DNA of 64,000 bases, from the NCBI GenBank assembly GCA_050084515.1, contig CM114271.1, positions 49,476,001-49,540,000 on the forward strand, in the 5' to 3' direction. The translations under genes were made by a program, and so were the position numbers. This DNA is from Blasia pusilla (lineage: Eukaryota). The notes beneath the pieces are model-generated. The model saw nothing but the letters and a program-made list of their open reading frames with translations. It ran no database searches and had not been told where the DNA came from. Below are positions 1 to 64,000 of the stretch, in pieces. How positions within the stretch are numbered: the stretch's first letter is position 1; every line of letters begins with the position of its first letter.

Positions 1-3000
1 TCACCAACAAAGCAGAGACAATATCAAGCAACAACAAGAGAGCTATGACTACTACTAAGTGGGCCTCTAGCGCTGGCGTCTCCCACATTGAGCCCGCCGC
101 AAAAATCCCATTAGTCACCTCTTGCAACGCTTATGGAGACCAGCCGCCACTAATCGCAGAGCTAAGGACAACCCATTTTCGAGTGGAGATGATTGATACA
201 TCTCTATGGCCAGGGGATGAAGATGTGTCCTCGTGTAGTCATCAGAGATGCTCCTTGTAGCATTCGCCCTTGGGCCACCACTTGGGCTCGTGACCTTGCC
301 CCGCGTAGGATCTGTGACTATTCCGCCACAACCACCTGGCCCACGTGTCATGTAGAGACGGCACGAATGAGGGAATCCGCATGGAGTAGTGCCTCTCTCT
401 GCACATGGAAGCCACTCCGGTTGAACATGTTTGCATCGTGAGTGGCTATCCTCTCACCCCAACCGGGCCGGCGTGCCAAATGCACACCAAGTGGATCAGC
501 TCCGCGACACTTTGGTGTGTAACAACCAACTCGATGGTTGGGGAGGCCCAAGCGGAACCGCAATTGGGTATAGGTAAGTGGTGCGATACGGAAAGCTGGA
601 GAAGGGGGCGCCCCTACCCATGAGCCCCCTTCTTCCGAGAACGGGCCCTAACCTCCATGGGGATATGACATAGTCTGCCTCAAAGTGGGCTTCCATCAAG
701 GAAGATTGGAGCCCAGATCGACCGGGAGGTAACTAAGGAGGAGAAAGTGGGGAGAACGGCTCGGCCTCAACTTGAAGGGAATCTCTGTTGTGAGTAAAAG
801 TGGGAAAGAGCCATCCTCGACCCGGGAGACGAGTGTAGAAGGAGCGGTCTATCTCTAACCAAAAATCGGGAGCAAAGGAGGGTGCCACTATGGCCCAACT
901 CCCTAAAAAAGCGAGGGCGCCACTAACCTGGTCGAGAGAAGACCTACTCCATTTAAAAGAAATCGGCCAGAGGCCTGTCTACGAGCTAACTCCCCCCATG
1001 GGGCACTCTAAGGAGCCGGGTCCTAGAAGATCCCCAAACACACTGCATGAGCTTCCTATCAAAGGATCTATATAGGGAAGAAAGGTGACTAGATGTCCAA
1101 ACAGTTCTAGTGAGGTAACCAGGTCAGGCGACTTGAGGGTCACCAATCCTTAAGATCATCAACGTGGAGAAGATCTCGGTAAGAGCCGCCAAAGTCGATA
1201 CAAAGTCCTGGCTCCGGCGGTACTCCCAAGACTCAACAGTCGCAAGAAGCCTCGGGTAAATGTAGATCATCACGTAGGCCTAATGGAGACCAAGCCTTGC
1301 ACTTCCCCCACCTTAGGCCGACAATCTGAAAAGTTCGAATGAGGGGACAACCAGATCTCGGGACCAACAATGTGAGTATCATGAATGAAGGGAACATGCA
1401 ACCCGGGAAAGCCTCCCGTCAGAACTTGTAATGTGAGAAAGAACTTGTAATGAGCCACAAAGAAACAACGCGCCACCCAGTAGGGTCACCCCGACGAGTT
1501 TGAGTGAGACTCCAAGACCGTGACCTCCTCCTCGATCGACCATTAAAAGCCTGCACAAAGGGAATGAGGGCTCGCCATGGGGCCACCGCGTCCCTCAACA
1601 ACTGTGAATATAGTAGCCCGAGATTGAGTTGAAGGCGTTCTCCACGCCCACTTTGGATGTACATCTAGACAAGCCCTCAAACCTAAGGCAACTCAACTGG
1701 TGCGGAGTCGAAAGCCTCACGGAATTGCAAAGCGAGAGTACGACTCACCAACCGCAAGAGCACTCACCAAATCGGACGGATACCACCACCCCCTTTGACA
1801 ACGCCAAAAGTCGCCCGCCCCTAATACTTGGGCCATCTTTGTTGGCACTCTCCTGAGCTAGGTGAGAGGCAACCTGAAGCAACTTCGAGAAGATCGGAAG
1901 AAAAAGGTGTTCGTACATCATACCTGACAAACCTCCGGCCGCATCGGAGAACGCCCGAGTGCCCGTGCAAAGAGGGATCAAGGAGCATATTCGGATGGAA
2001 GTCACGTGCAAAAGCCGGAATGTCAACCGATGGACGAGGAAGCCTCCGAGGGCATCGATGGTGCGGCAGAGCCATGTCCATCGGGCGAAGAACGCGGCGG
2101 CTCGCGAGTACTCGATCATGAATGACACGAAACCAGGTGAACTATAAATGCCACAAACTCATCAGACTCCCAAAATGTGGGACGTGCTATAACCTCTCTA
2201 TTAGTGTAACGAAGACACCATCGTGGAAGGAGAAGTAGTAGGTACTAGCTCATCCATAGGAGATCTAGCGAGGGAAGGAGGAATGTTGGCGGAGGTCGTC
2301 CCCGAATAGCATGGGGATCCTATGAAACAACCTCGAGGGAAAACGGGTCTCAAGAGACCTATAATCCTGGTGGGACCTCAACCACTCCCATGCCTCAGGA
2401 GGGGGCGATGATGGGAAGCCGGAGAGCATCCATGGTCGATCCAAATCTATTCAGGATGTTTGCTAAGTGGTTCCGAATTCGAACGAGTGTGACAACATGG
2501 GCATTTAGTATCGACTAGGCGACCCACGGGTTCGGGAGCCAATGCGGTCGAGGCATGGATGCAACTCACCAAGAAGAGGATCTAAAATTGACAATCCCCG
2601 ATCTATCGTCATCCCCATTCAGCGGTCTGGCAAACCACTCTCTTGTCCCGGTAATGCTCCCTCTAACATAAACTCTCACCTACCAACATCACCTAGGACT
2701 TCTAGTCCCAACCCCTCCCAAAAATAAACTCATGAATCATTAGAGTTGCTAAGAGTGTGAAAAGATCATGGGCCCTTCAAGATAAAATAGATGAGAAGAA
2801 AAGTGTATCGGGAAGGGTACCAAATACAAACGAGAATCGAACCAAAATGAGAAGCACATCGACAAATACGACAAACAAGAAAGGACTTGGGAAAGGAGGG
2901 GAAGGGTGGGTGAATAGAGGCGTTACCTTAGGAAATTTCTCCAAATGACAATAAGCTAAACCTAATATTCACATTTGGAACCCTAATATGAACCGAATTC

Positions 3001-6000
3001 TAAAAAGATGAATAAAAATAAAAATGCCATGCAGCAAGGTCCGGATCAAAACGAAGCCACGCTCTCCGCTTACGAACATGTAGCACGCGTCTCTTTTCGT
3101 CCCCTACGCCCTCCGTCCTTCCTCCCGCCGTCCCAATCCATGCCTCTCGCCGTCCCCGCCCAAAATCGCTGCTCCGTTCCATTCCGCGTATTGACCACTT
3201 GAGTGAATGTCAAGTGGGACAAATGACTGATCAGATCCTCTTAATTGCACATTGCCGAAGCTTGGGGATCCGAGCTATCGAAAGTCTTTCCTAGTTTGTC
3301 GTTCAAACGCTCATAAACCAGAAGCACGGGGCGTGACGAGCGCTTACGCCAAACCCGGGGACCTGCGCTGAAATAGAAGTTTGTTTGATGTTCTCGCGCA
3401 GCTCATTAATCCTGTGAGACATTCTTCACTTACATCTGATTCAGGTCTGAAATTTTCGGCAAAGTTGCTCCAGTTTCCACATAATGCAGATTTGATAGGC
3501 CAACAACTGCACATGGGCCGCATGGGCGTCCTTCCTCACACGGATGCGTACCGGGGGATCATGAAGATACATCAACTGCGCTGGGATAATTCTGCTTGAC
3601 AGCGACGCCAGCACTTCCTGTTCCCCACTGCTGTTTCAACTTACTAAGTATCACTACCAACTCGTTCATCTTCCGGGTATAAATGTTTTACCACGCGGGA
3701 CTTTCTGAAGTGAATTTTGAATTCGTATCTTTCGTAAGTTTTGTCAGCGGAAAGTGCGTCTTTTCTGCCGAAGTTTGCGGCACGAAGTGTAGGAAATAAG
3801 AACTTTTTTCGCTAGAAATGGCAACAGTGGCGAGCGCCATTCGAGAAGGTAAGTGGTTATTGCAAATGCGAGCACGTGGTGTGGAAATGGCTCGATCACA
3901 ATTTCTCGTCAACTTTAAGTCAAATTTTCGTTGTATAGATGTGCATTGGAAGCGCCACATGCATTGCTTGCGAAAAATCAAGATCCACATCTGAAAGATC
4001 ATAATTCCTGGATCAATTGTGGGATCTACGAAACGCGACTATTGGCATGCACGCACGCACCGATATCAAAACAAGCCTTCCTCCCAGCAATTGCTGCACG
4101 ATTGGGATCATGATATTACTTTTCATCCGTGCGCGCACTTAGAGGAAGGCTAACTGTCTGCATTAAATGGATCTTATGAACTTGATTAAAATCAATCCTT
4201 CACCACGGAATGCTTCTTAAGAAGCACCGGAAATCGTAGTCTACGCTGAGGTAAGTACTGTCTGCTTGAATCGGGCGTCGTTACGATGAAGTATCTTGGT
4301 GGATTCTCTGAGTGTTTCCAACTATATTTTTGCATTGTAAAGTTGGTAAATTCTCGGAGTGTTTCCAACGAATCTCCATGGTCTGTCTTGTCCTACGGTA
4401 GAGGAGGTTATGGTGTTATGGTGCAGGCGTCCCCGAAGCATTCGGTTTTTTGGCAAAGCCGTAGGAACTCTCAGAGATTAGGATATGTCAAAGCCCTGAC
4501 CCTAATCATATAAGAGCTTCAACGAGATCACGAACCTCATCAGCTAGCATGCGTGTGAATTTGAAGCCTTCAAAGCTCAATCCTAGTCGTACAGGTAAGT
4601 ATCAATCGGAACGAAAAAACCTTCAATCAAAGTAGTGCTGGTACGTATCAATCCGCACGGAGATTTGTAGGCACGGATCTACGGACCAAGATGCTGCCGA
4701 GACTGTACGAGCTCGTTCTGTTTTAGACCATAGGGACCTGGAGGAAGAGAAATTGATCCACATATTTTTGAGGTCGAGGTTGAGGTAAGAAGTCGTCATA
4801 AGCTTTACGTCACAAGCCGACACAGCAGGAGAAAGCAACTGAGGCCGTTTCACCCACTCAATTCCTTTATACTCCAATTGAGGGACATCTTGCATCATCC
4901 AGGATCCAAACGAGAACTTAAAGATTCACTTAATGACACTGAAGTTCTAACATGGGGATTGACGACTCAGCTTGGGGCAGTGCATACGCTCTTGACTTAA
5001 TTAGTTACGACAGCCAGATTACGAGCGTCTCACCCCATGGACTGGTTGGAGACAGCGAAAACTTATGTCAGCAGCTTCTATCAACTTGGGACGTCAACTT
5101 GTGTCACGACGAACCACCCGGTGACGGGTACGTACTGACCGACCGTGCTCCGAACTCAACAAAATGGACATGAGACGACAGCAATCACCGAAGTTATAGT
5201 ATGCAATCGAAAATCATCGTCACGGACAAGCCCTTACCATCCTGAAAGTCTCCACACTTATTTGGAGGAAGAGACATCCAGTTTTGTCTCGCTTTAAGCT
5301 TAGTCATTAGATTGGATCCAGCGTGCATACTCCCAAGATTTCGTCGTCCATTGGGCTTAATGATGGCAGAGCCAATAAATAGGTGAAGTTCACAGGATTA
5401 CTGGTTAGGATTGGTTAAAACTAAAATCTGCCTTAGAACCACCTTAATCTTCATGCAGTGGACAACAGAGTCAGTCGAGGGTTGAGGAGAGATCTCTTAA
5501 GTGACTTGTCGGCAAGCTACATTGGAAGACTTGAAAAGAGGGAAAAAATCAGGCTATGATCAAAACCTGTAGATTTGCCGGCCCAGCTTAAGTGGTACTA
5601 ACATGTGGGCAATTATGGAGATCGCCTTTAGTTCGCTAGTCTAATCTTGCAAGGGCTAGGCCTCTCAAGCCTTCATTTGCAGATCTCAAATTGTTGAGCC
5701 TGAGTAGAAATAATTTTTTCTAGCCTGCTCTCTCTGACGTCAATGATGAGCGCTACAAATTCCACAAATCGACGTGTCTATAATTCAGAATGATCGGTGG
5801 GTGGAAAGAAGTGGATTGAACTCTGGCCGGGCCTGTTCCAGAGCTGAAGCCGGTTCTCTATATGTCTTTCCTGGAACAAGCACTTGCTGTCGGTGGGAAT
5901 GGAGGTAGGATGTGTCAACCATCACGACAGCTGTACACACTAGTTGGATCACAAATATTTCATGGTAGTATTATATTTTCATGCTCGTCATATTTATAAT

Positions 6001-7986
6001 GCCGTAGGATGAGACTCATTGAACACATGGTTCGGGGAGTTTTTTCGTGGGAATGGTAAATGGGAAACGGAAATCCCGGTTTTTTAATCGGTTTTCAGAT
6101 ATGAAATACAAAGAGTGTCCTCAAATCCAACCGGTTTTTCGTAGGCAGCTTTAAAATTAATCGGAAATTCTCAGATTTAACCGGCTAGCCTTACTCGTAA
6201 CCCCGGATCTCCCCGATCATTGATTGAACATCGGGAAGTTAGAACTACATTTGCCCCACGATTAATAACAACTCCTAAGTCCACTGTCGATCGATGATAA
6301 AGCCGTCAGCTCTACATCTATCAAGTGCAAAAAAATGAAACGTCAAGGGTGAGTCTCGCCCGGAAGACGAAATAATTAGGTCGTGCGATTCTCACAATGG
6401 TCCTCTCCAGTAACTGTTAGATTGCATACGTGACTCGTGAACATGTTTAAGGGTTTACTCATACTAAACTGTCGTACTCACCACACAATCTTTATGGAAA
6501 TGTTATTGCTTGCACGGAAGGGGATGAATGTGGATTGGAGTGTTGTGTCACCAAAACTGGGACATGGGATAGGTAACACAAGGTGAACGTACTTCATAGA
6601 GGGTATTGATGAAGTCCCATGGTCAAGGAACCACCGACATTCTTTGTAAAGTCTGCCGACAGTATTTGAGAATTTCTGAAAGGATTTGAACTTGACCGGG
6701 AAGAAAACCAATGAGAAAAATCTAGTGATCGGAAACGAGCTGCCCCGTTAGAAAATTGGCGGCAATTTTGAGGAAAATGTTCAGGAGAGACCGGTAATAT
6801 TTCCGAATTAAATCTCCAGACCTCCTATATTTCCCGGGTAAGAATGAATTTACCGGGCAGCGCCATACGTGTTTACATGGGACTAGGGTTGGTACTAGGT
6901 AATAAGTATGTTAAGGTATCTTAACTAGCATTTAAAGCTTATCTAAACGGAGCACCCGACTAAAATCTTGCCGGAGACTTCCGGGGGAGAACGGAAACTT
7001 GCCGAGCTCCCCTGGGAAGTAAGTTAGAACTTGAAAGGAACAAGAAAACAAGTTACTAATTGAATTCAAACCATGAAGAATGCATTTGAACCAAGGTAAT
7101 TAAAATATCTGCATTGGAATATCTGATTCATTACACGCGGGAAAATCCCTTTTGTGGGTTCAAACCTTTCTACCAACATAGACTCTACCAACCTCAATTT
7201 TATTTATTCTATTTATTTTTAGTAGGGTTCAACCCATTTTAATTTTAATCATCTAATCTTCCATTACCCCCCCCCTTAATTACATTAACAAAAATATTAA
7301 ACCAATCCACTATAGTTCCAAATACTCTGAAGATGTTTTGTTTTTTTTGAGTATTCTTAACACTTCTTTACAAACTCCAGGGAAAATTTAGTCTTTATCC
7401 TCTTTTCCTTTGAAACATAGACTAAAGACGCAAAGTATCATGCCTTTTACGATAGATCGATGAGTTTTGATAGAGTGCCTTCAAGGATTTTGTAAGATAG
7501 CCTCAAGAGGTCAAAGATGACTTGTTGAGACCTTGGGTAAGTTAAACCTAAGAGTTTTACGATAAATCAACGAGTTTTGATAGAGCGCCTTCAAGGATTT
7601 TGGAGGATAGCCTCAAGAGGTCAAAGATAACTTGTTCGGACCTTGAGAAAGTTAAACCTACGAGAGCATATTTCCCCTTCCCCTTTTAGAGCTATGTAGA
7701 GAAATTTATTATTTTGAGTAAGTTACTTTTAGGCAAGGTTGCATGTGGAGAAATTCTGTGTCCGTGGATATGTCCATGTCCATGGACTTATGTCCATCTT
7801 ATGGAAGGACTTGTTCGTATGGCCACCACCTTTCCTTTCTTTCTCATTCCCCTCACTTGCCTTCGTGCTCCATACTTCCCCATTTCTCTCTCCCTCCTCC
7901 CTCATTGCTCCTCTCATCCTTGCCTTGCCTTCCATCATAGACTAAAAGTCTGGGTCCCACCTCTTGGAATTCATGTCCATGGACAT

Positions 7987-8571
7987 TGTCGTGCGAATCC
8001 ACATCGTCATACAACATACATCGCTGACATACCATACGCACATACATACATAACATAGACGAGAGTATCCACAGACGCAAGTGTACCACAACTCAAATCC
8101 GTGAAAGACCTACTGTCATAAAACACGTTTACAATCACATACAATCGAGCCAAACCCACTCCACGATGGGAGAATCTAGGTCGGAAGCTTGCGGGAAACA
8201 CCATAGCCAAGAGTTCTACTCACTACCAAGGCTAACTCCCAACGCAACAGGCTCAACTCAAAGAACTGACTGTTCTTTGAGGGCAAGCCACCTTATATCC
8301 TCCAACCTAAGAGCGGGCCCTACTGGGAAAGTCACCCCCAAGTGAGTAACCCCCAACCCTATGTATGGAACCGCATCTCTACCAATCCACTATGGTCCTA
8401 CATAAGGAATGGCCTCTACCAGCACACCATACTCTACGACATAATCCGTATGGTCATGACAACTGTCGTGCGAATCCACATCGTCATACAACATACATCG
8501 CTGACATACCATACGCACATACATACATAACATAGACGAGAGTATCCACAAACGCAAGTGTACCACAACTC
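7987..8571 (-). repeat. E1 3' terminal block S1-NN-L2-S2
   Basis: The 108-bp S occurs at 8464-8571 and 7987-8094 (one visible mismatch). L at 8095-8461 matches 17503-17866. There is a 2-nt linker at 8462-8463. Confidence 0.95.
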
Positions 8572-8742
8572 GCCCCCCTAATTGGCGATTAGGTCCCTCT
8601 AACTCCCAGGTAGTCCTATACATCTACTACATGCTATACACCTTCTTGGGTGCCCGAATCAGAAGGCCGGGTGCTAGGTTGCCCCAACGTTAGTCGCACA
8701 TCTGTAATCCATATCATGCAAAGATCAAGTCATCTACCTCTC

Positions 8743-11700
8743 CTAAGTACATCGAGGACAAACCCACCTTCCAATAGGAACAACATCCAAACGTGGAGTC
8801 AAACACATCATGTGCCAACCCCTAGAACACCGATCACACACCAACATATGGGGCTGCGTTGCAGAGACCACACAACATGCACCTCAAGCTAGCAGGTATC
8901 ATGGCTAAGCTTGGGTCAACAGTACCATCCACATTTGGAAGATGACATGGCGCACAATTACGCACATGGTCCTTCCAAACAACTCCATCACGACCCTCCA
9001 ACATGAGAACTCCAGAAGCTAACACCTCATGCACTTTCGTAAAATAGTGCGGCTGCCGTCACATCCAACGTTGTCGGGCAATCTGCTGCAAATAGACATA
9101 GTCCCCACATGGAACCTACGAATCGATGGTCGATAACCTTCACCCGAATGGTTGCATACCGCAACGTATCCCTGTGTTGAGCAATGGCAAGATTCTCAAA
9201 GGTGTTGGCATAACTCTCCGAAAGAGCTCCGCCCTACCGAGAACACACCCTCATCCACATCTCGGGTCATCAAGGTTCACCACCTCACTAGACTCGACCA
9301 ATTCTTTCTTTGGCAAGTCGGATCTCGGCCGTATAACAGAAAATAAGGTGAGAAGGAAGCCAAGGATGCTTGGCGACTGAACCTATACCCCATGGCTAAC
9401 CATGACAACTGAATATCCCAGTCTCCAAGATGCTCCTTCTGTAGGCCATACTTGCGCAATGCCCTCTTCACCTTCTGAACCACACGCTCAGCCAAACCAT
9501 CAGCCTTTGGATGATCTCGAGATGTGGTCCGATGATCAATCAACGCCTTGTCACACAAGACTGAAACTCACCACAAACTCAGACCTGGTTGGTCAGCACT
9601 TGAGCTGGTGCACCAAAATGACTAAGCACTCTATCCAGAAACGCATACGCCGTTCCCTCACTTGCCTTGTCCGGTAATGCCACCAACTCAATCCACTTGG
9701 AGAAGTGCTTTACCATCACCAACACATATCGATGATGTCGTACAGTCAACGGTAACGGTCTCGCAAAGTCCACACTCCAACGGTAACCCAACCCCATAAT
9801 AGGCAAGGGGTGTAATTGTGGTGTAGGGGCATTAAATGATGCCCTCACCCGGTCACAAACCATACAACGTGACACCAATTGCTGCACCTGAGTATGCATG
9901 CCACGCCACCAATACTGGCCAAGGAGTAAGCTATACGTACGCTTTACCCCAAAATGTCCCAACTCCTCATGGGCATGTCGCACAATGCGCTCTCTCTGAG
10001 CCAAATGTGGCACTACTCGTACTCTACCATCCTCCCACACGCGGAGAATATGTGTTCCCTCCAATCGATACCTCTTAGCACGTTGAAGAACACGGTCTCG
10101 CTCCTTGGCACTCACTATGCCTGGCACCCTACTGGTCCGTAGGAACTCCAACACCAACGCATCATCATGAATATCACGCTGATCCGTACCACCATCTCCA
10201 ACCTTAGGATCTGAAGGCTGGCCATCTACCCTCTGACTAGAGTAAGATATCATGTGGTCCTCCATACTAGAGTCCACCCCTAACCAACATAAAAAGGCGG
10301 ATGCATGCCAACCTGGCACCATCTCCTCATCAACCTCGCCATGCCATCAGTTGTATCCTCTTGGCTAGTACATGGGTTCCTACTCAACCCATCAGCATCA
10401 AGGTTGGCAACTCCAGGTCTATGTACCACCTGGAAGTCATACTCCTGTAAGATAAGAGCCCATCGTGCAAGCTTCCCTATAAGCTTTTCCGACTCCATCA
10501 ACCACTTGAGCGGTTGGTGATCAGTAACAAGGGTAAACTGTGTGCCAAACAAGTAACACCTAAAGTGTGCCACAACCCACACTACTGCCAAGCACTCTCC
10601 CTCATATGAACTATAGCGCGACTCCGCTGCATTATTCGAACGACTTGCATAGGCCACCACAAACTCCATGTGCTCATCATCATGTTGTGTCAACACCGCT
10701 CCAAGTCCCAACCTACTCCAATCAGTGTGTAACTGAAATGGGCGCCCTCTGATAGGTCTCCTCAAGATAGGCGCCGCCACCAACTAGGCCTTAAGCTCCA
10801 CAAAAGCTCTCTCTTGATCATCTCCCCAGTGCCACTCTTGATCTGATTTCAGCAATTGGTTCAAAGGCTTTGCCATAGCTCTTGATCTGATTTCAGAAAT
10901 TGGTTCAAAGGCTTTGCCATAGCACTAAATCCCTTCACATAGCTCCGATAGTAGTTCGCCAATCCCATGAATGCTCGAACTCTACTCACATCTATCGGAC
11001 GCGGAATAAGTGCAATAGCCTCCACCTTTGCTTGCTGAACTCCCAAACCACCTGGATAGATCACATGACCCAAGTACTCAACATCCTCATGGAAGAACTT
11101 ACACTTTCCTGGATGCAAACGTAGACCATGAGCTTTCAACCGCTCAAACACCATCTGCAAATGTATCTGATGCTCCTCCACCGTGTTACTGAACACCAAG
11201 ATATCATCAATGTAACACCAAACAAAATCCAACCCTGCTAGGATCCTGTCCATCACTCTTTGAAACTCGGCAGGTGCATTCTTCAACCCAAAGGGTAAGA
11301 ATTTCCACTGGTACAAACAATCCTTGCCATGAGAGTTGACACCCCAAAATGCTGTCTTGGCCTTGTCACTCTCCCGAATCGGCAATTGATGGTATCCTGC
11401 CCGAAGATCCAAAGTATTGAAAATCTTTGCCTGTCCCACCACATCAAAGATCTCCTCAGGTGTAGGCATGGCATACCTATCGGCCTTGGTTTGCCGATTG
11501 ATAGGACGGTAATCTCCACACATCCGCCTATCCGTGTAGTTGCCATGCATATCCTTTTTAGCAAGCATGACAGTGGCTGATGCATACTCTCCATGCGACA
11601 ACTCCACTAATCCAGCCTCCAAAAGGTCCACCGTCCTACTCTGAATCAGGTCCCTCTCCATATCACTATATCGGTAGGGACGACGGAAGATTGGCGTATG

Positions 11701-14700
11701 ACTAGCCAAATCAATCCGTATACCGGGTCCAACCAGAGAACCAAACTCCTTCATGCTAAAGGCAAAACAACTCCTATAAGCACGTAGGAATTGTGTCAAG
11801 CGTCATTTCTCACCTCCCGTAAGCTTGGGCCCAAGTAATGGCTCCCAAGTCTCCTCCACTGGCATACTAGAGGGAGAGGGCGATGCCATTGGGCGCTCAT
11901 AACCCCTCACAAGATGATACACCCTTAGCTACACCATCATCGAGCAAATAACTCCTCCACCAAAGCATGAGCAACCAACTCCACATGCCTAGCCATTACA
12001 TCCCATTTACTCCAAGGATGCAAAATACTACTCTCCTCGCCCCGGTGATGCCTCTACCGCCCCGATAGCCATCAAGCTCATTACAAGGGGTGGAAGACCC
12101 CCAGACATAGTCCGAAGTCGCTATTTGCGGCCATACCAAGACTCAAAATCCAAGTCAAACAATTCAGGTCCATGGCCTGACCCAACACATGACGTCGTGA
12201 AGCCTCGAAATAGAAGCAACCATTGTCATGATAGTAAATCCCCATCGCACGCTCTCTCTCATCAGCGTTAGGCTCCACCAACTGTCGCACATGAGAATCC
12301 CATACAAGCCCCGGACCACCTTCCCTGTAGGCATGTGACGTTGGAAATCTCACAAATGTGGGTAGTGCCATCCTAGGCTGGCCCACACGGTTCACCACTG
12401 CCATGGGTGACCGATCAATAACCCTCACCACTTGGGAAAGTCGCCCAAGATATCAAGATACTATCCTTTGTAAGGCGAGGATCCCGCCAGACCGCATCAT
12501 ATGCTCGACGTAGAACCTCCCTAGGCAACAAGTTTGTCCACCACAAGCATGGACGATGTGCACGCAAGCCAACTCGCGCTGCATCCAACAACATCACTGG
12601 TCCAATCCAAGACCGCACCTCATGAACACTCGCCATCATCCGGGTCGAGTGTCACCCAACAATGGAACATTCTCCAGAATGTAAGCTAGAGCACGTGCTT
12701 GATGAACCTGAAGATGTCGTAACACCCGTAACATCTCCCAAAACAATCGAGACCTAGGGTCATGTAATCCCTCACCACGACCAGCACGTGTATGACCCTG
12801 ACATGGCCATCAAGCAATCACCAAATCCACAGGACCAACCCTCCCAAGGTCCTGCGCCCCCAACAATGCAATGTGTGATGGTAAAGCACGCTGGTACCCA
12901 CGAATAGCTGATGGCGGCAACAACTCAGGATATCTCCGCATCAACTGACCAATATGTTGGGATGAGACTCTCTGGGCCGTCTCATCTCGCTCCACATACA
13001 CGTATCTCCGCACAGGAATACCGGCCTGCAACACTGCCGCCAAACTAGTGCTAATCCCACCAAAGAGATCTAACACACAAATGCCCTCCGGCGGATACTG
13101 CCATACAATGGGTGTAGTATCCAAAGGGGATAACCCAACTGGGCCAGAAGTAGGAGTCCGTGGGGCCTCCTCTTCCTCGTGAGGTATAACATGACCTCAC
13201 ACCAAGCCTCTGCACTAGGCGATCGGCCTCTGCCGTAGTGCACCGCCTGAACTCCAAAGTGGCACATCCAACGATGAGGATGCCCTTTGCTGCAAAAATA
13301 GGGACCTCCTCTTCCTCCTCATGCGCAGGAGAATCCATAGCGTAAAACATTACCCTCCAAAAAGTCTCCTGGCCAAGTGACTACTCCACTAAAACCAGCC
13401 ACAGATGCTAACTGCTTTGTTGGGGAAGACCCTCTGGTCGAGCCCGAAATAAATCTCACAGAACTTGGCTCATACGTCCATCCCGGACTGCCAACTTGGT
13501 CTATAAGACTGTCTCGATCCGATAATCCATCTGAAAACCCATCGGGTACAATCGCTCCTCCAACTAGTACATCATACGACTCGGTGATGTGACTACCATG
13601 CAGATACTCCCAACCGGGAGCTATCGATCGCATGATCTGGTCTCAAGCACAGAAAACTTCTCCGTGTCATGAATTGAGTCCTATCATTGGCTCCTCCAAG
13701 TGATGTTTGAATCTAGAATGGGCAAGGCTCAAGCTCGACCTCGAATACCCAAACCAATACATGCCGCCTTTCCCAACATCAAGGTTGGGCACCGAGTCTA
13801 ACAAGACTCTATCTGGTCTATACACTGTCTGTAGGACTCACCAATCGGAAGATCCCACTCCGGTTGTCCAACATACATACACAGTGTAAGCCTCTCACGA
13901 TCAATGGTGGCCGGGCTGGTAATGCATCCATCTTCGCCATCGCTTCTTTGCCGCCAAGTAGCACTGGTACTCAATGCTACTCCTGACATAGAGGGTCGCT
14001 CCACCGCAACACCCTCATCCACCTCAACACGTGTAGCAGTAACACCCCCACACAACGCGGCTGCTAACTGAAATACAGGAGCTAAGTCAACTCCTAAAGC
14101 CATCAGCTCCGTGGCCGAAAACAATGGAGATCCCAACACTGAAGTTGCCATCCGCAATACTGCATTGGATGCTGCATCCGTGTCTACTACACGCGATGTA
14201 GATGCCTCAATCCCCACTGTCGGCTCAATAGGCTGCGTAGGAACCATGGATGGAGTCCTAAGCACCTCAGACAACAAGAATGACTGGGGAAGCCTAACCT
14301 GCCTCCCTGCCTCACCCCTCTGTGGGTCCAACTCCACAGTAGCACCACGTGGCTCTGACGCTCAAGTGGCTCTTCTCGTAACTGCAGTTGATGCCTCAAC
14401 TTTGTCTTTGCACTCGCCATATAAGAGAGATCATCCCCTCCATAAGAGGTGGAAGCCCCTGCTCCCGAAACTGATCTATCTTTGGATACCACCATAGTAG
14501 CCAACTCTGCTCCAATCTGCTCAATCCGGCAGCCATAGGCGACTCTGTCGTAGTGGTAGGGGTAGCCACCGTAGGCTCTCCAACCTTTGGTCCACCTCTA
14601 CCACCCCTACCACCTCTACCACCTCGGCCTCTCGGAGCTACTCCACCACGGCCACGGCCCGATCTCAACTCGGATGAAGATCAAAGCAACGCTCTCGAGG

Positions 14701-15930
14701 ATGACCTAGTCTCCCGCAATGATCACACTGAGTTGGGGCCGACTGAGGCCCATCCTCCAAAGTCCGTCTCCCATCCTCTTGGGGACAAAACTTCCTAATA
14801 TGATCACCTCCACATGTCCAACATGATGTCCCCTTCTGCGGGGCAGCAAATGAAGGCAATGGTCTCTGCACAAATGTCCTCTAGGACTTGGAGGTCGCAT
14901 GTACCCCACGACTCCCACTACTACTACCACCACCACTACTACGAGACTGTGAGGTGGGCGGCTGAACACGAAGTAGTAGTTGTATCCCTCTTGAATGCGG
15001 ATGTCACCACTCTCTCCTTCACCATGTTAAGCTCAATCTTCTCAGATAGAGCAAACACATGGGTCAATGTGGGTGAATCATCACTCATAAGAGTAGCATC
15101 ACGTACCCTACGGCGCAAATCTCTGTCCAAGATCCCATACCAAAACTGGACTTCCTGATCCTCAGTCACACCCTGGATAACTGAAATCAAGCGATACGAT
15201 GGCGTGTATGCCTCACGAAGACTCTCACCGTCTTTCGCTCAAAGTCTTGAAGATTCCTCAACTTCTCCGTCTTCACTCCTTGATAGTTCTTCTTCAACCT
15301 CTTGAAGAACTCTGCAACTGGGCTAAACGATGGTGGGGCACTAGTACCTCCACTAGTACCCCCACTAGTACCTCCACTGGTACCCCCACTCCGGCTCGTA
15401 CTCGTACCACTCAACGTCGGGCTGGCTGGCATAGTAGGAGCACTACTACCAATACCACCATGGGTGATAGACACATAGCCTGGAGACCAATATTGTCTCC
15501 ATGCCTCAATCTCAGCAACATGGTCCTTCCTAAACTCATGGTAATCATCCATGGGTGGTCCTTCCAAGTCTTTGAAACAACCCTTCCAAGCCAAGAAGGG
15601 TGTAAACAACGTGGCGTTCGCAACATCTGCATATCACACCACGTATCAAACTCCTGCATGAAGTCCTCCAACTCAATGGTACCCACTGCACCCGAGTATC
15701 GTCGTGGGCCCTTCATGGCCCCATATCCACCGTCCATGTCCCAAATCAATGGAGCTGCAACACTCGATAACAACGTAGAAGACTCGGTGTTTGGAACACC
15801 CTCGTCCTCCTCTTCATCAACCGTCGGAAGTGGAAAAGGTAGCCGATACCTAAATCCACTCCGTGTGAAACCACCACTATCCGCACCACGGTCCCCAACC
15901 AGACCACCCGACAGCTCCGTGATGACCAAC
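8743..15930 (-). pseudogene. E1 gag-pol polyprotein (Gag-PR-DNMT-RT-RH-IN-PHD), frameshifted
   Basis: ORFs 15411-15929 (RRYSGAVGTIELEDF), 14665-14871 (CWTCGGDHIRKFC; CDHCGRLGHPRERC), 12810-13124 (VLDLFGG), 10861-11799 (RT, YIDD), 10280-10783 (RNase H), 9579-10322 and 9277-9558 (integrase), PHD remnant at ~8746-8881. Confidence 0.93.
12140..13090 (-). pseudogene. DNMT3-like C5 cytosine methyltransferase domain of E1
   Basis: Motif I VLDLFGGIS, motif II YVERD, DLVIA(G>stop)WPCQ, YILENV, AHRPCLWWTNL, ERERAMG, RRHVLGQAMD. Confidence 0.92.
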
Positions 15931-17502
15931 GCCGATGCCGCACCACCACCAAATTACCAAGTGACGTCGATGTCGCTATACTATTCTAGCTCTACTAGCT
16001 ATGGGTGTAGGCAACCTAACTTGTCATCACCACAAGAAGTCTCCCACAATCTACTCGTCATCCCTCCAGCCTCACTATCGGTAGCACACAGGAGTAACAC
16101 TACTCTGGAAATCAGCGTCAACCCTAACAATGGGCGCGCAAGCAAGAAGCACGATGGAGGGGATCCAAACACAGGAAATCCAACGACAACCCTCCAATCG
16201 CAAATGGAAATCAAGGTAACACAATCCACCAAACGTGGTGCCCTCTGAATCCACAAAACCCACCACACAATTCTAACGTAATAGCTACTCCGCCGCGGTC
16301 GATGACGTGCTAGTTAACGCAAAGACCTGAAAATATCACCTGCATGGAGAGGCTACACCGTACTATGCGCTAGAGGTACATCAACCAAAAACCTGAGATG
16401 CATAAAGCGCCTAACACATCTCTGAACAACACCAAATGAGCTACAACAGTCTGTACACTAGCATAGTTAAGAACTCGGCAATTAGGCGTCCTCCAGGTAG
16501 AATAGCCCAAAGATGGGTGACCAGTTATGCAAAACTCAAATCCCAAATCCTGCAAAAATTGCCTCACGCCCAAGCAAGCAAGCTTGCTTGCTTGCTCCTT
16601 GCTCCTTACTCCGCCTCTCACGCCCACTCGCCCCGAGCTACCACGAGTTGCCTCGAGTTGCCTCGAAGCTTCAAAATGCTCGAGACTCGCCCCGTTCGCC
16701 ACGCTTCGCCATGCTTCGCCATGGAGAGAGGTCCAACCAGGGCGCCCCCAACGGGATAGGCGTCTCCAAAAATGAACGAGTCACCAACCAACCAGCCCCT
16801 CCGATCCGCTGTCCACCATAGCTAGGCGTCTCCAAAAATGAACGAGTCACCAACCAACCAGCCCCTCCTATCCGCTGTCCACCATAGCTAGACCTTGAGC
16901 TAGTCCGCGAAATTTTGATCAGAAATTACTTCACAAATACGTGACCAAAATCAAATCTGTTTCAATCAGAATTCAATTGACCACCATAGCTATCTCTCCA
17001 CAAAAAATCAGCTACAACCGAGCTCTGTACTCCGAGCTAAAAATCAAACAAACTTGCTGTCCATACACCTCCAGAATCCCAAATCCGACAGCGCTTCCGC
17101 CAAGTTTCATGCACGCAGAAATCCGCAACGCTCCACACACTCGAGCATATAGATTCACGGGAGATCACAATACAAGTAGCAACAGGAACCTCTCACCCGA
17201 TCTGGATGAACTTCAACACAACTTCCGCACTCCAAGCTCTCCACATCAGAAAACCGTCGAACACGAACCAGAATCTTCAATCCTTGATAACTTCGAACTC
17301 CCTTGACAAAATCCGGCGATCTAAAGCGCGTTGGAAAGCTCTCAGCAAGGCGCTTCTTTCCCAATCAACAGCGCACCAGATTCACACCTCCAACATAGGC
17401 CACAAGTCACAAACATCCACGGCTGAGTACACAATCAGCCCTAACCAGATCCTACTGATCTACAATTGAAGCTACCATCGATCTACTCCAGTTCTTTGAG
17501 TG

Positions 17503-17866
17503 AAATCCGTGAAAGACCTACTGTCATAAAACACGTTTACAATCACATACAATCGAGCCAAACCCACTCCACGATGGGAGAATCTAGGTCGAAGCTTGCG
17601 GGAAACATCATAGCCAAGAGCTCTACTCACTACCAAGGCTAACTCCCAAGCATAACAGGCTCAACTCAAAGAACTGATCGTTCTTTGAGGGCAAGCCACC
17701 TTATATCCTCCAACCCAAGCGGGCCCTCTTTGGGAAAGTCACCCTAAGTGAGTAACCCCAACCCTATGTATGGAACCGCATCTCTACCAAGCCACTACGG
17801 TCCTACATAAGGAATGGCCTCTACCAGCACACCATACTCTACGACATAATCCGTATGGTCATGAAA
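17503..17866 (-). promoter_or_regulatory. E1 5' L segment: promoter with TATA box, predicted initiator and adjacent self-complementary PBS
   Basis: GATATAA on the minus strand at 17701-17707. TCAGTT initiator-like site ~30 nt downstream (~17675). Minus-strand 17664-17676 is complementary to minus-strand 17489-17501. Confidence 0.7.
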
Positions 17867-18789
17867 ATATGTCCAAACTTGTCTGTCCATGTCCGTCCTA
17901 AAGAAGGACTTATCCGTTTTTGGTCAACCATGCCGTGGACTTATGTCTGTCTTATGGAAGGACGTATCCGTGTGGGCCTCACCTTTCCCTTCTTTCTCAT
18001 TCCCCTTCGTGTTCCATACTCCCCCATTTCTTCCTCCCTCCACCTCCATTCCCTCCTCCCTCATTGCTCCTCTCATCCTTGCCTTGCCTTCCATCATGGA
18101 TTAAAATTGTGGGTCCCATCTCTTGGAACCCATGTCAGTGGATATGTCCAGACTTGTCCGTCCATGTCCTTCCTAAGGAAGGACTTTTCTGTTTTTGTGC
18201 AACCATGGTTTTAGGACTAGAGTTTACTTTCCACTTTGGAAAGTGACTCTTGACTCGTTACAAGAGGTCAAGAGCCAAGGAGGTGACCTACGAGCATAGC
18301 TTGCAATAGTAGGAGTTTGGGAGAGGGAAAGGGTTATACCCAAGGAGGGAGAGAGCTTTGGAGATAATTCTCTCTTACTTAAACCTCTTGGCATAAGATG
18401 GTAGAGCTACCTCAGTGCCTTGTGAGTAATCCAAGTCTCTCATTAGGAGAGTGGATTTGGTTTGACATAAGAGAGTCTAAGATGGAGTTTGTGTACACAT
18501 TGTGAGACATCTGGAATACTTATGATTTATTGGACATATTTTAATTTGATATATACTCTATCGTCTTGATGTTTATTTAGATGCCATGAGCTAGTATGGA
18601 ATCTTGTATGTTTGTGTGTATGACAATGATATATGTTTTGTAGCAATGTATATGCACACAACAAGAGGAAAGGGCTCCTTGCTAGTCTAAAATTGAGGTC
18701 TTCCATAGTACTAAGATCTTTCCTCTAAAGTACTCCTCACTTCGCTCTTGATATCAAATCTCTTATACAAAGTAGTTGAAGAATTTGAG

Positions 18790-19020
18790 GATCCTATTAT
18801 AACATCAAAAAATTCCTCCTGTCCTTTATCCCTCATCAGAAACTTCCTCTTGTCCTTGATTGCTCATCAAAAACTTCCTTCTATCCTTGATCACTCATTA
18901 GAAACTTCCTTCTATCCTTGATCCTATTACAACATCAGAAACTTCCTCCTATCCTTGATCACTCATCTTATAGTCAGAGAACTTTGGGATCCTATTACAA
19001 CAATAGAAACTTCCTCATGT
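18790..19020. repeat. Degenerate ~30-bp minisatellite (atcagaaacttcctcctatccttgatcactc)
   Basis: aaacttcctc/aaacttcctt recurs at ~18840, 18871, 18902, 18937 and 19007. Confidence 0.7.
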
Positions 19021-19086
19021 CCACGATCTCTCATCTCCTTGTCCATCTGAGTCTCTCTTGTAGCTTTCCCTCAATGACATATCATA

Positions 19087-22000
19087 TGTCATGTCTTTTG
19101 GGATGGATTGAAGAGATCAAGTACAGCGCCTTTGGGGATAGTAGAGGACAGCCTCAAGAGGTTGAGGATGACATGTTGAGGCCACGGGTAACCTGAGAGA
19201 GCATGTTTCCCCTTCGTTTCGGCTCATTTGGAGCCATGTTGAGAAAATTTTGGGTAAGTAACCATTTTGAGCATAGTTGAATTTTTACTTTAGGAAGTGA
19301 TCCTTGACTTCCTACAACAGGTCAAGAGCCAAGGAGATGACCAACAAGCATAGGTTATCGTGGAGAGAGCTTGGGAGAGGGAACTTGGGAAGGGGCTATA
19401 CCTCAAGAAGAGAGAGCTTGAGAGCTCATTCTCTCTTTGTTGAATGTCTTGGCATAAGGCGGCGGAGCTATGGTCCTCATTGCCTTCTATGTGTAACCTA
19501 AGCCTCTCTTTCGGAGAGTGGGTTTGGCGTGACACGAGGGAGAGAGACAAAGATGGAATTTTGCATCTTATAAGACCTTGTTGTGAGAGAGCATCACATG
19601 ATTTACAAAGAGAGAATGAAGGATTGGGAGGGCTATAATAGAGGAGTTCGCATGAGAGTGTTCTCCATTTTGCAGCTCATGGTAGTGCTCACGGGAGCAA
19701 GAATTCTGGTTGGTGTTGTTGTCTTTGCTGATCTTTTGTGCGACAGAGTGACCCGCGGAAGCACTGCCAAATTTTTATTAGAAATTAAGTATGGGGCTGT
19801 ATTGGTCTATACTGGTGCTCTTGGGAGCACCATGTAGGTCTTTGGTTTGTAATTTTATAGGTGTGAGATTTGGTTTAGGAGAAACCAACACGGAAGTGTT
19901 GCCAAATTTCCTATAGGAGTGAAGATTGAAGGGTTGTACGACACTCCCTGTTAGTTTTTGTTGGAAGGTCAAATAGAGAAACCAATTTGAAGTTTTTAAA
20001 GATCAAGAAGTTATGCACATTGTGGAAGAAATGGTGCACAATCTTGAGATGGGAGCACTAAGTTATGGTCAATCTTTTAGGTTGCCACAACCATCGTTCC
20101 AATTTTGGTTTTTTTACCTAAACTGGCCGTCGCCGTTTCCATCACCCTCATCATCGCAGTCACCATCACCATCATCCACCATCTATGATTCCGGCTATTC
20201 ACATCTTCGTTGCCTTCACCACTCCTATCTCGACACCATTCACAGCCACATTGGGCCACCGCCGCCAGACTTGATTGAGTGTGTCCGCACCGCTGCCACT
20301 TGCGCCCTCCCCTTGCTCTGACAAGGTGAAATTTTGATTTATGGGGTGAAATTTTTCATCCTAATTTGCTATGCTTTATGATTTGTAGCCGTTGGACAAT
20401 GATCTAGTACCGTGTCGTGACACCCGTAGCTGCAACGCGCCACCAATTTCCGGGTCGTGCCTCTTCTGGCCACGCAGCACCGACTCGATTGCGGAGCCGC
20501 ACCATCATTGGGGAGTATAGTGTGTGTTTTTGATAAAGGAGGGTATGCCATTGAGTGTTGCAGACCATCACCGAGTGCCTGCCATTTGTAACCTTGAGTT
20601 TGTAACCAGTCTGTGCCGCACCATACCATTGTACTCACACCCCACAGCAAGGAGGTTTGAGCATTATTAATACGGGGGGAGTACGACTTGCTGATTGGAG
20701 AAATTTGGTTTCACAACCAAGGTGGGGTCGAGGATTTTCTATTGCTGAGGAGCGACACTTACATTTGTTTAGGTTACCCATTATGGTCTTTTGCGCTACA
20801 CGTGTGAGGGAATTCCGGATATTTGGTACTTATTTGGGGATATTGGGTTTGTAGAGTTGTTGAGAGCATCGTTAATGTATGGGTTTAGGGGACATAGATG
20901 TATGTGGGATGTCTAGAGTTGAGGGTATGTGTTATCCATGAGACGATAGACCAGTCGTGTATTGTGCAATTTGTTGCCGCATATTACACGTCTCAATAAG
21001 AGGGAGTGGAGATTGAGTGCCGCAAGTTGGATTGAGTGATTGAGAATGATTGCTTGAGAGGGGCATGAGGGTCATCACGAGGTCCTTTTCAGACTTTGAG
21101 AGACGAGGTGGTGGACGTGAAAGTAGCTCTAGAGGGTTTAAATAGAGTGGCACAAGGTTTCAAGGGTCTCCACGTGAGGGATCGCCTCGACCTCCTTTTG
21201 TGTCATCTTCAGAAGAGGGGGAGGGCGTAGAGGAGTTTGTGAGCAAATCACCACACATAGTGAGTGGTCCTAGCGTCTAGAAGTACAAGATGGGCAATCA
21301 AGGTAGAGGATCGCGTAGATTTTTGGGAGCTGTAGGCACAATAGAGTTGCACAACTTCATTGCGGAGTTTAGGAGTTTGTGTGATTCACATCAGGCTAGG
21401 AACTCTAGAAAGTTTAACCCGTTCACAATATGGAACGGAATATTCCAAAATTTAGAGGGGGCACTCATGGAATATTACCATGAGTTTTCCCAAAGGTACC
21501 CTCATGAGATTGAGGCCTAGAGCCTCGACTATGACCTACATTACGAGTCATGGATAGAACCATTTCCAGATGAAGAGGAGGAGCTAGAGAGGCTACTTCA
21601 TCCGCTACTAGTGATGTGGTAGGAGGCATGAGTCGGACAAGAGAAATTGCATCGTCTAGTCGGGTTTGTCCTAGGTTCAACCCACTTGTTGAGTTCTTTG
21701 CAAAGTTGCAAAGGAACTACTAGGGCATATGGATTAAGAACTTGGGATGCATCCACGACTTCTAGAGGTGTGCAGGAGACATTCACTCCCTTGCGTTGTT
21801 TGATAAGTGTCACTTAGGGGGTAACAGAGGCCCAGGTTGTCCGGGCATGGTAAGCAATGTTAGACCAAGACCTGCAGAGACGAATGAAGGATGCAGTACT
21901 ATTGATGCGCACCTCACCTACGTTGAGAGATGTTTCTGAGATGGAGGAGTGCATTGACCGCAATATGGCTGAGGAGAGCGTAGCAAGCATGGATCATGTA

Positions 22001-22782
22001 TGAGAGCAATCATGATTGTGTGCAACACGAGTGTCGCAACACGGATTTTGAGAAAGGATTGTGGGACCACGACCAGAGGGAGGATATCGAGAGTCTATGC
22101 CACAGAGATCTACTCCTTCATATGCAGCGCAACAGTAGCCGCCCAGGATGATTTATTTGGCATGTGGTGGAGCCCATCACCGGCAAGATTGCACCCGTCA
22201 CGGTAGTGGACGCATGCCTCAGCCTAGAGGAGGAGATGGATGTGCACCAGGAGTACCCCAATGTGATTATTGTCAGAGGTATGGTCATACGTGCCCGAGG
22301 TGTTTCATCCTACACCTTGAGTTATGCCCTGACCAAGGGCCAAAATGCAAAGAGGGCACCGGAGTGAGTTTCCGGTCCGAGTGGGCCTAGAAGTCGTGCA
22401 CCGTGTGGTCTCGTTGGGGGACAAGGAGTCAGATTTGCCTAAGGGGATGGTGGACATGCCCGTGGAGGAGATATAGGTCCACCACTTAGACGTGTTGAGG
22501 GAGACGTAAGGCATGAGGCTAGGATGGATGCTCAAATATACCACTTGTAGTAGGGCATTGCCGCTATGGCATTACATTAGCCGATGTCAGGTTAGTGGCA
22601 TCCACGTCATATGGAGTAGTCAAAGACATAGATCAAGGATCTTGGTTGGATGTGCGGGGCTGTTGTTACTCGTGGAGCAACAATAGAGTTGGATCCGCAA
22701 CGAGGGAAGGAAAGGAAAGAAACCAGGCTTCCTCACTCCTTTACTTTGTGTGAGGTGATAAGGACTCCATCGATGGGTCCTT
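19087..22782 (+). mobile_element. E5: 3'-truncated old copy of the E4 subfamily (L segment, leader, Gag remnant)
   Basis: Starts tgtcatgtc. L 19087-~19604 is homologous to the E4 L. PBS acaaagagagaatga at 19605-19619. Gag fragments RRFLGAVGTIELHNF (21290-), CGGAHHRQDC and CDYCQRYGHTCPRC (22148-), ELDPQRG..RLPHSFTLCEVIRTPSM (22650-). Confidence 0.85.
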
Positions 22783-22794
22783 ATCCTTTTTTTA

Positions 22795-23820
22795 TCTGGG
22801 TGATAAAGAAAAGGACTTGTCTAATTTTTCATTTCTTCTAAGTATATGCTCTTATGGTGAAACTTTGACAACTTTGTAATGAGAGTGTTTCAAAAAACCA
22901 TGAAAAGTTTCATGAAAAATGGATATTGAAACAAAAGTAAAAAATGAAAAGGTCATTCTAGACCTTGGTGATTAGATTGGGAAAGAAAAAAGGACCCGTG
23001 TAATTTTCATTTCTTCCAAGTATATGCTCTTGCTCTGAAACTTGGTCAACTTCTTTATAAGAGTGTTTCCAAACACCATGTATAATTTTATGGAAAACAT
23101 ATGTTCAACTAAAAGTCAAAAGATACAAGGTCATTCTAGACCTTTGTGATTAGATTAGGAAAGAAAAAATGACTTGTCTATTTTTTATTTTTTCCAATTA
23201 TATGCTTTTGTCCTAAAAATAAGTCAAATTCTCTATAAGAGTATTTCTAAAAGTGATATAAAATTTCATGAAAAATGCTATTGGACGTTCAGCCTAAAGT
23301 CCAAAAATTCAAAGGTCGTTCTAAACCGTGATGATTAGAGTGAGGAAAGAAAAGGAAAGACTTATGTATTTTTTATTCTTTCCTTGATATTGCCCAAAAA
23401 CTTAGTCAATTTTTTCATACGGATGTTATTGTTTCCAAGAACTTTGCAAAAATTCATGGCAAATGGATGTGCAACGAAATGTCCAAAAATACAAAGGTCA
23501 TTCTAGACCTTGGTGATTAGATCGTGAAAGAAAAAAGGACTTGTGTAGTTTTCATTTCTTCCAAGTATATTCTCTTGCTTTGAAACTTTTTCAACTTCTC
23601 TACAAGAGTGTTTGTAAAAGTCATAAAAACTTTCATGGAAATGAATGTTCAAGCAAAAGTCCTGAAATGCTCAGGTCATTCTAGACCTAGGTGAGTATAT
23701 CTAGATCAAGAAAGGAAAAAAGACTTGTGGGATTTTCATTTCTTCCAAGTACATGTTCTTGCCATGAGACTTTTTCAGCTTCACTATAATATTGTTTCCA
23801 AAAACCATGAAAATGCATGT
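22795..23820. repeat. AT-rich tandem array, ~5.5 units of ~178-184 bp
   Basis: The motif ggtcattctagacct..gtgattagatt recurs at ~22951, 23129, 23313, 23496 and 23674. ttttcatttcttccaagtatatgctct recurs with the same period. Confidence 0.9.
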
Positions 23821-23824
23821 TTAG

Positions 23825-23952
23825 GTGAATTTTGGTGTGGGCTCAAGTGCGGGCCGCATGTACTCAGGCCAACACGGACATGTCCATCCATAGGAGGGAC
23901 ATAAGTCCGCGGACATGAACATGTCCGCCCGACTTTGTGGGGTGCAACCTTG
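23825..23952. mobile_element. hAT-like MITE right end
   Basis: TIR tgcaaccttg at 23943-23952, the reverse complement of caaggttgca at 7734, preceded by ggacatgtcc sub-terminal motifs. Confidence 0.6.
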
Positions 23953-26900
23953 GTTTTTGAGTGGCCCACTCGAGTACCCCCTTTGATTTTTGCCCTTTTT
24001 GATTTTTTTCAAAAAAATATGTAATTTCGGGTTTCCCCTATTGCTAGAAACAAAACTTGAAATTTGAACATCTCTCAATTTTCCCTAAATATTGAAATTA
24101 ACTTTAAATTTTTTAAATAAAAAATAGAGAAAATATCATGGGGACTTTACAAAGTTTCTACCAAGAGTGGAAAAAGTTAAATAAATTTAATGTAATTACT
24201 TCAACCTCTCTCCCATTCAATTTTTGGCTTAGTATAGGATAAAATCAAATAAAACTTGGAGACAATTGAAAATGAGCTAATGCCCATAATAGTTTGATTA
24301 AGCTAATGTTTCATACCCGATTTAGTTTCCAAAAAACATAGAATCGGTTCCTTATATTTTAATAATACTTATTTGTCCAATATTCTATTACTATCCAACA
24401 TCTTTTTTTCCCAAATTTGAAAATTCATTCTAATTTTCCCTCCAACTAAGCTTCTCATTTAGATAATTTCCATACTAAGCATCCTAAGAAAGGATTGTTC
24501 TGTAAATAGATAGTTGAACTTATCATGAGAAAAACTTCACATATTTCCATATGAATTGAAATATCCACTTTACATATTTAATATATTAATAGTAATGAAA
24601 CCCATACTTCCTTCTTAAAAAATAGAAGATTTGACCTTATAAATTTCAAAATGAAAATCTTCAAGCTTATTAATAAGATCGTTGTTCCAACCCTCATGAT
24701 CTCCCAAATAAGAAAAGAAAATTAGGGTTTCTATCTAGCCATTTTCTTTCCAAAATATAGTTCCAATTTCCTCCCCAACCAAGCTTGAAAATTAAAAACG
24801 AATTTTTAAATGAAAGTCTATTTTATCCTTGAAAAGAACCATTATTTTCCCACTCTTCCACTATTCTCCTTCCCCATTTTTTCCAAAATAAGAGGTAAAG
24901 TTAAAACTTGAATATTTTCTTTACTTAGGCACCTTTTATTAAGAAATAAATTCAATATCTTAAATTAGAAAATATGAGGGTGATATTAAGGTTGTAAATT
25001 TTTTATAATTTAATTTTCTTAAAAGGAAAGTTTCTAAAACCTCTTTCTCATTCAATTTTTGGCTCATAATAGGATAGAGTGAAATATAATTTCAAGAGAA
25101 TTGAAATGCTCTAGACATGGGCCTTATTGAGAGCTTCACAAAATGGGCTAATGCACATAATACTATGATTAAACTAATATTTTAGATATGATGTTAACTT
25201 TCCAAAATTTACTTCAAAATCACTCTTAATCCCAACCAAGCTTTAAAATTGCATTTCTTTCCAAAATAAAATCACTTCCATACATTTTAGTAATACCTAT
25301 GTAATGCCCACTCTTCTATTATTATCCAACATCTTTTCTTCCGAGATTTTAAAATACATTCTAATTTTCCCTCCAAACTAAGCTTCATATTGAAAGATAT
25401 AAGTAATTTCTAGACTAAAAATCATAAAAGAAAACAGAGAGAGTTCTTTAAATGGATAAGTATACTTATCATGAGGAAGACTAAACTATGGTATTAATGG
25501 AATAATAATACCTTGGTGGTGATATAAACGAACTTTCCTTATCCACATATTTGATGAATTCCTCCTCGATTTTGGAGGAGAATTTTCTCCCTTAAGCAAG
25601 TAGCTAGGTGTACATTCTTTGAAGATATGCTGAATGTGGATCAAATGAGCTTTCCACCATCCTAGCGCTGGTGATCTCCAAGTTTCTTCCATTCATCAAC
25701 GAGGCGTAGAATATGAAATTTCTTGTCCGCATCCACTTGAAGTTTGTGAGCCTTTGATTCACCTTGGTTCTAAAAAAAATTAGACTTGGGTGATGCATGA
25801 CTTTATCACCACAAGATTTGAAAATTCTTGCGTGCGGAGGGGAATACGTTGGTGGAAAAACTCATGAAATTTTTTATGGGTAGAATTATACCAAATACTC
25901 TCAAAATTACAACACCTTAAAATTACACCTTGAACTTTCATTTTCGTTGAAATGGAATTTGGCGTCGATGTATTCTCATGGATGATTAGAATTTTCCAGT
26001 CAAACCCTATTGTTCTAGGCATATTCCCAGAAATAGTACTTCTTATCCAAAATTCCTTAGAAAATTGATTGTCATAACTGAATTTTGAACATGCTTTTGA
26101 AGAAGAGAAAAACCTGCAAAAAAGCAATGACTACAAACCGGAACACTTTTGAAAGTCACGATGACACGACCTAAGGGCACAGTGAATTGAAAATGGGGGC
26201 AGTTGAATTACACATGCGTTTCCTGCGTTTGATGGACTTGATACGCAGCAGCATACGGTACGACGTGTGCTGCCTTCTACTCGATCTAGTTGTTGTGCCA
26301 CGACGAATGAGGTTCCCGACTATCACACGGCCTTTTGGTCGCTCGATCTGCCACGTGTCACGCACGGATCTTGTGTACACGGGGCGTCTCCCAAGCCAGA
26401 CCCTCGGCCGCTCGGTCCATTGCCGTTAGGCCGTGCCTTTCCGCGCGCGTTTGATTTATAGCTTGTGCTTGTTACTTTCTTGACGAATGTTCTCGGGAAC
26501 TTATTCGATTCTTACAAGCGTATTCATAAACATGATTTTCTCCCGCTTTGGCTATTGTTTGTATACTTCCACGACGAGATAAATGTTTAAAGCCTATTTT
26601 GATTCGAGATCCAATCAATTACTTTCCCGGGTTTTTAGATGTATGGGAGCAAAAGGTGACTTTTGTTTTGTACGCAATGAACAAGGTCTTTAGAGACAAA
26701 CTCTTCGTCCATTTCTGAATTTTGTCACCTTATCCACCCGCTGAATAGACAGGGACGAAATGATGGCAAAGAGCATTCGAATTCCACCATGTTACAAGTT
26801 CGCTTTCGATGGTAATTAAAGCATAATAGTTTCAATTCTGTTTTGTAAATTGACGTCGTAAATGGTAGCGACAAGAATGTCTATTTCATCTCTTATGATG

Positions 26901-27634
26901 ATGGTATAATTAATTTTTTGTACTGTCATTAAATTAGATATGTTGCACTAAAACTGAAAATTGAAGGTAACGTCAAGGAGAGTTTTTTCTATGTTGAAAC
27001 AGTCGGTGCTCGTAGCTTGCAGTTGAATAAAAAATGATGATGTACACGATGACCACATTACCCAGTCGTTTGAAATATGTACAGTATGGAGCTTTATTAA
27101 CAGAATATTGAGTGCCAAGGATTAAATCCCCGTAGAAAATTCTCATCTAGGACTCCGCACCGAGTTCCTAATGAAGAGACAGTAGATTGGATAATTCTGT
27201 CCCATCGACTCTTCGAAAGTTTTGCGGGCTCGTATCCATTTCAGAGAAAACCTGGAAATTTTGCGAAATGACAATCTCTGCGAGAAAATTGTAATGCACA
27301 AACTACTGGAAGATCTTGTGAAACTTTTTCTTCCATCTACCGCCTCGGGAGATCGCACGAACATACCCGGGTACGAGCGCAGAAATGTGAATCCGTCTTC
27401 CGTCTTCCGTCTTCCACGTCGAAGGATGAGGAATCCGTCTCGTGGCAAACCCGGAGATAGAAGACGGATTGCCACGAGATCCCCGGATCTAAGCGAACTG
27501 ACGGTCAAAGAATTTAATTACACGTAACAGCGGCGAGCTACAGGATGAACGCTTCTCTCCGAACTATAGTTCTATACTGTCACCCCCGCTTCTGACATTT
27601 GAAGCTTTGTGGAGGCGACGATGGTGACACTGAA

Positions 27635-28944
27635 TTACAAGCTCATGCTCTGTGGGATGGGCTTTTGCGTCCTGCGGCCTTGGGTCATCATATGAAGGTA
27701 ACGGTCCTGTAGCAGGTACAGAAAGCACATTATCGCAATTGAAATCGAGAAGGAGATATTCAAGGCTCTAATACTCGACTGGGTCACCAACTCATAAATC
27801 TGAATTCCAATGTAGATGTTGATCACTCCCAGAAATAAAGCTCCAGTGCCGAAACACCAGTGGATAGCGAACCAAAATGGTCGCAACTGTGCACCCCTGC
27901 GACACAACGAGTAAATGAGTTGTACGCTCTACACGAGATTGACGCTCTGAATATCATCCTCCTCATAACGCACAGACCTACTCACTTGTATCAAATATAT
28001 ACGAATATATACGACTCCTGTCTTATTGATGTTCGGTGGACTCCAAACTGAGAACTCTGGTTGCAGTATCTTTGATCTAGAGATGGATGCAGATTAATGA
28101 AATGAAAGTAAAGCAAAAGAAATGCAACTTTGTGATCCCTTAGAGCAATTTCAACAGACGTCCTGGAACGTAATGTCTGATCGATGCTTGGTACATACCG
28201 TGCCGGTCGGACCATACCCAGGAAGGGCTGCATCCATATCAATACGCAGATTGCGAGTCCTAGGCGCTGGTGGGTATAATCCAATGCAACCCCTGTTTTG
28301 ATCATCAAGACTGCAACTCCACCTGTGGCCAACCCAACTGCAAAGATCTGCAGGAATACCAAAGTAATTGAAACGTGAGCTTAATAAGCTGAGCATATAG
28401 TGTGTATGGCAGGGCAAAACTTCGTAAAAAAAAAATTTGACTGACAGCACTGATCCCTCGAAAGGTCTTTTGAAGGACCATACTTCTGAATCCCTACCTG
28501 CAAAATTATGTGAAGGTAGAACATCGCCCAAACTCGAGTAGTTGAGGGCTTCGAGTGCTCATCGCCCATGAACGGCTTGCTTGAACGGATAAGGAGGATA
28601 GCCAATGGCATCAGAAATCCCATGGACGCCCACATGAGCCAGCCATGGATCTTTATCCACTTCAAATCTCCCTGCATTATTCAAGATGGTCTGTATGCAG
28701 TTAGCACTTCACACTTACCAATATTCCCATAATTTCATATCTGCTCTCGAAATACATCCAACCATTTTCTACATCAGGAAGCTCAACCTGGCGGTCTTCA
28801 CAATAACTACAGCAGATTCAGATGTCGGCATCTGGGGTCAAAATTAGGGAAACTAGAAGGGAAAGGAACGAAGCTCACATTGTCATCGGCTGCTACTCCC
28901 TGAACGCCGATTAGCAGCAGTACGATGAGCGATAGTGCCGACAT
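27635..28944 (-). CDS. Cytochrome b561 domain-containing membrane protein (plant b561 type), 4 predicted exons: 28944-28879, 28671-28498, 28347-28199, 27896-27635
   Basis: The spliced frame with GT-AG junctions reads MSALSLIVLLLIGVQGVAADDN|GDLKWIKIHGWLMWASMGFLMPLAILLIR..FYLHIILQ|IFAVGLATGG..THQRLGL..QPFLGMVRPAR|GAQLRPFWFAIHWCFG..YLLQDR..SMSL*. It has four heme-ligand His residues and several TM helices. The 5' exon structure is less certain (possible extra micro-exon near 28790-28830). Confidence 0.88.
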
Positions 28945-31481
28945 AACTGAAGCCGATAACTAGCCTGCTGCTTGCAAGAGTTCCACACTATCACCCGCCA
29001 AGAACACAGAACCTGTCGCAAGACAGAGCTCCAGCTGAATCAACAGCTGTTTGTAAGAGTACTGGACTATCGCCCTGCAAGGACACAAGGACTTGTTGTC
29101 GCAAGATAGAGCTCCGGCGGAATCAACACTTCGGGAACCGAAAGACGAAACCTTCACTCAATGAAACTTGGCTGTGCACCCTACCAAGTAATTATACCCA
29201 TTCGGCCGCCGATGACTTGGATTGCGTTTCAGCTCAACTCCACTACACTCACCCGACTTCAACTCAAGCGTCAGCCAGATCGCAACGGCCCCAGAAAAAA
29301 ACTGCGGAAGCTTTGGAAAGCGGTCACCTTGATTTGTACGGGGCAGTTCCCATTGGTAGTCACCTCTACAAACGTGGCTCGTATTCTCCACCTGTGGTTC
29401 TTTCGAGCAGGCTCGACCTCATACTCGTTTGGCGCTGCACCATTTTCGCCCTTCTAGAACCCATCGATTGCGGCTGGGATTCCGCAAAATTATCCATATC
29501 AAAGGAGGAGTAACATACGACGAAGCTCATGACGGCGCACGAACACCGTCACCGCGACCGCGAAAAAGGAGGATGTGGTGAAATTTTGTGGTCAAAATAA
29601 ACGCTCGGAGCAGTCGTGCATGGAATGGGAAAGTCCGAGGCCCGGCCAACTATTCCTCGTTGTTAACTTGGATCCAATTATCCGGGCGATTCTATTTCTT
29701 TGCCGTCAGGAATCCGTGCACAGGGACTACTAACGACCTCCAGATTCCTCGCCCTATCACTGTTGAACACGTATAATGGAGCTGGATAAATTTGGGGCGG
29801 CTATGATAATAATAATCACGAGCACTGTGCCACTGGCTCACGGAATTTTTGGAGAAACTGAAGGAGATTTGAAAATGTTGTGAAGCGAGGCTCTGGTCCC
29901 GGATATTCCGCTTGGCAAGACATGGAGCGCAATGTTGGGGACAAGCCGCGGTGCTAATCTGTCTGTTTGCAGGGAATGGAGAAAACTACGAAAGACGGAG
30001 CCGCTCGCTAGGAATAGAGCGTAATAATAGAAGGACCCTCCTATTATTACGATTGGGATCATGGATTCATGGCTATTGCGAGAGGACACGAAGTACCAAA
30101 GTTCGAGAAACGAACCAACGTGAAGGTCCTGCGACGCAAGCGAACCGCACGATGAGTTGCGGAGGAAGGGAGCACAGAAACCTCCTCGGCATAAAAAAAA
30201 TGGAAGGCCTGTAAGGGGTGACCTCCGCCTCAAAAAGAAGGATTCAAGGAAGCATTCCTTTGGGAATCCAGCTCCTCATCGTGTTCCAACCAGGGATCCT
30301 AAAAAATGATTCAAAAATAATCTCTGAAATCTTGAACAATCCGATCCATGAATGTCCAAAAATGGACGTGTGGGCGCGAACACCGAGACGCGTCTCGACC
30401 CAATAGCCCCATCGTTACACGAAAACCCAGGTGCTTGAGTTGGAAGTTTTCTATGGAAAGTTCATGATCTTGAGGCATCAATCTGCGCCGTCGTATCTAC
30501 CTCTTTCGCCTACTCGTGAGTCGTGAAGCCTTCGTCTGCTGTGTCCTGCCTTTAGGAATCTAGAGACGGTAGCGAGGTTCAACTGAGTTGCCGCACGAGT
30601 TCACCTCAGTAAACGTAGTAGACCATGAGGCGGTGTCCCGCTGACCAGCCACTTCCGTTTGCGATCAAAGCACAGCGAAGTTATTATGCATTTTGAAGAG
30701 GAGTTCCAAATTAATTTCTGTCTGGAACCCAATTTAGAAAGAAAAATTAATCCAGAAACAGGCTTAATTGTGAGATTGTACAGTGCTGCACCATCCTCAG
30801 CCCTTAGTGACACGGTTCGGTCACCTTGAAAAGAGATTCCATTAAGAGGGAGGAAAACATCCAAGTCGCTTACCAACATCGGGAATGCAAGATTGTCCAT
30901 AAAACCAAGCAGGCCCTACTAAATCATACTAGCACTAATGACGCACGTTCAATTTTACATTAGGGATTCTTCCCTACCCTCCTCTCCCATCCCCTAGATA
31001 ATGTTTTGAGTTTCAGTTGTATGTCAATTTTTTCCATCCTAGTTCCTTGGATTGACGGAGCACGCTATTAGCCTTGATGCTAAGATCGTGGACGATATTC
31101 CCAAATCTATATTAGCCTTTATATCCAAGGAGTTGGGTCATACCGGCACCCCTTCTTTGTTCTAGATTTATGATTAGGAATAGATCATTTCTTCTACGGC
31201 ACGTGTTCCAGGTTGGGGATGACACATTCTTACTATATTCTTCCCTTAGAGCATGTAGAGATTCCTTTCTAGGTGAGGCTAGAGCCGTTCTCCCTACTTT
31301 CTCCTCCTTGGTTACCTCCGGTCAGTTTGGGTTCCAATCTTCTTTGATGGGAGCCCACTTTGAGACAGTTTTTAGAGTCATTATGTCATGCGGAATATTC
31401 CCATAAAGGTTCGGACCCGTCTTCGCTCTTGCTCCAAAAAGGGGGTAGCTCATGGGTAGGAGCTCATCCCCTCATCTTGGC

Positions 31482-31625
31482 CAAGGTTGCACGGAAACAG
31501 ACAAGACGGACATGCCGCCTAGATACTTGCGGCCCGCATCCAAGCCCATGCGGGCTTGGCCGTTGGCCACAAAATTGGTGCGGGCTCGGCCAGCTTGGGT
31601 GCTCGCTACGTGCTCGAGGGACTCC
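31482..31625. mobile_element. hAT-like MITE left-end fragment
   Basis: Begins caaggttgca (same TIR as 7734), followed by ggacatg and GC-rich gcggcccgca/gcgggct motifs shared with 23825-23952 and 42673-43030. Confidence 0.5.
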
Positions 31626-31955
31626 AGGGTCGGGCTCACATGCAGGCCGTGGGTATGTACCCGAGCTACCACTTGCTACAACGAGCGGCAACGGCGATGA
31701 AGAAGACCCATCTCTATAGTCAATTTCACAATGAACATTGTCGTGCGCATACATATCGCTACACAACATACATCGCTTGTCACATCTACACCACACAACA
31801 CCGATCTTCCCCACACACGGGTCGATCCACACATGTACAAAAATGAACTCATACATATACATGGAGATCACACAACCGCCCCCCTAGCTGGCAGTTGGAT
31901 CCTCCTAACTCCAGATAGAAAATATCACATCTCTTTGACATGACCTACTACCCTA

Positions 31956-32093
31956 TACACATCTCGGACACATCCATCGTCCCGTGGGAACCACATCAAG
32001 GGGGGGGGTCAGACATGACATATGCCACCCTCGAGAACAACCATCACATACCAACATGGTGGCTGCACCCCTTGCAGATCCGCACAACATACA
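31956..32093 (-). other. PHD finger (C4-H-C3) at the integrase C-terminus of E2
   Basis: CMLCGSARGAATMLVCDGCSRGWHMSCLTPPLDVVPTGRWMCPRC directly before the stop codon. Confidence 0.93.
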
Positions 32094-35000
32094 CCTCAAG
32101 CCTGCAGGTACCACTGCCAAGCTTGGATCCACCGTCCCATCTACGTTCGGAAGATGACATGGCGCACAATTGCGCACATGATCCTTCCAAACCATACCAT
32201 CTCGTCCCTCCAACATGAGGACTCCGGTCGGTAATACCTGGCGCACACGTAGGATCGTGCGCCCTGCAGTGACATCTAGCGTCGTGGGTGCCGCCTACTG
32301 TAAATACACGTAATCTCCAGGATGAAACCTCCTAATCCCTGGACGATAACCTCCTCCACGAATGGTCGCGTACCTCAATGTATCTCTATGCTGGGCAATA
32401 GCTAAGTTCTCAAAGGCCATAGGCATAACTCTACGAAAAACTTCTGCCCTCTGAGAACATGCTTGCACCCACACATGTGGATCATCAAGATCTAACACCT
32501 CCGCCATGTCACGTCGAATCGCTGCAGGTAAATCTGGCTCTCTCCCAAAGAGCAAAAAGTATGGTGAAAATGACGCCAAGGATGCCTGCCGACTAAAGCG
32601 ATAACCCATAGCCAACCATGGCAATCGAGGTCCCACTCCCTCAACTGTCCTCGCTGCAAGCCATACTTGCGCAATCCTCTCTTCACCGTCTGTACCACTC
32701 TCTCCGCCAATCCATCCGCCTCAGGATGATCCCTGGACGTGGTGCGGTGATCTATCAGCGCCTGATCACACAAGGCCTGAAACTCTTCCCTGAACTCGAT
32801 ACCCTGGTCAGTCAACACCTCCGCCGGTGCACCAAAGTGACTAAGCACCCGATCTAGAAACGCATAAGCTGTTCCCTCGCTCGCCTTGTCTGGTAGTGCC
32901 ACCAACTCTATCCACTTGGAGAAATGCTCCACCATGACCAACACGTACCTATGATGACGCATACCATCAATGGCAAAGGTCCCCATAAAGTCTAAACTCC
33001 ACCGATAACCTAAACCCATAATCGGCAAAGGATGTAAGCTGCGAGTGGGAGCATTGAAGGATGCTCGCACTCTGTCACATACCATACATCGGCCACAATC
33101 GCTGCTGTGCCTCAAAGTATGCATGCCGCGCCACCAATATCTGAACCTGGAGTAAGGTCGTAAATGCACGCTTTACTCCGAAATGTCCCAACTCCTCATG
33201 GGCATGTCGCACTACACGTGCTTTCATTTGGGAAGGATGAGGTACCACTCGTATCCTACCATCTCCCCATACACGCAAAATGTGAGTCCCCTCCCACCTG
33301 AACCTCTTGGCTCTCTGTAGGATCCGATCCCGCTCCCTAGCACTCACTGTGCTCGCTATGACGCCAGTGCGCAAGAACTCCACAACCTCCACGTCGTCAT
33401 GGATATCACGACCACATGTCGCCTCCTCACTGACCTCCGGATCCAAAGACTCATCATCCAACCCCACCACTGGAGTCATCACCTGTGGCTGACCTACCAT
33501 AGTCAACCAACAAAGATAGGCAGATGCATGCCAACCGGGCACCATCTCCTCATCACTCTCTCCGTGCCATCGAGCTCCCGTGACGTCTCTCTGACTCGGA
33601 CATGGGTTACGACTCAACCCATCGGCATCCTGGTTTAGCCGACCTGGCCTATGAACCACCTCAAACTCATACTCCTGTAGTAATAGAGCCCACCGGCAAG
33701 CTTTCCGTAAGCTTGTCGGACTCCATCAACCACCTCAACGGCTGATGATCAGTGATAAGTGTGAAAGGGTTGCCGAATAAATAGCACCTAAAATGTGCCA
33801 CGGCCCACACTGCAGCCAAGCACTCTCCCTCATAGGAGCTGTACTTTGCCTCTGCAATTTTGTTCGATCGACTCGCGTAAGCCACAACGAACTCCCTCTC
33901 CTCGTCATCCCTCTGAGTAAGCACTGCTCCTAGACCCAACATGCTCCAATCCGTATGTAACTAGAATGGGCGACCCCTAACCGGTCTCTGTAAAATGGGT
34001 GAGGACGTCAACCTGTCCTTGAGCTCCTGAAATGCTCGCTCCTGATCATCTCCCCACAACCACACCTGATCAAGTCTCGTCAACAAGGTCAAAGACTTTG
34101 CGATCGCACTAAAACCCTTGACATACCATCGATAGAAGTTTGCCAGTCCAAGAAATGCTCGGACTCGACTCACATCTGTAGGGCGTGGAATCTGCGCAAT
34201 AGCCTCTACCTTCGTCTGCTGAACGCCTAACCCACTCGGGTATATGGTGTGTCCCAAGTACTCAATCTGCTCCTGAAAGAATCTGCACTTGCCTGGATGT
34301 AACTTCAGTCCATGTAGCGCAATCGCCGAAACACCTCCTCAAGTGTCGCTCATGCTCCTCAACCGTGGAATCAAGATAAGAATATCATCTATGTAACATT
34401 GTACAAAATCCAAGCCAGCCAGAATCCTATCCATCACTCTGAAACTCCGCAGCGTAGCGTTCTTCAACCCAAATGGTAAGAACCGCCATCGATACAAACA
34501 ATCTCTCCCGAACCGATCTATCCCCAGAATCTTTGTCTTCTCCTGTCCTCCAACTTTGATAGGAAGGCGATGATAGCCAAAGACGGAGATCTAACGTCAT
34601 TGAAGATCTTTGCATGCCCTACGCATCAAAGATCTCTCGAAGTAGGCATGGCATACCGATCGACCTCGTCATCGGTTGATAGACGGTAATCTCCACACAT
34701 CCGCCTATCCGTCCAATTGCCATACATATCCTTCTTCGCCGGCATGACATGGTGGCGGATGGATACTCCCCATGTGATAACTCCACAAGTCCCGCCTCCA
34801 ACAAGTCGACTCTGCTCTAAATCAAGGCTCGCTCCATATCAGAATACTGCAGGTCGACAAAAGATTGGCGTATCACTAGCCAACTCAATCCGTATCCCGG
34901 GACCCTTCAGCGTACCCAAGTCTCTCTCATATGAAGGCAAAACAAGTGACATGCCCTCGCGAGAAACCTATGAACTCGCCGTCGCTCTCCTCCTATCAAC

Positions 35001-35334
35001 TTGAGACCTATCACAGGCTCCCAAGTCTCCATCGTGACCTCACTCGGAGAGGGGCGCAACCTCCGGCTTTGGTTGCTACGTAGCAACCCTAGCCACCTCC
35101 AATGACCACTCCACTCTGACCTCCTACACCATGCTCCACATCCGAAAAATGAACATGTGCTACTCTAGCCGCCTTCGCACTCTCTGCTCGAACGCGCCCG
35201 GGAAGTCCATGGGTGCCTATCTCTCCTCGTCTCGCCCTGACCAATGCAGACTGAGACCACTGTGAGGCGTGGTCCAACTCGTGGACGTGACGGTATGGAT
35301 GACACTCGCATCCGTCTATGCTCAGCCCTACCTA

Positions 35335-36270
35335 GGCTGACTATCCATGTGAGACAGTTGAGGTCCATCGCCTGCCCCAACACCTGTCTCCGTGATGCCT
35401 CAGTCATCCCTGGCACCGCCGTAGTACCGGTAGTGAACCCCATGGCGCGCTCGCGCTCATCTGCTGTAGGCTCCTCCAATACTCCGGTCACCTCATCCCA
35501 AATCATACCTGGCCATACCTGACGAAAGGCATGGGATGCTGGGAAGCTCACCAACGTAGGTAAGGCTGCCCTCAACTCCCCCATCCTATTGGCCGTGGCC
35601 AATGGTGGTCTATCATCGCATGTCACCACCTGAGATTGACGCCCTGAGTCCAAAATAGCATCCACCGTGAGATGTGGTGCTCTCTGGACTCCACTGTAGG
35701 CTCGACTCAGTACCTCTCATGGTATCAGGTTCGTCCACCATAGTCGTGGACGATGGGCACGTGACCCAACTCTCGCTGCATCTAACAACACAGCCGGTCC
35801 CAACCAAGACCTCACCTGATGTACACTCGTCATCACACGTGCACGAGTATCTCCCAACAACGGCACGTTCTCCAAAATGTACGCTGGAGAACATATCTGA
35901 CTCTGCTGCAAGTGTCGTACTACTCGCAGCATCTCCCAAAACATCCCGACCTCGGATCCTGCAATCCAAATCCTCGGCCAGCTGACATGGCCATCCAGCA
36001 ATCACCAAATGAATGGTGCCAACTCTATCCAGATCATGCGCCCCCACCAACGATATGTCGGCGGGTAGCGTATGCTGGTATCCCCGTACTGCAGATACCG
36101 ACAACAACTCAGAATACCTGTGGACCAATCTCGCCACATGACGTAATGATACTCGCCGCGCGGTCTCATCTCTCTCCACATAAAGGTATTGGTGCACCCG
36201 TATGCCCGCCTGCAATACTGCAGCCAATCCGGTGCTAATCCCTCCAAAGAGATCTAACACCCTAACACCC
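35335..36270 (-). pseudogene. DNMT3-like methyltransferase domain of E2
   Basis: VRVLDLFGGISTG, YVERD, LVIAGWPCQ, YILENVP, AHRPRLWWTNL, ERERAMGF, RRQVLGQAMD. Confidence 0.92.
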
Positions 36271-39200
36271 TCCCCTGGGCATTGCCACACAACAAGTGTG
36301 GTATCTAGTGGGGTCATCGTCTCCACTCCAAGAGCCCGATCGCCACGTGACTCTCGCTGCTCTGGGATAAAAACATGACTCCACGCCGCCTCACGAGGTC
36401 GTCGGCACTCCTCTCCAGCTCTCAGTCGTACCCCATAATGGTGAAGAGGCATCGCTAACATGGGAAGAGACACCCGCCATGGCTGTCTCTCCGTGGGACT
36501 ATCCGCTCATTGGGACATCCTCCGCATGTGCGTTCCCCTCCAACAACTCTCTGGCCGGCTAACACTACTGTGAAAGCCGCCAACGTGTCCTGCACTCGCC
36601 TCGTGATCGACCATCTCGTCCGCCCCGCAAATCGCGGTAATCGACTCATCCGACCGTCACCGACCGCCATCTGGCCGATAAGCAACGGTCTCCTCCCAGA
36701 AGTCAGGATGAATCCTAGGGGATATAACACTTTGTACTCCCCACCAACACATCGTAAGACTCGGTGGAGTCGTAATCGCACGTGCGTACCATAGCACTAT
36801 CCGTCGATGCTCTGGCTGGACTCTAACAACAATCTCTGTCGAGTCATATCTTGAGTGGGTGATCGCCCCAATCGAGGTCTCAGATCTGGAAGGGACAAGG
36901 CTCAATGTCGGCCTTCCGTAACCCCGACGCTAAACACGCCGCCTTCCCTAACATCAAGGGTTGCGCTCCCGAATCAAGTAGGGCGCGCTGCGGGTGGTAT
37001 ACCGTCCCCGTCGGACTAACCAAGCGAAATACTCACTCGGTTATCCAAGTATCACTACTCAGGTGTCACCATCGCTCGCTCTATGGCGGTCGGTGGCATA
37101 TCTACCAACCGCGCCGCCGCGATGCCATGACTCGTGGGGAACGCCCCGAGCACCGGCTCTGAGGGCAAGTCCACCACCTCCTCAACTACCTCTCAACAAG
37201 AAGCAGTCATCTCTCCACGCTCACACAACGTGGCGGCCAACCGGAACACCTCAGCTGGTCCAACTCCCAACGTCGCCAACTCTATGGCGGAAAATAACGG
37301 AGTTTGGCTCACTCTAGTGGCCACCTCCAACACTATAGTCGACACTGACTCCACTTGAGCCGGCATAGGAGTTGTCACTCCAACTCCTCGTGACGTCGAC
37401 GTAGGTGCCTGAACGGTAGGCACCGCTGGTCGTCGAGGCACCATCGATGGTGTGTGTAGTGCCTCTGATAATGTGAACGACTGTGGAACCCTGGCCTGCC
37501 GCCCCTCGGTCCCCTCTGGTGGGTCAATCTCAACTCCACCTCTCGATGGCTCGGTGCCTCTCGCAGCACCCCGAGTCACCACTGCAGCTGCCTCAACCTG
37601 GGCTGCACTACACATGAATCCCATATTGGAGAGATCCTCACCCGGGTCAGGGTAAGAGGTAGAGACTGGAGTCACACTAGCTGCTCGCAGCTCTGTGCCT
37701 TCCCTAAGCTGCATCATCGTCATGGCAGCAATCCTCTGCTCCAACTGATCGATGCGTGAGAGAAGCGCCGGCTCTGGTGCTCCTGCTCCATCTCCTCTGG
37801 CTGGTGGTGGTCCTCTACCACCACGTCTAGGAAGAACTCCCCGACCTCCTCCAGGACGACCGCCCCCAGGCCCTCGGCCTACCTCTGGACGTGCCCCTCG
37901 GCAAAGGTCAAAACATCTATCCCTAGTGTGACCATATATGTGGCAATGGTCACACTGGTGCTGTGGTGGGGCCATCCTCTGTGGCTCCTGCGCAATCAGA
38001 GGCGCTGGTGGTCCTCTCCCATGCTGTGGGCAATCTCTCTGCCTATGGGCCCCTCCACACGTCCAACAAGACCACATCGGTCCCTGTTGGGCAACATATG
38101 TAGATGCGGGTCGTTGCCTCATAGGCTCACGGTACCCGCCCTGCTCTCTAGGCACACTGGCCCACTCCCGTGGTACTGGTGCCCGCTGTGGCACCGGTGG
38201 GGTCACCGCCGCTCGTGGACCCGTCGACTCTTGAGAAAATCCAGCGGTCACTACCTGCTCCTCACTCATGTTGAGCTCAATACGCTCAGACAACTCAAAG
38301 ACCACCTTCAATGTGGGCTTCGCTGTGTGAATCAGCACCGCATCTCGGACTCTCCTCCGTAGTTCTCGGTCCGAACCCGTACCAATCTTTGGACTGGATG
38401 CGCCTCGATCCTCCAAACGTAGCAATGATCAGCCTCCTCATGCGTGTGAATGCCTCTCTCGGACTCTCACCCGATCGTCGCTGAAAATCAGTAGACTCTT
38501 GACTTGTCGGTGCAGACGCCTGGTAGCTCTTCCCCAACTGTCGGAAGAACTCCACTGTGGGGATGAAGCTGGGTGGCCCTCTACCACCAGAGGTCTCTGC
38601 CACATTGCCTGTGTCACTATCCTCCTCTCCATCTAGTCTCCGGGCTGATGGTGTGGGTCTCTCTCCTCTCACAATCCCATCATATGCCTCGCGACCACTA
38701 GTGGACACATACCTTGTAGCCCAATACATCCCTCCAGGCATCGATCTCTACTGAATATAGTGATCAAAACTCCATGTAGTCATCCATCGGAGGACCCTCC
38801 AAGTGTTGGAACAACCCCTTCCATGCCATGAAAGGGTTGAACCGTGTCGGGGTCCGTATCTCCTAGAAGTCGCACCATGTATCGAACTCCTGGATGAAAT
38901 CATCTAAGTCGATGGTGCCCACTGCACCCGAGAAACGACGCATGCCCCGATGGCCCATGTCGTCCATCTCCTGCCAAGTACTACTATCTCTGTCTGCGAT
39001 CTCGTCACCAGACCCAGTGTCTAGTGATGACGATCCAGTCACGGATGGATGTCGAGGTAGCTCCTCACTTGTAACCCCTCGATATCTCACTCCACTCCGT
39101 GTCACACCACTACCACTGCTCGCACTACCCCGTTCTTCGGAACCCTGGAAGAACACCGTGATGACAAACCCTCTCTCACCTGCTCATGCACTCAGACTCA

Positions 39201-41170
39201 CCGAGAGTCTCCCACACGCCTCACTAGCTCACCTATGCGAACATCAATCCCGTGATGACACACCCGGCCTCACGCACGCTCAACACTCGGCCTTACCATG
39301 AGCCTCCCAACTGACTCACCTAACCTAGCGACACTCTCTCGGTTCATACACGCGACCCCTACTCGGCAACCGCCGTATATCCACCAACATGCTACACATG
39401 ACAAGAATCTACACTCGTCACCATCATTGCACCCATCTAGCACCAGCTAATACCCGATACCCAGCACTCTCAATCACACACGACAAGTGCGGGAAAAGGG
39501 ACTCGAATGGGTAACCTGATCACACCCTCCAACCAGCTGCACCGTCAATATGCACTCCTCCACATGATATGACAATCTCCGCCACATAACACTCCCCTCG
39601 ACCAACACGTCGATCCTCCCGTCAATAGATGCGGACAACCCGTCGGCATCATGCACACTGCCCCTCCAACGTAAACTCTCGCAACGCCCTATGCGCGCCT
39701 CAAAACAACATGTCACGCCTGCTGCCCAACTTGTCGATCACTCAGCACGTCGACATCCTCCCTGCCCTCACGTTGCCCATGCGCACCGCGTTCGCCGGAC
39801 CGACCTCGTCCGTCCTACCACGTTCGCTCGATTGTCGGCCGCCCGTCGGTGCTACCACGCCGGAAAGAGGGGGAAGAACTTGGGCCCGCGGCCCTATCGC
39901 CCCCTTGGGCCCTAAATGCGCGGGGGCGGCTCGCGCCCTGGGGCCCTAAATGCAAAGGGGAAGGCCCGCCCACGGCCCTATGCGGGCCTTAAGCGCAGGG
40001 GAGGGGGCGCTGTCGCGTGTTTTGCGGTCCGCCCAGCCGCTCCGCCACGCGCCCGCCACGCGCTTGCCGCCGTCCGCCCGCGCCCGCCCCGTCCACCGTC
40101 CGCGCCCTGCCGTCCGCCGTCCGCCGTCCGTGCCCTAACTCTAGCCGCCTTTACTTGACAGCCCCCCGGCGGCTGCAAGACCCAACTTGCCCATTCCTTC
40201 TCTTTCGACGCCTTCACTTGCGTACACCCGACGCCCCACCACACGCTACACTTTTGCTTTGTCCCCAACAATCTGCACCAGCAAAATCTGAGAAAAACGG
40301 ACAGCGCTTCCGCCCACGGCCTTCCAAACATGAAAATGACACAAAATGACACACACACATCTCCAGGGGCTCCCCAACCGAGGCAACTCGCTTGCCTACC
40401 TGCAAACAACAAATTCCCACCAGCCCCCTGACATCTTTCTCATGTAAAAATAAAGAGTAGCAAAAACGGCACACCCGGCCTAAAACTCCACTCCTCAATC
40501 TACATCGGCATATCGAGCCTCGTCCACCTTGTGCTATCAAGGAATCTGGACGCTAGCACCCTAGTCCTAGCTCACACACATACAAGGGAGGTGCTCCAAC
40601 GGCCCAACATGAGAAAGATGGCTTAGGAAAGCCATCTTCCTCTCTTATATAGGTTGGGAAGAGCCACAAGGCTCAAACCCCAAAAATAGCCCTTCCCTTG
40701 GTAACCTGCGCGCACAGGTTACCAGGGGCAGGTGACCTGGTCAACAAGTCACCCGGTTGTAAAAGACCTCAACATGAAAGTCGTCAAAAATGACGTTCCT
40801 GACACAATGGACCTATCCTCAACCTCATCCGACATTGTGGGACAAAGTTACACTCAAGATAGTCCGCTGGCTCCTACGCCCTATCCACGATAGATCTCGG
40901 CCTATCGGCTACTCATATGTGACAACATCGATTTGTCCCAGCCCCTAGCCATAGAGATGTATGGGGCTATGGGGAAGAGGTTTGAATCGTTCCTTACATA
41001 TTACACCCATCATCGATCTCCAATCGTGAACTGGGCTATCATTAGCTACTACGATTCTCTACTATAGACAACGAGTCTCTACATCTTTGCAATGTGCCCA
41101 AGCCGGTAGGATTTTGTGGAAGACGCCAACATTAGGGGCCCGCTTAGTCATAGTCATATCTCTCTAGCTA

Positions 41171-41278
41171 GGCCTCCTATTTGTTAAACTCACCTATAGT
41201 AGAGACACTATCAACAACACCTAGATATTGTTGAAAGTGTTCCTATTTTTGGTGAGTTTAGCTGATAGGGGGATGCCC
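41171..41278. repeat. ~108-bp imperfect hairpin (foldback)
   Basis: Left arm cctatttgttaaactcacctatagtagagacactatcaacaa pairs with right arm ttgttgaaagtgttcctatttttggtgagtttagctgatagg around a ~10-nt loop. Confidence 0.75.
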
Positions 41279-41323
41279 CCTTTTCTTTTCTTGGGCTGGT
41301 TGTGGCCTTCACATACTTTACTC

Positions 41324-41821
41324 TATCACATCTTGGTTTGCCGACAAGTAGAGTGCTACCACGTGGATGGCATAGAGGGTTAGCATACGGTTTGGGTGTA
41401 ACTTCTTCTTGATATGTCAGATGAGGTTGATGACTAGTCCATTACGTCAAGAACATCATTTATAGCCAATTCCCTTCTTTGCTATTTCTGGCCATATGAC
41501 CCTTTGACCAAGTCAACGGTCACCCACTAACCTATGCTTGTAGGTTACCATTTAGGGGCTATTTTAGGAGCACCTATCTTGCTTGTGTATGTAGGAACTA
41601 GGGTGCTAGTATCTAAGTGTCCGGATTCCCTCATAGCATAGGGTGGATGTGACTTGATATGTCGCTGTAGATTCAAGAGTGGATTTTTAGGCCATGTGAG
41701 CCGTTTCTACTCTAATTTTACATGAGTAAGATCCACTCGTATGTTGGGAAGATCAATGTTGTGTGGTGAGGATGAGACCAATGATGTGTGTATTGTGTAG
41801 TCGATGTGTATGCACACGAAA
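41324..41821 (+). mobile_element. Diverged solo L-S unit of the E2 subfamily (inverted relative to E2)
   Basis: 41324-41726 aligns with the reverse complement of E2 L (gtgtaactt; tgtc.gatgaggttga; ggagcacct; ctagggtgctag; ccgttt..ctactct). 41727-41821 aligns with E2 S (gggaagatc..tgttgtgtggtg; gatgtgtatgcacacga). The TATA/primer segment is deleted. Confidence 0.8.
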
Positions 41822-42672
41822 ACTCTTTGTAATTGAGTTCTCCCCCGCCCATTTTTATTGAGACCTTTTTCCCCCTTAAGAGTCCCCTAAGGCACTATTA
41901 TCCTTAGAACGGCCCCCTAGGAACTATCTTTACTACTCTAACCCCTTACGTTGCCACGTCGAATGGGGTCCAAGTAACCCTAAAGTTTTTTTATGTACGT
42001 ATTGAAGGAAGAAGTATGTTGGAGATGAGAGTGCTACATAGGAGATCCTATTGATAACACTCGAGGATGTGGTTGAGAAGCCTGTTGCATAGGTATAATG
42101 CACGAGATTCAAAGGTAGAAAATCTTGAGATTCTTTGCCAATATTACTTCCATATTATCCTTGCATCTTTCTAGAATGGATGGTAGAGAGCTGTTGAGAG
42201 TTCCACTGGGCACATCAGCCACTAATTTTGCTCCAGGCTATTGCAAACACTATTTTCCTATGGATGAGCAAGGTATATTCTACGGTGAAAAATAAATTAA
42301 CCCAATCTGAAAATATCGATCATTTATCTGTAAGTATGTATTAATTTCACAAGTCGATGCACTTTCTTCATTTCGACTCACTCATAGAGCTTTGATATGA
42401 ACATATTGTGTAGTCTAGAGATAGTCCAAACAGATCTAATTGACCCAAGAGGTCATGAGCTTTGATGACTTTAATTTCAGTTTGCGCTCGATTGTTGGTG
42501 CTACATCAATTCCACAATGAAGATTTGTGCACAAACGAAGAAATGGTATTAATTTCACACTTATAGACATGAGGCTAAGATAAGAGGGAAAGGTCTACTT
42601 GAAAAATTTCAGTCTCTAATATCGGATGTTGCGTATGCTAGAGAGGAATCAACGAGATTCCCATAATGTGCT

Positions 42673-43030
42673 CAAGGTTTGGACATGTCTGCCCATGGAC
42701 AAGTCCGTCCATGGGCAGACATGTCCGAACATGGAAAATTGGTCGCAAGCGAGGGTATTTTAGTGCTCAGCTCAATGGTGCGGGTTGCACCCGCGGGAAC
42801 AAGTGTGGGCTTGGATAAAGGGTGTGGGCCAAGGTGCGGGCTAAAGGCGGGCCACAAGTGCGACGCGGGATGCGAGCCAGCCTAGAATGTGTTGAAGGCA
42901 GGCTCCCTCGAGCGTTGGGCATAAATCGGTGCGGGCTGGGCGGGCAAGGGAGGCGGCCCTAGAGCCCGCGCGTGGGCTGGACGCGATCTAGGCGGGCTAG
43001 AATGCAGGCCAAGCGGGTCGAGGGTGGGCC
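42673..43030. mobile_element. MITE-like fragment related to the hAT-like family, with a perfect 20-bp inverted repeat
   Basis: caaggtt start. ggacatgtctgcccatggac (42681-42700) / gtccatgggcagacatgtcc (42707-42726). GC-rich gcgggct/gtgggc motifs follow. Confidence 0.55.
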
Positions 43031-43429
43031 TGGTGATTCTAATGGTTCTAGTGGGGACTTAAATGGGATTTTGTACGGGTAAGGTGCTTGACGGCTTGAG
43101 GGGTTGGAGTAGGGTTGTTGTGATAGAAAATAGGTTAGTTAGAAATAAGAGCAATTGAAGAAATGGGGATAATATTGGTGGAGAGAAGAAGGGGAATGTT
43201 AAAATATAATTGAGTAGGCTGGTTATATTGGAAAATAGGTTATTTGGAAATTAGAGTAGGTCAAAAAGGAATCTGATAGCATAACAAAATCAGATTTAAT
43301 TTCTAAATGATGACTAGTGGAGATGGTTTAGTAATAAATTGTAAGTAGGGATAGATGATTTTGGAAGTTAGAGAGGTTCATTCTCTTCCTTTCATCCTCC
43401 CACATATAAACTTGCTCATTTTTTGTGTA

Positions 43430-43809
43430 TGTCATGACCATACAGATTATGTCGTAGAATATAGTGTGCTAGTAGAGGCCATACCTTATGTAGGGCCGCA
43501 GTGTCTAGGTAGAGATGCGATTTCATACATAGGGTTGGGGTTACTCAATTGAGGGTGAGTTTTCCAGTAGGGCCCGCTCTTAGGTTGGAGGATATAAAGT
43601 GGAGTGCACTCAAAGAAGTGTCAGTTCTTTGAGTTGAGCCTGTTGCGTTGGGAGTTAGCCTTGGTAGTGAGTAGAGCTCTTGGCTATGGTGTTTCCCGCA
43701 AGCTTCGACCTAGATTCTCCCATCGTGGAGTGGGTTTGGCTTGATTGTATGTGATTCTATACGTGTTTTATGACAAAAGGTCTTTCCCGGATTTCACTCA
43801 AAGAACTGA
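43430..43809 (+). promoter_or_regulatory. E3 5' L segment: TATA (43593-43598), initiator-like TCAGTT (43621-43626), self-complementary PBS (43796-43809)
   Basis: TATAAA lies 30 nt upstream of the A in TCAGT. tcagttctttgagt (43621-43634) is the exact reverse complement of actcaaagaactga (43796-43809). Confidence 0.75.
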
Positions 43810-46800
43810 TGTAGATCGATGGTAGCTTCGGTTGTGGATCAGTAGGATCTGGTTAGGGCTAATTGTGTACTCAACTGTGGATATTCGTGGCTTGTGGCCT
43901 ATGTTGGAGGTGTGAATCTGGTGCGTGGTTGGTTGGGAAAGAAGCGCCTTGCTGAGAGCTTTCCAACGCGCTTTAGATCGCCGGATTTCGTCAAGGGAGT
44001 TGGAAGTTATCAAGGATTGAAGATTCTGGTTCGTGTTCGACGGTTTTCTGATGTGGAGAGCTTGGAGTGCGGAAGCTTTGTTGAAGTTCATCCAGATCGG
44101 GTGAGAGATTCTTGTTGCTACTTGTATTGTGATCTCATGTGAAGCTATCTGCTTGAGTGTGTGGAGCGTTGCGGATTTTTGCGTGCATGAAATTGGGCGG
44201 AAGCGCTGTCGGATTTGCGATTCTTGAGGTGTATGGACAGCAAGTTTGTCTGATTTTTAGCTCGGAGTACAGAGCTTGGTTGTAGCTAATTTTTTGTGGA
44301 GAGATAGCTATGGTGGTTAATTGAATTTTGGTTGAAACAGATTTGATTTTGGTCACGGATTTGTGAAGTAATTTTTTATCCAAATTTGGCTATGGTGGAC
44401 AGCGGATCGGAGGGGCTGGTTGGTTGGTGACTCGTTCATTGTTAGAGACGCCTATCCCATTGGGGACGCCCTGGTTGGGCCTCTCTCCATAGCAAAGCAT
44501 GGCAAACGGGGCGATAGGGGCATGTCTCGAGGCTTCGAGGCAACTCGTGGTAGCTCGGGGCGAGTGGGCGTGAGAGGCGGAGTAAGGAGCAAGGAGCAAG
44601 CAAGCAAGCTTGCTTGCTTGGGCGTGAGGCAGATTTTGCAGGATTTGTGATTTGAGTGTTGCATAACTGGTCACCCATCTTTGGGGTATTCTGCCTGGAG
44701 GACGCTTAACTACTGAGTTCTTAACTATGCCAGTGTACATACTGGTGTAGCTCATTTGGTGTTGTTCGGAGATGTGTTAGGCGCTTTATGCATCTCAAGT
44801 TTTTGGTTGATGTATCTCTAGCGCATAGTTAGGTGTAACCTTTTCATGCAGGTGATATTTTCAGGTGCTGCGAGTCCGACTAGCACGTCATCGACCCGCG
44901 GCGGAGTAGCTTTTGCGTTAGAATTGTGTGGTGGGTTTTGTAGATTCAAGGGGCGCCACGTTTGGTGGATTGTGTTACCTTGATTTCCATTTGCGATTGG
45001 AGGATTGTCGTTGGACTTCCTGTGTTTGGATCCCCTCCATCGTTGCTTCTTGCTTGCGCGCCCATTGTTAGGGTTGACGCTGATTTCCAGAGTAGTGTTA
45101 CTCCTGTGTGCTACCGGTAGTGAGGCTGGAGTGATGACCAATAGACCGTGGGAGGATTCTTGTGGTGATGACAGGTTAGGAGTGTTGCAGCTCCATTGAT
45201 TTGGGACATGGACGGGATATATGGGGCCATGAAGGGCCCACGACGATACTCGGGTGTAGTGGGCACCATTGAGTTGGAGGACTTCATGCAGGAGTTTGAT
45301 ACGTGGTGTGATATGCAGATGTTGCGGAACGCCACGTTGTTTACACCCTTCTTGGCTTGGAAGGGGTTGTTTTAGCACTTGGAGGGACCACCCATGGATG
45401 ATTACCATGAGTTTAGGAAGGACCACGTTGCTGAGATTGAGGCATGGAGACAATATTGGTCTCCAGGCTATGTGTCTATCACCCATGGTGGTATTGGTAG
45501 TAGTGCTCCTACTATGCCAGCCAGCCCGACGTTGAGTGGTACGAGTACGAGTCGGAGTGGGGGTATCAGTGGAGGTACCAGTGGAGGTACTAGTGGAGGT
45601 ACTAGTGCCCCACCATCGTTTAGCCCGGTTGCCGAGTTCTTCAAGAGGTTGAAGAAGAACTATCAGGGAGTGAAGACAGAGAAGTTGAGGAGTCTTCAAG
45701 AATTTGAGCGAAAGACTGGTGAGAGTCTTCGTGAGGCATACACTCGTATCCGACGCTTGATTTGATTACCCAGTGTGGACCGAGGCTCACGCATGATCGA
45801 TTTTGGTATGGGATCTTGGGCAGAGAGTTGCGCGCAGGTACGTGATGCTACTCTTATGAGTGATGATTCACCCACATTGACCCATGTGTTTGCTCTATTT
45901 GAGAAGATTGAGCTTAACATGGTGAAGGAGAGAGTGGTGACATCCGCATTCAAGAGGGGATACAACTACTACTTCGTGTTCAAAGCAGCCCACATCACAG
46001 TCTCGTAGTAGTGGTGGTGGTAGTAGTAGTGGGAGTCGTGGGGGTACACACGACCTCGATCAGTCCTAGAGGGACACTTGCGCAGAGACCATTGCCTTCA
46101 TTTGCTGCCCCCCAGCAAGGGGATCATGTTGGACATGTGGAGGTGATCATGTTAGGAAGTTTTGTCCCCAAGAGGATGGAAGACGGACTTTGGAGGATGG
46201 GCCTCGATCGGCCCCAACTCGGTGTGATCATTGCGGGAGACCAGGTCATCCTCGAGCGTTGCTTTGATCTTCATCCAAAGTTGAGATCAGGCCGCGGCCG
46301 TGGTGGAGTAGCTCCGAGAGGCCGAGGTGGTAGGGGTGGTAGAGGTGGATCAGTGGTTGGAGAGCCTACGTTGGCCATCCCTACCACTACGACAAGTCAA
46401 CTATGGTGTCGAGGATTGAGCGATTGGAGAGGTTGGCTACTATGGTGATATCTAGCATAGATCAGGTTCGGGAGCAGGGCTTCCACCTCTTATGGAGGGA
46501 TGATCTCTCTTATATGGCGAGTGCAAAAAGACAAGGTTGAGGCATCAAGCTGCGATACGAGAGGAGCCACTCGAGCGTCAGAGCCACGTGGTGCTACTGT
46601 GGAGTTGGACCCATAGAGAGGTGAGGCTGGGAGGCAGGCTAGGCTTCCCGAGTCATTCTTATTGTCTGAGGTGCTTAGGACTCCATCCATGGTTCCTACG
46701 CAGCCTATTGAGCCGACATTGGGGACTGAGGCATCTACATCGCGTCTAGTAGACACGGATCGACTTCAGTGCAAAGATGTGCGGATGGCAACTTCAGTGT

Positions 46801-47849
46801 TGGGATCCCCATTGTTTTCGGCCACGGAGTTGATGGCTTTAGGAGTTGACTTAGCTCATGTATTTCAGCTAGCAGCCAGGTTGTGTGAACATGGGGGTGT
46901 TAGTGCTACACGTGCTGAGGTGGATGAGGGTGTTGCAGTGGAGCGACCCTCTATGTCAAGTGTAGCATTGAGTACCAGTGCTACTTGGCAGGTAGCAGCG
47001 GCAAAGATGGATGCATTACCAACCCGGCCAGCCATTGATCGTGAGAGGCTTACACCTGGTGTATGTATGTTGGACAACCGGAGTGGAATATTCCGATTGG
47101 TGAGTCCTACAGGAAAGGTGTATAGACCAGATAGAGTCTTGTTAGACTCTGGTGCCCAACCTTTGACGTTGGGAAAGGCGTCATGTATTGGTTTGGGTAT
47201 TCGAAGGTCAGAGCTTGAGCCTTGCCCATTCCAGATTCAAACATCATTTGGAGGAGCCAATGATAGGTCTCAATTCATGACACGGGAGAAGTTTTCTGTA
47301 CAGTTGAGACCAGATCATGCGACTCATAGCTCCCGGTTGGGAGTACCTGCAGTGGTCACATCAGCCGAGTCGTATGATGTACTAGTTGGAGGAGCAGTAT
47401 TGTACCCGATGGGTTTTCAGATGGATTACTAAACTGAGACAGCGTCTTATAGACCTGGTTGGCAGTCTGGGGATGGACGTATGAGCCAAGTTCCTGTGAG
47501 ATTTATTTATGGGGCTCGACCAGGAGGGTCTTTCCCAACGGTATTAGCATCTGTGGCTGGTTTTAGTGGAGTAGTCACTTGGCCATGAGACTTTTGGGAG
47601 GGTAATGTTTCCGCTATGGATTCTCCTGTGCATGAGGAGGTAGAGGAGGTCCCTATTTTTGCAGCAATGGCATCCTCATCGTTGGATGTGCCACTTTGGA
47701 GTTCAGGAGGTGCACTACGGCAGGAGGCTTGGTGTGAGGCTGTTATACCTCACGAGGAAGAGGACGCCCCATGGCGGACTCCTACTTCTGGTCCAGTTGG
47801 GTTATCCCCTTTGGATACTACACCCATTGTATGGCAGTATGCGTCGGAG

Positions 47850-48790
47850 GGCATTTGTGTGTTAGATCTCTTTGGTGGGATTAGCAGTGGTTTGGCTGCA
47901 ATGTTGCAGACCAGTATTCTTGTGCGGAGATACGTGTATGTGGAGCGGGATGAGACGGCCCAGAGAGTCTCATCCCGACATATTGGTCAGTTGATGCGGA
48001 GATATCCTGAGTTGTTGCCGCCATCAGCTATTCGTGGGTACCGACGTGCTTTGTCCTCACACATTGCATTGTTGGGGGCGCAGGACCTTGAGAAGGTTGG
48101 TCCTGTGGATTTGGTGATTGCTGGATGGCCATGTCAGGGTCATACACGTGCTGGTCGTGGTGAGGGATTACATGACCCTAGGTCTCGATTGTTTTGGGAG
48201 ATGTTACGGGTGTTACGACATCTTCAGGTTCATCAGGCACGTGCTCCAGCTTACATTCTGGAGAATGTTCCATTGTTGGATGACACTCGGACCCGGATGA
48301 TGGCGAGTGTTCATGAGGTGCGGTCTTGGATTGGACCAGCGGTGTTATTGGATGCAGCGCGAGTTGGCTCGCGTGCACATTGTCCACGCTTGTGGTGGAC
48401 AAACTTGTTGCCTAAGGAGGTTCTACGTCGAGTGCAGCGGGATCCTTGCCTTACAATGGATAGTATCTTGGATACTAGGCGACTTTCTCAAGTGGTGAGG
48501 GTTATTGATCGGTCACCCATGGCAGTGGTGAACCGTGTGGGCCAGCCTAGGATGGCACTACCCACATTTGTGAGTTTTCCCTCGTCACATGCATACAGGG
48601 AAGGTGGTCCGGGCTTGTATGGGATTCTCATGTGCGAAAATTGGTGGAGCCTAACGCTGATGAGAGAGAGCGTGCGATGGGATTTGCTACTAGTGTGACA
48701 GCAGTTGCTTCCATTTCTGAGGCTTCACGACGTCATGTGTTGGGTCAGGCCATGGACCTGAATTGTTTGACTTGGATTTTGAGTCTTGGT
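47850..48790 (+). pseudogene. DNMT3-like C5 cytosine methyltransferase domain of E3 (best-preserved copy)
   Basis: ICVLDLFGGISSG (I), YVERD (II), DLVIAGWPCQG (IV, catalytic Cys), GLHDPRSRLFWE, YILENVP (VI), DAARVGSRAHCPRLWWTNL (VIII), ERERAMGF (IX), SEASRRHVLGQAMD (X). One frameshift near 48620. Confidence 0.95.
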
Positions 48791-51656
48791 ATGGCCGAGC
48801 AGCGTCGACTTCGGACTATGTGTGTGGGTCTTCCACCCCTTGTAATGAGCTTGATGGCTACCGGGACGATAGAGGCATCGGCTGGGGGCGAGGAGAGTAG
48901 TATTTTGCATCCTTAGAGTAAATGGGATGTAATGGCTGGGCATGTGGAGTTGGTTGCTCATGCTGGTGGAGGAGTTATTTGCTCAGATGATGGTGTAGCT
49001 AAGGGTGTACCATTTTGTGAGGGGGTTGCGTAGCAGCCAATGGCATCGTCCTCTCCCTCTAGTGTGCCAGTGAAGGAGACTTGGGAGCCATTTCTTGGGC
49101 CCAAGCTTACGGGAGGTGAGAAACGACGCTTGACACAGTTCCTACGTGCTTATAGGAGTTGTTTTGCCTTTAGCATGAAGGAGTTGGGTTCTCTGGTTGG
49201 ACCTAGTATACGGATTGATTTGGCTAGTCATACGCCAATCTTCCGTCGTCCCTACCGATATAGCGATATGGAGAGGGACCTGATTCAGAGTAGGACGTTG
49301 GACCTTTTGGAGGCTGGATTAGTGGAGTTATCGCATGGAGAGTATGCATCAGCCACTGTCATGCCTGCTAAAAAGGATATGCATGGCAACTACACGGATA
49401 GGCGGATGTGTGGAGATTACCATCCTATCAATCGGCAAACCAAGGCCGATAGGTATGCCATGCCTACATCTGAGGAGATCTTTGATGTGGTGGAACATGC
49501 AAAGATTTTCAGTACTTTGGATCTTCGGGCATGATACCATCAATTGCCGATTCGGGAGAATGACAAGGCCAAGACAGCATTTTGGGGTGTCAACTCTCAT
49601 GGCAAGGATTTTTTGTACCAGTGGAAATTCTTACCCTTTGGGTTGAAGAATGCACTTGCCGAGTTTCAGAGAGTGATGGACAGGATCCTAGCAGGATTGG
49701 ATTTTGTTTGGTGTTACATTGATGATATCTTGGTGTTGATAACACGGTGGAGGAGCATCGAGATACATTTGCAGATGGTGTTTGAGCGGTTGAAAGCTCA
49801 TGGTCTATGTTTGCATCCAGGAAAGTGTAAGTTCTTCCATGAGGATGTTGAGTACTTGGGTCATGTGATCTATCCAAGTGGTTTGGGAGTTCAGAAAGCA
49901 AAGGTGGAGACTATTGCACTTATTCCGCGTCCGGTAGATGTGAGTAGAGTTCGAGCATTCATGGGATTGGCGAACTACTATCAGAGGTATGTGAAGGGAT
50001 TTAGTGCTATGGCAAAGCCTTTGAACCAATTGCTGAAATCAGATCAAGAGTGGTATTGGGGAGATGATCAGGAGAGAGCTTTTGTGGAGCTTAAGGCCAA
50101 GTTGGTGGCGGCGCCTATCTTGAGGAGACCTATCAGAGGGCGCCCATTTCAGTTACACACTAATTGGAGTAGGTTGGGACTTGGAGCGGTGTTGACACAA
50201 CATGATGATGAGCACATGGAGTTTGTGGTGGCCTATCCAAGTCGTTCGAATAATGCAGGATAGTCGCGCTATAGTTCATATGAGGGAGAGTGCTTGGCAG
50301 TAGTGTGGGATGTGGCACACTTTAGGTGTTACTTGTTTGGCACACAGTTTACCCTTGTTACTAATCACCAGCCGCTCAAGTGGTTGATGGAGTCTGACAA
50401 GCTTACAGGGAAGCTTGCACGGTGGGCTCTTATCTTACAGAAGTATGACTTCCATGTGGTACATAGACCTGGAGTTGCCAACCTTGATGTTGATGGGTTG
50501 AGTAGGAACCCATGTACTAGCCAAGAGGATACAACTGGGGCTAGATGGCATGGCGAGGTTGATGAGGAGATGGTGCCAGGTTGGCATGCATCCGCCTTTT
50601 TATGTTGGTTAGGGATGGACTCTAGTATGGAGGACCACATGATATCTTACTCTAGTCAGAGGGTAGATGGCCAGCCTTCAGATCCTAAGGTTGGAGATGG
50701 TGGTACGGATCAGCGTGATATTCATGATGATGCGTTGGTATTGGAGTTCCTACGGACCAGTAGGGTGCCAGGCATAGTGAGTGCCAAGGAGCGAGACCGT
50801 ATTCTTCAACGTGCTAAGAGGTATCGATTGGAGGGAACACATATTCTCTGTGTGTGGGAGGATGGTAGAGTATGAGTAGTGCCGCATTTGGCTCAGAGAG
50901 AGCGCATTGTGCGACATGCCCATGAGGAGTTGGGACATTTTGGGGTAAAGCGTACGTATAGCTTACTCCTTGGTCAGTATTGGTGGCGTGGCATGCATAC
51001 TCAAGTGCAGCAGTTGGTGTCATGTTGTATGGTTTGTGACCGGGTGAGGGCATCATTCAATGCCCCTACACCACAGTTACACCCCTTGCCTATTATGGGG
51101 TTGGGTTACCGTTGGAGTGTGGACTTTGCGGGACCGTTACCGTTGACTGTACGACATGATCGATATGTTTTGGTGATGGTGGATCACTTCTCCAAGTGGA
51201 TTGAGTTGGTGGCATTACCTGACAAGGCAAGTGAGGGAACGGCGTATGCGTTTCTTGACAGAGTGCTTAGTCATTTTGGTGCACGGTGAAGTCTTGACCG
51301 ACCAATGTCTGAGTTTTGGTGAGTTTTGGTCTTGTGTGACAAGGCGTTGATTGATCATCGGACCACATCTCGAGATCATCCGAGGCGGATGGTTTGGCTG
51401 AGCGTGTGGTTCGGGAGCGGTGAAGAGGGCATTGCGCAAGTATGGCCTCTGAAGGGCATCTTGAGACCAGGATATTCAGTTGCCATGGTTAGCCATGGGG
51501 TATAGGTTCAGTCGCCAAGTATCCTTGGCTTCCTTCTCACCTTATTTTTTGTTATACTGCCGAGATCCAAACTTGCCAGCAACAATTCATTGGGAGTCTA
51601 GTGAGGTGGTGAATCTTGATGACCCAGAGATGTGGATGAGAGTGTGTTCTCAGCGG

Positions 51657-52932
51657 TGTCGTATAGTAAAATCAACTAGTGTGTAAACTCCTTCGTCATT
51701 AAGTGTTAGATAGAGTTTCATTAGTATTAAGTAAATTGGCTTAGAAAAAGGAGATTCTTATGTTTAAACCTCTTTATGGTGCCTCTTTTATGCGGGCCCA
51801 ACTTTAGGAAAAGGAGGTAATAAATAAAATATGACTTTATAAAAGTAAAGTAGTTGCTTTAATGAAAAGCAAAAGTAGTCTTGGTTGGTGGCTAGGTTAG
51901 TTGGGGTAATTTGGAAAATATCATGTGGGTAAAAGAGGATATTTTGGAAGAGATAAGAGGAAATCTACTTGTGTCAAAATGTGATTGGCTAAGCCTTGAG
52001 AGGAAGCCATGTGGCACAAGATAAGATAAGCTTTATTTCGTACTCTTGTGGATCCCTTGTGAGTATATAAAGAGGAGGGACCTTCAAGGGTTCATCACTT
52101 TCTATTCCACATCTTGAGTCTCTCGTGTCTCTCTTGAGTGTATGGCTTTGGGATTGCTTGCTTTTCCAATGAGAGTGGATCACCCCTCTTGGGAGAGTAA
52201 CTTGATCATGGTCTATTCTTCGAGAGGTTTCTAGAGTGTGGTGTATGTGTGTGGGGGGGATGAGAGGTTTGTCACCGTAGAGGAGTTTAGTCATACTAAA
52301 ATAGCGGATGTTTTGGCTTGTTACTTTCCCAATGAGAGTGGATTACCCCTCTTGGGAGAATAATTCCGCCAAAACCCATTCTTGAGGAGAGTAGAGAATG
52401 TCTGTCAAGCATGGATAGGGGTGGAGCACGAGCTATGCCCGACTTTCCTTTCCTCAATCCTTACCATGTCAAGGTACTCTTTGTAGATAGGCACTGGTTC
52501 ACTCGCTATTTAGTTTATCACTTTGGGGAGGCGTTCATGAACCAGGTCATGCAATCTCCAACTCCGGTGATTCTTCCTATCGTCACATATGGAAGGACAT
52601 GGGATTGTACTTTGTATGTCCTTATATAGCAATCCATGGATGTCAATAGGTCTGGTCAAGTAGGGTTTAACACTAGTTGTGCTATCTTCCTCGTGTACAA
52701 ACGTAAAATAGTTTATAGGGATTTTATAGTTAGGAATTTCGGGGTCCGATGTTACGAAGAAGTGATCGCCTCGGCACTTCCATTTGTGATACCTGTCGTG
52801 AGAGAATGGAGAGTGTACATCATAATTTTGTATTGAAAAAGGAGAACTTATTAGAGAGTTCACCTTGCATCGACCGCATCTACCGCAGCTAGAAGGCCCA
52901 CCCTTGCTCGAAGAAAGATTCTCGACGCGACA
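51657..52932 (+). mobile_element. 1276-bp solo-LTR-like insertion of a different family inside the E3 integrase
   Basis: TGTC...GACA ends. It interrupts the codons CSQR|AEL, leaving gcgg/acgg (4-bp TSD, 1 mismatch). TATATAAA at ~52064. Internal repeat ccaatgagagtggat.acccctcttgggaga at ~52166 and ~52329. No recognisable coding content. Confidence 0.85.
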
Positions 52933-53290
52933 ACGGGCAGAGCTCTTTCGGAGAGTTATGCCAACAGCCTTTGAGAATCTTGCCATTGCTCAACACAGGG
53001 ATACGTTGCGGTATGCAACCATTCGGGGTGGAGGTTATCGACCATCGATTCGTAGGTTCCATGTGGGGGACTATGTCTATTTGCAGCAGATTTCACCGAC
53101 AACGTTGGATGTGACGGCATGTCGCACTATTTTACAAGTGCGCGAGGTGTTAGCTTCTGGAGTTCTCATGTTGGAGGGTCGTGATGGAGTTGTTTGGAAG
53201 GACTATGTGCGTAATTATGCGCCATGTCATCCTCCAAATGTGGATGGTACTGTTGACCCAAGCTTAGCCATGATACGTGCTAGCTTGAGG

Positions 53291-53428
53291 TGCATGTTGT
53301 GTGGGTCTGCTGGTAACGCAGCCCATATGTTGGTGTGTGATCGGTGTTCTAGGGGTTGGCACATGATGTGTTTGACTCCACGTATGGATGTTGTTCCTAT
53401 TGGAAGGTGGGTTTGTCCCCGATGTACT
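53291..53428 (+). other. PHD finger at the integrase C-terminus of E3
   Basis: CMLCGSAGNAAHMLVCDRCSRGWHMMCLTPRMDVVPIGRWVCPRC. Confidence 0.93.
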
Positions 53429-53603
53429 TAGGAGAGGTAGATGACTTGATCTTTGCATGATATGGATTACAGATGTGCGACTAACGATGGGGCAACCTAG
53501 CACCTGGCCTTTCTGATTCGTGCACCCAAGAAGGTGTATAGCATATAGTAGATGTATAGGGCTACCTAGGAGTTAGAGGGACCTAACCGCCAGTTAGGGG
53601 GGC

Positions 53604-54160
53604 GAGTTGTGGAACACTTGTGTTTGTGGATGCTCTCGTCTATGTTATGTATGTATGTGAGTATGGTATGTCAGCGATGTATGTTGTATGACGATGTGGA
53701 TTTGCACGACAGCTGTCATGACCATACGGATTATGTCGTAGAGTATAGTGTGCTAGTAGAGGCCATACCTTATGTAGGGCCGCAGTCTCTAGGTAGAGAT
53801 GCGATTTCATACATAGGGTTGGGGTTACTCACTTGAGGGTGAGTTTTCTAGTAGGGCCCGCTCTTAGGTTGGAGGATATAAGGTGGAGTGCACTCAAAGA
53901 AGAGTCAGTTCTTTGAGTTGAGCCTATTGCGTTGGGAGTTAGCCTTGGTAGTGAGTAGAGCTCTTGGCTATGGTGTTTCCCGCAAGCTTCGACCTAGATT
54001 CTCCCATCGTGGAGTGGGTTTGGCTCGATTGTATATGATTCTATACGTGTTTTATGACAGTAGGTCTTTCACGGATTTTAGTTGTGGTACACTTGTGTTT
54101 GTGGATGCTCTCGTCTATGTTATGTATGTATGTTGTATGACGATGTGGATTCGCACGACA
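53604..54160 (+). repeat. E3 3' terminal block S1-gc-L2-S2
   Basis: S1 53604-53711, junction cacgaca-gc-tgtcatg, L2 53714-54078 matches L1, S2 54079-54160 carries a short internal deletion between tgtatgt repeats. Confidence 0.95.
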
Positions 54161-54369
54161 TGTACCCTCACAATCGCATTCCTCCCTTCATGTCTCTCTT
54201 TCTATAAATTCTTTTGTGGATGTTTTTGTCTCCATAGATACTTGAACTTGATAAGTGAGAATATATTTTGCCACTAGATAACCCTGATAATTTAAGGTAT
54301 TTTGGTTATCTAGGTTAGCATATTGATCTTTCTTGTTCATAGTGAGTGTTTCAACTTTGTCATTGGAGC

Positions 54370-55133
54370 ATTCAAGGAAAATATTTGGTGTCAGCAACAG
54401 CCGCCAGGGCTTATTTGTTGGGCATGTGATGGAGCCCATCATCAACAAGAGTGCATCCATCACGATAGTGGATGCATGTTGCAGCACGGAGGAGATGAGT
54501 CTGCATCAAGAGTTTACCAATGTGACCATTGTCAAAGGTTTGGTCATACACGCGCTAAGTGTTTTAGCCTTCACCTTGAGTTGCGTCCGGACCGAGGGCC
54601 AAAGAGGGAACCAAAGCGAGTTTTCGGTTCAGTTAGGCCTAGAGGTCATGCACCAAGTGGTCTTGTTGGTCTTGTTGGAGAACGAAGAGTTGGATTTGCC
54701 CAAAAGGCGATGGAACTGAATTGTTTGACATGGATCATCAACTTAGAAGTAGTTGAGCAACGTCGGATGAGATTGCGAAAGGTTGCAACTGTTGCATTGG
54801 TGAGCCCCATGCCTATCGAGATGGTTGAGGAGTGGCCAAAGGTCAGATCTGAGGTGATCGACATACCAGAGGAGATCGGGAGAGACACCCTTGGATGTCT
54901 TGGGATATTTTTGCACGTACGCCGAGAGATGATAGCTACAACATCGAGCGTGGTTCCAGGTATTGCACGTAGAGGAGATGAGATTTTGGAGTTGGCTGCA
55001 TGGGAGCAGCGCAGTTTTTTTGTCCGAGATGAGATTGCACCATAGCAACCACTGATACCCGCACCTGAGAGTCTTACCGTAGTCACGATGGAGAGCTGGG
55101 AGCCAGACATTGGCAAGAGGAGAGCATCGCCAG
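54370..55133 (+). mobile_element. E6 left part: older internally deleted family member (Gag zinc knuckles fused to the post-DNMT linker), target of the E4 insertion
   Basis: ORF 54323-55045 has CWACDGAHHQQEC and CDHCQRFGHTRAKC, then jumps to AMELNCLTWII (the end of DNMT motif X). The sequence resumes after E4 at 62667. Confidence 0.85.
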
Positions 55134-55989
55134 TGTCACGACTGTTAGGATAGATCGGTGGGATCTAGCAGAACGTCTGCACGAGTAGTGGAGGACATGC
55201 CCAAGAGGTCAAGGATGACCTGTTGAGGCCCCAGGAAACCATTTCGGCTCATTTGGAGCCATATAGAGAAACTTGCTATTTCAGGTAAGTTTCCATGTTA
55301 GAGATAGTTGACTTTCTACTTTGGGAAGTGGCCCTTGATCCGCTATAGTAGGTCAAGAGCCAAGGAGGTGACCTGCGAGAATAGGTTACCGTTGAGAGGG
55401 CTTGGGAGAGGGAAGGGGATATACCTCAAGGAGAGAGAGCTTGAGAGCTCATTCTCTCTTTGTTGAACCTCTTGGCATAAGGCGGCGGAGCTATGGTCCC
55501 TTGCCTTGTGAGTGTAACCCAAGCCTCTCATTAGGAGAGTGGGTTTGATTTGACATGAGAGAGAGTGCACACCTTTGAGAGCTATGGTGTGAGATGGTGT
55601 AGAGAGAGATTGGATCTAACTTTACAAAGAGAGAATGAGATAATGAGAGAGCTTCATGGGGGAACTCGTTGGTCACTCGTTGTTTTTGTAGGTTGGGGAC
55701 CGTGTTCCCCATTCAGCTGCTCATGGGAGTGCTCACCAGAGCAAGGGCTGCTTTGATTGTTCTTTGCATTTGCCGATTTTTCCGTGTGTAAGAGTAGCGC
55801 GGAAGCGCTCCCCAATTTCTCATAGGGATTGATTATGGGGATAGGTTGCCCCATGCCGGTGCTCTCTGGAGCACCATGAAGCTTGCTGATTTGTATTTTT
55901 ATAGGTTTTACATTTTCATTGGGAGAAACCAGCGCGGAAGCGCTGCCAAATTTTGTGTAGGAGAAAGAGACATTGGGCTTTACGATCGC

Positions 55990-58900
55990 CTAGCAATGGC
56001 AGTTTTGCTTGGTTGCCCAGATGGAGGTCGCCACAGTTATGACGCATGGAGCAGCCACAGAGTTGGATCCAGAGTGAGGGGAAGCCAGAAAACATACTAG
56101 GCTTCCTCAATCTTTCACGTTGTCGAAGCGACGAGGACCCCATCGATGGGTCCTCATCAAAGTCCCTGGAGAGTTGGTGATGTTGTTGGTGTGCAGGCAC
56201 GGAGGGCAATGGGAGAAGTGAGTGTAACGACTCCTATTGTTGATGCTCAAGAGGGGCATGTGTCGAGCACCTTATTGGGGGCGGCCACCGTTGTGTACCA
56301 CACTCCTTTATTTTCTGCTTTCCGATGTTATGACGTTGGGGGGTACGCCCGCCGAGGCTTTTCGGCTGGCCGCTTCACTATGTGAGCGCGGAGTTGGAGT
56401 TCCTGCATCACGTTCAGAGGTGATTGCAGAGGAGGTGATGGACTTGCCCTTGGAGCGGATGCTTGGGCCGTCCACGTCAGATTCATGGCAAGCTATGGTA
56501 GCTAGGATGGCGGAGATGCCTGCTAGACCCGCGATAGAGCGTGCCATGGCTTCTCCTGGTGTTGTGTTGCTCGATAAGCAAGGAGAGGTCTTCCAGTTGG
56601 TGAGTCCCTTAGATAGAGCTTTTAGTCCGCAACACGTCTTTTTGGATTCAGGAGCGCAACCCCTGATGTTGGGGAAAGCGTCATTCAGAGGATTGGGCTT
56701 GACGAGAGCCGATGTGGAGCGTTTTCCATTCCGGATATAGACATCCTTGGGTGGAGCGAGTACCACATAATATATCACCCAACATGAGGTCGTGATGAGG
56801 ATTCGCTTGGGACATCCTATAGATGAGTCCGTGATGCGAGCCAAGGCGATAGTGACTGATGCAGAGTCCTACAACGTCTTGGTTGGTGGAGCAGTGTTAT
56901 ATCCGATGGGGTTTTCCCTGGATTACGGGGAGGAGTCAGCATCCTACAGACCAGGATGGCACTCAGGTGATGGGCGCCTTAGCTCATTACCCGTTCGATT
57001 CACAGGTGCAGTGATCGAGCGACGAGTAGGAGAGGTGGCGACCTTATCAGCATTTAGCAGTGCCATCACTTGGCCTAGTAATTTGATTGAGGGACATGTC
57101 CATGCAGAGGATACTCCTGTTCCTGACATTTCTATGGAGAGGAGTGTTATGGTAGTCGCATCATTCCATGGAAGAGAGATGTCATTGTGGGGCTCGATTG
57201 AGGAGCTTCGACGATTGGCAGATGAGCACGTGCAAACCACGTGGAGCGAGGCGTTTGCACCGGAGCATGATGGGTCTGAGGAACCCGAGGTAGCAGGGAG
57301 TGCTACGATAACACCCTTGGATACCACACCCACTGTGTGGTGTATCGCGGAGGAGGGTATTCGAGTGTTAGATCTCTTTGGAGGGATTAGCACTGGGTTA
57401 GCTATTGTTTTGCAGGCAGGAGTGCTAGTGCAGCTGTACCTGTATGTGGAGAGTGATGATGTTGCGAGGCGCGTCTCACTATGACATGTGGTGCAGTTAC
57501 GCCTATGTTTTCCCAACTTATTGTGTGCGTCCGCGATACAGGGGTACCAGAGTTCCCTACTGAGGGATATTTCGTTTTTGGGGGCGCAGGACTTAGAGCG
57601 GGTAGGGACCATTGATTTGGTCATTTCCGGTTGGCCATGTGAGGGTCAATCGAGTGTTGGACAAGGCAGCGGGTTGGCTGACACTCGGTCCAGGTTTATT
57701 TGGGAGATGTTGAGGGTCTCACGGCAGTTACAAGAGCACCAATCTCGTTCTCCAGCCTACATTCTGGAGAATGTGCCGATCTTAGGAGACTCCATGTCAT
57801 GGATGGTGACAAGTCTTCATTAGGTGCGTGCCTAGATCGGCCTAGCAGTGTTCTTGGATGCATCAAGTGTAGGTTCTAGAGCCCATCACCCACGTCTATG
57901 ATGGACCATTTTGGTGCCCCATGCGGTGTTACGGAGGGCGTATGCGAGAGTGGAGCGCCCATCCCATTTGTTAGTGGATTCCATTGTGGATCCAGGTTGT
58001 CAATCACAGGCAGTGAGGCACGATGATCGACCACCGTTGACTGTGGTCAACAGGGTAGGCAGGCCGCAGGCAGCCTTGCCCATATTTGTGAGTTTTCTTG
58101 CTTCCTATGCATACAAGGAGGCCGGTCTTGGCTTGGTTTGGGATGACTAGGTTCAGCGGTTGGTGGAGCCCAACGCCGACAAGAGAGAGCGAGCGATGGG
58201 ATTTCCCACAGGAGTGATGGCAGTATCGTCAGTGTTAGAGGCATCACAACGACATGTCTTGGGTCAGGCGATGGGACGTGAATTGCTTGACATGGATCCT
58301 CATCTTGGGAGTGGATGAGCAGCGTCGTATGACATCGCGTCAGATCATAGCGGTTGCGTTGGTGAGCCCCATGCCTACCAAGACGGTGGAGCCAGTGGCT
58401 GGGGGCGAGACCCGAGGAGATCTACACACTATGGGAGATTGGGAGAGACATCCTTGGACTTCTTGGGATGTTTTGCAGGTACGCCAAGAGATGATAGCCA
58501 CAGCATCGAGTGTGGTTCCGGGCACTGCATATAGAGGACATCAGAGTTTGCAGTTGGCTGCAAGAGAGCGGCCGAGTGTAGTTGTTCGAGACGAGGTTGC
58601 ACCATAGCAACCATCGATACCCGCGCCGGAGAGTCCTACCGTAGTCACAATGGAGACTTGGGAGCCAGATATGGGCCCTAAGTTGACAGGAGGAGAGCCG
58701 CGCCGGATACATCAATTCCTCATGAGTTAAAGGAGTTGCTTTGCATTTAGCATGGAGGATGTGGGTACGCTGAAGGGACCGGGGATCCGCATTGAGTTGT
58801 CGAGTGATACGCCGATCTTTCGACGACCCTACAGGTACAGTGATTTGGAGAGCGCTCTGATTCAGAGTAGGAGCCAGGACTTGGTCAGAGCAGGACTAGT

Positions 58901-61701
58901 GGAGATGTCGCATGGGGAGTATGCATCTACTACTTTCATGCCCGCCAAGAAGGATGTGCATGTCAACTGGACGGATAGGATGTGGGGATTACCAACCTAT
59001 CAATCGGCAGACGAAGTCCAATAGGTATGCCATGCCCACCCCTGAGGAGATCTTTGATGCAATTGGTCACGCAAAGGTCTTCAGTTCATTGGATTTGCGA
59101 GCCGGATACCATCAGACTGCCTATAAGAATAGAGGACAGGCTAAAGCCCGCATTTTGGGGCATCGATCCTTCGGAAGGATTGTTTGCACCAGTGGCGGTT
59201 CTTACCATTTGGATTCAAGAACGCTCGGCTGAGTTTCAAAGGGTGATGGATAGGATCTAGGCTCGTGTGGATTTTGCTAGGTGTTATATTGATGACATCG
59301 TAGTCTTTAGCACCAAGGTTGAGGAGCATGAGCGACATCTAGAGGAGGTATTTCGACAATTGCAATTGCATGGGCTAAAGCTACATCCAGGCAAGTGCAA
59401 GTTCTTCTACGACCAGATTGATTACTTGGATCATACGATATACCTAGGGGGCCTTGGTGTTCAGCAGACGAAGGTAGAGGCTATCTCACGCATTCCACGC
59501 CCTATAGATGTGAGCCGTATTCGCGCATTAATGGGATTGGCAACTTCTATCGGCGGTACGTCAAGGGATTCAGTTCGATTGCAAAGCCGCTAACCTTGCT
59601 GACCAAGGTGGATCATGAGTGGCACTGGAGGGATGAGCAGGAGCAAGCATTTCACTTGCTCAAGGACAGGTTGACGTCCGCGCCCATCTTGAGGAGACCG
59701 ATCAGGGGGCGTCCTTTCCAGTTGCACACAGATTGGAGCATGTTGGGGCTTGGAGAGGTGCTCACCCAGCATGATGATGAGGGTAGAGAGTTCGTGGTGG
59801 CTTATGCTAGCCGCTCAAACAACACTAGAGAGGCGAAGTACAATTCGTATGAGGGTGAGTGCTTGGCCACAGTGTGGGTTTCACGCATTTCAGGTGTTAC
59901 TTATTCGACAACCCCTTTACCATCATCATTGATCATCAACCACTGAAGTGGTTGATGGAGTCCGACAAGCTTACAAGGAAGCTTGCGAGATAGGCTCTGT
60001 TGTTGCAGGAGTATGATTTTTAGGTGGTACATAGACTTGGGATGCTCAATGAGGATGCGGATGGGTTGAGTCGTAACCCATACCCGAGTCAGCAAGATGC
60101 GTCTAGAGCTCAATGGCATGGAGAGAGTGATGAGGAGTCAGTGCCAGGATGGCACGCATCAGCCTATTTAGGCATGTTGGCTATGGAGAGCCAGAGTGTG
60201 GACACTTTGATGGCGAGGTCTAGTAGAGAGTGCTTGGATCGCGAGGCCAGTGAGCAAATGACAGGTGGCCAAGATATTCATGATGATGGAGTAGTCTTGG
60301 AGTACCTTCGTACTGGCAGCGTTGCAAGCACCGTGGGTGCTAGAGAGCGGGATCGGATCCTACATCGGGCCAGACGGTTCCGTTGGGAGGAGACACATAT
60401 TTTGAGGGTTTGTGAGGATGGTAGAGTACGCGTAGTGCCACATCCTTCATAGAGAGCACAACTAGTGCAGCATGCCCACAAGGAGTTGGGTCACTTTGGG
60501 GTGAACTGGACGTATGGCTTGCTCCAGATTCAGTATTGGTGGCGAGGCATGCAGACTGACGTTCAGCAGTTTGTTGCCAGGTGCATGGTGTATGATTGGG
60601 TCCAAGCATCATTCAATTATCCGACTCCACAGTTGCATCCATTACCGATCATGGGCTTAGGGTATAGATGAAGTTTGGATTTTGCAGGACCTTTGCCTTT
60701 GACGTAGCGTCACAGTCGTTATGTGTTGGTGATGGTCAAGCACTTCTCGAAGTGGATCGAGTTGGTTGCATTGCCTGAAAAAGCAAGTGAGGGAGTAGCT
60801 TATGCCTTCCTTGATAGAGTGCTAAGTCATTATGGCGCACCAGTTGAGGTGTTGATAGACCAGGGTACCAAGTTTCGCCCTGTGTGATCAGGCGCTGATT
60901 GACCACCGCACGACTTCGCGAGATCATCCCGAGCCGGATGGATTAGCGGAGAGAGTTGTGCAGACGGTGAAGAGGGGTTTATGCAAGTATGGCTTGCAGA
61001 GAGGTCACCTAGGAGATTGGGACCTCCAGTTGCCGTGGTTGGCGATGGGATACAGATTCACCAGATAGGCATCCTTAGCGTCTTTTTCACCGTACTTGCT
61101 ACTTTATGGTCGAGAGCCAGATTTACTTATGGCCATTCGTCGAAATATTGGTGAGGTGTTGGATCTTGATGACCCAAATATATGGATTCCAGCAGGTTCT
61201 TAGAGGGCTGAGTTTTTTTGGAGAGTGATGCCCATTGCGTTTAAGAACTTGGCGATTGCGCAGCATCGAGATATGTTGAGGTATGCGACTATTCGGGGTG
61301 GTGGTTATCGACCAACTATTTGGAGGTTTCATTAGGGAGATTATTTCTACTTGCAGTAGACTGCACCGACGACCTTGGATGTGAATGCAGGGCGCACTAT
61401 CTTGAGAGTGCGTGACGTTTTGCCATCCGATGTTCTCTTGCTGGAGAGATGCGAAGGTATGGTATGGAAAGACCATGTGCATAATTGTACGCCATGTCAC
61501 CTTCCTAACATTGATGGTACAATAGATCCAAGCTCAGCAATAGTTCTTGCAGGCTTGCGTTGTATGTTGTGTGGTTCTGCTCATGGTGCGGCCACGATGC
61601 TAGTCTGTGATGGATGTTCGAGAGGTTGACATATGGCATGTCTGACGCCACCTCTCACTAGGGTTCCTCAGAGACGATGGATGTGTCCAAGATGTACATA
61701 G
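55990..61701 (+). pseudogene. E4 pol polyprotein (PR-DNMT-RT-RH-IN-PHD) with many premature stops
   Basis: 56237- (FLDSGAQP), 56792- (IRVLDLFGG), 57488- (ISGWPCEG; YILENVP) and 57911- are all in one frame. RT 58752-59593 (YIDD), RNase H 59596-, integrase 60465-61500, PHD 61561-61698. Confidence 0.93.
57355..58305 (+). pseudogene. DNMT3-like methyltransferase domain of E4
   Basis: IRVLDLFGGISTG, YVESD, DLVISGWPCEG, YILENVP, AHHPRL*WT, ERERAMGF, RHVLGQAM. Confidence 0.9.
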
Positions 61702-61890
61702 AGGAGATACTAGGTAGGTTTCGATTTCGACTTTTTCTGTGACATCGATGGTAGGAAGAAGACTAAGGATGGGGCCACATGAGCACCTGACCTTTCTGCT
61801 CTTAGCGTCCTAGAGATGTATGTCGCGCTAGGTAGGGATAGATGGCTATCTGGAGTTAGACGGACCTAACCACCAGCTAGGGGGGGGGGC

Positions 61891-62662
61891 GATTGGAGAT
61901 ATTTTGGTATTTCTCGCCTTTGTGTATGGATGCCATGAGTTAGCATGGAATCGTCTGTGTTTTTGTGTGTGTTCGATGACAGCAATGTATGTTGTGTAGC
62001 GATGTGTATGCGTACGACAATTGTCACGACTGTTAGGATGGATCGGTGGGATCTAGCTGAGCGTCTGCATGAGTAGCGGAGGACACGCCTAGGAGGTCAA
62101 GGATGACCTGTTGAGGCCCTGAGAAACCTGAGAGAGCAGGTTTCCCCTTCGTTTCGGCTCATTTGGAGCCATATAGAGAAATTTTCAATTTCATGTAAGT
62201 TTATATATTAGGAATAGTTGACTTTCCACTTTGGGAAGTGACCCTTGACCCGCTACAGCAGGTCAAGAGCCAAGGATGTGACCAACGAGCATAGGTTACG
62301 GTTGAGAGGGCTTGGGAGAGGGAAGGGGATATACCTCAAGGAGAGAGAGCTTGAGAGCTCATTCTCTCTTTGTTGAACCTCTTGGCATAAGGCGGCGGAG
62401 CTATGGTCCCTTGCCTTGTGAGTGTAACCCAAGTCTATCATTAGGAGAGTGGGTTTGGTTTGACATGAGAGAGAGTGCACACCTTTGAGAGCTATGGTGT
62501 GAGATGGTGTAGAAAGATATTGGATCTTTCTTTAATTGGAGATATTTTGGTACTTCTTGCCTCTGTGTATGGATGCCATGAGTTAGCATGGAATTGTGTG
62601 TGTTTGTCTGTGTGTTTGATCACAGCAATGTATGTTGTGTAGTGATGTGTATGCGCACGACA
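61891..62662 (+). repeat. E4 3' terminal block S1-at-L2-S2
   Basis: The 129-bp S occurs at 61891-62019 and 62534-62662. Junction tacgaca-at-tgtcacg. L2 matches 55134-55623. Confidence 0.95.
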
Positions 62663-62666
62663 CCAG

Positions 62667-64000
62667 ATACATCAATTCCGTAGGAATTATAGGAGTTGTT
62701 TTTCATTTAGCATGCATGATTTGGGTATGCTAAAGGGCACAAGGATCCATATTGAGTTGTCTAGCGACACGTTGATCTTCCGACGACCTTACAGGTACAA
62801 TGATATGGAGAGGGCTCTGATTCAGAGTAAGAGCCAAGACTTGATTGGAGCAAGATTAGTGGAGATGTCACATGGAGAGTATGCATCTACCATTGTCATA
62901 CCCGCCGAGAAGGATGTGCATGGCAACTGGACAGATACGTGGATGTGTGGAGACTACCAACCAATCAATCGGCAAACAAAGTCTGATAGGTATGTTATGT
63001 CCACTCCTGAGGAGATTTTTGATGCTATTGGGCATGCAAAGGTCTTTAGTTCATTGGATCTTTGAGCCAGAGACCATCAACTGCCTAGCAGATTGGAGGA
63101 CATGCAAAAGACGGCACTTTGGGCATTGATCCTCACAGGAAGGATTGCTTGTACCAGTGGCGTTTCTTACCATTTGTGTTAAAAAACGCTCTAGCTGAGT
63201 TTGAGAGGGTCATGGATAGGATCTTGGCGGATCTAGATTTTGCAAGGTGTTAAATTGATGACATTGTAGTCTTTAGCGCCGCGGTTAAGGAACATAAGTG
63301 TGGCGCTTGAGAAGCATGAGCGACATCTAGAAGAGGTGTTTTGACGATTGCAGTTACATGGGTCGAAGCTACATCCAGGCAAGTGTAAGTTCTTCTACTA
63401 CCAGATTTAGTACCTTGATCATATGATATACCGAGATGGCCTTGGTGTGCAGTAGACCAAGGTAAAGGCTATTTCATGAATTCCATGCCCTACAGATGTG
63501 AGTCGAGTTCGTACATTCATGGGATTGCCAAAATTCTATCAACCATACATCAAGGGTTTCAATTCAATTGCAAAGCCTCTAATCTTGTTGACCAAGGTGG
63601 ATGACAAGTGGCAGTGGGGGGATGAGCAGGAGAGAGCATTTCAACTACTCAAGGACAAGTTGACGTCCGCATCCATATTGAGGATCAATCAGGGGACGTC
63701 TTTTGCAGTTGCACATAAATTGGAGCATTTTGGGGCTTGCAGCGGTGCTCACCCACCATGACGATGATGATAGAGAGGTCGTGGTGGCTTACGCTAATCG
63801 ATTGAACAACATTGCACAGGCAAAGTATAGCTTGTATGCAGGTAAGTGCTTGGCTACAGTATGGGCTGTTGCGCATTTCAGGTGTTATTTATTCGACATA
63901 TGGCCAAGATATTCACGAGGATGGAGTAGTCTTGGAGTATGTGTGTATTGGCAGCGTCGCAAGCACAGCGGGTGCTAGAAAGTAGGATCGAATCTTAGAG
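62667..64000 (+). mobile_element. E6 right part: degenerate RT/RNase H, running off the window end
   Basis: Continues the sequence interrupted at 55133 (compare the uninterrupted cgccggatacatcaattcc at ~58701). ORFs 62712-63065, 63498-63761 and 63703-63978 are RT/RH fragments. A further deletion at ~63898 jumps to the pre-integrase linker. Confidence 0.88.

Follow-up and report, generated by a model that had tools for sequence, protein, structure and literature searches.

Predicted self-priming of minus-strand synthesis and permuted terminal repeats in decayed Gypsy-DNMT3 retrotransposons

Results

Retrotransposon copies and their coding content

The 64 kb window, by which we mean the whole stretch of DNA that was analysed, contains five copies (E1 to E5) of one LTR-type retrotransposon superfamily, and these belong to three subfamilies (Table 1). 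The Pfam scan of E3 found RVT_1, RNase H, Integrase_H2C2 and rve, and beside them a C5 DNA methyltransferase and, on the C-terminal side of the integrase, a PHD finger; an integrase is present in E2 too. Stops and frameshifts interrupt every copy in the window, so none of them is demonstrably active. A scan of 35 ORF translations for the tyrosine recombinase domain PF00589 gave 0 matches, with rve and Integrase_H2C2 found instead. The long antisense ORFs of E1 and E3 had no Pfam match, and strand composition is probably what gave rise to them.

In L025, a relative that is nearly intact, Gag (zf-CCHC), DNMT, RT, RH and IN follow one another in a single frame with two stops. A PHD finger follows the integrase in four of the five relatives scanned on its C-terminal side (L009, L030, L012 and L015), and the same scan of the fifth, L007, gave no PHD match. 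No chromodomain was detected in any of the scans, which covered E3 and the part C-terminal to the integrase in the five relatives. Among the 120 homologues listed, about 41 have PF00628 (PHD), 7 have PF00145 and 0 have PF00385. Liverworts, charophytes and some chlorophytes are the sources of the named homologues, among them Klebsormidium proteins at 40-45% identity. An Atlas look-up returned generic Ty3/gypsy clusters only. We assign the elements, all of them decayed, to the Ty3/gypsy retrotransposons of the streptophyte Gypsy-DNMT3 kind; they are related to KnitGypsy-Dnmt3, and the domains in the family are arranged as Gag with a zinc knuckle, C5 DNA methyltransferase, RT, RNase H, integrase and PHD finger.

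Table 1. Features of the window elements and of related insertions in metagenome contigs.
Feature	Position	Strand	Remarks
E3	43430-54160	+	
E3 A1	43430-43796	+	U3-R-U5 in reverse-transcription sense; starts TGTCA, ends ..TTTCA
E3 TATA box TATAAA	43593-43598	+	30 nt before putative +1 A 43623
E3 upstream arm	43609-43618	+	copy of the first 10 nt of the PBS; hairpin with 43625-43634
E3 self-primer site	43621-43634	+	14 nt; putative RNA 5' end A 43623
E3 PBS	43796-43809	+	exact complement of 43621-43634
E3 C5 DNA methyltransferase (PF00145)	47589-48698		beside RVT_1, RNase H and integrase
E3 PHD finger (PF00628)	52826-53431		C-terminal side of integrase
E3 polypurine tract AGGGGGGCGA	53596-53605	+	directly before B1
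E3 B1	53606-53711	+	followed by 2-nt spacer
E3 A2	53714-54080	+	
E3 B2	54081-54160	+	element end ..ACGACA, 4-bp target duplication tgta
E3 target duplication			tgta/tgta, 4 bp
E1	17866-7987	-	about 90-97% alike to E3
E1 self-primer site	17664-17676	-	13 nt; A1 of E1 is 17866-17501, minus strand
E1 PBS	17489-17501	-	exact complement of 17664-17676
E1 polypurine tract	8579-8570		before B1
E1 target duplication			atat/atgt, one mismatch
E4	55134-62662	+	
E4 self-primer site	55448-55463	+	16 nt; A1 of E4 is 55134-55624
E4 PBS	55624-55639	+	exact complement of 55448-55463
E4 polypurine tract	61880-61891		before B1
E4 target duplication			ccag/ccag, 4 bp
E5	start at 19087	+	
E5 self-primer site	19426-19440	+	15 nt; A1 of E5 is 19087-19605
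E5 PBS	19605-19619	+	exact complement of 19426-19440
E2	40924-31739	-	
E2 TATA-like box TATATAAG	40651-40644	-	
E2 self-primer site	40607-40620	-	14 nt; A1 of E2 is 40924-40445, minus strand
E2 PBS	40432-40445	-	exact complement of 40607-40620
E2 polypurine tract	31885-31876		before B1
E2 target duplication			atgt/atgt, 4 bp
Solo A-B remnant, E2 type	41415-41821	+	A end, CATGAGTAAGAT, then the 3' ~90 nt of B
L024			exact run from junction 17 nt
L030 (= L029)			exact run from junction 17 nt; 4-bp target duplication aagg/aagg
L010 (= L009)			exact run from junction 12 nt
L009			4-bp target duplication tgtt/tgtt
L021 (= L020)			exact run from junction 11 nt; 4-bp target duplication caca/caca
L007			exact run from junction 10 nt
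L018 (= L017)			exact run 10 nt; 22 bp with one G·U
L032			exact run 1 nt; mismatch at position 1, pairs like L018 beyond

Repeat layout, element ends and junction relics

E1, E3, E4 and the relative L030 share the layout A1 - PBS - interior - G-rich polypurine tract - B1 - 2 nt - A2 - B2, and in E3 the two A repeats are 97% identical. The polypurine tract is conserved in all three subfamilies. If the repeat is read as a B-A unit, its left border is the polypurine tract and its right border the PBS, exactly so in these four elements, and the A2/B2 junction joins the last base before the PBS to the first base after the tract, i.e. the end of U5 to the start of U3. In the reverse transcription of LTR elements it is the primers of the plus and the minus strand that set the two LTR borders. 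Since the borders of B-A are exactly the tract and the PBS, minus-strand synthesis must begin where the self-complementary sequence starts, and the first-pass annotation was sound in regarding the PBS border used in its permuted-LTR model as fixed.

The integrated ends are of the TG..CA type, with A starting TGTCA.. and B ending ..ACGACA, and 4-bp target duplications flank both window copies and relatives (Table 1). The internal B/A junction forms a palindrome, ..GACA NN TGTC... Shorter forms occur as well: E2, L009, L012 and L015 end after B1, and A-B remnants that lack the interior are found at ~18221-18663 and 41415-41821.

Two relics of an A/B junction carry a copy of the PBS. In the second of the remnants just mentioned, in which the TATA and primer region is deleted, the stretch CATGAGTAAGAT is identical to the E2 PBS at 12 of 13 positions, terminal A counted. 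This relic is ambiguous, as the B repeat of E2 is in part internally similar to its PBS-like stretch. The other relic, in L021/L020, consists of the A end, a 12-nt PBS copy, GCTA (the tract ends in GCGA) and the B start; the L021 element has its own 4-bp target duplication and a rearranged interior. In both relics the PBS copy stops at the putative +1 base (12 nt in one and 12-13 nt in the other). Provided that plus-strand synthesis copies the attached primer as far as its 5' end, the relics imply a primer of 12-13 nt that starts at the putative +1 A.

Pairing between the putative primer site and the PBS

All five pairs of sites that the first-pass annotation had quoted as exact reverse complements are so, at the positions given in Table 1. 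The complementarity begins at offset 0, which is the last base (A) of the 5' repeat, in 5/5 copies and runs for 13-16 nt, the 3' end of the primer faces U5, and the spacing from primer site to PBS is 175-179 nt in all three subfamilies. In E4 both A1 and A2 end with the terminal A, which probably shifts the start of the effective PBS by one base; in E3 the effective PBS probably starts at C 43797, the terminal A belonging to the repeat. When the repeats were shuffled, 0 of 2000 shuffles per copy reached the observed pair length, the longest pairs in shuffles being 11-12. In the whole 64 kb there are only seven exact inverted pairs of at least 12 nt that lie 100-300 nt apart, five of which are the primer/PBS pairs, and block shuffles of the window gave a mean of 0.46 such pairs and a maximum of 2. 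The annotation had also claimed that a TGG-type tRNA PBS is missing, and within ~24 nt of the repeat in E3, E4 and E2 there is indeed none. ARAGORN found 0 tRNA genes in the window and 0 in 20 related loci.

The pairing was sought outside the window with the DNMT ORF as query against metagenome contigs, which gave 44 loci. An E3-like 5' repeat with downstream sequence is present in 12 of these, and a comparison of the left flanks reduces the 12 to 9 distinct insertions. Seven have kept the pairing (Table 1), and the primer site is deleted in the other two, L003 and L011. With G·U pairs allowed, the runs in these relatives reach 21-24. In the 2.7-kb stretches upstream of DNMT in 18 loci, the only inverted pairs of at least 12 nt with this kind of spacing were primer/PBS pairs, found in 4 loci, and L012 and L022 had no inverted pair of at least 12 nt. 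A BLAST of the metagenome loci with the E4- and E2-type repeats gave no A-type matches.

Covariation and folding

The primer sequences are specific to the subfamilies and the pairing is kept, as had been proposed: there are three sequence types (..CAGTTCTTTGAGT, ..TCATTCTCTCTTTGT and CATCTTTCTCATGT), with positions 0-12 in Watson-Crick pairs in 5/5 window copies. Counted from the junction, it is at positions 2-7 and 9-13 that both sides vary from one subfamily to another. An alignment of 12 sequences has a helix of 13 pairs with 97.4% of the cells paired, and 10 of the 13 pairs have changed on both sides, which, given three sequence types, amounts to about two independent switches and thus to few covariation events. 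None of 500 alignment shuffles matched that covariation, and when the partner was slid by 1-3 columns the pairing was only 33-49%.

Run without constraint, RNAalifold returned the same helix (columns 12-27 with 215-230), 3 bp longer and extending across the presumed cut. In the minimum free energy fold of 43621-43830 the 14-bp duplex closes the R-U5 domain (z = -2.26). The primer-PBS duplex is part of a conserved R-U5 fold that is backed by compensatory change.

TATA-like box, putative RNA start and RNA reads

The complementary site in the repeat had been placed about 30 nt downstream of a TATA-like box, and the more extensive comparison agrees: the putative +1 base, the A of a TCA/CCA motif, lies 30-32 nt after the first T of the box in 12/12 copies and is an A in 11 of them, with the box being weak in E4 and E5 (ATATAC and CTATAC). 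In E1 it reads TATAAG. A distance of 30-32 nt is the ordinary spacing from TATA to start, and judged from these motifs transcription most likely starts at the A of TCA/CCA or a few bases upstream of it.

The complementarity overshoots the proposed +1 by 1-3 nt in the five window copies. In the relatives the overshoot is up to 5 nt exact and up to 10 nt with one G·U, with no overshoot in L010 and a pairing that ends 1 nt short of +1 in L021. The complementarity thus exceeds what a fixed primer of 12-13 nt predicts. As the pairing in relatives often continues 1-10 nt past the proposed start, the start may be heterogeneous.

Reads from three stranded RNA runs under one species label, and from one contig run, were aligned at 90% likeness. 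In all three RNA runs there are sense-strand reads over U3, R, U5, the PBS and the leader. About 90-122 reads per run pass from the B end into A, and the reads in U3 therefore stem from the B1-A2 context. In bins of 141 nt the read depth drops from 43543-43683 to 43684-43824. Among the read starts listed there is no pile-up at 43621-43625, which ordinary RNA-seq rarely shows. A weak read end at 40646 (5 molecules) was considered as a start and rejected, because an indel variant adjoins it.

The palindrome at the putative primer site

In all three subfamilies the first 10-11 nt of the PBS recur just upstream of the primer sequence, with which this copy forms a local hairpin. The hairpin of E3 has 10 bp and -11.2 kcal/mol. 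Over 48 nt, the folding energies (in kcal/mol) are -11.2 for E3, -15.0 for E1, -19.3 for E4, -14.0 for E5 and -22.4 for E2, and the E4 hairpin includes G·U pairs. In expressed copies, as seen in the RNA reads, base differences at 43618 and 43619 lengthen the stem of the E3 type to 11 bp.

A local hairpin of -11 to -22 kcal/mol would compete with the PBS pairing if transcripts start upstream. If the start is the A, the upstream arm belongs to U3, and the hairpin is then possible only in the RNA of the 3' repeat or in DNA intermediates. One could speculate that, in the RNA of the 3' repeat or in the plus-strand strong-stop DNA, it masks the primer sequence where this occurs a second time, and equally speculatively that it keeps the PBS copy at the end of the plus-strand strong-stop DNA from folding back onto its own R, an inverted fragment of which is present in L021.

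Discussion

How minus-strand synthesis may be primed

The pairing of the RNA start region with the PBS is observed, and we infer from it a use in priming. The best reading, which we consider likely, is that minus-strand synthesis is self-primed in the manner of Tf1. The RNA would start at the A of TCA/CCA, or a few bases upstream of it, in the upstream repeat, and its first 12-16 nt would fold back across R-U5, a distance of ~162 nt, onto the sequence directly after the repeat and pair there. By analogy with Tf1, cleavage of the RNA by the RNase H of the element would occur at the 3' edge of the duplex, inside a GT/TG that is invariant at this place (43633-43636 in E3), and the freed 3'-OH would then lie opposite the last base of U5, ready to be extended into U5 and R. 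The plus strand would copy the attached primer and so rewrite the PBS. A PBS that is rewritten from the primer explains why the two are exactly complementary and yet different between subfamilies. This Tf1-type mechanism had already been suggested in the first-pass annotation, and its predictions that can be checked at the level of sequence hold: the pairing abuts U5, has the right polarity, covaries, recurs in independent insertions and belongs to an R-U5 fold.

A variant would be priming in trans, in which a short RNA from the repeat of the element anneals to the PBS with no fold-back and cut within the same molecule. Such an RNA could arise as a promoter-proximal transcript, by processing of the U3/R hairpin, or as the 5' end of a second packaged RNA. 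The stable local hairpin that involves the primer sequence in all three subfamilies could be processed in this way, and the 17-24 nt of complementarity in some relatives is more than the 12-13 nt that the junction relics indicate. What makes priming in trans improbable to us is that the spacing of 175-179 nt is kept across divergent subfamilies and that the duplex closes the consensus fold, both of which fit an intramolecular structure. Tf1, moreover, is primed by the 5' segment of its own mRNA (PMC4600332). It could also be argued that the pairing is a long-range RNA structure and nothing else, serving packaging, dimerisation or the control of translation, and that another primer is used. Covariation by itself would suit a purely structural helix equally well, and pairings between U5 and the leader exist in retroviral leaders. 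The helix starts, however, at offset 0 in 5/5 window copies and at the same junction in the relatives, precisely where A2 stops and where DNA synthesis begins; no other primer site (TGG) adjoins U5, and the junction relics carry a copy of exactly the PBS sequence. We therefore regard a role in structure only as very unlikely.

The conventional alternative is that a host tRNA, a half-tRNA or a tRNA fragment is the primer and that the match to the repeat is secondary. Priming by half-tRNAs is described for plant Ty1/copia lineages (PMC6317226), so the idea has some ground. The PBS is however of three unrelated types, none of which begins with TGG and each of which is perfectly matched to its own repeat at the homologous place, and we give a tRNA primer hardly any credence. 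Nor is it easy to believe in chance, or in a by-product without function of a palindromic promoter region. The primer region is certainly palindromic and a PBS-like copy is found upstream as well, but the shuffle controls and the count of inverted pairs over the whole window speak against such an origin, as does the pairing in 7 further independent insertions, with compensatory change; an accident of this kind seems to us extremely improbable.

A possible route from an ordinary LTR to permuted ends

Models in which reverse transcription alone yields elements that start with A and end with B, by priming after B or from the U3/R hairpin, were rejected, since they leave the exact repeat borders at the polypurine tract and the PBS unexplained. 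We propose instead, tentatively and with the odds somewhat against us, that a linear cDNA whose LTR is B-A circularises into a form with two LTRs, which the DDE integrase then opens again at the B/A palindrome. Canonical reverse transcription, self-primed at the PBS and with the plus strand primed at the G-rich tract, would first give [B-A]-PBS-interior-tract-[B-A], the ends of this cDNA would be joined, and the integrase would open one of the ..GACA NN TGTC.. palindromes in the circle. Shorter forms could result if both palindromes were cut, from one-LTR circles, or by later recombination between repeats.

A reopened circle would explain the A2/B2 (U5/U3) junction, the TG..CA ends and the 4-bp target duplications. 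It would also explain the A-P-I-Q-B and solo A-B forms, and the relics in which a primer copy of 12-13 nt is joined to ~4 nt of the polypurine tract. If true, it would account mechanistically for the DIRS-like repeats of Gypsy-DNMT3 elements, so far unexplained, and would be a natural case of an integrase acting on a circular substrate.

Significance

LTR retroelements have, to our knowledge, a single well-studied alternative to priming by tRNA, namely self-priming, and we know of its demonstration in fission-yeast elements only. Here it is predicted for the streptophyte Gypsy-DNMT3 elements, which carry a methyltransferase, and the prediction comes with compensatory change and independent insertions. 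With the PBS and the polypurine tract fixed, the A..B-A-B repeats become a permutation of an ordinary LTR, and the route by which Gypsy-DNMT3 elements replicate and integrate becomes testable; the palindrome at the primer site and the junction relics are further handles for experiments. The mechanism of self-priming is in itself already known, and what is new is the primer sites of Gypsy-DNMT3, which expose the permuted-LTR architecture. The repeat layout of Gypsy-DNMT3 is already published (PMC5890265), and the permutation mechanism is absent from the main text of that paper. No priming mechanism for this lineage was found in the literature searched, that main text included.

Comparison with known systems

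The Tf1 and Tf2 elements of Schizosaccharomyces pombe and Tj1 of S. japonicus are described as self-primed Ty3/gypsy elements (PMC4600332), and while there is documentation of self-priming in Tf1, it has been proposed for Tj1, Tf1/sushi elements and the plant Tcn1 and TAR lineages (PMC4600332, PMC6317226). Like the three yeast elements as they are described, the window elements have a PBS directly after the 5' LTR that is complementary to the start of their own mRNA, which here is predicted, and have no TGG-type tRNA PBS; the 3' end of the primer likewise lies next to U5, and the duplex is set within a larger R-U5 fold. The primer duplex of Tf1 is about 11 nt long, whereas it is 12-16 nt in the window copies and up to 22 in relatives. 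The primer of the window elements is, unlike that of Tf1, one arm of a local palindrome, and the second arm of this palindrome is a copy of the PBS. They further differ from Tf1 in an integrase with a PHD finger and no detected chromodomain, in a DNA methyltransferase within the polyprotein, and in the permuted A..B-A-B ends, and their primer cleavage and priming are predicted from sequence.

Among plants, Neumann et al. 2019 (PMC6317226) predicted self-priming for the Tcn1 chromoviruses of mosses and club-mosses and for the Ty1/copia lineage TAR, 12% of the elements surveyed, and the text of that survey names only these two plant lineages as self-priming. The window elements resemble both in being LTR retrotransposons of the green lineage, in having no evident tRNA PBS and in that their self-priming is a prediction from sequence. 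As Gypsy-DNMT3 elements they are unlike both in their DNMT domain, their DIRS-like repeats and a PHD finger that takes the place of a chromodomain. Judged on the C-terminus of the integrase only, membership in the Tf1/sushi-Tcn1 chromovirus clade is not supported, because the integrase has a PHD finger and no chromodomain.

With DIRS, Ngaro and PAT the window elements share split direct repeats of the form A1 - internal - B1 A2 B2. They differ in having a DDE integrase (rve, Integrase_H2C2), with no tyrosine recombinase found, and in their TG..CA ends and 4-bp target duplications; tyrosine-recombinase elements, as far as we know, make no target duplications.

KnitGypsy-Dnmt3 of Klebsormidium nitens, to which the window elements are related, is described with Gypsy domains and DIRS-type A-coding-B-A-B repeats (de Mendoza et al. 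2018, PMC5890265). PBS, primer binding, self-priming and polypurine are words that do not occur in the main text of this description. As in KnitGypsy-Dnmt3, the window elements have a Gypsy-type Pol with an embedded C5 DNA methyltransferase and the A-coding-B-A-B repeats. To that description they add, from different hosts, the predicted priming, the repeat borders at the polypurine tract and the PBS, the TG..CA ends and the 4-bp target duplications.

Results

The A1 - interior - B1 - A2 - B2 order is found in E3, E1 and E4, decayed retrotransposon copies of the Gypsy-DNMT3 type in the window, and in the element at L030, a related locus on a metagenome contig. The termini of these A-B-A-B elements read TGTCA...ACGACA and are flanked by 4-bp target duplications, and the end of U5 meets the start of U3 at the junction of A2 with B2.

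Location and organisation of the elements and antisense ORFs
Feature	Location	Strand	Organisation or length
E3	window 43430-54160	+	A1 - interior - B1 - A2 - B2
E1	window 17866-7987	-	A1 - interior - B1 - A2 - B2
E4	window 55134-62662	+	A1 - interior - B1 - A2 - B2
L030 element	L030 1679-10805		A1 - interior - B1 - A2 - B2
Rearranged element part	L021 12820-13715 (same locus as L020)		
Antisense ORF to E3	window 44818-45765	-	315 aa
Antisense ORF to E1	window 15199-16248	+	349 aa

The single polyprotein (at L025, 321-6809) has a C5 DNA methyltransferase domain between Gag and RT (window 47589-48698) and a PHD finger after the integrase (window 52826-53431), and scans of the polyproteins detected no chromodomain. 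Among the matches listed, those homologues that carry a name are from liverworts and charophyte algae. Long antisense ORFs occupy the homologous place in E3 and E1 and have no Pfam match; G strongly outweighs C on the sense strand (skew about +0.25), a bias that may make stop codons scarce on the antisense strand.

A further 5'-truncated element (window 62663-64000) starts directly after the end of E4. In the RT region it shares about 81% identity with E4 58703-58839, and the insertion of E4 may have taken place within or next to this element. Downstream of E5, another of the decayed copies, lies a tandem array (22795-23813) of at least five copies of a unit of about 178 bp, 64-83% alike.

Discussion

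E2 (window 40924-31739) and the related loci L009, L012 and L015 have no A2-B2 and take the form A-PBS-interior-PPT-B. Either this was already their form at integration, or recombination between B1 and B2 removed A2; two of these copies, E2 (atgt) and L009 (tgtt), have kept perfect 4-bp target duplications. The element at L021 is also flanked by its own target duplication, but an inverted R fragment together with about 500 nt of unknown sequence breaks up its RT gene; next in order are R-U5, a 12-nt copy of the PBS, GCTA and B. This structure suggests an integrated aberrant cDNA.

In the three RNA runs, 4, 9 and 5 reads join 43747 in U5 to 43460 in U3, a step back of 288; a copy having a deleted A-B-A arrangement could be the source of this joint. 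The pile-up of about 80-120 reads per run at 40942-40997 has loose ends on both sides, and its depth of about 50-56 is on the other strand from the E2 sense reads. This short segment, which lies immediately beyond the E2 repeat, matches a portion of an abundant transcript that originates elsewhere.

An A-coding-B-A-B layout is in print for KnitGypsy-Dnmt3, for which the main text gives no mechanism (PMC5890265). The end layout of E3, E1, E4 and the L030 element, A1...B1-A2-B2, is the same as that of DIRS/Ngaro, but despite these DIRS-like ends they encode a DDE integrase.

Follow-up and report, generated by a model that had tools for sequence, protein, structure and literature searches.

A DNMT3-like methyltransferase domain between protease and reverse transcriptase in degraded Gypsy-type retrotransposons of the bryophyte Blasia pusilla

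Introduction

A stretch of the Blasia pusilla genome was described in an earlier note, made from the letters alone, as a retrotransposon polyprotein with its own DNMT3-like DNA methyltransferase (DNMT). The locus raises the questions of whether this domain is a genuine and inherited part of the element, with which product it would be made, and what it would do for a retrotransposon. In the window analysed here (the whole stretch of 64 kb), a PF00145 C5-methyltransferase domain lies between protease (PR) and reverse transcriptase (RT) in four degraded Ty3/gypsy-type elements and one remnant. Our overall reading, which we consider likely, is that these are dead copies of Gypsy-DNMT3 elements in which the methyltransferase would have been made at the level of Gag and the region from RT to the PHD finger by stop-codon readthrough, with self-methylation by the enzyme and an integrase guided by the PHD finger.

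Results

Element layout and decay

Elements A and C belong to one family (~92% identical across 6.6 kb), element D and the remnant F/E form a second, and element B a third (Table 1). The coding order is that of Ty3/gypsy elements, with Gag CCHC (lacking in D), protease, RT, RNase H (RH) and integrase (INT; H2C2 plus DDE core). In copy C, Pfam returned the order PF00145, RVT_1, RT_RNaseH, Integrase_H2C2, rve and PHD, which tblastn found repeated in the four copies, with a PHD finger in 4/4. The protease ORF of copy C matched no Pfam family, and Asp_protease_2 occurs at the equivalent place in the relatives P0140, P0206 and P0336. Element D is inserted into F/E, splitting it at 55133/62663, and the F/E methyltransferase remnant consists of 23 aa of the C-terminal end (54704-54772). 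The domain was recovered by tblastn with pieces of copy C at the three other places named in the earlier note, while the methyltransferase coordinates tabulated for copies A to C come from a second tblastn with a Marchantia domain as query, which placed that of copy D at 57290-58273. Outside the elements, eight ORFs gave only a weak cytochrome b561 match (E 0.09), and a protein search with the cytochrome b561-like exon returned no match at E<=0.001 among 268 candidates.

All four window copies are pseudogenes and no enzyme is made from them. The methyltransferase of copy C carries one frameshift (near 48611-48617) and an R>C change in motif VIII, that of copy A is interrupted by four in-frame stops and lacks motif VIII, that of copy B has a frameshift directly 3' of PCQ and one stop, and that of copy D has five in-frame stops and a motif IV that reads PCEG. 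Further in-frame stops interrupt the RT-to-integrase region of C at 49532-49534, 50261-50263 and 50873-50875.

Table 1 Coordinates of the elements and their parts in the window.
Feature	Position	Strand	Basis or remark
Element C, full length, 10.7 kb	43430-54160	+	ends TGTCATGACC...GCACGACA
C: 5' terminal repeat A1, 365 bp	43430-43794	+	96% identical to A2
C: gag with CCHC knuckle remnants, split over three frames	45208-46907	+	tblastn, Marchantia P0111 residues 1-560
C: aspartic protease region	46908-47762	+	LLDSGA at 47139-47156
C: DNMT3-like C5-methyltransferase domain, motifs I to X	47802-48805	+	Pfam, solved-structure search, tblastn
C: motifs I DLFGGIS; IV GWPCQG; VI ILENVP	47865; 48123; 48255		
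C: motifs VIII AHCPRLWWTNL; IX ERERAMGF; X LGQAMDLN	48375; 48662; 48740		
C: in-frame stop TAG CAG CCA, readthrough-type context	49031-49039	+	between DNMT and RT
C: RT (PF00078), RNase H (PF17917/PF17919), integrase zinc finger and core (PF17921, PF00665)	49034-51289	+	Pfam
C: 1.28-kb insertion	51652-52934	+	without counterpart in copies A, B or transcribed relatives
C: PHD finger (PF00628), C-terminal end of integrase protein	53291-53425	+	Pfam
C: 3' end	53596-54160	+	G-run AGGGGGG 53596-53602, B1 53606-53715, 2 nt, A2 53716-54078, B2 54080-54160
Element A, family of C	7987-17867	-	flanks ATAT/ATGT
A: gag; PR; DNMT	15737-14050; 13949-13227; 13133-12129	-	
A: RT; RH; INT; PHD region	11895-10625; 10621-10020; 10016-9609; 9235-8746	-	
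A: repeats A1; B1; A2; B2	17867-17503; 8571-8464; 8462-8095; 8094-7987	-	
Element B, coding part only	31953-38967	-	termini not located
B: gag; PR; DNMT; TAGCAACCA	38967-37202; 37513-36724; 36329-35315; 35078-35070	-	
B: RT; RH; INT; PHD region	35050-33859; 33849-33252; 33248-32828; 32453-31956	-	
Element D, without gag	55134-62662	+	flanks CCAG/CCAG
D: PR; DNMT; TAGCAACCA; RT	56312-57262; 57290-58427; 58605-58613; 58623-59826	+	
D: RH; INT; PHD region	59886-60428; 60432-60839; 61204-61698	+	
D: repeats A1; B1; A2; B2	55134-55624; 61892-62019; 62022-62534; 62535-62662	+	
Element F/E, left half	54314-55133	+	gag CCHC fragment fused to DNMT end; TAGCAACCA at 55043-55051
Element F/E, right half	62663-64000	+	RT and RNase H start, continues past window edge

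Identity of the methyltransferase domain

The 369-aa frame at 47589-48698 (+) matches PF00145 (E 5.9e-10, 39.5 bits against a cut-off of 22), and the landmarks of the ten-motif fold are all present, with motifs I, IV, VI, VIII, IX and X in canonical, unrearranged order. The domain reported in the earlier note is therefore real, and its likeness to DNMT3 also held: the two motif resemblances that had been quoted (of the types AHRxRxxWxNL and ExERxxGF) are seen in alignments with DNMT3A/3B, and among solved structures DNMT3 came out first whether the search was by sequence, by profile or by fold. For example, the first 29 of 53 rows of a single-sequence search were DNMT3A/3B/3C (best E 1.2e-8), and a profile of seven relatives matched DNMT3B at 7.4e-18, tobacco DRM at 8.5e-12, HaeIII at 2.7e-8 and HhaI at 6.5e-7, with DNMT2 12 orders of magnitude worse than the best match and no DNMT1 or chromomethylase chain among the profile matches listed. 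The AlphaFold model of a close relative, P0003 (pLDDT 91.7), retrieved only DNMT3A/B/C among the best 50 Foldseek rows (E 2.7e-18, TM by target 0.82-0.85). By best match, the domain is thus classed as DNMT3-like among solved structures, a set that holds no DNMT4, DNMT5 or DNMT6. A search of the Protein Atlas yielded only generic PF00145 clusters, mostly phage.

The element domain is ~20-22% identical to host DNMT3. It shares the order of motifs I to X with animal DNMT3A/3B/3C, and motifs VIII and IX-X (ERxxGF...RxxLLG) align, whereas the window domain is embedded in a retrotransposon polyprotein and is longer than DNMT3A/B by ~85 residues in the stretch from motif VIII to motif IX, in both the alignments and the model. 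The scanned element frames gave no Pfam match to PWWP or ADD. DRM2 likewise has a DNMT3-related catalytic domain, and DRM ranked next after DNMT3 among the families matched by the profile. DRM motifs are rearranged, however, and the alignment pairs only the I-IV half of the element domain with the C-terminal portion of DRM. Relatives from Klebsormidium nitens have been assigned to a divergent Dnmt3 clade in the report of de Mendoza et al. (2018, Nat Commun 9:1341).

Conservation and selection

Between subfamilies, dN/dS of the methyltransferase is 0.14-0.20 (NG86, 326-333 codons), far from 1, compared with 0.20-0.24 for RT and 0.06-0.09 for RNase H and integrase, although these ratios are rough since dS is saturated (1.7-2.1). 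Between A and C the values are 0.59 for the methyltransferase and 1.0 for RT, reflecting decay after insertion and out-of-frame stretches. The domain is matched by 462 representative clusters at E<=1e-30, and together with the low dN/dS this bears out the earlier view of it as an ancestral, conserved part of the element rather than a one-off capture. When residues were counted by alignment column across 185 database domains, the catalytic Cys was kept in 184/185, the motif VI Glu in 183/185 and the two motif VIII Arg in 180/185 and 182/185, indicating that the catalytic residues are maintained by selection throughout the lineage. In 81/185 relatives, Pro in the PC motif gives way to Glu, a residue that is unusual at this place for DNA C5-methyltransferases.

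Relatives and range

All 150 representatives listed for the matching clusters belong to the transposon family, and a word-indexed search likewise returned only relatives of the transposon. The nearest named relatives are from Marchantia, Sphagnum and Calypogeia, and the architecture is shared by proteins of these three genera and of Closterium and Klebsormidium; for example, CCHC, protease and DNMT follow one another in K. nitens GAQ93235.1 (P0206). In a domain tree made with FastTree only, without an outgroup or host DNMT families, the four window copies, P0206 and all 27 PR-DNMT rows fall in a 73-row clade (support 99) that takes in 0/90 of the rows with the order RH-DNMT-INT. The window elements belong to the published streptophyte Gypsy-DNMT3 lineage and the idea of such an element is, as a consequence, not new. 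The charophyte-alga precedent cited in the earlier note is a correct one, being that of K. nitens (de Mendoza 2018). The literature search found no published report of Gypsy-DNMT3 in land plants, whose occurrence there is apparently new to the literature.

These 90 rows represent a sister clade with the order RT-RNase H-DNMT-integrase-PHD, which includes KAF8056149.1, the 'pol' of Scenedesmus sp. PABB004, as well as numerous metagenome proteins. These proteins resemble the window elements in their Gypsy-type RT, RNase H, integrase and C-terminal PHD finger, and match the profile of the same DNMT domain family with E down to 1e-96, but have the methyltransferase between RNase H and integrase instead of between protease and RT. 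Their motif IV has the catalytic Cys in 90/90, with EC instead of PC in 52/90. A single change on the DNMT tree suffices to explain both positions of the domain. The acquisition was assigned to 'the K. nitens lineage' in de Mendoza 2018; the distribution across a chlorophyte, Closterium, Klebsormidium, liverworts and mosses argues for a much older capture.

A conserved stop codon between methyltransferase and RT

The motif TAG-CAR-CCA occurs at a homologous spot in 4/5 copies (C 49031, D 58605, B 35070 and F 55043) and is absent from copy A. The ORFs of the relatives P0321, P0325, P0117, P0111 and P0113 terminate at the same spot, and the frame downstream of the UAG is open and coding, with RT, RNase H, DDE integrase and PHD in frame. 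In contrast, members of a deeper subclade (P0140, P0284 and P0289) have a single uninterrupted ORF. A second stop in C, at 48914-48916, appears to be a product of decay, as W is found there in relatives. CAR-YYA after UAG is described as the readthrough signal of TMV (PMC2754532), and a UAG-CAR-CCA between Gag-PR-DNMT and RT-RH-INT-PHD suggests that the latter is reached by readthrough. The methyltransferase had previously been placed in the pol frame between protease and RT; its position there stands, but its membership of pol does not, as the conserved UAG intervenes before RT and places the domain at the C terminus of a Gag-PR-DNMT product.

Termini and target duplications

Elements A, C and D have split repeats of the form A1...B1-(2 nt)-A2-B2, similar to those of DIRS elements, and the element ends read TG...CA. 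Elements of the DIRS class use a tyrosine recombinase. Target duplications of 4 bp flank C (TGTA/TGTA, 43426-43429 and 54161-54164) and D (CCAG/CCAG, 55130-55133 and 62663-66), and the flanks of A (ATAT/ATGT) agree at 3/4 positions. Two identical bounding LTRs, as expected of Ty3/gypsy elements, were not found: the 5' end consists of A only and the 3' end of B-A-B, a layout equivalent to [B-A]...[B-A] after circular permutation. Canonical LTR reverse transcription gives no A...B-A-B product and so does not account for the whole replication cycle. The three subfamilies proposed previously (A/C, D and B) were recovered, but the divergence claimed for their termini holds for A/C versus D only, as those of B were not located; direct repeats were absent between 30000-32000 and 38800-43400. 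The sole match near element B was a 107-bp inverted repeat (31738-31840 with 41716-41822).

Transcription and read support

The family is transcribed in sense in the host species. RNA-seq reads cover the whole of C and D in 3/3 host-species runs, with a depth of 35-60 in the methyltransferase bins for first mates on the minus strand versus 0-4 on the plus strand, and of ~1-2 in the flank bin 54217-54817. Only 188-294 of ~7100-7900 RNA reads per run are at least 99% alike, so that the transcripts must come mostly from other copies, and the insertion-free joint 51653>52934 was present in 3/3 RNA runs. The stretch itself was found in DNA runs of several studies, and the run index listed no RNA run containing it.

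Discussion

Comparison with known systems

The closest described system is KnitGypsy-Dnmt3 of Klebsormidium nitens, likewise a Gypsy-type LTR element, whose polyprotein includes an unrearranged Dnmt3-like domain under purifying selection (Ka/Ks <0.2, against 0.14-0.20 for the window elements), while the window elements reside in a bryophyte, a land plant. Its repeats are described as resembling a DIRS element (de Mendoza 2018, Fig. 4c legend), a trait that A, C and D share in being split. The text on KnitGypsy-Dnmt3 does not mention a PHD-integrase, UAG-CAR-CCA, 4-bp duplications or the A...B-2nt-A-B arrangement, which its figures or supplements may show. SymbioDIRS-Dnmt3 of Symbiodinium is similar in its retrotransposon-borne Dnmt3-type enzyme, its split, DIRS-type repeats and its proposed cDNA self-methylation, but is a DIRS element, without relationship to the Gypsy elements in the judgement of de Mendoza 2018, where the SymbioDIRS-Dnmt3 enzyme is reported to methylate CG in yeast. 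In chromoviruses, too, the integrase carries a C-terminal histone-tail reader, which is a chromodomain in their case and a PHD finger in the window elements. PHD fingers in retrotransposons are already known (PMC6673714), and the best solved matches of the element PHD finger are KMT2C/D, CHD4, DPF2/3, ATXR5 and KDM5.

Possible roles of the enzyme

That the methyltransferase stretches are fragments of host DNMT3 captured once, or a chimera of the assembly, is next to impossible. Nothing was found in its favour. The domain holds the same position in four copies of three subfamilies, at 66-68% nucleotide identity, and the architecture common to bryophyte and charophyte proteins, dN/dS well below 1 and the DNA runs that contain the stretch likewise speak against it. 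A job other than methylating element DNA, either m5C deposition on genomic RNA or a tRNA primer in the manner of DNMT2 or a part in guiding packaging or integration as a module that binds DNA or depends on SAM, would fit a domain that is part of the Gag-PR product, which handles RNA, as well as the extra residues that precede motif IX and the frequent Glu in the PC motif. The K. nitens Gypsy-DNMT3 domain also yielded no DNA methylation in its only published test, by expression in yeast, but de Mendoza 2018 called this result inconclusive, as human DNMT3B failed there too. Given that the best matches are DNMT3-type DNA methyltransferases, with DNMT2 far behind, and that the DNA-contacting arginines of motif VIII are nearly invariant, we regard such a job as unlikely.

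Alternatively, the enzyme could act mainly in trans on host chromatin, in the neighbourhood of insertions or at other loci, thereby blunting harm or disturbing silencing. Effects on the host epigenome and on insertion sites are raised as possibilities in de Mendoza 2018, an enzyme made at Gag level could be abundant, and the PHD finger on the integrase can be taken as a sign that the element reads chromatin. However, the same report describes the methylome of K. nitens as ordinary and plant-like despite the presence of such elements, and a main role in trans appears very improbable.

Self-methylation of the cDNA is probably the role of the enzyme. The first frame, which ends at UAG-CAR-CCA, encodes Gag with its CCHC knuckles, followed by an aspartic protease and the DNMT3-like enzyme, a cytosine-C5 methyltransferase; in this model, the proteins from RT to PHD would be made via readthrough of that stop codon. 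The methyltransferase would then be made with Gag, exceeding RT and integrase, and be available inside the particle, where it may methylate newly made DNA of the element prior to or during integration, while the PHD finger may couple the integrase to a state of the histone H3 tail. Release of the enzyme by the protease, as proposed in the earlier note, and methylation of a circular intermediate would be conceivable further steps.

A broader reading joins these features in an ancient Gypsy superfamily, present throughout the green lineage, that carries an 'epigenetic kit' of a DNMT3-like enzyme and a PHD-integrase, with a leaky stop, in-particle methylation of cDNA and a circular form. Gypsy-DNMT3 would be one branch of this superfamily, still transcribed in land plants, and the circular form would be opened by the DDE integrase at an internal CA-NN-TG junction, which would account for the permuted A...B-A-B ends. 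We offer this combination tentatively, and as a whole it is rather less probable than its failure in some part.

Significance

The purpose of retrotransposon-borne cytosine methyltransferases has been a standing question since 2018. The bryophyte relatives widen the range of the Gypsy-DNMT3 lineage to land plants, but not to tracheophytes, and the leaky-stop design and permuted ends yield mechanistic predictions that can be checked. Apparently intact Gag-PR-DNMT frames occur in Marchantia polymorpha, where they are annotated as hypothetical proteins (e.g. Mp_4g09160), and as Marchantia is genetically tractable, the function of the enzyme becomes testable in a model land plant.

DNMT3-like methyltransferase domains in four element copies

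The 369-aa frame of copy C, one of four degraded Ty3/gypsy-type copies in the window (A, B, C and D), carries DLFGGIS, GWPCQG and ILENVP in translation and matched the C5-methyltransferase family PF00145 (E 5.9e-10; 39.5 bits versus a cut-off of 22), bearing out the domain assignment of an earlier note. Upstream lies a gag and protease region with the motif LLDSGA (tblastn), while RVT_1, RT_RNaseH, Integrase_H2C2, rve and a PHD finger follow downstream in that order (Pfam). When pieces of copy C were used as tblastn queries, this domain series recurred three times more in the window, in A, B and D, and the four methyltransferase (DNMT) domains are those at the four places named earlier; a short DNMT remnant was also found. 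All four are pseudogenes: the domain of C carries a single frameshift and an R>C substitution within motif VIII, motif VIII is missing from that of A, which also contains four in-frame stops, that of B shifts frame directly 3' of PCQ and that of D has five in-frame stops.

In a single-sequence search of all solved structures, DNMT3A, 3B and 3C took the top 29 of the 53 rows (E 1.2e-8 to 4.4e-6), followed by HaeIII (1.7e-4) and DRM2 (5.5e-4). A profile built from seven relatives widened the gap between DNMT3 and the other families, with DNMT3B at 7.4e-18, DNMT3A at 1.5e-17 and DNMT3C at 2.7e-17 versus 8.5e-12 for tobacco DRM, 2.7e-8 for HaeIII, 6.5e-7 for HhaI and 8.5e-6 or worse for DNMT2; no DNMT1 or chromomethylase chain appeared at E ≤ 1. 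In contrast to DRM, in which the motif order is rearranged, the window domains are not rearranged. Both motif resemblances proposed earlier were recovered, as DNMT3A AHRARYFWGNL aligned with AHCPRLWWTNL of copy C, and DNMT3B ELERIFGF...RQKLLG with ERERAMGF...RRELLG. P0003, a database relative with 81% identity to copy C across the domain alignment, was modelled with AlphaFold from 33 input sequences (pLDDT 91.7), and the model returned only DNMT3A/B/C among its best 50 Foldseek matches (E 2.7e-18; TM by target 0.82-0.85). The best matches in sequence, profile and predicted fold thus agree with the original DNMT3-like reading, and the domain is DNMT3-like and a putative enzyme.

Positions of features in the window
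Feature	Position	Strand	Method
DNMT frame of C	47589-48698	+	translation, Pfam
LLDSGA of C	47139-47156		tblastn
DNMT of A	13133-12129	-	tblastn
DNMT of B	36329-35315	-	tblastn
DNMT of D	57290-58273	+	tblastn
Short DNMT remnant	54704-54772		tblastn
TAG-CAR-CCA in C	49031-49039
TAG-CAR-CCA in D	58605-58613
TAG-CAR-CCA in B	35070-35078	-
TAG-CAR-CCA in F remnant	55043-55051
A1 of C	43430-43794
B1 of C	53606-53715
A2 of C	53716-54078
B2 of C	54080-54160
Terminal regions of C	43430-43794, 53596-54160
Terminal regions of A	7987-8571, 17503-17867
Terminal regions of D	55134-55624, 61892-62662
Inverted match around B	31738-31840, 41716-41822
Insertion private to C	51652-52934		self-comparison
F/E, left part	54314-55133		self-comparison
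F/E, resumed part	62663-64000		self-comparison
Further fragment	18211-22787
D-like terminal repeats of fragment	18211-18663, 19087-19919
gag of fragment	21305-22787
Tandem array	22795-23813
Candidate host-gene exon	27991-28380	-	Pfam

Selection and distribution among relatives

Nei-Gojobori estimates, taken codon by codon between copies with breaks skipped, gave between-subfamily dN/dS of 0.14-0.20 for the DNMT domain (326-333 codons; pN 0.21-0.32, pS 0.67-0.70), values that are rough owing to saturated dS, yet far from 1. The corresponding ranges were 0.20-0.24 for RT (233-238 codons) and 0.06-0.09 for RNase H and integrase (115-135 codons). The values for the DNMT domain agree with the published Ka/Ks of <0.2 for Gypsy-DNMT3 of Klebsormidium nitens (de Mendoza et al. 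2018). Residue conservation was counted in 185 database domains covering at least 270 of 349 profile positions, 130 of the 315 matching proteins being too short for inclusion. The catalytic Cys was kept in 184 of the 185, the motif VI Glu in 183, and the motif VIII arginines in 180 and 182. In 81/185 relatives, including 52/90 of the sister clade with DNMT between RNase H and integrase, Glu replaces the Pro of the catalytic PC (EC), whereas the window's clade has PC.

A word-indexed protein search returned 110 proteins of similar length, the named ones among them from Sphagnum species, Marchantia, Calypogeia and Riccia, and 26 longer ones, including 15 from Marchantia polymorpha and one each from Calypogeia fissa and Sphagnum fallax. 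An exhaustive profile search matched 13307 representatives at E ≤ 1e-3, 2561 at 1e-10 and 462 at 1e-30; the best 150 had E values of 6e-64 or better, and many were 1000-3456 aa long. Names among 30 looked-up proteins include K. nitens GAQ93235.1, Closterium spp., Sphagnum jensenii, S. troendelagicum and a 'pol' of Scenedesmus sp. PABB004. Of the best 150 representatives, 82 showed DNMT flanked by RNase H (or RT) and integrase in a local domain scan, 47 of these with a PHD finger after integrase, and 11 had it after protease or before RT, as in the window; in the remaining 57 it stood alone. Both layouts were confirmed on examples with Pfam. The former layout characterises a sizeable sister clade among Gypsy polyproteins, which generally also bear a PHD finger (P0139, P0152, P0155, P0160, P0184 and others); the Scenedesmus 'pol' is one of them. 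Relatives of the green lineage with this layout have retained their catalytic residues.

A FastTree phylogeny was built from 189 domains, comprising the 185 database domains and the four window copies, the latter translated across their breaks with X; a single change accounts for the two layouts on it. A clade of 73 rows (support 99) includes every one of the 27 protease-DNMT rows together with the four window rows, K. nitens and Closterium, and excludes all 90 rows with the RNase H-DNMT-integrase layout. Within it, the window rows belong to a clade of 30 rows (support 100); its named members come from Marchantia, Calypogeia and Sphagnum, a placement that points to a bryophyte host. The low dN/dS, together with the same layout in copies and relatives, upholds the earlier view of the domain as ancestral and conserved: it has long belonged to the element and has been under selection there.

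A conserved stop between methyltransferase and reverse transcriptase

Downstream of motif X, C and D both have a TAG at one shared alignment position (...EGVA* QP... and ...DEVAP* QP..., respectively), after which RT continues in the same frame. The exact sequence TAG-CAR-CCA occurs at the homologous place in four of five copies (C, D, B and the F remnant of the fifth copy, F/E); in A this place is mutated. The whole window contains five exact matches, against about one expected by chance by our own arithmetic; a scan allowing at most one mismatch found 33 versus 23.9 expected from shuffling, a figure that does not apply to exact matches. Predicted proteins of the close relatives P0321, P0325 and P0117 and of Marchantia P0111 and P0113 terminate at the homologous residue, while a deeper subclade (P0140 and kin) has one uninterrupted frame without the stop. 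In tobacco mosaic virus, CAR-YYA after UAG is the six-base signal required for stop readthrough (PMC2754532), and the element's TAG-CAR-CCA fits it. The conserved sequence, the protein ends of relatives and the viral signal together suggest that the element may be read as Gag-PR-DNMT, a leaky UAG, and then RT-RH-INT-PHD.

Element termini, families and insertions

Elements A, C and D begin at the 5' end with a single repeat (A1), and their 3' end consists of a second repeat (B1), 2 nt, A2 and B2, with B1 and B2 99% alike in element A and 91% in element D. The element starts with TGTCA and ends with ACGACA (TG...CA), and 4-bp target duplications lie on either side, namely TGTA/TGTA for C, CCAG/CCAG for D and ATAT/ATGT for A. 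Directly before B1, all three have a run of G (AGGGGGG or longer), and the inner B1-NN-A2 junction reads CA-NN-TG, resembling the joint of two element ends. This layout makes the integrated element a circularly permuted version of a normal B-A...B-A element. The repeats of KnitGypsy-Dnmt3, the published K. nitens element, are 'the same as that of a DIRS retrotransposon' according to the Fig. 4c legend of de Mendoza et al. 2018. A search for direct repeats at the termini of element B, comparing 30000-32000 with 38800-43400, found none; an inverted match (107 bp, 78.5%) brackets this element and may reflect chance or a different end structure.

Self-comparison of the window showed that A and C form one family (~92% identity across 6.6 kb), while B and D are each ~66-75% identical to A/C. 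D, which lacks gag, is inserted in the RT of F/E with CCAG on both sides, so that F/E breaks off and resumes beyond it; an internal deletion in F/E fuses gag to the final portion of the methyltransferase. A 1.28-kb insertion in C has no counterpart in A and B. It lies in the integrase region, and its own RNA depth of 60-117 marks it as a transcribed repeat of a different kind. Another fragment combines D-like terminal repeats with gag, and after it comes a tandemly repeated 178-bp unit. In every copy, the coding strand has 21-25% more G than C (e.g. 43430-54160, 7987-17867), with a skew of about 0 in the inter-element stretches 1-7900 and 20000-31000, and CpG observed/expected in element copies is 0.63-0.79, with TpG and CpA excess. 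The sole hint of a host gene seen between elements is a candidate cytochrome b561-type exon (Pfam E 0.09 only), for which a protein search gave no match at E ≤ 0.001 among 268 candidates.

Transcription

Three RNA-seq runs, labelled as the species of the best-matching DNA run and mapped at 90% likeness, gave 7093, 7109 and 7873 reads across 44000-62000. In the bin 47606-48206, depth for first mates on the minus strand was 35-50, versus 0.02-1.25 for those on the plus strand, which, assuming usual stranded libraries, indicates RNA in the element sense; depth in the unique flank bin 54217-54817 was ~1-2. Only 188, 294 and 212 reads were at least 99% alike, and the RNA therefore comes mostly from other family copies. 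Reads joining 51653 to 52934 in all three runs bypass the 1.28-kb piece of C, confirming it as a private insertion. Other reads (16, 31 and 47) join 50678 to 52959, with nine other letters in between in the two runs listing them; as the ends of this join are CA..TA, it is not an intron, and probably represents a transcribed deletion variant of the family.

Relation to published elements

Elements of the Gypsy-DNMT3 kind have been published (de Mendoza et al. 2018), in main-text sections that, as far as consulted, mention neither Marchantia, Sphagnum nor a PHD finger. A 2025 survey speaks of retrotransposon-borne DNMT3 'in streptophytes and dinoflagellates' (PMC12344493), a 2026 preprint by the de Mendoza group refers to 'streptophytes (Gypsy-DNMT3)' (10.64898/2026.05.21.726589), and PHD fingers in retrotransposons are already known (PMC6673714). 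Searches of openly accessible main texts yielded no bryophyte or land-plant report and no description of the RNase H-DNMT-integrase layout in green algae. The window elements belong to the published kind, here in what is probably a land plant. The copies in the window are dead, and the role of the enzyme is inferred. To the published anatomy they add Gag-PR-DNMT before a leaky-type stop, integrase with a PHD finger, and permuted split repeats with target duplications, and the distribution of DNMT-bearing Gypsy elements is far wider than published.

Follow-up and report, generated by a model that had tools for sequence, protein, structure and literature searches.

Ty3/gypsy retrotransposons with a DDE integrase in Blasia pusilla are inserted at ends that differ from those that reverse transcription should give them: the two sets of ends are circular permutations of each other. 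This goes against the textbook coupling, in which LTR elements and retroviruses integrate both ends of a linear cDNA and those ends are set by the primer-binding site (PBS) and the polypurine tract (PPT). The window that we analysed, a 64,000-nucleotide stretch of contig CM114271.1, is a nest of related retrotransposons, as mapped by self-BLAST and protein matches, and the block at 53596-54160 is the 3' end of one of them, E3. Comparison of its repeats gives E3 (43430-54160, + strand) the order L-PBS-internal-PPT-S-NN-L-S, where L and S are repeat units, NN is two bases and the internal sequence is about 9.8 kb. An earlier note on this DNA had proposed this order for E1, E3 and E4, and repeats and coordinates agree with it in all three (Table 1). 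To these we add a fourth element, E2, which has L and S once each; a sensitive self-BLAST found no terminal repeats in E2, which led us to recognise a second form, L-int-S.

Table 1. Features of the four elements in the window (position 1 is the first base of the window)
Element	Feature	Position	Strand	Remarks
E3	Left TSD, TGTA	43426-43429	+	flank match and empty-site contigs
E3	L1, 365 nt	43430-43794	+	begins TGTCATGACC
E3	TATA box in L1	L position 164
E3	Self-primer site in L1, TCAGTTCTTTGAGT	L position 192 = 43621-43634	+
E3	PBS, ACTCAAAGAACTGA	43796-43809	+	preceded by C; 14 nt complementary to L positions 192-205
E3	Coding region	45376-53428	+	frameshifted; Pfam and tblastn map
E3	C5 DNA methylase, PF00145	47589-48695	+	E = 5.9e-10; between protease and RT
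E3	RT and RNase H (RVT_1, RT_RNaseH/RT_RNaseH_2)	49034-50872	+	Pfam
E3	Integrase_H2C2 and rve core	50876-51286 and beyond	+	Pfam
E3	Insert, 1283 nt	51652-52934		copy-specific
E3	C-terminal PHD finger	~53291-53425	+	Pfam
E3	PPT, TAGGGGGGC(G)	53595-53603	+	PPT TAGGGGGGCG ends at 53603
E3	S1, 108 nt	53604-53711	+	last bases GCACGACA
E3	Palindrome GACA-GC-TGTC at border of S and L	53707-53718		NN = GC, 53712-53713; putative integrase recognition site
E3	L2	53714-54078	+	96.4% identity to L1
E3	S2	54079-54160	+	last bases GCACGACA; abuts last base of L2, +/-1 nt
E3	Right TSD, TGTA	54161-54164	+
E1	Whole element, family of E3	7987-17866	-	92-94% relative of E3; same part order
E1	S2	7987-8094	-
E1	L2	8095-8461	-
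E1	NN, GT	8462-8463	-
E1	S1	8464-8571	-
E1	PPT	8573-8580	-
E1	L1	17503-17866	-
E4	Whole element, second family	55134-62662	+	pol only ~75% identical to E3 family; same part order
E4	L1	55134-55624	+
E4	PBS, CAAAGAGAGAATGAG	55625-55639	+
E4	S1	61892-62019	+	followed by NN = AT
E4	L2	62022-62534	+
E4	S2	62535-62662	+
E4	TSD, CCAG/CCAG	55130-55133 and 62663-62666		perfect
E2	Whole element, third family, L-PBS-internal-PPT-S	31739-40924	-	lacks NN-L2-S2
E2	L	40447-40924	-
E2	PBS, ACATGAGAAAGATG	40432-40445	-
E2	PPT	31879-31886	-
E2	S	31739-31876	-
E2	TSD, ATGT/ATGT			perfect

The outer ends are TG..CA with a 4-bp TSD, perfect in E3, E4 and E2. E1 has its first TG mutated to TT and a TSD matching at three of four bases (ATAT/ATGT). 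Two independent checks fix the outer borders. Among the joints listed for two DNA runs, one contig in each links 43426 to 54163, omitting E3 and one copy of its TSD (one of the contigs has a single A between the sides); this empty site is either allelic or paralogous. E4 is inserted in another gypsy copy, and its flanks align to a paralogous stretch in E4 at 58637-58706 (left) and 58703-58762 (right), the two alignments overlapping by exactly 4 nt (58703-58706). The TG and the CA of the insertion ends belong to different repeat halves, L and S respectively: rather than identical complete TG..CA LTRs at both ends, as the gypsy definition has it, we find L only at the 5' end and S-NN-L-S at the 3' end.

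The borders of reverse transcription lie elsewhere. S begins 2 nt past the G-run of the PPT, which is kept across families, the tract of E3 recurring in E1, E2, E4 and in the metagenome relatives described below. At the other border, the end of L sits 0-1 nt before a 13-15-nt site that is complementary to L itself (14 nt in E3, at L position 192; 13 nt in E1; 15 nt in E4, at L position 315; 14 nt in E2, at L position 305). When the pairing of PBS to L was tested against shuffled sequences, none of 2000 reached the observed length in any of the four window copies. Each of the three families has a self-primer sequence of its own, so that the two sides covary, and the self-primer site lies 28-31 nt downstream of the TATA box in E3 and E2. 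Of 14 metagenome relatives, 7 retain pairing of the E3 type over 10-12 nt, and in the others it has decayed. The PBS is not tRNA-like; it pairs with L itself. These features point to a Tf1-like self-primer site, with a transcript start that is predicted from the TATA box.

Bounded by PPT and PBS, S-NN-L should be the unit that reverse transcription makes at both cDNA ends, as the earlier note had expected, and the TG and CA of the insertion ends fall inside this unit, as it had also held, at an internal GACA-NN-TGTC palindrome. The joint between L2 and S2, written L/S here, fuses the end of U5 to the start of U3, give or take one base, and reads GGATTT-T-AGTTG in E3, GGATTT-G-AGTTG in E1 and CTTTA-ATTGG in E4. 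Within each of these three elements S1/S2 identity follows L1/L2 identity (95-97% against 96.4% in E3, 96.6% against 94.8% in E1 and 91.4% against 88.7% in E4), the S2 of E3 having lost 27 nt internally, between short direct repeats.

Two stranded RNA-seq runs deposited under the same species label bear on what is copied. Between 53672 and 54045 the sense depth was 63-96; in the next bin, 54046-54400, which takes in the final 33 nt of L2 and the whole of S2, it was 1.2-1.3. This collapse means that transcripts run through PPT-S1-NN-L2 and stop inside L2, as at an ordinary R/U5 border. The L/S joint and S2 are thus essentially untranscribed and must be remade in each cycle, and the parallel S and L identities given above are in line with such remaking. 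Among the places listed where reads begin or end, a pile of read starts in L2, at 53874, precedes the predicted start by about 30 nt. It falls on the boundary of the conserved part of L and could be an alignment edge.

The coding content of E3 runs gag-like, protease-like, C5 DNA methylase, RT and RNase H, integrase zinc finger and rve core, and PHD finger. E3 has the PR-RT-RNaseH-IN pol order and the gypsy-type RT_RNaseH of Ty3/gypsy (Metaviridae), and a PHD finger takes the place of a chromodomain at the C terminus of the integrase. In one metagenome relative (L068), a single open frame of 374 amino acids contains a full rve core (48.1 bits; cut-off 32.6) and the PHD finger, and by eye its integrase frame (P0111) has D27, D87 and E122 in D,D35,E spacing. 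No match to the tyrosine recombinase domain (PF00589, Phage_integrase) was found in 27 ORFs on either strand (10 and 10 from E3, 7 from L068), in agreement with the DDE integrase of the earlier note. Judged by the methylase within pol and by the repeat order, these putatively self-priming Ty3/gypsy elements, whose integrase bears a PHD finger, match the Gypsy-DNMT3 kind. Among named sequences, those closest to the methylase belong to Sphagnum, Marchantia, Calypogeia and Riccia (58-78% identity), so the lineage is widespread in bryophytes.

Split repeats are otherwise a mark of tyrosine-recombinase retroelements, among them TOC1, and PAT/Ngaro/TOC1-type elements make, to our knowledge, no TSD. 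In replication of the DIRS/Ngaro kind, the split repeats are proposed to rebuild a circle from an RNA that contains the A2-B2 joint, and insertion proceeds by recombination, not by a DDE integrase. The order of parts in our elements, A1-internal-B1-A2-B2, is that of PAT and Ngaro as excerpted in PMC4157794, and repeats of this kind were called DIRS-like by de Mendoza et al. 2018 in the figure legend cited below (PMC5890265). PAT and Ngaro, in the same excerpt, have a tyrosine recombinase, whereas ours combine a DDE integrase with TG..CA ends and 4-bp TSDs. Replication of that kind would also place the joint in the RNA, and RNA depth falls before S2; the integrase frame is conserved with its D,D35,E triad intact, and the 27 ORFs gave no Phage_integrase match. 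We therefore regard a DIRS/Ngaro-like route as very improbable.

With the C terminus of the E3 integrase as query, metagenome contigs yielded 80 loci (70-88% amino-acid identity) that belong to a related organism, on which we mapped S and both halves of L, grouping loci with a common flank into sites. These copies come from short-read assemblies of another organism and are all old (0-1.7 stops per 100 amino acids). At the 39 sites with a resolved 3' end, PPT-S is followed directly by flank (the L-int-S form) at 26 sites (32 loci), the full end S-NN-L/S precedes the flank at 8 (16 loci) and a hairpin form is found at 2 (3 loci). Contig ends interrupt S-NN-L at 3 sites (4 loci), S is truncated or at a contig end at 4 sites (6 loci), and in 19 loci the contig lacks S. 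Sixteen loci, at 13 sites, extend to a 5' end, and in every one of them, as in all four window elements, that end is L alone; no S was found upstream of the 5' L in these 16 loci or in E1-E4. Perfect TSDs flank the only full relative with both ends visible and 4 of 8 L-int-S relatives with both ends; two more of the latter match at three of four bases, one fails and one has no findable L start.

In these relatives the joint reads ..ATTTTC-A(G/A)TTG at 7 of the 8 full sites, with one extra G at the eighth and one joint that is C/T polymorphic between samples. It fuses the nucleotide found just before the PBS in L1 to the one lying 2 nt past the G-run of the PPT. Across 11 independent elements the L/S joint is precise or off by one base. 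NN in the palindrome of the relatives is GC or AC.

These data bear on whether the layout is an artefact, that is, whether ordinary LTR elements had their ends rearranged after insertion or were misassembled. In principle, collapse of S1 onto S2 in short-read assemblies could yield L-int-S. Sites recovered from more than one sample, though, never differ in form between samples. This holds for five full sites, of which four were seen 3, 4, 2 and 2 times and the fifth (L043/L059) twice, and for seven S-only sites, each seen twice. The L-int-S copies are as degenerate as the full ones (means of about 1.1 and 0.9 stops per 100 amino acids, an age proxy too weak to tell direct products from later deletions), so repeats in them would not have collapsed, and with the constancy of form across samples this makes assembly collapse unlikely. 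The same architecture also recurs in three window elements of two families and at eight metagenome sites, and empty sites fix the outer borders. Nor does any copy, among the 16 loci and E1-E4, have S-NN-L at its 5' end, as it would if the elements had ordinary complete LTRs at both ends, the finding that the earlier note had named as contrary to its reading. An artefact is, on this evidence, hardly credible.

The reading that we consider probable combines internal integrase sites with a head-to-tail joined intermediate. From the anatomy seen directly, we infer that reverse transcription would yield an LTR of the form S-NN-L, with U3 consisting of S-NN and the first half of L and R-U5 of the second half. 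The integrase would recognise TGTCRTG... and ...CAYGACA, which stand back to back in the 10-bp GACA-NN-TGTC palindrome inside U3 and hence not at the cDNA termini. Integration would always run from L (TG) to an S (CA) with a 4-bp staggered cut of the target, and the outer pieces of cDNA would be discarded. The only copy able to replicate again would be L-int-S-NN-L/S. Because a cDNA of the form S-NN-L-int-S-NN-L cannot give this copy unless U5 is joined to U3, a joined intermediate is needed. We infer that the U5 end of the cDNA would be joined head to tail to the U3 start, as at the junction of a 2-LTR circle, and that the joined molecule would be nicked at the palindrome of the PBS-proximal LTR. 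The L/S joint, as read from the copies, has the precision of a canonical 2-LTR junction, and it could arise by host ligation of a closed circle or by a jump of reverse transcriptase from the U5 end to the U3 start. L-int-S would result if the integrase used both palindromes of a linear cDNA whose ends are unjoined, or the single palindrome of a 1-LTR circle, and a later S x S deletion would give it too; such copies may therefore be direct products or later deletions that are uninformative on integration.

How the joint is made is constrained by what is missing among the products. Random opening of a closed circle should yield L/S-NN-L-int-S, the alternative permutation, as often as the full form. 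That product, which the earlier note had predicted, was seen in none of nine L-int-S-type elements with a visible 5' end (eight relatives and E2), an outcome with a chance of about 1 in 100 by a rough binomial estimate if the alternative were as common as the 11 full copies. The excess of L-int-S over full copies among the relatives (26 to 8) likewise counts against simple random opening of a circle. Of the earlier interpretation of a circle opened within the LTR, the joint, the internal ends and the DDE integrase are thus borne out, whereas random opening is disfavoured by the 0 of 9 alternative products and by the 26 of 39 sites that are L-int-S. The alternative form would have long L repeats only about 115 nt apart, and it may decay faster by L x L deletion.

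The two independent hairpin loci (L001 and L016/L017) add a further product. They read PPT-S-NN-L-CACTCAAAGAAC-TATG-, continue with the reverse complement of the start of L (about 170-195 nt) and end in ..GGTCATGACA directly at the flank, that is, at an inverted L start. Such a structure results if a plus strand bearing the PBS copy snaps back to pair with the self-primer site, undergoes extension and is then cleaved at the integrase site that comes next. The hairpin loci are a direct record both of such a plus strand and of the complementarity of PBS and L, and equally of an insertion end formed at whatever TGTCATG-type site is met downstream.

A left end that does not vary, a right end that does, the hairpins and the absence of the alternative in nine elements fit a directional route in which a template switch leads past U5 onto S, and they fit as its product a nicked, non-covalent circle or a short extension. 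Such a linear route, with no closed circle, shares internal sites with the joined-intermediate reading and differs only in how the joint is made, with no NHEJ circle. The plus strand at the right end would switch template from the U5 end to the U3 start, either of the left end of the same molecule or of a second cDNA, and copy S. The left nick by the integrase would fall at the first TG and the right one at a downstream CA, giving L-int-S where the first CA is used and the full form where it is the CA in the extension. The asymmetry of the products agrees with this, the left end being plain L in 16 of 16 loci and in all four window elements while the right end varies (26 S, 8 S-NN-L/S, 2 hairpin), as does the want of the alternative permutation (0 of 9). 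The two hairpin loci would be plus-strand 3' ends extended past U5-PBS and cut at the next CA site, and precise or off-by-one joints suit a template jump as well as blunt ligation. Yet the joints of the full form lack the PBS letters present in the hairpins, so the primer would have to be removed before the switch; neither a concatemer nor an intermediate was seen; and the asymmetry may have another source, namely that the alternative form decays faster. We judge this strictly linear route unlikely, but worth keeping in view.

Within the reading that joins internal integrase sites to a joined cDNA, a stronger version can be put forward tentatively, at somewhat less than an even chance. Here the integrase would never use the termini made by reverse transcription, its att site being the U3 palindrome; productive transposition through head-to-tail joined cDNA would be the normal cycle, and L-int-S copies would be direct, dead-end products of unjoined cDNA. 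If the integrase indeed never acts at those termini, the circle-junction route would be the normal life cycle of these elements.

In retroviruses that route counts as a dead end or side path. An older circle-junction model exists for spleen necrosis virus; retroviral junctions have four bases between CA and TG, against only two in the elements here. Excerpts from two studies (Delelis et al. 2005, PMC1180852; Delelis et al. 2007, PMC1905944) report that the PFV and HIV-1 integrases cleave a palindromic 2-LTR junction. As these excerpts describe the viral case, it shares with ours a CA..TG palindrome and a retroviral-type integrase and, on the route proposed here, the processing of two ends at once. 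The viral palindrome is made by ligation of LTR ends, on a side route, whereas here a palindrome is built into every LTR, and the L/S joint, whether ligated or jumped, would not be the site that is cut, unlike the PFV and HIV-1 junction of these excerpts. Self-priming has its own precedent: in the part of Neumann et al. 2019 that bears on it (PMC6317226), Tf1/sushi elements and plant Tcn1 chromoviruses have a PBS complementary to the start of their own R and not to a tRNA. The likeness to our elements, so far as that part goes, is the putative self-priming; Tf1/sushi and Tcn1 have ordinary LTRs and a chromodomain, and the elements here split LTRs and a PHD finger.

The closest described element is KnitGypsy-Dnmt3 of Klebsormidium nitens, to which the legend of Fig. 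4c in de Mendoza et al. 2018 (PMC5890265) gives DIRS-like repeats with gypsy domains. Like E3, it has in that excerpt a C5 DNA methyltransferase inside a gypsy pol and repeats in the order A-coding-B-A-B. Its host is K. nitens, while the methylase relatives of the elements here are from bryophytes. The earlier note knew of no gypsy lineage with this architecture, a statement that the legend overturns: the element family and the bare split-repeat architecture on a gypsy element are, by that one legend, already known. The excerpted account (PMC5890265) gives no TSD, PBS or PPT borders, self-priming or mechanism. A search conducted mostly outside subscription journals found no paper on mechanism, TSDs, reverse-transcription borders, self-priming or product classes for split repeats on a DDE-integrase element. 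What is new here is the uncoupling of the ends defined by reverse transcription from those defined by integrase, with its consequences, of which we found no description.

If the route that we propose is true, these elements offer a natural case of joined or circular cDNA serving as the productive substrate, and a natural example of cleavage at an internal site by a retroviral-type integrase. It would also explain how one split-repeat layout came to exist in tyrosine-recombinase and DDE-integrase retroelements alike. Standard LTR finders search for a pair of equal TG..CA LTRs and will misannotate or miss these elements in the genomes of bryophytes and streptophyte algae. A scan of 685 kb of retrieved related loci for further palindromes between S and L gave only chance matches with one mismatch. 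Elsewhere in the window, remnants resembling L-S lie at about 18094-18663 and at 41326-41819; they do not resolve into clean solo units, and the second reads L, a PBS-like stretch and a truncated S.

In E3, one of the gypsy elements whose LTRs are split into two halves (L and S), L contains an exact repeat of the 11 nt that begin the PBS-region sequence, CACTCAAAGAA; it falls in the interval 53891-53918 of the window and at the corresponding place in L1. The self-primer site, the place in L complementary to the PBS, follows this copy 5 nt downstream, and the two are predicted to pair as a hairpin spanning the predicted transcript start. Comparable hairpins are present in E4, a further split-LTR element, and in E2, a member of a third family.

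Among related loci on metagenome contigs, three 3' ends terminate in an inverted copy of the start of L; the contigs cover these 3' ends, with the 5' ends and TSDs lying outside them. These termini look like products of plus-strand snap-back in which the strand was extended on the self-primer site and then cut at the next integrase site.

Coordinates and organization of the features discussed
Feature	Position	Strand	Organization or location
Hairpin 3' ends	L001:1283-1798; L016:3361-3878; L017:1412-1929		S-NN (2 nt)-L-PBS-inverted (first ~170 nt of L)
L-int-S elements	E2, window 31739-40924; 26 metagenome sites (e.g. L005, L010, L011, L038)		L-int-S
E2-family remnant	window 41326-41819	+	L, PBS-like CATGAGTAAGATC, S reduced to its last ~100 nt
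E3 insert, 1283 nt	window 51652-52934		between integrase core and PHD finger
Older, rearranged E4-like L/S region	window 7445-7986 and 17867-18663		insertion target of E1

The L-int-S elements have no second L or S and are bounded by perfect 4-bp TSDs; among the metagenome relatives they outnumber full copies by about 3 to 1. These copies may be either direct products or deletions. The E2-family remnant is a copy of that family with nearly the entire interior deleted. In the 5' leader of E2, short GGACGG-type repeats form a GC-rich block (window 39900-40200, minus strand), a feature that the other families lack.

E1 lacks the E3 insert, as do most copies in the genome and among transcripts, and joints that skip it (51653->52934) are present in both RNA and DNA runs. 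The insert has a GC content of 41%, contains a 54-nt direct repeat and matched no Pfam family. Because RNA depth within it is high, the insert is a transcribed repeat in its own right. Two further RNA joints lie inside E3, one skipping 7746 nt (45293->53040; 6-7 reads) and the other 2280 nt (50678->52959; 16-31 reads), the latter with 9 extra letters between its sides. GT..AG ends are absent at both, and the reads probably come from transcripts of copies that carry internal deletions, not from splicing.

In the region around E1, a segment of L occurs in 110-nt tandem copies, a 220-nt direct repeat flanks E1 on both sides, and there follows an L|S joint 1 base shorter than that of E4. All elements are strongly strand-asymmetric, with G exceeding C on the coding strand and an absolute GC skew of 0.15-0.28 (window 8001-18000, 32001-42000 and 42001-64000). 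Elsewhere in the window, tandem repeats of ~178-nt period form an array (22795-23813; repeat families D3, D7 and D14), adjoined by an AT-rich stretch (24001-26000; GC 0.295).

Follow-up and report, generated by a model that had tools for sequence, protein, structure and literature searches.

The window (the whole stretch of 64,000 nt that was analysed) contains three Ty3/gypsy-type retrotransposons, named E1, E3 and E4, that share the layout L1–internal–G-run–S1–NN–L2–S2, in which L and S are two kinds of direct repeat and NN is a 2-nt spacer, and in which the palindrome-like motif GACA-NN-TGTC spans the boundary between S1 and L2. This palindrome is probably an internal image, transmitted through RNA, of both integrase termini, and the integrase would cut its cDNA copies in a joined-end intermediate. 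The positions of the repeats, the target duplications outside them, the constancy of the spacer in related loci, the location of putative priming sites and the RNA coverage of one element bear on this reading and are presented below.

Junctions, repeats and termini in the window

The junction reads GACA-AT-TGTC in E4 (GACAATTGTC, 62016-62025, plus strand) and GACA-GC-TGTC in E3 (GACAGCTGTC, 53708-53717, plus strand); the junction of E1 is GACA-GT-TGTC (GACAACTGTC at 8458-8467, with GACAGTTGTC as the minus-strand reading). An initial annotation of this DNA had placed a GACA-NN-TGTC junction between S1 and L2 in each of the three elements, and all three were found at these positions and at that boundary; its description of the E4 and E3 junctions as perfect 10-bp palindromes is borne out by the sequence. 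Taken by itself, the motif count is within chance in the window: GACA-NN-TGTC occurs 3 times versus 1.4 expected, at least 3 occurrences were obtained in 16 of 100 shuffles, the half-sites at spacings other than 2 give 0-5 matches, and CAGCTG is unremarkable (10 versus 18.5 expected). The signal lies in structural position, not in motif frequency, as all three motifs coincide with the S1 end/L2 start boundary in repeat alignments that were built independently of the motif. The elements, a unit-type copy (E2) and a solo copy have the following features.

55130-55133 and 62663-62666, E4 target duplication CCAG, exact
55134-55624, plus strand, E4 L1, the 5′ long repeat, starting with TGTC (repeat alignment)
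55625-55639, plus strand, E4 putative self-priming PBS of 15 nt (complementarity to L)
61880-61889, plus strand, E4 G-run (polypurine tract), 2 nt before S1
61892-62019, plus strand, E4 S1, 128 nt, ending with GACA, 91% identity to S2
62020-62021, plus strand, E4 spacer NN, AT
62022-62534, plus strand, E4 L2, 88% identity to L1 (repeat alignment)
62535-62662, plus strand, E4 S2, at the element's right end, with GACA as its last bases and the target duplication after it
43426-43429 and 54161-54164, E3 target duplication TGTA, exact
43430-43794, plus strand, E3 L1 (repeat alignment)
43796-43809, plus strand, E3 PBS-like sequence ACTCAAAGAACTGA
53597-53602, plus strand, E3 G-run (polypurine tract) before S1
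53604-53711, plus strand, E3 S1
53712-53713, plus strand, E3 spacer NN, GC
53714-54078, plus strand, E3 L2, 96.4% identity to L1
54079-54160, plus strand, E3 S2, with ~26 nt deleted relative to S1
7987-17866, minus strand, E1, whole element, with target duplication ATAT/ATGT (3 of 4 bases match)
17503-17866, minus strand, E1 L1
8573-8578, minus strand, E1 polypurine tract (a C-run on the plus strand)
8464-8571, minus strand, E1 S1, 99% identity to S2
8462-8463, minus strand, E1 spacer NN, GT
8095-8461, minus strand, E1 L2, 94.6% identity to L1
7987-8094, minus strand, E1 S2
31739-40924, minus strand, E2, unit-type copy with L1, internal region, G-run and S1 and without L2-S2
40433-40924, minus strand, E2 L1
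31739-31876, minus strand, E2 S1
31735-31738 and 40925-40928, E2 target duplication ATGT, minus-strand reading (flanks read by eye)
41324-41821, plus strand, solo L-S copy of an E2-like family (boundaries read by eye)
41320-41323 and 41822-41825, target duplication ACTC of the solo L-S copy

No S follows L1, the alignments diverging right past the L end. Direct repeats of the L1/L2 type were searched for in E2 and none were found, which makes it a unit-type copy. Within each copy, S1/S2 and L1/L2 appear to be about equally diverged: the S/L identities are 99/95% in E1 and 91/88% in E4 and, in related loci outside the window, 94/92% in L011, 93/91% in L029, 94/91% in L034, 92/90% in L044 and 88/81% in L078.

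Duplications of 4 bp stand directly outside TGTC at the L1 start and GACA at the S2 end. Exact duplications were found in eight copies (E3, E4, E2, L011, L029/L034, L078, L008 and L022), and in three further copies (E1, L044 and L025) they match at 3 of 4 bases. They include unit-type copies (ATGT in E2, TACA in L008 and TGTG in L022; 3 of 4 bases in L025), and the spacer NN was never found at the ends of an integrated element. Since the target duplications lie outside TGTC and GACA, the palindrome consists of the right terminus, 2 nt and the left terminus. E4 is nested in the RT region of another element, and its CCAG duplication is confirmed by an uninterrupted homologue of this host element.

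Several other arrangements were noticed around the elements. The stretches 54705-55114 and 62663-64000 are the two RT/RNase H halves of one element, ~80% identical to E4, and because E4 splits this region the insertion is nested within the same superfamily. E1 seems to be inserted in another repeated sequence, with flanks (7774-7986 and 17928-18145) that show 79% mutual similarity and an abundance of GGACATGTCC-like words. At 22800-23813 and 24000-26000 there are a block of diverged tandem repeats, with units of ~180-360 bp and 71-76% identity, and an adjoining low-GC stretch (GC 0.295). The solo L-S copy is either a product of L1xL2 recombination or the result of direct insertion of an L-S fragment.

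The window ORFs match the Pfam domains RVT_1, RT_RNaseH and Integrase_H2C2 plus rve, with a C-terminal PHD, and an E3 ORF upstream of the RT (47589-48698, plus strand) contains a C-5 cytosine DNA methylase domain (PF00145, E 5.9e-10). Full-length relatives have the domain order RT – RNase H – (methylase) – integrase – PHD, and the same Pfam domains in the order RT – RNase H – integrase are present in P0009, P0012, P0017 and P0030; the placement of the methylase varies among them, either before the RT or between RNase H and integrase (P0017 versus P0030). The D, D and E columns of the integrase alignment are conserved. No match to a tyrosine recombinase (Phage_integrase) was found among the 53 window ORFs scanned and an rve integrase is present, on which grounds a tyrosine-recombinase element was rejected.

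Judged by predicted domains, the Pol order RT – RNase H – integrase, with H2C2 and an rve DDE core, is that of the Ty3/gypsy lineage, and the TG...CA termini with a short target duplication (TGTC...GACA, 4 bp) agree with it. The repeats do not have the classical LTR layout, as L1 is without S, the G-run is separated from L2 by S1 plus 2 nt, and an extra S2 is located at the right; the part of that layout that is present is a putative PBS adjoining L1, apparently of the self-priming type. The split repeats of DIRS elements (PAT-like/Ngaro, A1-int-B1A2B2) are found as L1-int-S1-NN-L2-S2, whereas an rve integrase is present instead of the DIRS tyrosine recombinase, and 4-bp duplications are present instead of the absence of target duplication. 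The elements thus depart from the classical LTR layout and from two of three DIRS features, and their working mode may be likened to that of a DDE element that uses a junction of joined ends.

The junction in related loci

A metagenome scan with the integrase alignment yielded 80 related loci, with an integrase identity of ~80% in family A, ~48% in family B and 42-55% in a few loci. Within these loci, the two half-sites occur 33 times at a spacing of 2, versus 4-14 times at each of the spacings 0, 1 and 3-8. In a scripted census of the 80 loci and the window, 50 complete S copies with a G-run in front were recorded; 31 of them continue into an L start, with a spacer of 2 nt in 31/31 and with 0 cases at spacers 0, 1 and 3-8, and the other 19 run into unrelated flank. 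Spacer length across copies, the check that the initial annotation had suggested, is therefore 2 nt in every G-run-preceded S copy with an L start. When loci with identical flanks were merged, 25 distinct junction-bearing insertions and 17 unit-type insertions were obtained (the unit-type group L074 has a diverged S end, and L045 may equal the insertion L048/L049).

Four further junctions exist beyond the 25, three of them from more distant lineages. The junction of L058 is GACA-TC-TATC, again with a 2-nt spacer, and the distant lineages, with 44-55% integrase identity, have GACA-GT-TGTC (L037), GACA-GC-TGTC (L075) and GGCA-GC-TGCC (L077), each 105-165 nt downstream of a G-run. In L069 (42% identity) a G-run was not found and the junction-like match is weak. 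When L037, L069 and further distant or short loci were each compared with themselves, no pairs of repeats emerged, as these contigs end too soon.

This recurrence bears on the idea that the junctions arose by chance, nested insertion or misassembly, that is, by accidental abutment of LTR fragments. Such an origin would agree with the non-significant motif count in the window and with a window full of nested elements; yet the same junction occupies the same structural position in 25 insertions on independent contigs, is found also in L058 and three more distant lineages, and is covered by RNA reads, which leaves this origin a negligible probability. A nested solo-LTR accident and an assembly artefact were rejected on the basis of the census of 25 insertions.

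GC is the spacer in 15 of the 25 groups, followed by AC (4), AT (4) and GT (2). Orthologous alleles differ in the spacer (GC/TC in L034/L029, GC/AC in L072/L079), and the flanking half-sites have the variants AACA, GATA and TATC. Over all copies, C>T and G>A make up ~80% of the departures from the column majority, a bias that fits deamination-type decay and heavy cytosine methylation of the copies. AC, GT, AT, GATA, TATC and AACA can all be reached from GACAGCTGTC by such transitions, so that the different spacers are most simply explained by decay, and spacer variety probably reflects mutation of one ancestral CA-GC-TG core; the spacer TC is an exception that requires a transversion. The different spacers of the window, to which the initial annotation had drawn attention, are real (AT, GC and GT are present), but C>T/G>A decay of an ancestral GC accounts for them more simply than functional variety. 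At L042:6940-6955 the S end, the spacer and the L start are deleted between short direct repeats (ATGA), which suggests that a junction can be lost after insertion.

Priming sites, transcription and a possible route of integration

A G-run (putative polypurine tract, e.g., CTAGGGGGG) precedes S1 by 0-2 nt in every family. At the other end of the internal region, 8 of the 15 copies have, in the 12-16 nt after L1, an exact complement to a site in L, a match that none of 300 shuffles equalled in any of them; the distance from this site to the L end is ~130 nt in family B and ~175 nt in family A and in E1, E3 and E4, and the E4 PBS has its exact complement 177 nt ahead of that end (0/300 shuffles). 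The remaining 7 of the 15 copies are without an exact complement of at least 12 nt, which we attribute to a decayed or weaker site, decay being our assumption. There are three different PBS sequences and each matches its own L, which amounts to covariation, and minimum-energy folds of the putative RNA 5′ region close on a PBS helix of 13-14 bp (z -3.3 and -4.18 (E4)). A TATA-like motif is found ~30 nt upstream of the PBS-complementary site in E3 and E4; within L of E3, TATAAG occupies positions ~165-170 and the complement of the self-primer positions 195-205. A tRNA-type PBS was ruled out, as no TGG start follows L1, and the PBS after L1 is a putative self-priming signature of the Tf1/sushi/Tcn1 type. 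The copy at L036:3242-3880 is aberrant, with S1-GC-L and PBS followed by an inverted 5′ part of L (~180-190 nt) and an inverted L start at the flank; it looks like the snap-back of a self-priming hairpin that still integrated via a TGTC-type end.

The location of these sites also bears on a scheme in which both strands are primed at the junction itself, with the L start as PBS and the S end as plus-strand primer, so that a linear NN-L-int-S-NN would be made and L2-S2 added later. The frequency of unit-type copies (17 distinct groups versus 25 with the junction) would agree with this scheme, as would the resemblance of the CA-NN-PBS layout to the retroviral U5/PBS boundary. However, the S end is not purine-rich and the conserved G-run lies before S1 instead, a covarying self-complementary PBS follows L1, unit copies without a 3′ U3-R could not sustain the family, and no route to L2-S2 is offered; we consider priming at the junction very unlikely.

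For E3, RNA coverage was evaluated in bins of 367 nt from two runs of stranded raw reads whose species label is that of the best-matching DNA. Sense reads span all of E3 in both runs, and the family is apparently transcribed in a bryophyte-like host. The depth is 92 and 154 in 53576-53942, a bin that takes in S1 and the junction and extends ~230 nt into L2, and 10 and 18 in 53943-54300, comprising the remaining L2, S2 and flank; reads from L1 and L2 are interchangeable, and S2 of E3 is partly deleted. The drop past ~230 nt of L2 indicates a transcript that continues through S1-NN into the 5′ part of L2 and terminates inside that repeat, and S2 would be transcribed little or not at all. If the transcript ends in L2, copying from S1 and L2 must restore S2 and the 5′ part of L1. 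A pile-up of read starts at 53874, seen in one run only, disagrees with the TATA-predicted start; both the start of transcription and the poly(A) site are resolved to 367-base bins.

Further joints were noticed in the RNA reads. Reads of both runs skip an insertion of ~1283 bp in E3 (window 51652-52934), which is absent from E1 and from expressed copies, by joints from 51652-51655 to 52934-52940. A joint from 54031 to 43460 (4 and 9 sense reads) connects L position 318 to 31 across a TATA microhomology and could stem from rearrangement of a copy, from L in tandem or from an artefact of the library. Another, from 45293 to 53040 (6 and 7 sense reads), bridges a gap of 7746 nt between the 5′ internal region and a point shortly ahead of the PHD/3′ region; its ends, GT..TC, are not those of a canonical intron, and it may represent a deleted non-autonomous copy or a subgenomic RNA.

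RNA that covers the junction would also suit a role of the junction solely as a DIRS/PAT-like template or splint for reverse transcription, on which absent outer ends would be copied and cDNA ends bridged, with the termini made by polymerase run-off or by host nucleases. The A-coding-B-A-B layout is indeed of the PAT/Ngaro type and is so described for KnitGypsy-Dnmt3 in the main text of PMC5890265. Termini that are contiguous in cDNA would nevertheless still need exact separation at CA and TG, neither the polypurine tract nor the PBS was located at the junction, and the elements possess a DDE integrase, TG...CA ends and 4-bp duplications and no tyrosine recombinase. We therefore regard a template or splint role by itself as unlikely.

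Cleavage by the integrase, and the nature of the joined intermediate, are what we infer from the observed anatomy, target duplications, spacer, G-run, putative primer site, RNA coverage and ragged L|S joint. With the polypurine tract before S1 and the PBS after L1, reverse transcription would give LTRs of the form S-NN-L, with the integrase sites inside. Standard reverse transcription would lead to a cDNA S-NN-L – internal – S-NN-L, the predicted ends of which are not TG/CA (the S start is GAGTT... or ATTGG..., and the L end ...GGATTT or ...CTTTA), and TG...CA sites would occur solely at the palindrome within each LTR. The right cDNA end (L) would then be joined to the left cDNA end (S), in a 2-LTR-type circle or by a template jump of the RT, and the DDE integrase would nick each strand of the 5′-LTR junction behind its CA, with a 2-nt stagger. 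Both sides would thereby acquire a recessed CA-3′OH together with a 5′ overhang of 2 nt, as in a retroviral end after processing, and the integrated form would correspond to the cDNA minus the left S-NN and plus an S after L2.

The L2|S2 joint differs by 0-3 nt among related copies and the length of S-NN-L is invariant. In family B the joint is TTCA, TTCAA, TTCAAT or TTCAATC before ATACATG, possibly with an AT microhomology, and in family A it is C, T, G or CG between TTT and AGTTG. The ragged L|S joint, the fixed S-NN-L and the equal divergence of S and L fit a joint that is made anew for each insertion. A symmetric 2-LTR-type circle has two equivalent junctions, and permuted copies (L-S-NN-L-int-S) are therefore expected from it; none were seen in ~15 inspected 5′ ends, which favours an asymmetric intermediate, e.g., one in which the plus strand switched template at the L end and continued at the S start, or else a bias. 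Unit-type copies (L-int-S, with target duplications), of which there are 17 distinct groups, could originate from linear cDNA, from a 1-LTR circle or from later S1xS2 recombination, and by their divergence from the column majority they look older in family A (p 0.037) and not in family B. Against the proposed cleavage count that retroviral integrases are generally known to process ends efficiently only close to a DNA terminus, and that no cleaved or circular intermediate was seen in the DNA runs, which consisted of contigs.

The suggestion of the initial annotation that the junction is an integrase cleavage site is thus partly upheld: the termini are real, a DDE integrase is encoded and the junction lies inside the predicted LTR, but the target would be the cDNA copies of the junction and not its chromosomal copy. 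Its idea of two integration-ready ends produced in one step does not address a further requirement of a heritable copy, the joining of the L end with the S start. With this amendment, integrase cleavage fits every structural fact tested and is partly supported, the cleavage itself being deduced from sequence. More tentatively, and with somewhat less than even confidence, we propose that the lineage would reproduce only via a joined-end cDNA that is opened, like a restriction site by its enzyme, by a symmetric integrase at CA-GC-TG, and that it would represent streptophyte Ty3/gypsy elements whose integrase ends have moved inside the LTR.

Relation to known systems and meaning

Liverworts supply the best named homologues of the integrase (Calypogeia 81%, Riccia 70%; the Marchantia matches are partial), and further homologues are found in Sphagnum and among retrotransposon proteins of Klebsormidium nitens (41-42% identity). 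From the latter, de Mendoza et al. 2018 (PMC5890265) describe KnitGypsy-Dnmt3, with a repeat layout given as ‘the same as that of a DIRS retrotransposon’, and according to the main text of that paper it shares a Gypsy-type Pol, with an inserted C5 DNA methylase as in E3, and the A-coding-B-A-B layout with the elements of the window, the integrase of which is closest to liverworts (70-81%) and has 41-42% identity to K. nitens. The main text of PMC5890265 contains no junction, spacer, priming sites, integration model, circular forms or target duplications of KnitGypsy, and searches of other literature found nothing on the junction or the mechanism.

PAT-like and Ngaro elements (DIRS order) share the split direct repeats A1-int-B1A2B2, and their internal B1A2 joint mirrors joined ends. 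A circular or joined intermediate has been proposed for them; they differ by a tyrosine recombinase and the lack of target duplication from the window elements with their DDE integrase, TG...CA ends and 4-bp duplications. In the circles of the IS3 and IS30 families, abutted ends that are a few bases apart are the substrate of a DDE enzyme, but these are copy-out/paste-in DNA transposons in which the junction exists only in the excised circle and not in the integrated element. The use of LTR-LTR junctions in vivo by retroviral-type integrases has been argued since the 1980s and is contested for retroviruses, and the 2-LTR junction of HIV-1 has 4 nt between CA and TG. Tf1/sushi and Tcn1 elements differ from the window elements by ordinary LTRs, a polypurine tract that abuts the 3′ LTR, and a chromodomain instead of a PHD at the integrase's C-terminal end. 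A self-complementary PBS would be shared with them, to judge by complementarity and folds. In Tf1/sushi and the plant Tcn1 Ty3/gypsy elements, the PBS is described as complementary to the 5′ region of their own RNA and not to a tRNA (PMC6317226). The integrases of PFV and HIV-1 are reported to cleave a palindromic LTR-LTR junction in a ‘restriction-like’ manner that gives 3′-processed ends, and an internal palindrome of U5 end and U3 start that is cut by an integrase is what these systems would share with the window elements (PMC1180852, PMC1905944). The retroviral junction is formed by joining blunt cDNA ends, and its role in replication is contested, whereas that of the window elements is encoded in the element, has 2 nt, and is apparently the only source of usable ends.

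The repeat layout is already in print for Klebsormidium, in the main text of de Mendoza et al. 2018 (PMC5890265). What appears to be new is the junction in its exact form (palindrome, GC core and a spacer of 2 nt), the 4-bp duplications, the location of the priming sites, the raggedness of the L|S joint, the mechanistic proposal, and the presence of such elements in liverwort-like and moss-associated DNA. For annotation, these elements can be recognized by L...G-run-S-NN-L-S together with 4-bp duplications; LTR finders would place wrong boundaries on them. The proposed mechanism would account for the ‘DIRS-like’ repeats in a Gypsy element, and because the logic of the sequence leaves the integrase no other usable ends, the family would offer a natural system for direct tests of junction cleavage. 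If the mechanism is true, these elements would be the first retroelements with LTR-LTR-type junction cleavage as an obligatory integration route, and would represent a DDE element that has converged on the repeat design of DIRS/PAT elements.
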